DNA of 64,000 nucleotides from Strigamia acuminata (GCA_949358305.1 OX442314.1:25792001-25856000), one strand, 5' to 3'. Shown: positions 1-64,000, numbered from the stretch's first letter. A program made the numbers and translations. The notes: generated by a model not told the origin, from the sequence alone.

Positions 1-570
1 TTGATTAAAAATTAACAGAATCAATAGACGTTTAGGCGCTAATTACGACTAAATTCTAAATAATAAAATTTGTTAAATTATTTGACAACACTTGAAACTA
101 ACAATGATATTTTTTGTTATGACTAGATAGTAAAATAATTTAAGATTAATTAACAATGCCTATGGGTGGCAAAATTTCTATAAAAATGTAAATCATTAGC
201 AAATAAAAATATTGATTAGGCGCTGATTTGGCGTCAATTATCATAATATAAGGATAGCAAAATTTCAATGATCACAAATGGTTAATAAAAATGATTAGCA
301 AAAATGATTAGTAAAATATAAATATCAAAAAATAAAAAGTTCGCAAACGAATATTATCTTCTTTCGCAGGCGTTTGAATTTTCACGGAACTTAACGTAAA
401 AACTTCATCGAGGCGCACAACAATCACATTTTAAACAATTATAACACTTATTGTTTGTATCACAATTATCACAAAAAGGTCCACACACACAACAGTTCGT
501 ATATGGGTTTTAAAATGAAAAGGCGCAAAGTCACTTGTAGGTTTGAAGGTTAATTTCAGGAGTTCCGACT

Positions 571-2430
571 CTAAAATGCAGACGCGCCCTGACCGTCCAT
601 CGCATAATAGACCAGTCTAAGCGCTGTTTTCACAAGGATCACTCTCACCTGTTGTTTAGAAGTCGCGTAACACTTCCGGCTAATCCTGTTCACTCGATAA
701 AGGAAATGTACGACGTAGTATTGTTTAATAATGGACAACAACTTTTCGCCCGCGCTGTGGTCAAGTTGCAAGTCCGAAAAGATGATCGTCTCGAAAAGGC
801 GCGTCAGAATACTCCAATCCACGACCAATTCGATTTTGGGCTCCCACGGCAATGAGTAGAAAATATCATCAATCGGAATAATCTCCTCCATGATCGCAAG
901 GGCGCAGGTGGGCTCCTCCAAACGCTTTTCTTTGGGTTTCGGGTTGACTGGCTCACGTAAACTTTCACGCGTGACAACCTCGCCTTGGTCGTCGTCGCTT
1001 TCCTTCGGTGGTGTTAAAATCATCTTGGGCATCCTTGACATCAGCGGCGATCGACGTCCAGCTTTTGCACCGCCCCGTCCAACTCCAGGAAGTCTGAAAG
1101 GCTCGTCGGCGTGAATTACCTCAATTTTGTTATGTTCCCGCGCCGCCAGGAATGCCTTGTGGTTTTCCTCGTCGCCCGTTGACTCGCGAAGCGACTCGAC
1201 ATCCGACATCGAATAATCCACATCCGACGATAATTCCGAGGCGAGTATTCCTGTGTCCGCCACGATTACGGGGTCGTATCGGAATGAATATTTGGTTCGG
1301 GGATCTGCCAATTTCGGATTTTCGGCAATTGCGTCCTCAAACTGTTGCACCAATTTTTCAGGCGCTAATTCGATGAGAATCTTTTCTGAAAAGTTCTTGA
1401 TTTCATCCTCCGTCATGATCAACTCCGGGTCCAGCGGTGGTTTAGCGGGCGCATTTTTCTCGTCCTCAAGTCTCTGGGCCTCCTTGAGCGCGTCGGCCTC
1501 TCGAAATCGTTTGACGGCGTCGCGACGACTCTGATGCATTTGGGTGATGATCTCTTCTAAATTAAAGTGCACAGCGTGCACAATGAGGTGCTGTACCGCG
1601 TGTTTGTCTCCGGTACAGTCTTTTGTCATTTTTGCTTCAATTTCCTTCGCGATGTTTCCGAGGCGTCCGAAAATCGTTCCGACGACCGTCTTGAAGTCTG
1701 AGGCGCTAACGTTGAAATCCAGGTTAATCGACATCTTGAAAAGTTCTTTCCATCCCTCAGATCTCAGGTTGATACGTCCTTGGCCCCTGTTCTCCATGGG
1801 GTACAGAATCTCAAGCTCATGGCGCCGGAATATTTCGGACATCTGAGTGAAAATACGGTCTGGGCGCATCGTACATCCATTTCGGTCGAATCCCTGGAGA
1901 TAACGTGGCTTCAGAGATGCGCATCCCTCCGACGACGTCGATCCGCTCGAGACCGCTGAAATGGCTTTAGCAATTGGATTCGAGATCTTGCTTTCCAATT
2001 TCTTGATATCGTGGATCCTTGCGCACTCTCCTGCATCCTTTGCAATCTCGGCAGCGATATTCGCGATGGACGAAGACGGTGTGAAGTTTAGCAACGCCTT
2101 AATATCTCGGTCAACCTGTGGGGAAAAATCAGCTGTTATTAATTTTTTGTTAAAATCTGCGATAGTGTCCATTTTTGTGTTTGTGGTCATAATCCCAGAA
2201 TACGTAATCGGCACCGATGTCGCAACGACTGAAGTCATCATCTTTGGCGTCGTATTCGATTGGGTCACAGTAGTGGCATCGACAGATCGGGCAGCCTGGC
2301 TCGATTCAGACGTCTCAATCGAAGATGATTTGTTCTTTACGACATAAAAATAAGGAATGACAATCGGCGCAGCAGCGCTCGAAGTGGTCACCGTTGAAAC
2401 GCTGATCAACTTCGGCAGGCGCTCCTCCAA
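571..2430 (-). CDS. Retrotransposon-borne extra ORF4, unknown helical/charged protein (first ATG ~2241)
   Basis: 619-codon open frame, same strand as pol and downstream of it; no signal peptide or clear TM segment; no recognisable domain. Confidence 0.6.
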   Translation of the reverse strand: MEERLPKLISVSTVTTSSAAAPIVIPYFYVVKNKSSSIETSESSQAARSVDATTVTQSNTTPKMMTSVVATSVPITYSGIMTTNTKMDTIADFNKKLITADFSPQVDRDIKALLNFTPSSSIANIAAEIAKDAGECARIHDIKKLESKISNPIAKAISAVSSGSTSSEGCASLKPRYLQGFDRNGCTMRPDRIFTQMSEIFRRHELEILYPMENRGQGRINLRSEGWKELFKMSINLDFNVSASDFKTVVGTIFGRLGNIAKEIEAKMTKDCTGDKHAVQHLIVHAVHFNLEEIITQMHQSRRDAVKRFREADALKEAQRLEDEKNAPAKPPLDPELIMTEDEIKNFSEKILIELAPEKLVQQFEDAIAENPKLADPRTKYSFRYDPVIVADTGILASELSSDVDYSMSDVESLRESTGDEENHKAFLAAREHNKIEVIHADEPFRLPGVGRGGAKAGRRSPLMSRMPKMILTPPKESDDDQGEVVTRESLREPVNPKPKEKRLEEPTCALAIMEEIIPIDDIFYSLPWEPKIELVVDWSILTRLFETIIFSDLQLDHSAGEKLLSIIKQYYVVHFLYRVNRISRKCYATSKQQVRVILVKTALRLVYYAMDGQGASAF

Positions 2431-3277
2431 CCGCTCCGTTTTCCTCGATGATGACTGAAGAGACGTCCAACGCTGGTCCGGATCGTCCCGTCACGAAGTG
2501 AGCGTCTCGGTTTGCCTCCGCTCCAATTCTTTTCGTCACCTTTTGCGTGTATTCCTTTAAACGATGCGCACTTCGCTCCTCGTACGTATGTCGTGGACGC
2601 AGATTTGAATGCTGAAATGGCAAGTCGGTCGCAACTCTTTCCGGCTCCGAATATGCTCTTTTCGCGTCCGCAATTACACCAGGCGCTGTTAAACATAGTT
2701 CCAGGCCCGATTCTACATCGTAGGTTTTTCCTTCGGGCGTCACAAACTGGTCCGGAAGTTCGGCAGGCTGCTCGCCGGCAATTATGTATGCTCCCTCCGG
2801 ATATTTCCAAGTCAACGGCCGGATTCCCTTCTCTTTCGCCAATTGCTTTATGCGTGCCAAATATGAGGCATGCGCATGTCGAAAACGAGCGATGGCGTTT
2901 GCACTGCCGAACGGAATCCTCGGTGGTGGAAAATCCACTCCAGCCAACGATGTTTTGTCTATCGATTCATAACCAAGCACATACGCGAACATAAGGCGCA
3001 TCCACTTCCAAAATTTGCAACGGCGCAAGTCACCGCCGCCCCGACACGCTCGGCATTCTCGTGGCGCCCGCAGTTGATAAATTTCAAATCCCGTCCCGCT
3101 ACAAACTGGACACAGTTCATAGTTTGGAAAACTTTGGTCGTTTGGGTGGTCCGGATGAAAGCGTGGCACCAGTCCTTCGCCCGACGCTTCGATTGGTGGC
3201 ATCGGCAGGTACTTTGGATAGCCTTTTTGGGTTGGTTTTGGAATCGTAATCGTTACTTTTGGATCGTAGGACGCCAT
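2315..3277 (-). CDS. Retrotransposon-borne extra ORF3 with two CxxCxGxG (DnaJ-type zinc-finger-like) motifs
   Basis: 320-aa ATG-initiated ORF containing CPVCSGTG and CRACRGGG; putative 5'UTR intron (GTAAGT donor ~3391, TTTTAG acceptor ~3300). Confidence 0.65.
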   Translation of the reverse strand: MASYDPKVTITIPKPTQKGYPKYLPMPPIEASGEGLVPRFHPDHPNDQSFPNYELCPVCSGTGFEIYQLRAPRECRACRGGGDLRRCKFWKWMRLMFAYVLGYESIDKTSLAGVDFPPPRIPFGSANAIARFRHAHASYLARIKQLAKEKGIRPLTWKYPEGAYIIAGEQPAELPDQFVTPEGKTYDVESGLELCLTAPGVIADAKRAYSEPERVATDLPFQHSNLRPRHTYEERSAHRLKEYTQKVTKRIGAEANRDAHFVTGRSGPALDVSSVIIEENGAVGGAPAEVDQRFNGDHFERCCADCHSLFLCRKEQIIFD

Positions 3278-3810
3278 AATAAATTATCGTAAAGTGAAAC
3301 TAAAAGAAATGGAAGTTTTCCAGAAAGAAAAAGTTATTTTAACGAAAATATTCAATTAAAATTAAATTGTTGTGAGATAGAAAGTACTTACGGTTGATAG
3401 ACGCACAATTTTTAACAATATTTATCCAATTTTAGCAATTGTTAAATGTTTTAAGGCGACTATTCAGATGCAAACTAATTTCAAACTAACTAAGTCGTGC
3501 CCTCACATGTCCTTAATACACGCGGTCTCGCTACGGGGTCGCCTCGTCATAAAATATGACACGGACCTCTCGCGTGAACGAGATTTAATCACGCACGCTG
3601 AAGAAGCATGAGTTTGGACTTAGTAAATTTTCGTATCATCATTTTAAATTGATGAATTTCAAATTCCTAAACTAATCTTTACTTACTATTTTCAGCGTCT
3701 ATCCTCCGTAAATATTTGGTTTAAAGCAGGGAAAATTATAAACACAAGAAGGAAAGAAGGTTGGGTAAAGTAAAGAAAGAAATAAAATTATAAAATGAAA
3801 AGAAATTAAG

Positions 3811-6800
3811 TTATTTTATCGAAAATGAAGCGATGATGGTTTCAATTTCCGATGTAAACGCAGCAACATGTTTTTCGATCATTGTTGCGTCTGTTTGGTC
3901 TAGATCATCATCATTATTGAACCAATGGCGCAATTCTACGACGTTATACGGCAGCATTCGACGACCATCCTTGTCTATTAGAATGACAGTATTGGGCCCA
4001 GTTAATTTATGGATTACGTAAACGCCTTCCGTCCTCTGTCGAAGTCCTGCAGCAAACTGTCGGTCCGCTGATGACAATTGTCGATTTTTAATAGATACAA
4101 AATCGCCCGGTTTGAAATCATGTGGTCTTCTTTTTCGATCAAACCAACGTTTATGTCTAATTTGAGCTTTTTGTAAATTTACAGTGGCATTATTTCGTAA
4201 TTCTCTCATCAATTCATGCGTCTCTCGCGCTCGTGCTGGTGGCAGCGGCTGTCCATCGTCGGTGTCCGAATCGAAATCACCTGGATAACGCGCCTCTTGT
4301 CCCGTTACCATTTGATAAGGAGAATATTGAAGCGAAGCTTGATATGCTGAGTTGATTGCTAGCACAAAATATCCAATGTGAATGTCCCAGCGCACATGCT
4401 CTTCAATATAAGCTAAAATGCAGTTTTTTAATGCTTGGTTTAATCTCTCGGCTAAGTTCCCTTGTGGATGATAAACAGCCGTATAGCGATTGATGGCGCC
4501 AAAACTCTGACATGCAGCCTGGAATTCCATTGATCGGAAAGCTGGCGCATTATCACTGATGATAACCTTTGGAAATGCCCATCGCTGAATAAATCCTTGC
4601 AATTGTTTAATTGTTGTTTTCCAGTCAGATGTCTCAGTCAATCTCACATCCAACCATCGACTGGCGGCATCCACAATTACTAATGCGTAACAATGTCCTC
4701 CAATCGACCGGGGCTTTTTACCATAATAATCGATGTAAATTGTGTGAAACAAATGTCGTGGTTTGGCCATGATCATTGGTCCATATGGAAGGCGATTCAA
4801 CGGCTTGGCTCGTTGACATGGTTCACATTTTTGAATCCAAAGTAAAACGTCCTCCTTCATTTTCGGCCAATAAACTCGGGCCCGGAGTCGATGAAGTGTT
4901 TTTTCAACTCCTAAATGTCCGCAGCTCGGCGGGTAATGCAGAGCCTTGAAATATTGTTCGCGTAACATTAAAGGCAAATAGATTTGTCTTCTACGGCGAA
5001 TTTTATTTATGTCGATCGGTGGATAACGACACAACATTCCCTTATAAATAGCAAAATCTACGGCACGATACCTGATACGCGCTGCTTGTACTTGGTCGTT
5101 GGGCAAATGTCCTTGATCAAGATATTCGATTAATTCGGCGCTCCACGTATCTTCGTGTTGTCGACGAATTATTTCGTTAATAGTTGGTATTAGACGAAAA
5201 GATTGGTGATCCCGCGGTGTATCATGTGCTTGTTCGGCCTCATCTTCTTCCTCGTCTTGTTGCTCATCAGCAATTGGTCGTCTCGATGCATTTCTTTGAA
5301 ATTGTGATCGATCATGACGCACTTGTTGTGGCATAAATCCTGCACGTCCCATCCACGCCGGTCGATAAGTTGTCGAATCGTCCGACGAATCCGAATCCGG
5401 ACCTCCATATCCGTCAAAATTCGGTCGCACAGCTCCAGATGGTCCTGCAGGTGGGTTCAACATATTAGGGGTCGGAAACGATGCAGTCGGCACATTTGGC
5501 GATGGCAAGGGCGGTATTAAAGGTGGCAATGGCGCAACAGCCCCAGGAGGCGTTGAAACTTGTGCCTGCTGACGTGCCCTGGCTCGAGTTAATACCTGAT
5601 AATTTGGTGGCGGTCTCTTTCTATTTTTAGAACCTTTTGGCCTACCCAATTTTGGTTTAATCTGCTGTTGTCGTCCTTGCGCTCTTGTCATCACAGCTGC
5701 GTTATTTCGTTGTTGTGCCGCAGCCAATCCAACTCCAATAATGTTGATTATTGGTAATTTTGGCCAATCATTTGGGTCGTCAAAATAGGCGATGTAGCAT
5801 GTTTCATCAACGAGAGGCGAGTCGTCCGCATCTAATGGTTCCGATGGTTCCACAGGCGCACGGCTAAGGGCATCCGCAACACGATTCTGTGCTCCTGAAC
5901 AGTAAAGAAATGTAAATTTGTACTCACTGAGGGATAAAACCCATCGTGCCAGGCGTCCTTTTGGTTCTCGCTGCTGGAAAAGCCACTTTAACGACAAATG
6001 ATCGCTTTCTAAATAAAAATTCATCATCTCAAGATATACACGAAATCTCTTGACCGCCCAAACCGCCGCTAAGCATTCAATCTCGGTGACGCTGTAATTC
6101 TTTTCAGCAGAATTTAATGCACGTGATGCAAAGGCGATTGGTGTTCGTTCACCTTGATCATTTAATTGCATGAGGGCAGCGCCCAAACCTGAATAGCTGG
6201 CGTCTGTTTGTAATATGTATGGCTTGGTCCAATCTGGGAATTTTCGGTGTAGAGTTGGTTCTGCCAATCCTCTCTTGAGTGAATCAAATGCCTCTTGGTG
6301 TTGAATCGTCCAATTCCACTCAGAATCTTTTTTGAGTAAGGGGCGAAACACCTCGCATGTTTTTGAATAATTTGGGAAAAATGACTGATAATAACCAATC
6401 ATTCCTTTGAATCTTTGTAATTCTTTGATGTTGGTAGGCGCCGGAAAATACTGAATTGCCGTCACCTTGTTTGGATTTGGTTTAATATGTCCAGCCTCCA
6501 CAATGTGTCCCAAAACCTCGAGCGATGTTCTACATAATTCTGTCTTGTTGGCGTTCATGGTGAATCCCGCCTCATCCAAGGCCTGAAGAATTATTTTAAG
6601 ATGTTGCACATGCTCCTCGAAAGTCTTGCTGAAAATTATGACGTCATCGAGATAAACGAACACAAACTTGTAAAGATATTTCGACAAAGTTTTGTTCATG
6701 GCTCTCTGCAGAGTTGCTGGGCCATTAATGGGTCCAAACGGCATTCTCACATACTCGAAAAGTCCTCTGTGCGTAATAAATGCGAGAAATCTCTCGTCAC

Positions 6801-8567
6801 CTGGACGCACTCCAATCTGGTGGAAAGCTTCTCGTCCGTCTATGATCGAAAACCAATTTGATCCTCCTAAATAAGAAAATATATTATCGATGTCGGGTAG
6901 TGGGTAGACATCTGGTAAAGTTTGAGCATTCATCGGTCTAAAATCCATGGCTGTACGCCAGTCTCCAGTTTTCTTTGGAACAACAACAGGCGCCACCGCA
7001 CAATCACTTTTTGATCGACGAATAATGCCTTGTTTTAGTTTTTGGTCCAAATAAGCGTCAATTACCATCTTTTTTGCTGGGTTAACGGGTCTTACAGGCA
7101 CATGAATTGGTCTAAAGTCCGGTTTTAAATTTACTTCAAACTGAGTGTTGTTACATAATCCAACCTCCTCGCGAAATACTTTCGAAATTGGTCGAAGAGT
7201 CTGAATTAATAAACGAATTTGGGGTACCGTCAATGATGACCACAGCTGGTCGTAAATCCAATCCAGCTGTGTTGGATCACTGCTTGGTTGATATTGTAGT
7301 ACGTTAACATCCAGAGGCGGCTCCGAAATCGTCGAATGATTGTGTACTCTGGCCATGAGCGCATTTTCATCCACACGACGCAAAAGCTGTCTTCCCTGCG
7401 TGTTAAGTTGTTTTATTGTTGGTGACAATTCATAAAGGCGTCTCCGCTGTCGTCTTGCACGTCTGCGTTGGCTAAGCGTCGAAAACAATGATGAATTGAA
7501 TTTTCTTGATTTTTTAATGGAATCCTTTCTTCTTGGTGACCATATCAATGACCATTGATCTCGCGTACGATTTTGAATCCTCTTGATTTGGTGCTGAGCA
7601 TCGTCATTTGGATATTCGAAAATCTCTTGCGACAAAGGTCGATGTTCTAGAAGAATACAATTAATGTTGTTAATTACTACCTTGGGTACATCCTTGGAGC
7701 TGTCCTTTCTATCATCGGGCTTCTTGATGGGAAATAAAAGAACAGATTCTGACTTATTAGCTTGTTCTAAAGTCATGAATTGTCTTCGCTCTTGTGATCC
7801 CTTCAAATACCACTGGCACAATTCAAAGTCTGCGCACAGACCAACCGCTCTGCAGAAATCTCTTCCCAGCAGAAGGTCTTTTGATGTTTCGGGTATAATC
7901 AAGCAAATGAAAGAAATAACGGCCAAAGGCGCGCGCACCGACAGTTTAACAGATCCCTTAACTGGAATTTTGTCGTCAGCCGCTGTACGTACTGTTTCGT
8001 GAAGTTCGAGCAATTCCAAACCCATATTGGCTTTAAGTTTGTTAAATAATGACTCTGACATTCTGAATCTAAAAGTGCGACAAAACTCACGTTGGCCCAT
8101 GTTATTTTGATGTATGGTGCTTCTCTGTTGAAGCGATCAATCTTCGTAATTTCGATTATTGGCTCGTCGGATTTTTGCAATTCCTCAGGCGACAAAAGAA
8201 CGAAGTTTGTTTGCAACGTCTCACTCTGTGTTGTCAACGAAGTTGGGTTTTTGGGGGTTTCCTTGGCTTTCACAGACGAAAGTTGCGCTGATTTTGTTGG
8301 TTGTGGTGTTACGACACCGGGTATTTTTGTTTTTGATTTACTTGAATCTGATTTGATTGATGTAGTTAATTTAATGTCCGTGGACGGGGTTAATGATTTG
8401 TTGTTGTCTTCTCGAACAGCAGATGGCGCCTCTGGTGTCGGAGTAGACGGTTTTGTACTTCCATCGATGTCTGGTGATTCTTCAGTTTTCTTCTCAGTAG
8501 AGTCCTTGATGTTTGTATCCGACCCACTCTCTGGACTCATGCTTTGAGCAGGCCGCTTGCGTTTCCC
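3811..8567 (-). pseudogene. pol: pol polyprotein (PR-RT-RNaseH-IN), frameshifted at the protease active site
   Basis: Frame 7899..8615 gives APYIKITWANVSFVALLDS, then the protease continues in frame 3811..8100 (MSESLFNKL...LLLGRDF). RT, RNaseH and IN are uninterrupted over ~1400 aa. Confidence 0.85.
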
Positions 8568-10453
8568 GACTGACGAATCCATTCCTTGCCACAAACGGGG
8601 CACACAGGCCTCCATGATTGCCTGTCAGACATGAACCATTTATCCGTTGGGGTTTTTCTCCACAAAGCATTCTTCGGGAGCTTTGGCTCTGAAGGCGCTT
8701 CTTTAGCGGCTGGAAAAATGACAACGTCCTTGGGACATGTGTGCTGTGTATCCGTTCTAGGTGTTGGCGTGGTAGTCGCATTCATGACGTGGACATCAGA
8801 CCTTTGTGCTGCCGCTGATGCAGACTCCTTTGGCGGGTCCTTGTTTGATTCCTCGCTGTTGGGATCTTCTGGATCAATTGCACAAGTCGACATGTCCTCG
8901 AGCAACGCTGTAAATACTTTGTTGAATCGTGAAAAACGACCAGACCTGGACGAAGTAGATTGTTGATTTAACTTCTCCTCCTCCGTTCTGGTACGTGTGG
9001 CAGGACCCACTCCTGCGGGTAAAGGCATCTCTTGGTCCGAAACTCCGCACTGTTTGTACTCAAAAGTCCGCAACGAATCCAACTGAAGGCGATTATCGAC
9101 GTCGTTGCCCATTTTGACTGCGTCGTCGATCGTCCTGATGCACCAAGAGCGCATTAATTGTACGACCTGAGTTTGCATCATGCCCTGAACTCGTTCCCAC
9201 TGCAAGCCCTTGTCCTTGTATCCAGCAATGTTTAAATAATGAATCATCTCGCTGAGGAATGACATAGTTGATTCCCCTGGCTTTTGTTTGCGCTGAGACA
9301 ACTTAACATTAGCTAAAGCTGAATTAATGGAAAATACCTGCCTGAAAATTAATTCAAAGTCCTCCCAATTGTTTGGTTTTGGAGTTAGAGCCATCCACCA
9401 ACGTTGCGCTCGATTTCGAAGCGCGAGAACCACGTATACTTTCAAATATATTCCTTCCGGTGCTCCCATGGTAAACATGTGCGCATATAGCTTACCTAGG
9501 AACAAGTCCACTGTGTCGAAAGTAGCTTCATCCGGGTCAAAGTATGGAATTTTTTCAACTTTAAGTTTATACCTTCCAACCTGAGCGGCTTGACGCTGAT
9601 CCTCCGACTCCAACGAGAGTTGAGATCTTGTGTGAGGGTGCTGTCTTGAGGCGCTGAGTGGTATGCCTTGACTACCTCTTTGAGCGGAATCCGGGTCAGG
9701 ATTTGTTGGTGGGTCCCGTGGAACATTGAAAGTCGTGTCTCCCTGTTGTGAATGTTGTTGGCGTCGTCTCGGAGAATAAGAGCCAGTGCGTCGTGGTCCC
9801 GACGCACGTCCAGTATCTCCAAAAGAAAAATCGGCTCCCCGAGCGCCTTCTCGACCACGACGTGTAGCCCCTGAACCTGCTTCTGGTGCTGGTGGTTCAG
9901 GTTGAGTTCGCTCGTTGTGCGAATGGATAAACTCCTCCACTCTGTCGTTCAGCTCGCGCCTAATCTGCCTCATTGATTCGAGCAACTCCTGGCGAAGTTC
10001 GTGTTGTAACTCCCTTCTATCCTCTCGTAATACTCTCATCAATGCTTCCATCGACAATGCAGGTGGATTCCTTCGATGTTGTTGTGGTTCCGGTTGCATA
10101 AACGTAGGTTGGTAAGGAGGCGGCGGTCCTCGTTGAATTTCTTCTCGAACCGCCCGCATCCCGTCCACAACTCGTCTTCTCTCCATGAGTGAGTCCTGCA
10201 AATGGCGTCTATTTTCCTCCCATTGTTCTCGTGCCGCAGCCGCTTCCTGTTCATGTTGGAGTTGATCCGCCTCCATTTGGGCGTATGTCCTCCAAGGATT
10301 GGAAAATGGTACGTCTGTAGAAATTGGTTGTACTAGTAGATCTTGCTGTTGGTCTGACTCATGGATAGGTGAGTCTGGAAGTGGCGTAGTATGCGCTATT
10401 TCGGCGTCTACGTCCGAAACACTGGACTCTGACAGAGCGTCGCGTGAAGCCAT
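8537..10453 (-). CDS. gag: Gag polyprotein
   Basis: 638 aa directly after the PBS; retrotransposon gag-like core (LRNRAQRWW...WEDFELIFRQVF...RKQKPGESTMSF); ends at a -1 slippery site. Confidence 0.9.
   Translation of the reverse strand: MASRDALSESSVSDVDAEIAHTTPLPDSPIHESDQQQDLLVQPISTDVPFSNPWRTYAQMEADQLQHEQEAAAAREQWEENRRHLQDSLMERRRVVDGMRAVREEIQRGPPPPYQPTFMQPEPQQHRRNPPALSMEALMRVLREDRRELQHELRQELLESMRQIRRELNDRVEEFIHSHNERTQPEPPAPEAGSGATRRGREGARGADFSFGDTGRASGPRRTGSYSPRRRQQHSQQGDTTFNVPRDPPTNPDPDSAQRGSQGIPLSASRQHPHTRSQLSLESEDQRQAAQVGRYKLKVEKIPYFDPDEATFDTVDLFLGKLYAHMFTMGAPEGIYLKVYVVLALRNRAQRWWMALTPKPNNWEDFELIFRQVFSINSALANVKLSQRKQKPGESTMSFLSEMIHYLNIAGYKDKGLQWERVQGMMQTQVVQLMRSWCIRTIDDAVKMGNDVDNRLQLDSLRTFEYKQCGVSDQEMPLPAGVGPATRTRTEEEKLNQQSTSSRSGRFSRFNKVFTALLEDMSTCAIDPEDPNSEESNKDPPKESASAAAQRSDVHVMNATTTPTPRTDTQHTCPKDVVIFPAAKEAPSEPKLPKNALWRKTPTDKWFMSDRQSWRPVCPVCGKEWIRQSGNASGLLKA
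8561..8567 (-). promoter_or_regulatory. -1 ribosomal frameshift heptamer G GGA AAC
   Basis: In gag frame (TCG GGA AAC); a -1 slip enters the GKRKRP frame leading to the protease; a stem follows 6 nt downstream. Confidence 0.85.
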
Positions 10454-10581
10454 GTTGAAATAATAATATGTGTGCCGGCAAAAACAAGTAATTAATTAAA
10501 TAAATATAACGACCTATACTTGCGTAGTCTTCACTGAAGAAAATGGTGATTTGTGTTCTCTTAGAACACGTTTCGAGTTGA

Positions 10582-10599
10582 ATCCTGTCTAGCTCGCCA
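10582..10599 (-). promoter_or_regulatory. Primer binding site, tRNA-Arg-like (TGGCGAGCTAGACAGGAT)
   Basis: Starts TGG 4 nt after the LTR end; resembles the complement of the tRNA-Arg(ACG) 3' end (TGGCGAGCCAGCCAGGAG). Confidence 0.75.
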
Positions 10600-10603
10600 A
10601 GAT

Positions 10604-11645
10604 TGTCACGTCGTAGTCGACTTTTTAACAATGGTTTCGGAAATTTGAGAATTTCCAGGGATTGTGATAACCAGAAAATTTAGGTTCGCAGGCGCTGCAA
10701 CTCTTAAAACTTTGCCGGGGGTGGTAGCTAGGTTAAGACAGCGTCTATTCGTGAAATCTGTATTTTATGGGTGCAGGATTCAATTCGGGCGCCGTACAAA
10801 ATGGCGAACGTTGATACTTTGAATTTAAGACCAAAATATCGCTCTTCACTAGGGAAAATGTCGTCATATGCTAGGCGTACTTACGAAGAGTATGTTTCTT
10901 CTCCTGGACACGCGCAAACGTTGGGTGAACGCGCAAACAGGTACCAAACCGCAGACAACGTCGTCGAACCGTCGATAATGAAATGAATACGCAATTGAGA
11001 CGAGTATGAGTTCAAAATGTCTAGGCTGAGGAGGAAGTCACAGTCGTGGCATAAAATGTATTGACGAATTAAGACCGTCGAATACGCCGTTTTTCCAGTA
11101 ATTTGTACGCAAATAATGGGCAAATAATAAATGTTGTGGTTAGATAGCCAACCATGAGAATTCGGGCTGCAATATGGCCGTATGCGTTGAGACGCAACAT
11201 AAATCGCACTTGGAAATCTTCCAGTTGAGACAGAAGATGTTGACTAGTCGAAGGCGAAAATTATTCTCTCTGTCAAAAATGTCTTGACAGAACAAGTCAC
11301 CTCTGATCACATGTCAAAGGCCAAGCCAATTCCCAATGGGGACCGAGCAGAAAACAGGCGATCAGGGGTGAAATATGCAAATTTAGAGCGCGATTATATC
11401 AACTTATTGCAGAATTCTCATGAATTGTCTGGATGGGGTGATTAAAACCAGGCCAAATTAAAGATAAATATCAAAAACAAGGAAAATAAAATAAAATAAA
11501 ATAATAAATTTAGATTTGGGAAAAATAAAATAATTTAGGGAAACTAGAACAATTTCTCAATAAGATTGGGGAAAATTTAAAGGAAAGGCGCAAAATGCGC
11601 GTAAAATTTTGAAAATTATTACTGTCTAAAGTCAGGACCGTGACA
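10604..11645 (-). repeat. 5' LTR (1042 bp)
   Basis: Bounded by inverted TGTCACG...CGTGACA, adjacent to the PBS; partner LTR not in window. Confidence 0.8.
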
Positions 11646-12151
11646 AACTCACATGTGAACATGTTTTTAAATTGTTTTTTTTAATTTTTCACCATTCTTA
11701 TTCAAACCATAAATTTTGGTATTTTTCTAACTAAGATTGATAATAAATATTACTTAGATGCTTTATTAATTATTTCTTCTTTCTTATCCAATCACTCCAT
11801 CTTTGAATTGATGCTGTCAATGACCTCTGGTGGCAGTTGGTCGTACTCTTTTAAAATTTCTTCCACCCTTCTACTAGCAAAGCATAAAAAATTTAAATCT
11901 TACTAAAAATAATAACATTCCAACAATGCATACTACTTTCTAATCACTTGGAGAGTATTATATGCTACATTTTGGAATTAATTACATATCAGGTGATCAA
12001 AGATGTATGTTAAAGCTTTCATATGCTGTCAATTTTCTAAAATAGAGTTAAAATTCTCACACTCAAAATTTAAACTTAAAATACACTTAAACTACAATTG
12101 TTAAAACACAAGTATTTTAATTTTTGAATGCAGCTACTATTATTTTTTCAG

Positions 12152-12582
12152 ATTTGAATTGGAGAAGATATTTACTACGGACATGTGTAGTACTACTTGT
12201 AATTTTTGTCGCTTTAAGCGTTCCGCATTTCGGCAATATATTGTCATTAATAGGCGGTTCATCAGTAACGATGCTCCCATTCATTTTCCCATCATTATTC
12301 TACTTGAGATTATGCGGTCAGAAACATACAAACTGGCCTCCAATGTAAGAAATTTATGACGACAGATAAGTGCGGTGTTTCATTAAAACTTTATGAATTA
12401 TTTTCAGACCTGTGTCTTTGCACGAAAGAGTGTATTTATGGGAGTTGATCGCGATTGGTGTATTAGGGGGTATTGCGGCAACCTGGAGTGCCATTAAATC
12501 CATTGTTGAGTCATCGACATTCACTCAGCCATGCTATGTTAATCCCAATTTACAGTGTTACCTTGACCCTAAAGATTGTTAA
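12152..12582 (+). CDS. Last two coding exons (12152-12344, 12408-12582) of a host amino-acid transporter (Aa_trans / SLC32-36-38 / AVT-like)
   Basis: LRTCVVLLVIFVALSVPHFGNILSLIGGSSVTMLPFIFPSLFYLRL and ELIAIGVLGGIAATWSAI are typical C-terminal TM helices of this family; phase-compatible GT-AG 63-nt intron; stop 12580-82; AATAAA ~12667. Confidence 0.88.
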
Positions 12583-14635
12583 TAGCAAATTATCCATAAG
12601 GTATAAATTATTGACTTAACACAACTAATTAACGAATTTAAAATCGAATTCAGTGTACCGAGCATAAATAAATATCCAAATTACGTGAATAATTGAAAAT
12701 CCTGACCTTTTTCATTGAAAAACTTGCCAACTCAGGTAAGAATCAAATATATTTATAGTCAATGCTGTGCGATGTTCACGCAGGCGCCATGTTGTTTGGA
12801 TGCGGCCGGGCATCGGGCGAGACGGCGTAGTCAGATAATTCTGTTAAAGTTCGTAATGAAAATTACATCAGAGTGTTATGACGGTCACGTATGCTTCCCT
12901 TCGATATAACGACAATTACACCAACAGATGGCGCTGATGTCAATAAGCAGCAAATTCGAATAGAATTTGCTACTTGATATGAATTCACATAAAACGCAAC
13001 TTTTATGTGATTTCAAAGCAATAGGAACAAGTTTATCTTTATTTATGGAAAAAAGTATAGATATAAAACTATTGGTGACAACTCTTGCCAAGTTATCACC
13101 AAAACTAGGTTTAGGGATTAACTCCCCCTTGCACCTGCTCCAAGCTCGGACCCCCGCGGATTAAGTTAAAAGACTTAATCCAAAAGTGTTCCTCGCTATC
13201 CAGTTCCTGTCCCGACCTAGCAGAGAGCTATATTGACCACCTGGACTGAATATGTGTCCTGAGTATCCCATCACCTTGACCAGTGATTGGAGGGATTCAG
13301 GGGACCACTGCTCTCATTGAAGCAATGGTCAAGCTATTGTCCACCCCGAGTATAAACTTCCTCGCAACAGGAAGTCACTCGCTCTTGTCCTGAATATTGA
13401 TACATATGAATTACTTGAGCCTTTCTACTACTTCGGTTGTCATGTTGATTGCGCAGTCAATGCCCCTTATACTGCGGGCCTATGACAACCTACATACGGC
13501 GTACACTTGACGTGGAGATGGGTGTTATGATGCCTCCATGTCCGGGTGCCCGATGACGGCCGTGTGGCCGCGAGGAGATTGTGTCCGGCGATGGGTGATG
13601 AATACCGTCGGGCACTTTATTCAATCCACAGTGTTCCTCAATGCATGCGAGATGTAGTAAGCCACGGCTGCCGAACAGCGTGTCGAAAATACATCAACTT
13701 AGGGTTGAAATGACTAAACTTGAAAAAGTCTAACCAAAGTAAATCCCCAACTGGTTTATGTCATAACTTACCATTATGCATAAACATGGATACTTCTACA
13801 AGAATTACCAAGACTGAAGACTAGCTACATGTAACATTTACCTCACCAGTAAATGTGTAACTAAATTGCCAACTTTATGTAAGCTGAATTATTACGAGTA
13901 TTTACTGAAAAGTAATACTCTAATAAATGCATCATTACACGTACCAGAACCACAACAGTTATGATTGTAAACTCGCAACAGTTTACTCTCATATGAAGAA
14001 CCATTTGACTTATCACAACCGATTATAAATGTCGCAAAACATTTATAAGAGGTCAATTGGTAAATGGCTCTCGCAAGCCATTTAAACCAATAACCGCCCC
14101 AAGTTTGTGGCGATGCAGATAACGTCAACCGCAAATACTCGGATACTAACCCCTTCATTATAGATTCGAACCAGGACCAAACAATCAACCGATTCAGACG
14201 ACATCTTACCAGGACGAAGCCGATTGATATTATTATAGCGCCGCACAGGCAACTATATGTATAGTTTAATCGAGAATTCCTTTGGCCAATTGTCGGCATA
14301 GTTATTGTGTAACTATATTTTATGCGAATTGATTAATATAATCACTTTACGGTGATTATATTTACATATCAATAAAGATGTTATGATTTGATAACCAAAT
14401 GCCTTCTTATTTTACCCAGTTCACACCTTTAGGTTGGTAAGCCTTTTCTCAACACAGACAGATAGACTTGCTTGTTATGCTTAATTTAAGCGGAGAGCGT
14501 CATCGTCACAGTGTGAAATCGTTTTATTAAGTTTAACAGACAGTTAAAATACCGTTTCAATTATCCCACTACGGATGACGATGCACGAAGTCACACTGTT
14601 CAGCGATGGCCGTCGAGTTGGGACAAGAAAGTAGT

Positions 14636-14851
14636 AACACTACTTTTCTATTTTTTGAGTAAAAAGGCCAATTTTATCATTACACTTGGTGAATAGGCTG
14701 CTGGACATGTGACATGTGACATCATGAATAGTGAATTATGAATTGTGAATTATGAGTAGTTATGATGTCACATGTCACATGTCCAGCAGCCTATTCACCA
14801 AGTGTAATGATAAAATTGGCCTTTTTACTCAAAAAATAAAAAATTAGTGTT
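14636..14851. repeat. Foldback inverted repeat (MITE-like), ~91-bp arms, ~34-bp spacer
   Basis: AACACTAC...TGTGACATCAT is near-perfectly reverse-complemented by ATGATGTCACA...TAGTGTT. Confidence 0.85.
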
Positions 14852-15372
14852 TCAACACACAGTAAAGAATTCTGTGTGTTGTAAACGTTTGTAACAATGT
14901 GAGAGAGAGATGCATTTAAATAAAAAAATATTGACTGTTCAGATAATAACAATACTTTTTTTTTAAATTAAACAATTGTGGATGTGGATTACACACACCT
15001 GTGGTCTCCATATCCTTTTCGCGGATTGGCTTCCGTGAAATCCGCATTTCGGGGGCGACTATTCTGGGGATTCCGGGTGGACCAAACTCTTCCGGAAAAC
15101 GTCCGGGGTGGTGTTGGGAGTGTCAATAGACTGTTTTGTGTCAAGGTTGTCAATTTTCATGTGAGTATTGGAAGGTTCATTTCTGCACATTCTCATGTAT
15201 TTTTTTTCACAGGAGCGACAAGGAGCGATGAAGCGGGATCGAGCGAGAGTGGGTAAAATAAACTGGTTTACGTCTCCAATGCGCGTTCAAGATGGAATAC
15301 GAACTCGGAATCGACTCCAACACGCGTTCGCGTGACATACGGACGCATTCACGACCCAGATCAAAAAATGAT

Positions 15373-18047
15373 CTCGTATTCGACTCGTTTTCGAGTCGAA
15401 TGCGAGTTTTGCCCTTCTTCAACGCGAAATCGTATTCGACTCGTTTTCGAGTCGAATACGAGTTTTGCCCTTCTTCAACGAGAAATCGTATTCGACTCGT
15501 TTTCGAGTCGAGTACGAGTTTTGCCCTTCTTCAACGCGAAATCGTATTCGACTCGTTTTCGAGTCGAATACGAGTTTTGCCCTTCTTCAACGAGAAATCG
15601 TATTCGACTCGTTTTCGAGTCGAGTACGAGTTTTGCCCTTCTTCAACGCGAAATCGTATTCGACTCGTTTTCGAGTCGAATGCGAATTTTGCCCTTCTTC
15701 AACGCAAAATCGTATTCGACTCGTTTTCGAGTCGAATACGAGTTTTGCCCTTCTTCAACGAGAAATCGTATTCGACTCGTTTTCGAGTCGAGTACGAGTT
15801 TTGCCCTTCTTCAACGCGAAATCGTATTCGACTCGTTTTCGAGTCGAATACGAGTTTTGCCCTTCTTCAACGCGAAATCGTATTCGACTCGTTTTCGAGT
15901 CGAATACGAGATAGTCGATGACCCGTTCCCGGACTTTGACTCGTACGACTCGTATTCGAGATGTATTCGAGATGTATTCGAATCGTATTCGAGTCGCATT
16001 CGAGATGGTCGATGATTTCCACTCGCTCGTATACGCGTTGTATACGAGCTCGTATTTTGATCGTAATCGTAAACGAATCGTTTACAAGTCGTATACGAGT
16101 TGTATACGACGTGTATACACCTCGTATACGAACGAAGTTTGTGAAAACACAATTTCCAAATAAGACGTATGTGACTACTATGTGTTTTCATGTCGTAGTA
16201 AGTATCCGGTGGATTTTCCAAACTTCGTTCGTATACGAGGTGTATACACGTCGTATACAACTCGTATACGACTTGTAAACGATTCGTTTACGATTACGAT
16301 CAAAATACGAGCTCGTATACAACGCGTATACGAGCGAGTGGAAATCATCGACCATCTCGAATACGACTCGAATTCGATTCGTATTCGATTCGAATACGAT
16401 TCGAATTCGATTCGTAACAACTCGAATACGAATCAAAGCCCGGGAAACAAAAATCGACCATCTCGTATACGATTCGAAAACGAGTCGAATACGATTTCGC
16501 GTTGAAGAAGGGCAAAATTCGTATTCGACTCGTTTTCGAGTCGTATTCGAATCGAATACGAATCGAATTCGAGTCGTATTCGAGATGGTCGATGATTTCC
16601 ACTCGCTCGTATACGCGTTGTATACGAGCTCGTATTTTGATCGTAATCGTAAACGAATCGTTTACAAGTCGTATACGAGTTGTATACGACGTGTATACAC
16701 CTCGTATACGAACGAAGTTTGTGAAAACACAATTTCCAAATAAGACGTATGTGACTACTATGTGTTTTCATGTCGTAGTAAGTATCCGGTGGATTTTCCA
16801 AACTTCGTTCGTATACGAGGTGTATACACGTCGTATACAACTCGTATACGACTTGTAAACGATTCGTTTACGATTACGATCAAAATACGAGCTCGTATAC
16901 AACGCGTATACGAGCGAGTGGAAATCATCGACCATCTCGAATACGACTCGAATTCGATTCGTATTCGATTCGAATACGATTCGAATTCGATTCGTAACAA
17001 CTCGAATACGAATCAAAGCCCGGGAAACAAAAATCGACCATCTCGTATACGATTCGAAAACGAGTCGAATACGATTTCGCGTTGAAGAAGGGCAAAATTC
17101 GTATTCGACTCGTTTTCGAGTCGTATTCGAATCGAATACGAATCGAATTCGAGTCGTATTCGAGATGGTCGATGATTTCCACTCGCTCGTATACGCGTTG
17201 TATACGAGCTCGTATTTTGATCGTAATCGTAAACGAATCGTTTACAAGTCGTATACGAGTTGTATACGACGTGTATACACCTCGTATACGAACGAAGTTT
17301 GTGAAAACACAATTTCCAAATAAGACGAGTCGAATACGATTTCGCGTTGAAGAAGGGCAAAACTCGTATTTGACTCGAAAACGAGTCGAATACGATTTCG
17401 CGTTGAAGAAGGGCAAAACTCGTATTTGACTCGAAAACGAGTCGAATACGATTTCGCGTTGAAGAAGGGCAAAACTCGCATTCGACTCGAAAACGAGTCG
17501 AATACGATTTCGCGTTGAAGAAGGGCAAAACTCGTATTCGACTCGAAAACGAGTCGAATACGATTTCGCGTTGAAGAAGGGCAAAATTCGCATTCGACTC
17601 GAAAACGAGTCGAATACGATTTCGCGTTGAAGAAGGGCAAAACTCGCATTCGACTCGAAAACGAGTCGAATACGATTTCGCGTTGAAGAAGGGCAAAACT
17701 CGCATTCGACTCGAAAACGAGTCGAATACGATTTCGCGTTGAAGAAGGGCAAAATTCGCATTCGACTCGAAAACGAGTCGAATACGATTTCGCGTTGAAG
17801 AAGGGCAAAACTCGTATTCGACTCTTAAACGAGTCGAATACGATTTCGCGTTGAAGAAGGGCAAAACTCGTATTCGACTCGAAAACGAGTCGAATACGAT
17901 TTCGCGTTGAAGAAGGGCAAAACTCGTATTCGACTCGAAAACGAGTCGAATACGATTTCGCGTTGAAGAAGGGCAAAATTCGTACTCGACTAGAAAGCGA
18001 GTCGAATACGATTTCGCGTTGAAAAAGGGAAAAACTCGTACGCGATT
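15373..18047. repeat. 56-bp hairpin satellite arranged as two opposed arrays around nested palindromes (copy A)
   Basis: Unit CGCGAAATCGTATTCGACTCGTTTTCGAGTCGAATACGAGTTTTGCCCTTCTTCAA; forward ~15373-15911, reverse ~17325-18047; central palindromic module with a 580-bp period. Confidence 0.95.
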
Positions 18048-18053
18048 CAGTGA

Positions 18054-18662
18054 AACTAAATTTACATGTGCGCGTTGACGCGCGCGATTCGTGTGTTCTA
18101 CGTGAGTAAATAGAGTGCGCGTCACATATGAATACGAAATGTCGACCATGCGTCGCCACGATGCCAGTGGACGAATTCTGCGAATTCGTGCAAACGCAGA
18201 AAGTTAAAAATATTCAAATTTGACGCCCACGATGACACGTTCGTAGTAGACGCCTCCACAACTGCTTTTGAAAAGAATTTGATAAATGTTTGGAAATAAT
18301 ATTTAGGATTTTCTTTAATCATATCAGGAAACTGAAAACAGAAATAAAGTTTATACATTGGAAATTTTTTATAATAAAATTACGTATTAAACATTATATA
18401 GCGTGAGAATGGACACTTTGATATGAAAGCGAATATTTTCGAAATTAAAACAATTATTTTCAAAGTTAAAACGACTATTTTCGAGTATTGTTAATTCAAA
18501 ACGACGTGCAGCATGGGAATAAAAAAAATTAATTGAGACGCGCTTATGACACGCGCTGCACAGCCTCACGAATCCTAGAGGCATCCTTCCACAACTATAC
18601 GCGTGGGCCCTGACGCGGTCGTCTAGACGAGCGCATCTGGACGCGCACATATGAATGCAGCT
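18054..18662. mobile_element. MITE-like cassette 1 (degenerate TIRs); copy B at ~28387-28978
   Basis: AACTAAATTTACATGTGCGCGT...ACGCGCACATATGAATGCAGCT; internally homologous to cassette 2. Confidence 0.6.
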
Positions 18663-19402
18663 TTACGCGATCACATTGCGACGCAAAGTCGTCCACGACT
18701 CCAATATGCATCCGCGCGTAGTCGCGCTGCAATACGGAATGCGCTCACGACTCCAATGCACGGTTTTTGGGCGTTTTTGGGCGTTTATTAAACATTTTTT
18801 GACGTTATTACGTGTGATCGCGCGTATATTTTGTTGACGAGAAAGAAAAAAAAAATTCCTCAAAAGCCGGACCAAGGTTTCGATACAGTACGCTAATTTA
18901 TCTTTTATTTTTGCAATGTGTGCGCGTCCAATACAAGCATAAAACTAGCGCGAGAATACCGCGATGGACGACCGATCGCAACTGCTGTTCCGCATGGCGT
19001 TTGTCCATCTCCCGACCTGGAAGGAGAGAAAAATAGAACGCCAATTCGGTCTCAGTCCTGCCAACGGGACCCGACAGTCAGTGGCTAAAAAGCACACCAG
19101 ACAACAGGTGATACACGAAATCAACGACAGGTGTCCCAAACTTTTCACACAATCATGATTGTTCCACAAAGCCGAACCGAACACGACAAATAATTTAACA
19201 AACAAACAGTAATAACAACGATGTTAAACCACTTGTTTGATGATGAAATTGTACGACAACTACTATTTATTTATTTAATTAAAACATAACAACACACGAA
19301 AGAAGAAATAAAGAAAAAGAAAAAAATAAAATAAAATAAAATAAAATAAAATGAAATAAAATAAAATAAAATAAAATAAAATAAAAAATTCGAATGATCT
19401 GT

Positions 19403-20531
19403 CTAGTCGACATTGTCATCGTCATCATCTTCACCATCGTCACTATCACCATCGTCACTATCACCATCGTCACCATCACCATCGTCACTATTAACATCGT
19501 CACCGTCGTCGTCATCATCAATTACCCTCTGAAAAGAAAGAAAAAATAAGAGAAACAATCAAAAAAGGTGGATGTGCACCAAAAATGTTTACCGGTTGGC
19601 AGACCCGTTGCTGAAACTTGTACAGCGATTCGACAGACTTGATCGAAGTCAACGCCATCAAATCGACACACTGAAAATTATCAAACAAAAATGAATGTAC
19701 ATGAAAGGTCGAAAAGTGGTCGCGCGCGTCATCGTGCGTTTTATTCTTACCTTGCCAGACAATTTCTTTAACACGGATTCCACCGTGTCCGCCGCAATAG
19801 ACGATAAAAGAATGCCACCATCGCGCGTTTTCTCGGCGACCGGTTCGACATCATCCCGCTCCCGCTGCTCCCGTTCCCCTGATCTCGCCTCCGCCACCTC
19901 CACTTCGCCCATAGCCACTTCAACTTCCGCTTCCACTCCATCCACGTCCATCTCTCTATCCTCCTCGGTTATCTCCACCTCCACTTCCATATCATACACA
20001 TCTGTATCGACCCAGTCCAGGTCGCTTTCCATCTGCTTCAACTTCTTCTCCATTGATCTCAACCGACCTATCATCTCCTTCCTGCCACGCCACCTCCAAC
20101 CCATGTACTCTTCGATCCTCTCAATTCGTTTGGTTGTCCCCGTGAATCTCTTTGCTAGAGTCCACGCGATCTCCCTGGCTTTTTTCGCCGCCCCCGCCAC
20201 CGTCTTTTTCTCGCGCTGCGGCGGTGGCAGCAGTGGCGACGCCTCTCCTCGACACGACTTGAAAGAGAGAAAAAAGACAAACGGATAAAAAAAAAACGGA
20301 TGAACAAATAAATAGATTGATGACAAATAAAGCAAACGAACGAATCAGTACCTCGTTAACTTGCGCCGGGTCTTCCATCTCCCCATCACCCACTAAACAA
20401 GCGCGTTTAGATGGAATAGGATCTATTTTTGACGGCGTGTCGGTCAATGGCACAGCGGACGACAAATTCGATGTAGTCGTCGTTTCCTCTTCCCCATCCC
20501 CTCCAATCTCTCTGTTTTTCTCCGTAGCAAC
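19403..20531 (-). CDS. Cargo gene (copy A): 4+ exon coiled-coil protein with acidic tail
   Basis: Reverse-complement counterpart of 30205-31340; splice sites and frame conserved. Confidence 0.65.
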
Positions 20532-20548
20532 CTGTAAAAAAAGAAAAG

Positions 20549-20579
<31 letters not shown>

Positions 20580-21126
20580 GTGAGGAAGATGGAGGTTATA
20601 TAAATGAATAAAACCTGAACAAAGGAAAACGAATGGGACGTAAACTCAGTTTCGATCTCTGTTAACGACGGACGAAACGTCCAATGGACGTTAGTCACAC
20701 GCATCACCTCGCTCACTCGCTCACTCATTCACTCATTCGCTCACTCACTCACTCGGGACTGTACGTTTGACAAAAATTCGTGATAAAAATTACCCCAATT
20801 ACATTAAAATCTTCTATCAATTGTGGTACTAAGGCGTCCATGATGTTGGGTGGTTAGTTCTGCATCCAGGAGGCATAGACAAGACCAATCACGACTCTGC
20901 TCATTGTTGGCCAATCAAATCGCTTCGTACGATGGCGCCAAATTCGATTGTTGGACTGCTTTCTATCGTGTTTTAGAGATTTTTGAGAGAAATCTTACGA
21001 CGAGAAAACTCTTCTCTTTTTTTTTCATGGAAAGACACACGGGTTAACCACCAAAAATATTTATTTATTTATTTACGTGTGTTTTGTAGACGACGCGTCT
21101 TCTATCGCGTGACACACGCGTGTAAA

Positions 21127-21792
21127 AGCTAAGTTCACATGTGCGCGTTGACGCGCGCGTTTCGCGCGTTCGACATGTGAATGCAAAACGTTGACCATAC
21201 GTCGCCGCGCGCGTCGCCGCGCCGCAAGTGGACGAATTTCCCGAAATCGCGCGAACGCCGAAAGTTGAAAATATTCAACTTTGACGCGCGCGACCACTCG
21301 TTGCCACCTTTGTTTTCCAGTGAAATCATTGATTTTTACATTGAAAACAGTCACATTCTATTGAAATGAATTGTTTTCACGTCAAAACAATACACGAAAA
21401 ACAATACAAGAAAAAAAAGAGTTCATAAACAAATACAATCGTTTCGACGGTGCGCGTGGAAATTACATGCCGCTCAATGCTCGCCTGCTGCGGCCGGGGA
21501 GATTGCAATTTCCCGTCGAGCAAGCAAACACAAAAACCCACCAAATTTTCAACTTTTCCCATTTTAAAAAACAATTAAATATTCTTTAAATTAATAATCA
21601 ACAATAAAATACCAAAAAAATCAATTCTTAAGCAACTTAACAATTTTTGTTTTTGTGCTGCATGGGAACCAAAAAATTGGTTGACGCGAGCTTGTGACAT
21701 GCGCTGCACAGCCTCGCAAATCCTAAGTGCGTCCTCAGCCATACGCGTCGGCCTTGACGCGCGCGTTTAGACGCGCACATGTGAACTTAGCT
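21127..21792. mobile_element. MITE-like cassette 2 with 22-bp perfect TIR; copy B at 28980-29618
   Basis: AGCTAAGTTCACATGTGCGCGT...ACGCGCACATGTGAACTTAGCT, flanked AAA/TAA (PIF/Harbinger-like, tentative); non-coding. Confidence 0.75.
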
Positions 21793-21876
21793 TAAATACG
21801 TGGGAACGGGCTACACGCACGCTCGAATATGATGCGCGCGTCGGCAAACAATATTATCTCGTGATCGCGCGTCGTG

Positions 21877-22100
21877 AACCTACCGGGCGGATGTGACGCG
21901 TGAATAACCCCAGGATCAAGTTTCACGAAAACCTGATTTCGAAGAAAAAAACAACATACCGGTCAGATGTGACGCGTGGATAACCCCAGGGTCAGGTTTC
22001 ACGAAAACCTGATTTCGAGGAAAAAATAACCTACCAGACGGATGTGACGCATGGATAACCCCAGGATCAGGTTTCACGAAAACCTGATTTCAAGGAAAAA
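21877..22100 (+). repeat. 3x 75-76-bp tandem repeat with internal hairpin (also ~32169-32395)
   Basis: Units start 21877, 21953, 22028; each contains ATCAGGTTT-CACG-AAAACCTGAT or a variant. Confidence 0.9.
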
Positions 22101-24299
22101 ACGAAAAGACGCACAAAGACTACAGGATAAAAATGATACGTAGAGAGAAGAAAATAGAAATTGATTCCCCGATTCGTGAAATTAATTTCACATCGTGTAC
22201 TCCAACCATTAATTGCATTGTCGTATTAGGTGTTGTGTGAAACGAAGATCGTAAACGTTTCGATCGGTTTACGATTTAAATTTCATCTCTCGGTGCGCGT
22301 CGCATCGTCGTAAATGACGCGAATTCATATCACCGCGTTCGCCAGATTCACGAGCACTTCCAAACCGTTCGTTTCGGACCTTCGCGGGAATCCGGAGGGT
22401 TTCGGTGTCTGGTCTCATGTCCCAGACTCGCTGCGTTGCGCAGTCACCGGCCAACCAAATGTGTCGGTTGGTTAGACGCGTCGCAATGAATAGGGGCAGC
22501 CATGGATGTGTGTTAAAAAATAAACAATAGTTGGCTGCTGCGGATAACCTCGACCACTCGTCTCAATCGTTCGTTCGCTCAACCGACAGGGGCGCACCAC
22601 TGCAGATTTAAATTTTCAGATTTCAATGGGAGACCTTGTCTCACACAAGGTACGGAATCTCCTTTGTGCCATCCTCGATTCAATCGTTAAAGACAGCATG
22701 CTCCTCGACCAGGACTGACTAATAGAATCAACTGACATTTTACCCACCGCGTTTGATCGCGCGCGTGCTTTTCTTCTCCCTGCCCATCCGTCCGCTTGTT
22801 TATTCTATCGTTTGGGCGATGTTGCGGAACAAAACGTCTACCTTTTTTATCGCCTTTACACGACCTTTCTTTATTACCCTCCTTCTTGGAATGTGCGTGG
22901 CCCCTAGCAATTACGTAACCAAACAGGGTGCTCACGTTGTTCTCTCTTTTGGTCTAGATAATCCCATTTTCTCCACCGCCACTCAAACACGCCCACATAA
23001 AAAATCCAAAGATTTGTTTATTTTATTTTATTTTTCTATTTAACAAAACAGACAAACAAAACAAATCGAAAATTAGAGAGAAAATCTGAATAAAAATTGA
23101 ATAAAGATTGAAACAAAAATTGAATAAAAATCGAATGAAAATTGTAATAGAAATTGAATAAAAAAATTGGAGTAAAAATTGGAATGAAAATAGAAAAAAA
23201 TCGACAAATCCAACGACGCATTCGGGGCTCCTCCATCTCCATCTCCCTGCACGCCACCGTGGTCGATTCCGCCACCGTGGTCGATTCCGCCACCATACCG
23301 ACCGCCAAGGCAATCGTCCAAAAACGAGTTTAGGTCCTCCAACATAAACGCGAAGCGGATGGCCGCGACAATCCGTCCGACCAAATCCGCGCGCGATGCC
23401 ACTGCCTCTACACCGGCGGTCTCGGCGCAAGACAGTTGGTAGAAGAAGAGCGAAATAAAAAATTAACATTTGAATTAATAATTGGTCAAGACGCTGGGCC
23501 AGTCACTTCGGTCGCGCGCGTAGTAACAACGCGCCGGGTACACGCGTCTAGCCGAGGTCTTCTGTTTACCCATTTGGAAAGAAAGAGAAAATGAATAAAC
23601 GTAATTTAATGAGAAGCAAATACTTGTAGATGCAAATAAAACGTAGGGGAGAGGGGGGGGGGGGGAGGGGAAGAAAAACCCAAACCAAACAAAACCAAAC
23701 AGAGTTTGAAACTGCACGGATAGTTTTAGAGCGGTGTGATTAAGTCTGTCTCGACGTGCCAAAAATGCCAAAACAATGACAAAGTATGTGTTAAATGAAT
23801 GCTGCTTCTTTCTTTGTTTGTTTCTTCATTCGTCTGTTCGTTGTGTGAAAATAAAACAAATTGGTCGATTACACACGTCGAGTTTGGTCCAGAAAACCCA
23901 CACAACGCAATGAAGACCACCTCGCATGCTTGTTAAAAATTAAAAAGTGATGGCGATGCACGGGGTCTCCCGCCCGTGCGCGTGTGCACATGCTAATGTA
24001 ATGTACGCACGCGCACGGGCGGGCGGTCGAGTGAATGCGTGAATCGTCTCTCCACTCGCTCGTTTGTTTGAAAATAGACACTTGCACTACTTACAGTACC
24101 AAAATCCCTCCCCCCACCTATTCACGTTGTCGCAGTTACGTCAAGGTATCACGACGCGCAACAAAAAAAAAAGAAAGATTTTTATCTATTGCGCCACACT
24201 CCATTTCGTGAAACACGCGTGTGTATCGATACGTTCGAGCGTTTTATCTGCAAGGTGAGAAAATAGTCGGTTTCCCCGACCACCATATTTTAATTTAGC

Positions 24300-24323
24300 C
24301 GACTGACTGACTGACTGACTGAC

Positions 24324-24363
<40 letters not shown>

Positions 24364-24370
24364 GGATAGA
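24300..24370 (+). repeat. Compound (GACT)n(GATA)n microsatellite (also ~34634-34703)
   Basis: Directly visible; unit counts differ between copies. Confidence 0.95.
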
Positions 24371-24417
24371 CAGGGAAACAAACAAACGACTAAACAGGCG
24401 GTCGGGGATAAACGAGT

Positions 24418-24617
24418 NNNNNNNNNNNNNNNNNNNNNNNNNNNNNNNNNNNNNNNNNNNNNNNNNNNNNNNNNNNNNNNNNNNNNNNNNNNNNNNNNNN
24501 NNNNNNNNNNNNNNNNNNNNNNNNNNNNNNNNNNNNNNNNNNNNNNNNNNNNNNNNNNNNNNNNNNNNNNNNNNNNNNNNNNNNNNNNNNNNNNNNNNNN
24601 NNNNNNNNNNNNNNNNN
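24418..24617. other. Assembly gap (200 N)
   Basis: Run of N; true size unknown. Confidence 1.
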
Positions 24618-24984
24618 AACCTTAACCTTTTCGCGGATTGGCTTCCGCGAAATCCGCATTTCGGGGGCGACTATTCTGGGGATTCCGGGTGGACCAAACT
24701 CTTCCGGAAAACGTCCGGGGTGGTGTTGGGAGTGTCAATAGACTGTTTTGTGTCAAGGTTGTCAATTTTCATGTGAGTATTGGAAGGTTCATTTCTGCAC
24801 ATTCTCATGTATTTTTTTTCACAGGAGCGACAAGGAGCGATGAAGCGGGATCGAGCGAGAGTGGGTAAAATAAACTGGTTTACGTCTCCAATGCGCGTTC
24901 AAGATGGAATACGAACTCGGAATCGACTCCAACACGCCTTCGCGTGACATACGGACGCATTCACGACCCAGATCAAAAAATGAT

Positions 24985-52400: not shown

Positions 52401-55400
52401 CCACCCGCCTCTCCACCACCCTCTCCACCAGCCTTTCGTGGTACAACACCACCCTGGACTCGGAGGGTTGAGACTCGCTGAATTCCGTGTCTTGGGATTC
52501 CTCCAGCATCGGCTCTGTTGGTTGCGATTGCGAGTCGTCCAGAATCGACTCCACTGGACGTCGTCGAGATGTGTCCATTGTGGCCTGATTAAAAACGAGC
52601 AAATATAATAAATAAAAAAATAAAAATAAAAACAAAAAATAAAAATAAAAATAAAAAAATGAATAAAAATAGAAAAAGAAAAAGAAAAATCAATTAAAAG
52701 AAAGAAAAAAAGGGGGGGGGGGGATGGGGGGGGGAGGGAAGGGAGCGGACACGTAAAACAAATCGAGACGCGGGGCGTCAAACGACAAAAAATTGGACGC
52801 GCGTGTTCGCGTATTTTCGCGCGCACAAACATGGGAGAATGGGTCACAATTGCGTCGATCGCGCCAGAACCAGCAACGAAAGCTTATCCTCGCAAAATTA
52901 ATTTTGATTATGGGCCAATTCTTTCACTCACCGCCGTCGACGCTTCCACAGTGACCAACCTCTCGTCCACGTGCGGTTCCGTGTCCTGGAACGATACGAA
53001 TGTGTATGAATAAATCAGCGTTTAAAAAATAAATAAATAAAATAAAATAAAACAAAGAAAGTTTAGAAAAATGGAAAATAGCGGGTCCGTACCCCGGACC
53101 GTGCCCATTTCCACGCGGATATTAGAATTTATTCCTATCCCGACGTGGCCCCTCTCCACGGATCTCAGATTTAATTGTCGGAAGAAAAATTTGATCACTA
53201 CTTTGCAATTGGCATTCGATGCTGTTAAATGGTTGGAGAATCGGGACCGTTTGTCATTGCTTAAAATTGGCACAGATAAGAGATCGCGCATAAATGGGAC
53301 AAAAAAATTAAATTTAAAAAAATGAAATTTTTACACGTGATATGAATCAATTTTTAATGTCCGCGCGGAAATAAATAAATTATTTTCTATTTTTATTTCG
53401 CGAATTAGGCAGAAATATTTATTTATTTATGTGTTTGTTTATCTATTTTTCATCAATAATAATAATAATAATAATATTGTTAATCGTTGTGACGGTTTAC
53501 AATGGCTATAAATGCCTATTTTCTTAGAAAGAAGCGCTGTTGCGCCATTATCATGATATCTCGAAGATATTCTGTGTAAAACTGATAAATGTCTGGAATA
53601 AAGTTATTTATGATGTTTCAAATACAAAGATGTTCGTTTATTAAGAATAAACACTCATTCCTACTTGATATCAAAGGATTCCGGCCGAATCACGAAGAGT
53701 CGTCTGCTAAAACCGCATTTGTCAATGCGCAATGTTGCCACAAGATGGCGCGATTACGATTTAGCGGCAAATTCAAGATATGAATATAAAACATGTAAAT
53801 AAATATAAAACTATATTTACTAGAATGAAACGAAGCTTTGTGAACATTAATATAAAGATATATTAATGTCTTGTGATGTTAAATACAATGTAACTTCCAT
53901 TTTCTGCGGGACAGGACATTTGGTGATCAATCGATCAACCAATAGATCTGATTGGTGGATCCATTTCCGGTCCTGGGTATCCAGTTCCGGTTGTGGTGAG
54001 AATTAGCACATTGTTCCTCCGTATCCACTTCCGGTGATACGGGATTGGAGGGATTCGTGGAACCCATGTTCCAATTGGATAACTGGATTAATCCTTAATC
54101 CAGTCAGGTTATATAAACCCAAACAACCGGCCATTCTGCAGCTCTGTTTGATTATTTTCTGTTTGGTATTGTTACTTAAGAAATATGATTCGTTGTTCAC
54201 GTAAAAAAACCTTTTGGTTCTTTGTTGATTTATTCGCAAAGAACCGTTGCATGATTCTACAGAATCATGCCACCGCCGGCAATTGAAGTCGAAGTGCTGG
54301 GATCATTATGTTGCATAAATGTTACAGTTTACGGTTGCGACGCCGAAGGAGAACCCGCCGTTGTGCAATTCAGTATCCTCCGGACAGGACCAAGTTGTCT
54401 TTTTCGGTATGAACGTATTCCGTTACCACGAGTAGCATCGGTATTGTTGAGAATCGGTTCCTTCACCTGATGGTGCCAAAGCAGTCTGTTTTACAGTAAC
54501 CACGAGTAGCACCAAGTGTTTGGCAAGCTGATTCTCATGGTATTCGATGCCAAAGCAGTCGGTCTATTATTAGTACCGCGAGAGATAAAACTGCTGTGCG
54601 GAGCCGCGAGCTATCGACCCCTGTGTACGTGGTACCGTCAACCACTCGATGGACGACCGTGCTGCGACGCCGGGGACGCTTGATACCGTTCTGCATGGCA
54701 AGGCGTATATTCTAATCGATGGCAATTGTGTGTTGCGACGGGAAGCTTAATCTTCATTTTATTTATAACAGCAAAACTTAAACTCGACAACCAGTTGGAC
54801 CAAAATCAAGTCAGAAGACTTAATCTCATATTGAACTCAATATAACCGATAAGTTGACGACAACTTATTCCCGAAATATCTAAATAAGAATTCACAACGA
54901 TATGAATTAAATATAATTCATAAGTGGAATATTGATAAGTAAATGAATACATTTACTTACACCAATATCCTCCCAAAGTTGTGGCGGTGCAGACAAAGTC
55001 AACCGCAATGCTCAGATCATTCGATTTATCGACGTGCGATAGTTTACACAGCGAACCAAGGAAACCAGCGAAGCCGTATCGGACTCCAGGACACAGCCAT
55101 CCGGCTTAAGATGACATCTATAATCAGGTCGAGCGATGGGGAAACCGCTCCCATATTCCAGACCCGTAGTGATATTATTCTAGGGCCAGTTGGCCAATTC
55201 TTTGTATAGTTTAATAGCTGATTTAACTTGCCAAATGTCGGCATTAGTCCTATGTATAATTTAGCCTTGATATTATTGTTTACCAACAATAAACTGTCTT
55301 GTATTTATCTCGTATTGTATTCACTGTTTATTTATTGCGATCTCTTCCCGGTACCATTGTTAAATGGGAGTTGTGGTCGTCACCGTCACACGTGGAGGTC

Positions 55401-58400
55401 CCACCGAGATTAGGTTGCAATTAAATTCGATTGAATTGCAACAGTGAATATTGGAGATAAATATTTAACTAAAAGATTTAAGTTAAAAATAGACAGATTA
55501 AATTTTCAGTTTATATTTCCATGTGAAGAAGTTAAACTGATGAAATAGAAATACGTAGTAGATTTTCCTTCATTATTTTCGTTTGAAGATTTTAGGGATT
55601 TCAAAGACTACCACCTAATCTCACACGTGGAGGTCCCACCGAGATTAGGTTGCAATTAAATTCGATAGAATTGTAAAAGTGAATTTTGAGATAAATATTT
55701 AACTAAAAGATTTAGTTAAAAAACAGACAAGTTTCAAACCATGTTTATTTTCTTGAGAAACACCAAAACAGTCCTTTAACTAGGAATTTCGGAAGTTATA
55801 GACCTATCACACGATCACTGAAATAGGTTGCAAATTAATTCGATCGAATTGCAAAAGCGAATCTTGAATCCGATATTAACTAAAAAATTTTAGTTAAAAC
55901 AGACAAATAGATTTTCAGTTTATATTTTCATGTGAAAAGTTAAACTGACGAAATGGAAACGTTTAGTGAACTCTCTTTACTATTTTCGTTCGACAATTTA
56001 AGGAATACGAAGTATTTTAAATAAGAAATCAAAAAAGTTTCGAGTGAAATAAGAATACAGATATTTTTTTTCGAAGTTTGTTTTATTTCGAAAAGCTAAA
56101 AACATACAAGTTTAGAAGGCGGACTTCTTACGAATTTATCTTTCCACCTGAAAAGTTAAAACGAAGAAAACACCGCAACTATTTGGAAATATTTACAAGA
56201 AATTAAGTTTCTTGTAACTGTACGTCGACACCGATAGCCAGCGACCACGCGCCATAGCAATACGCGTCGATCTCCGTATCAAACGCAGCAGGGAAGCTAC
56301 TCAAACCTTCAACGCAAGGTGCGAACGAATGCTTGGAAATTATGGCGGACAACAGATAAAAGACAGCGGAGAAATGTTACAGAAGGTTCGTAGAGATTTA
56401 TTTAAGTGTCGCGAACTAATTTTTCCACTGCCATCGGTACCAAAGATAATTTAGTTGTTGGAGAAAAACAACACACTCCATTTCGCAGAAAAGATTTGCA
56501 AATCGAAATGAATATTACCTTTATTTGAAGGAATTAACTATTTTCACAAAAAGTACATTTTTTCCTTCGGGACAATGGAAATTAAGAAAATATAAAATGG
56601 CGGCGAATGAAGTTGCCGACCACATAGAATAGTATTTTTTACATTGAAAGTTACGAATCACGATAAACGCTTTCCCTCGGAAAAGTAAAAGGATTTCATT
56701 CAATCTTTCCTTTCGGAAATTTAACAGTGTTTTAAGTTTCCAACGATATTTGGGTCTCCCAAATTTTGAGAATTTCTAAATGAAATTTAGCTGTTTGAAA
56801 AACAACGAATATTTTTAGTAATCTAATCGGACATTTTCCCACATGATTTCTTAAAACCGGAATAACAAATCCATTTGTGGCTATGAACTTTGCCACATGA
56901 AATATTTACGGAGCGAATATTTTTTGATTGGATTGAAGCTTTAAAATCAGATAGCTGATTTAAACGAAGAAAATAAGTTTCAAAGTAATTATTTTTCTTT
57001 CGGAAAAATCAAATAAATCACCGCTGATGAAAAGTTGTATTTTTCCATTCGAAAAAACTAAGAATTGCACAAGATTTATCTTCTATTTTGAACATAGATT
57101 TTATTCGGAAAAGGAAAGATTCTAGATACATTATTTTTCTCTAAAAATTAAGAATTTAGTCAATTTTCCTAAAGGTTAATGGAATGTCATCATATATTTC
57201 GTTCGTAATTTACGTGTTAAAGTTTAATCAGAAAAACGATTGAATATGTTTTATTTGCGATAAGTAAAAGAAAGGTTCTTTAAAAATGGAATTTCGATGC
57301 AAATCCCACAGTAAAGGGAATGTTATGTGTGAGCAATTAACGAAAAGTTGGAATAACTTCATTTTATTTCATTCAAAAGTAGTTGTGAAAAATCAATTTC
57401 AAATATTTTTCAAAGAAAAATTATTTTTATCGGAAAAAAGTAATTTACATGTCCTCGCGCGGACCGAGTAGTAAACTGCTTAATTGTGACATCGATACTG
57501 TTATTGTGTCACGTGTTATACGGAATTCCAAACCAGTGAATTACGAATTTTGGCGCGATAGGAATAGAAGTTTGACAGTGAAAGTTCTCCAGATTTGTCT
57601 TTTCATTTGAAAAGTTCAAATTGAGGAAATGCTGCAGCAGATGAAGGTATTTACGACAATTGAGATTTAAATATTCTTTCATTCAAAAGATAAAAGATCT
57701 CTGCAAAAACATCTCGTTATTAGAGATAAGGGGGACGAAAATTATTAAAACGAATAATCAAAGACACGTCCTTCGTAAATATCGCAAAGGAATAACTAAT
57801 TGTGAAAACAATTGTCCGCTCAGGAAAAGTGGAATTTAGCTAGATATTTTCTTTCGAAAAATCAAAGCAATTGTCATCAAAAAAGAAAGATTTGATGAAT
57901 AATTTTTACCCAAAAGTCTAAAGGATTGTCGAATAGTTTTCTCCCGAAAAACAAGTACACATTTGTACCAATAACTTTATCGTTTAAAGTAAAATTTCGA
58001 ATATTTTCTTTTGGAAGATTAGAGAATTAGATAATTTTTCTCGCAAAACAAATTTAAAGAATTTTAACGAATTTTTATTTGTTAAAAAAATTTGTTAAAA
58101 AAGGGGGAGATGGATGGTGAAAATTTATTTTTTCACACTCGAAAAATGGAATTTAAACCCGAAAAAGTAAAGACTTGGTCAAATTATTCTTCCTATTGGA
58201 AATGAATACACAATGTTGGGAATCGAAAATAGATTTCAATTACAAAGGAATGATTATTTGAACGATAATTGAATAAGAATAAGAAAAATTGAGAGTTTGA
58301 GAAAACTTTATTAAAACTGTGGTTGTAATGATATTACACACTAAACGGAATAATCAAAGAAAAATATTTTTTGAAGAAAAGTTATTTAATTATTTGGATT

Positions 58401-61400
58401 GGTAAAAATCCCAAAGTTCAAGAAGATTGAAGTAAGTTTATTTTATTTTCATTTGAAAAATACAATATTTTACGAATGTCTTCCCGAAGGAATTTTATTT
58501 TATCGGTAAAATTGAATCTCGAAGGGAACGGACTTAGTAGAGAACTACTAAATAGATGTAACGTCCTTTATACCATTGGCCGACACTAACATCCGCCAAT
58601 CAGAAGTTGGGAGATCTAGGGATCCCCAGCCCCCTGCTATTAAAGGAGGACCAGATCAGATACTGATCATTCGCATCCAGACCAGACCAGAAGACGTGTT
58701 CCAGAGTCATCTTGACCACGCCGTCCCGATTTCAGTCACGATTCGAATTTTGTGTGCCGTGTAACCTGCAAAAGCTAACACGTGTCAAACAAACGCGAAG
58801 TTTAATTTTATTTTGTCAAAAGTAAAGTTTAGAAGTGTTTCTTGTTGAAAAGTGTATTATATTCGTCTTCTTTATAAATTAAAGAATTAAAATCGTCAGA
58901 TTTTGAATTTTTTTATGGCTCAAAAACCATTGAATATGATCGATCCAAAAGGAAATAATAAGCAGACAAACTTAAATTTAAGTTCTGTACCACTTGGCGA
59001 TCAAACAGAAAAGATTCCCGATCATTTTACTCTGTATTGTAATCGTCATGGACTGGATAAAACCAAGTTTAAAAATATAATCGAAGCTTCAGACTATGTA
59101 AAAGCTAGGAACTGGCGAGATCGTACCCAATCTCAATCTTCACATCAAGATCCAGTACGGAATCCACAAACATACAGCCGAAACTTAGTGAATCAAGATT
59201 CTCATACTATGTTTCAAACATCCAGTAGGGGATCTAAGTTAGAAAAGTTTAAACCACCTAATTCGGTAGATAAGGGGGAAGAGAATTATAAACCTAATAA
59301 TTCTCGTCCAGAGAGTTCGTTAACTAACCAGTCGGTTGTTCAGAACAAATTAAAACTCGTTTACAATCGAGATCAGCTAATTTCAGTTCGATATGCTAAT
59401 CCAGCTGAAGCACAACGATATGTGGCTAGCCTTAATCTGTCGATTAACCTACCGCTATCAAAAGAATTGGGAACCGTAAACAAAAGTTTTGGGCCACCAA
59501 TATCAACGCAAAGGAAAGATATTCGGACTCCAAACAAACATTTGCAGTCAAATAACGTACAACAACGTGCCCGATCGCCGATCACAAACTCATGTTTGCG
59601 GACGTATGATTTGTCTACCAAGAAGAGTCCCCAGCCAAGACAATTCTACCTAACGCCCATTTCAAATCGAAAAAAGGTCAAGCAAACTTTTCCCTTGAAA
59701 AAGTATTACCAACACGATAATGAGAATGATTTTAAACCTAAAAAAGAAAGTTTTTTGACTAACCCACGGGAGATCCGGTATCAAATTCGAACAGTATTGT
59801 AAACAATACCAGTTAAATTCAGCTGAATTTAAAAATATAAACGAAGCGCAACAATTCGTATTTCGAAATCAATACCGTAACCAACGACTAAAACCCGTCC
59901 CAGTCGTCAATCTGACGGAGATACAACAATTTGCGTCTGGAAAGCAACCCTGCAATATCCAGAATAATTCATCTCAACGAGAGGAATTAAGAACTTCAAA
60001 AAAGCGTTTTCGGTCACCAAGTCCAGCTGGTGATGAAGAAACTTCAAGTACAAACCAACATGTTCAAAAACTGACTGAAAACCCAGGTTTCCAATCATCA
60101 GTTCCACGACTTAGAGTCAAATATAGATCCCCTCGTTTGTTGCGGGATTTCACAATTCCAAATATGGGTCCTTTCCACGTATGGTTTTCCAATGAGGGTC
60201 CCATTCATGTATGGTTTTCCAGAGATGACCTAAAACAAAAAGTTGGGTCGTCACGGTCATTTACACTGCCAAGTGAGTACACTGTGTGTAACTGCCCAAA
60301 GAAAAAACGTCGAAAGAAATCAGTACAGCAGGCTGAGAGATCTCGGAAATTTGCAAATATGCGAGCTCAATATTTAGCAAAGAATCATGTTGATTAACAT
60401 GATATGATACACAAAGATTCCCCGATTATAGTGTAAACAGAAAATCCTCTTCTAAAAATCATGACCTCTCTTCTAAAGAAAAGGGGGACAAAATATAAAA
60501 GTTAGAATTAACAAAATTTTGAAAAGTAATGCTACATTATTAAGACAACTAGTTTAATTAAATTAGTCAATTGTACAAAGAATACCAAGTGACTCCGGTC
60601 ATGACAATTAAGGGGGACAATTATGATTTCTTAATTGTCAACTCTTATCATCTAAAAGCTATTTATTGTATATTTATAGCGATACATCTGACTAGGCATA
60701 TGAAATAAATATTTTGTGATAACACAAATGATGATTTTATGTATGACGAAAGTTTCTTCAAAAAGAAGACTTGGAAATAAATTCTGGACTTGAATTTAGG
60801 CTATTAGAAAAGATTATTTCGGCAGAAAATCAGAACTTAGATAATTCAAGTTAGTTTATGTAAGCTCAAATTCGAAATTGGAAGTCACGGTATCTCCAAG
60901 ATACATCAAGTCCGAAAATAGCATTTATGCTAATTAGGAGAATAACGAAAACTCTATAAAATTTTATATAATTGTGTTATTAAGGGGGATGTGTGACGGT
61001 TTACAATGGCTATAAATGCCTATTTTCTTAGAAAGAAGCGCTGTTGCGCCATTATCATGATATCTCGAAGATATTCTGTGTAAAACTGATAAATGTCTGG
61101 AATAAAGTTATTTATGATGTTTCAAATACAAAGATGTTCGTTTATTAAGAATAAACACTCATTCCTACTTGATATCAAAGGATTCCGGCCGAATCACGAA
61201 GAGTCGTCTGCTAAAACCGCATTTGTCAATGCGCAATGTTGCCACAAGATGGCGCGATTACGATTTAGCGGCAAATTCAAGATATGAATATAAAACATGT
61301 AAATAAATATAAAACTATATTTACTAGAATGAAACGAAGCTTTGTGAACATTAATATAAAGATATATTAATGTCTTGTGATGTTAAATACAATGTAACTT

Positions 61401-63471
61401 CCATTTTCTGCGGGACAGGACATTTGGTGATCAATCGATCAACCAATAGATCTGATTGGTGGATCCATTTCCGGTCCTGGGTATCCAGTTCCGGTTGTGG
61501 TGAGAATTAGCACATTGTTCCTCCGTATCCACTTCCGGTGATACGGGATTGGAGGGATTCGTGGAACCCATGTTCCAATTGGATAACTGGATTAATCCTT
61601 AATCCAGTCAGGTTATATAAACCCAAACAACCGGCCATTCTGCAGCTCTGTTTGATTATTTTCTGTTTGGTATTGTTACTTAAGAAATATGATTCGTTGT
61701 TCACGTAAAAAAACCTTTTGGTTCTTTGTTGATTTATTCGCAAAGAACCGTTGCATGATTCTACAGAATCATGCCACCGCCGGCAATTGAAGTCGAAGTG
61801 CTGGGATCATTATGTTGCATAAATGTTACAGTTTACGGTTGCGACGCCGAAGGAGAACCCGCCGTTGTGCAATTCAGTATCCTCCGGACAGGACCAAGTT
61901 GTCTTTTTCGGTATGAACGTATTCCGTTACCACGAGTAGCATCGGTATTGTTGAGAATCGGTTCCTTCACCTGATGGTGCCAAAGCAGTCTGTTTTACAG
62001 TAACCACGAGTAGCACCAAGTGTTTGGCAAGCTGATTCTCATGGTATTCGATGCCAAAGCAGTCGGTCTATTATTAGTACCGCGAGAGATAAAACTGCTG
62101 TGCGGAGCCGCGAGCTATCGACCCCTGTGTACGTGGTACCGTCAACCACTCGATGGACGACCGTGCTGCGACGCCGGGGACGCTTGATACCGTTCTGCAT
62201 GGCAAGGCGTATATTCTAATCGATGGCAATTGTGTGTTGCGACGGGAAGCTTAATCTTCATTTTATTTATAACAGCAAAACTTAAACTCGACAACCAGTT
62301 GGACCAAAATCAAGTCAGAAGACTTAATCTCATATTGAACTCAATATAACCGATAAGTTGACGACAACTTATTCCCGAAATATCTAAATAAGAATTCACA
62401 ACGATATGAATTAAATATAATTCATAAGTGGAATATTGATAAGTAAATGAATACATTTACTTACACCAATATCCTCCCAAAGTTGTGGCGGTGCAGACAA
62501 AGTCAACCGCAATGCTCAGATCATTCGATTTATCGACGTGCGATAGTTTACACAGCGAACCAAGGAAACCAGCGAAGCCGTATCGGACTCCAGGACACAG
62601 CCATCCGGCTTAAGATGACATCTATAATCAGGTCGAGCGATGGGGAAACCGCTCCCATATTCCAGACCCGTAGTGATATTATTCTAGGGCCAGTTGGCCA
62701 ATTCTTTGTATAGTTTAATAGCTGATTTAACTTGCCAAATGTCGGCATTAGTCCTATGTATAATTTAGCCTTGATATTATTGTTTACCAACAATAAACTG
62801 TCTTGTATTTATCTCGTATTGTATTCACTGTTTATTTATTGCGATCTCTTCCCGGTACCATTGTTAAATGGGAGTTGTGGTCGTCACCGTCACATCGTGA
62901 GACAATTTTTCCACTCACCGTCATCGTGGTTGCAACTTCGGTTGACCCCTCCTCGGTTTCTAATTTTTCATTTTCCATCTTCCCACCTTCCGTCTCTTTG
63001 TTTGCGTCGGATGTCTGTAAGGGAGAGAAAATAAAAAATAAAAATAAAAATAAAAACATTTTTCGTTTGTGTCGGCATATTCCGCTCTAAACGCGCGATT
63101 TGAAAACGACCACAAATCCGTGCTCGACGACGGTGCGTGGCAACGAGTGGACCAATACGGTATACACGTGTGCATATGAATCGATGAATCGTGTATAAAT
63201 CAATAAATAAAAAATGTATACATTCGTCTAATTTTAATAAACCTCGTTCGCCGTCGATCGGGTAAAAATCATCCACGTTACACCGCAAACGCTCACTCAC
63301 GTACACTCCCGCGACCAAACACAAAAAATCCATGCGCGTTGTTCGACGACCACACGTGTGCACACGTACGACCACGGACGCGATTCATTGACAAAAATAT
63401 CGCAAAAATTCGTAAAAGCCGCCCAAATTTACCTGCGGAGACGCGACCGAGCATAAACTTCCCGCTTCCAT
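48161..63471 (-). CDS. Cargo gene, ~14 exons, ~1020 aa: E/K repeats, Pro-rich region, two C2H2-like fingers, acidic tract; one intron holds the LTR insertion
   Basis: Phase-compatible exons 63471-63433, 63014-62919, 52985-52932, 52584-52345, 51996-51901, 51550-51471, 51399-50712, 50436-50038, 49975-49699, 49594-49443, 49361-48942, 48861-48787, 48717-48416, 48317-48161. First and last exons are uncertain. Confidence 0.62.
50930..51320. repeat. Coding minisatellite (36/48-bp units) encoding (EKEKAVEETVS[G/E])n on the minus strand
   Basis: Repeated CCGACACAGTCTCTTCCACCGCC. Confidence 0.9.
53488..55390 (+). repeat. 5' LTR
   Basis: Direct repeat of 60992-62894 at a constant offset of 7504. Confidence 0.97.
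55393..55410 (+). promoter_or_regulatory. PBS complementary to tRNA-Gln (TGGAGGTCCCACCGAGAT); second copy 55628-55645
   Basis: 18-nt complement of the tRNA-Gln 3' end ...ATCTCGGTGGGACCTCCA, 2 nt after the LTR. Confidence 0.9.
58903..60397 (+). pseudogene. Frameshifted ~490-aa unknown protein in the LTR element interior
   Basis: 299-aa ORF plus a +1 frame open from ~59759 to 60397; a ~33-aa motif is repeated across the junction. Confidence 0.55.
60981..60991 (+). promoter_or_regulatory. Polypurine tract
   Basis: TAAGGGGGATG directly before the 3' LTR. Confidence 0.75.
60992..62894 (+). repeat. 3' LTR
   Basis: Appears identical to the 5' LTR by eye. Confidence 0.97.
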
Positions 63472-64000
63472 TTCCAGTTCATGTATGCTCGCTACCAGTT
63501 TGTTGACGCGACACCTGTTGGCGATTCCGCGAATGATTTTGATTCAAAGTCTCCGATTTACATCCGTTTTTAAGAGCTACGATGTTTTGGTTTTGGAGTC
63601 GGCTATGTGATCGTTTTTTAATTAAAAACGAAACAATTTTGGGTCAGACGATAATATTTTGGGCTCCGTTATAATTTCGAGCACGCGATCGTGAGCGGGG
63701 TGCTGTGATGCCCACTTCACTCCAGTCGCGTTTAAACAAACCAACAAGTTCGGGTTTTTGTCCCCTTTACTTATTTGTTTATTTTGGAGTTTTTATCGTG
63801 GGTCAAAAACGTTGACCGGAGGCAACGCCACATGTGCAAAAGGGCAATAAAAGTACAAGTTTACTCGAATGGAGAGAACATTGCGTATATATAATATATA
63901 TTATATATGTATTTATTTATTTATTTATTTATCTATTTATTCATTTATTTACTATCTACGCGCGGCCACGTAAATAAATTCAATGGGAACCCCGTGGAAT

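What the first reader, a model, noticed from the sequence alone, without database searches (positions are those of the whole stretch)
15014..64000. Candidate giant piggyBac-family cargo transposon with its own intron-rich gene set
Seen: two copies share sequence starting at exactly CCTTTTCGCGG, with different flanks (ATAT, TTAA). An intact spliced piggyBac transposase lies 15 kb inside copy B, surrounded by at least six compact spliced genes with no obvious host housekeeping identity. No right terminus occurs in 39 kb. Known: piggyBacs target TTAA, start with CC(C/T) and are usually a few kb with one gene; Teratorn (piggyBac-herpesvirus fusion) is the large exception. Inference: the whole block moves as one unit, a non-viral giant cargo element.
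Basis: partly seen in the sequence, partly recalled or inferred. Interest (0 to 1): 0.92.

Follow-up and report, generated by a model that had tools for sequence, protein, structure and literature searches.

The report
Giant multi-gene piggyBac element, left arm
This is at least 30 kb of a repeated block that starts with a piggyBac-type end and holds a piggyBac transposase gene plus six predicted spliced genes with no identified counterpart; it is likely a high-copy giant cut-and-paste element about ten times the usual piggyBac size, but its far end is missing, so a hidden virus core is not excluded.

Summary
Largely real, with corrections. Two 99.2-99.7% identical copies start at the same piggyBac-type end (15014 after ATAT, 24626 after TTAA). 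But a 200-N scaffold gap cuts copy A, only 8 bases of flank precede copy B, and 9.4 of the '39 kb' is a young LTR element inside an intron. A 641-aa, five-intron piggyBac transposase of an unnamed clade lies 15 kb inside B, with no TIR pair around it. Six other genes can be modelled (27 more GT-AG introns, no stops); two carry C2H2-like fingers, one PHD and RTC4-like stretches below Pfam cut-offs. The left end is a 3-kb palindrome of 56-bp hairpin units. New evidence: in three public runs depth is flat over 20 kb of transposase and cargo and roughly 35 to 175 times that of low-depth contigs, so the block is amplified as one unit and is not single-copy host DNA. Not shown: right end, TIR, matching TSD, splicing, activity. 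Best reading: giant piggyBac-family cargo element (0.55); endogenous large DNA virus using piggyBac as integrase (0.22); block amplified otherwise (0.15); artefact (0.08).

The parts
15014..24417 (+). Copy A: left 9.4 kb of the element, cut by the scaffold gap; preceded by ATAT
24418..24617 (.). 200-N scaffold gap between copy A and copy B
24626..64000 (+). Copy B: from piggyBac-type left end (preceded by TTAA, 8 bases of flank in all) to the window edge; no right end
15374..18040 (.). Sub-terminal palindrome of copy A: 56-bp units forward, 580-bp hairpin core (duplicated), 56-bp units reversed; each unit has a 14-bp stem with 4-base loop
   Evidence: z -4.4, 0 of 200 shuffles
24986..28381 (.). 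Same sub-terminal palindrome in copy B, with more 56-bp units
18666..21793 (-). 3.1-kb segment with gene G1; inverted in copy B (28979-32093)
30205..31340 (+). G1, >=291 aa, 3 introns, acidic/coiled-coil-like, start not located; open in both copies
35005..38564 (+). G3, 758 aa, 8 introns; two C2H2-like fingers, acidic tract, PHD-like and RTC4-like stretches (both under Pfam cut-offs)
39660..42003 (+). piggyBac transposase, 641 aa, 5 introns; Asp299/Asp388/Asp500, C-terminal cysteine-rich region
42271..43618 (-). G5, 359 aa, 3 introns, charged coiled-coil-like with 8-aa repeat
44759..45311 (-). G6, 159 aa, 1 intron (weakly supported model)
46707..47327 (+). G7, 180 aa, 1 intron, Ala-rich (weakly supported model)
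48412..63014 (-). G8, >=960 aa, >=11 introns; Glu-rich repeat, Pro-rich stretch, two C2H2-like fingers, basic tail; 5' end not located
53488..62894 (+). Nested LTR element (not part of the cargo): 1903-bp LTRs, 0 mismatches, TCGT duplicated on both sides, inside a G8 intron

Best explanation
This is the left 30 kb of a repeated block that begins with a piggyBac-type end and contains a spliced piggyBac transposase gene and six predicted spliced genes, and it is likely a recently amplified giant cut-and-paste element whose own transposase would move the whole block as one unit. Shown: shared sharp left end, transposase with DDD triad inside the block, no closer ends around it, flat high read depth over transposase and cargo, 0.3-0.8% divergence between copies, a later LTR insertion. 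Inferred: a matching right TIR beyond 64000; excision and insertion at TTAA (rarely ATAT) by the encoded enzyme; tens to over a hundred copies per genome; the zinc-finger, PHD-like and acidic proteins acting as the element's own nuclear regulators (expression or escape from silencing) and the hairpin arrays as their or the transposase's binding platform. The copies in the window are likely ageing insertions, not necessarily the active source copy.
For: Left end fits the piggyBac rule (CCYT start, TTAA; ATAT listed among rare sites: PMC5601938 and PMC5381638 passages). PF13843 on 4 transposase exons, 3 above cut-off; exons align in order to full-length relatives at 40-60%. No TTAA-CC end in the 1.1 kb upstream and no non-microsatellite inverted pair over 11 nt around the gene. 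Depth in run X1 is flat across 33480-53470 (29 of 30 bins, tandem-repeat bin left out: median 1268, CV 0.20), with 1302, 1259, 1168, 1178 in the bins on either side of the transposase ends, and one contig bridges the last G3 exon and the DNA upstream of the transposase (38286-39542). Main contigs are about 35x (X1), 175x (X3) and at least 84x (X2) deeper than low-depth contigs that touch the stretch. Length polymorphisms keep frame in 4 of 4 exonic cases versus 1 of 8 elsewhere, Fisher p 0.010 (12 of 29 rows were printed). G3 and G8 exon chains are stop-free where random frames would be so with p 0.0006 and 0.0012. piggyBac can mobilise 100-kb cargo in cells (PMC3239208 abstract).
Against: No right end, TIR pair, matching TSD or empty site was seen. 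B has only 8 bases of flank and A's flank is the non-canonical ATAT. The 23 exonic substitutions among the 40 printed rows (of 138) are 4 synonymous to 19 non-synonymous, no better than neutral (expected 28%, p 0.92); G1 A versus B is 5 to 6. Trp498 next to the third Asp is unlike all 12 relatives, and run X1's main contig shows no difference there; the fourth conserved Asp of canonical piggyBac, needed to some degree (PMC2533014 abstract), is Asn here and in all 12 relatives. The depth baseline is a proxy, not a proven single-copy level, and the tool warns that depth is no copy number. Splice sites were chosen by hand; G6 and G7 have no support beyond one intron each (p 0.67).
Confidence: 0.55

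Rival explanations
1. The block is the terminal, non-core arm of an endogenous large DNA virus that uses the piggyBac transposase as its integrase (Teratorn-like or nimavirus-like); the hairpin arrays would be a replication origin or enhancer, and part of the depth would come from episomes.
For: Precedents: Teratorn (180 kb, 30-40 copies, internal inversion between subtypes) and endogenous nimaviruses (22-477 copies per haploid genome, intron-bearing eukaryote-like genes, one group with an intron-bearing Ginger2 transposase and 46-bp TIRs). Depth ratio differs about five-fold between runs of one species label. Tandem palindrome units resemble baculovirus hr and EBV oriP repeats (recalled, not tested). 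The element is of unknown length.
Against: No viral family above cut-off among 148 of the 167 ORFs of 70 aa or more scanned (the one baculovirus-family hit, Orf78, is sub-threshold and falls mostly on intron read-through). All seven genes are intron-bearing (32 introns in 10.1 kb of coding sequence), with no dense intronless ORF block in 30 kb.
Confidence: 0.22
2. The block is multi-copy but was amplified by another route (tandem macro-repeat, B-chromosome or segmental duplication, or a different mobiliser further right); the piggyBac gene and piggyBac-like end are passengers of an element that no longer moves.
For: Flat depth cannot tell dispersed from tandem copies. Neutral-looking substitutions and the odd Trp498. 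Large satellite arrays and unequal unit numbers between A and B show recombination.
Against: A and B share a base-exact boundary that matches the piggyBac end motif, with different flanks, one of them TTAA; A's flank is unrelated TE debris with no similarity to the element.
Confidence: 0.15
3. Assembly artefact or ordinary host locus: A and B are two haplotypes of one single-copy region holding a domesticated piggyBac-derived gene among fast-evolving host genes.
For: A and B sit on either side of a scaffold gap, differ by under 1%, and B's contig starts 8 bases before the shared boundary. Introns in piggyBac genes are typical of domesticated ones, though Pokey has one.
Against: Depths of 14,000-20,000 (X3) and 25,000 (X2) on main contigs against about 100 and 300 on low-depth contigs. 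The inversion with junction deletions is not an assembly error. The tandem placement of A and B may still be a scaffolding artefact even if the element is real.
Confidence: 0.08

Closest known systems
piggyBac-like elements (T. ni piggyBac, PBLE; PMC5381638 passages)
   Same: PF13843 DDD transposase with C-terminal cysteine-rich region; CCYT-type end; TTAA (rarely ATAT) next to the end; sub-terminal repeats
   Different: At least 30 kb against about 2.5 kb; six extra genes; five introns in the transposase; 3-kb palindromic satellite at the end; transposase only 24-33% identical to the other piggyBac proteins in the tree set and in its own clade
Teratorn (medaka; PMC5601938, PMC10175614, PMC6431247 passages)
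   Same: Giant, multi-gene, multi-copy, piggyBac transposase inside, long inverted repeats, internal inversion between variants
   Different: No herpesvirus gene found in the 30 kb seen; all genes intron-rich; reported from teleost fish, whereas no host can be named here
Endogenous nimaviruses, esp. sesarmid group with Ginger2 integrase (PMC10871703 passages)
   Same: Tens to hundreds of copies, intron-bearing eukaryote-like genes, intron-bearing DDE transposase with TIRs
   Different: Different transposase superfamily; no nimaviral core gene found; no telomere-repeat tract seen at A's flank
Pokey (Daphnia; PMC3849761 passages)
   Same: Enlarged piggyBac with an intron and variable repeat arrays and acquired DNA in the 5' non-coding region
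   Different: A few kb, one gene, rDNA-derived repeats; no Rfam match here
Starships (fungi; search listing and abstracts)
   Same: Giant eukaryotic elements with accessory cargo genes
   Different: Moved by a tyrosine recombinase at the element's edge (abstract listing and recall), not a central DDD transposase

Membership tests
piggyBac superfamily | DDD transposase of the piggyBac type | tested here: met
   PF13843 on 4 exons, best E 2e-21; Asp299/388/500 align with relatives
piggyBac superfamily | C-terminal cysteine-rich domain | tested here: met
   Cys/His pattern aligns with full-length relatives; no Pfam hit on that exon
piggyBac superfamily | End begins with CCYT-type motif | tested here: met
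   Both copies; rule
piggyBac superfamily | 12-19 bp TIR at both ends | not testable with these tools
   Right end outside the window; no genome held
piggyBac superfamily | TTAA target duplicated on both sides; precise excision | tested here: inconclusive
   TTAA left of B, ATAT left of A; no right flank, no empty site
piggyBac superfamily | Transposase gene belongs to these ends (no closer pair) | tested here: met
   No TIR/TTAA pair around the gene; no depth step
Teratorn-like piggyBac-herpesvirus fusion | Herpesvirus core genes (polymerase, helicase, terminase, capsid) | tested here: inconclusive
   None in 30 kb by Pfam; rest of the element unseen
Endogenous nimavirus | Nimaviral core genes; tyrosine recombinase or Ginger2 integrase | tested here: inconclusive
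   None found by Pfam in the part seen; no dedicated profile search
Domesticated piggyBac-derived gene (PGBD) | Single copy, no element ends | tested here: not met
   High flat depth in 3 runs; shared sharp end in two copies

The most novel reading that the evidence does not exclude
An undescribed lineage of giant, virus-free piggyBac elements in animals that carry their own intron-rich set of nuclear regulator genes, reach tens to hundreds of copies with several-fold differences between individuals, and use a terminal palindrome of hairpin repeats as an origin or maintenance site, so that they behave like an animal counterpart of fungal Starships; the unnamed transposase clade seen across metagenomes marks further members.
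Probability: 0.3. Interest if true: 0.9.

Novelty: new variant of a known kind. Interest (0 to 1): 0.72.

Why it matters
Natural cut-and-paste elements are thought to stay small; the large piggyBac on record is a virus fusion, and 100-kb piggyBac cargo is known from engineered constructs. A natural, high-copy piggyBac of 30 kb or more with whole spliced genes would show that DDD transposons can be gene-carrying units in animals, could make up several Mb of variable genome (inferred from depth), and offers a direct test of what such cargo does for the element. If the missing part is viral instead, it would be an independent piggyBac-virus fusion with an unusual intron-rich arm. My nine searches found no description of such an element; subscription journals and Repbase entries were not searched, and no supplements were seen.

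Tried and rejected
No genome is held, so the genome-wide terminus search was impossible. Read-level views of the left junction and of the LTR/right part were not obtained; only 33480-53470 was laid. No RNA holder was listed: no evidence on expression either way. Run X6 barely covered the stretch. Word-index homolog searches found nothing for a transposase exon or the G3 end. No locus of transposase relatives could be fetched from metagenome or viral contigs, so cargo beside relatives is untested; the contigs of the clade members looked up are under 6 kb. Single-sequence folds of the G3 end were poor (pLDDT 62 and 49) and gave no fold match (best Z 5.0; viral E 0.79); the second model was not searched. 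Atlas: nothing for the G3 end, only sub-0.9 zinc-finger leads for a G8 exon. Rfam: 0 matches in 15014-53487. Cargo proteins are not clear paralogues of each other (best E 0.018). A possible gene near 33400-33950 (minus) was dropped because A and B differ there by a frameshift and a 60-bp indel. Reading B's 8-base flank as telomere repeat or as a circle junction was considered and left: too short, and it does not match an inverted left end. Four look-ups of earlier findings returned nothing.

Full report
Observation. The copies differ by 0.33-0.78% substitutions in four aligned segments, by satellite unit number, and by an inversion of 18666-21793 (28979-32093 in B) with 16 and 8 bases absent at B's junctions; that is a biological difference, not a base-calling one. 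No inverted copy of the first 12-20 bases exists in the window. Of the 39,375 bp after 24626, 9,407 are an LTR element (53488-62894; LTRs of 1903 bp with no mismatch; TCGT on both sides) sitting in an intron, which leaves 29,964 bp of element, still open at the window edge.

Anatomy. After 360 unique bases comes a palindrome of 2.7 kb (A) or 3.4 kb (B): forward 56-bp units, a 580-bp hairpin core, reversed 56-bp units; 59 units were located in the two copies. One unit folds as a 14-bp stem with a 4-base loop plus a short second stem (z -4.4; 0 of 200 shuffles as good). Seven gene models close with 32 GT-AG introns (median 81 bp, intron GC 36%, exon GC 55%, donor GTGAGT 11 times) and no internal stop: G1, G3, the transposase, G5, G6, G7 and G8. 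With my hand-picked boundaries, random frames would leave the chains stop-free with p 0.0006 (G3), 0.0012 (G8), 0.033 (transposase), 0.07 (G1), 0.15 (G5) and 0.67 (G6, G7), so the last two are weak. G3 and G8 each hold two C2H2-like motifs; G3 also gives PHD (22 bits, cut-off 24) and RTC4-like (19.9 bits, cut-off 23.7) hits. Pfam on 148 of the 167 ORFs of 70 aa or more with GC at least 40% right of 28550 (plus two others) gave only the transposase family above cut-off. No housekeeping or viral hallmark family appeared.

Transposase. 641 aa, exons 39660-39935, 40039-40698, 40769-40914, 40975-41195, 41289-41573, 41666-42003. An HMMER search with part of exon 2 gave 1043 hits at E<=0.001. Of the 56 sequences of 400 aa or more (55 fetched proteins and the window's own), 44 aligned over 300 columns and went into a tree: the protein sits in a 13-row clade (100/99) of proteins 41-52% identical to it, against 33% or less for the rest. 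The members looked up come from JGI, ENA and Logan contigs under 6 kb and carry no informative names; the nearest named protein is from Priapulus caudatus. Four gene-call fragments (P0002, P0003, P0005, P0006) lose similarity just after the position of intron 2, which suggests a shared intron (inference). Asp299, Asp388 and Asp500 are present; the fourth Asp of canonical piggyBac is Asn in this protein and 12 of 12 relatives, and Trp498 is found in 0 of 12, so activity of this copy is uncertain. No TTAA followed by CC lies in the 1.1 kb upstream, and inverted matches between the upstream and downstream zones are microsatellites or at most 11 bases without TTAA: the gene is not a small piggyBac nested in something else.

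Copy number. Three public runs of one species label, from two studies, hold the transposase. Laid on 33480-53470, X1 gives flat depth (median 1268, CV 0.20 over 29 of 30 bins), with no step at the transposase; its eight longest listed contigs are at 1091-1556 and differ from the window at 32 of 6162 bases (0.52%). X3 main contigs are at 13,843-19,737, two X2 records at 25,000. Contigs that touch the stretch only by short or about 10%-diverged matches lie at medians of 37 (X1, 8 rows), 298 (X2, 20 rows) and 101 (X3, 13 rows); I took these from the printed rows and left out four lower X2 rows (24.6, 35.5, 71.8, 207.7) and two high rows (5632, 7109). Ratios are about 35 (range 24-101), at least 84, and 175 (126-251). 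The baseline is a proxy and contig depth is not a copy number, but the block is clearly amplified as a whole and not single-copy. Of 12 printed indel rows (of 29), 4 of 4 in exons keep frame against 1 of 8 elsewhere (p 0.010). Against function: 23 exonic substitutions among the 40 printed rows (of 138) are 4 synonymous, 19 non-synonymous, 0 stops, as for neutral change; most are differences between copy B and the X1 majority, which fits a copy drifting since insertion but gives no sign of selection.

Mechanism. The simplest account is a giant piggyBac: the internal transposase binds the shown left end and an unseen right end, excises the whole block and inserts it at TTAA or occasionally ATAT; engineered piggyBac does this with 100 kb (PMC3239208, abstract). 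The cargo looks nuclear (zinc fingers, PHD-like, acidic and basic tracts), so I infer self-serving regulators, with the hairpin arrays as binding platform; none of this is tested. Confidence 0.55. The main rival (0.22) is an endogenous large DNA virus using piggyBac as integrase, as Teratorn does (PMC5601938, PMC10175614, PMC6431247; passages) or as some nimaviruses do with Ginger2 (PMC10871703, passages); the five-fold spread in depth ratio and the hr/oriP-like repeats (recalled likeness) fit it, the intron-rich genes and lack of core genes in 30 kb do not. Amplification by another route is given 0.15, a single-copy locus or artefact 0.08.

Comparison and novelty. It works like a piggyBac and meets the transposase and left-end criteria (PMC5381638, passages); TIR pair and TSD could not be tested, so membership of the whole block is likely, not proven. 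Pokey shows that piggyBacs can gain an intron, repeats and foreign DNA (PMC3849761, passages) but stays single-gene. Nine literature searches found no natural non-viral multi-gene piggyBac; the library lacks most subscription papers and I saw no supplements. I rate it a new variant of a known kind, interest 0.72; the bolder reading, a virus-free Starship-like piggyBac lineage in animals, has probability about 0.3 and would merit 0.9. The host is not identified; an invertebrate animal is my inference.

Noticed in passing
window 571-10495 (minus): LTR-type retroelement with open gag (8537-10495) and pol (3811-8136; RT, RNase H, integrase) followed by two long ORFs (2315-3283, 322 aa with paired CxxC motifs; 571-2490, 639 aa) with no Pfam hit; no LTR pair found in 1-13000.
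   Followed up: partly
window 53488-62894: Very young LTR element with identical 1903-bp LTRs and a 5.6-kb AT-rich interior holding two ORFs (58891-59802, 59759-60397) without Pfam hits and no pol: likely non-autonomous.
   Followed up: partly
window 14082-14299: Remnants 72-83% similar to the nested element's LTR lie in copy A's flank, tying the giant element to the same genome as the flank.
   Followed up: yes
window 14636-14851: 216-bp palindrome (90% self-complementary), MITE-like, 160 bp left of copy A.
   Followed up: no
window about 52075-52310: Small MITE-like insert in a G8 intron; contigs with loose ends at 52107-52130 in runs X1 and X2 suggest relatives elsewhere in the genome.
   Followed up: no
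window 18055-18663 and 21126-21795: Two related 600-670 bp units with inverted ends flank G1; both inversion breakpoints of copy B fall at the right tips of these units.
   Followed up: partly
window 21877-22102 and 32169-32394: Three tandem 75-bp repeats just right of the invertible segment; fold no better than shuffles.
   Followed up: partly
window 33766-38387: Low-depth contigs about 88-92% identical to cargo sequence, some with internal deletions, indicate an older diverged subfamily in the same organism.
   Followed up: no
window 39706-39753: In-frame 24-bp tandem duplication in transposase exon 1; the X1 contig over this place has 24 gap positions, so it is likely private to this copy.
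   Followed up: partly
whole window: CpG is not depleted (observed/expected 0.9-3.0 per 2 kb), and CGCG is 6.8-fold richer in the element than in flank and LTR interior.
   Followed up: no
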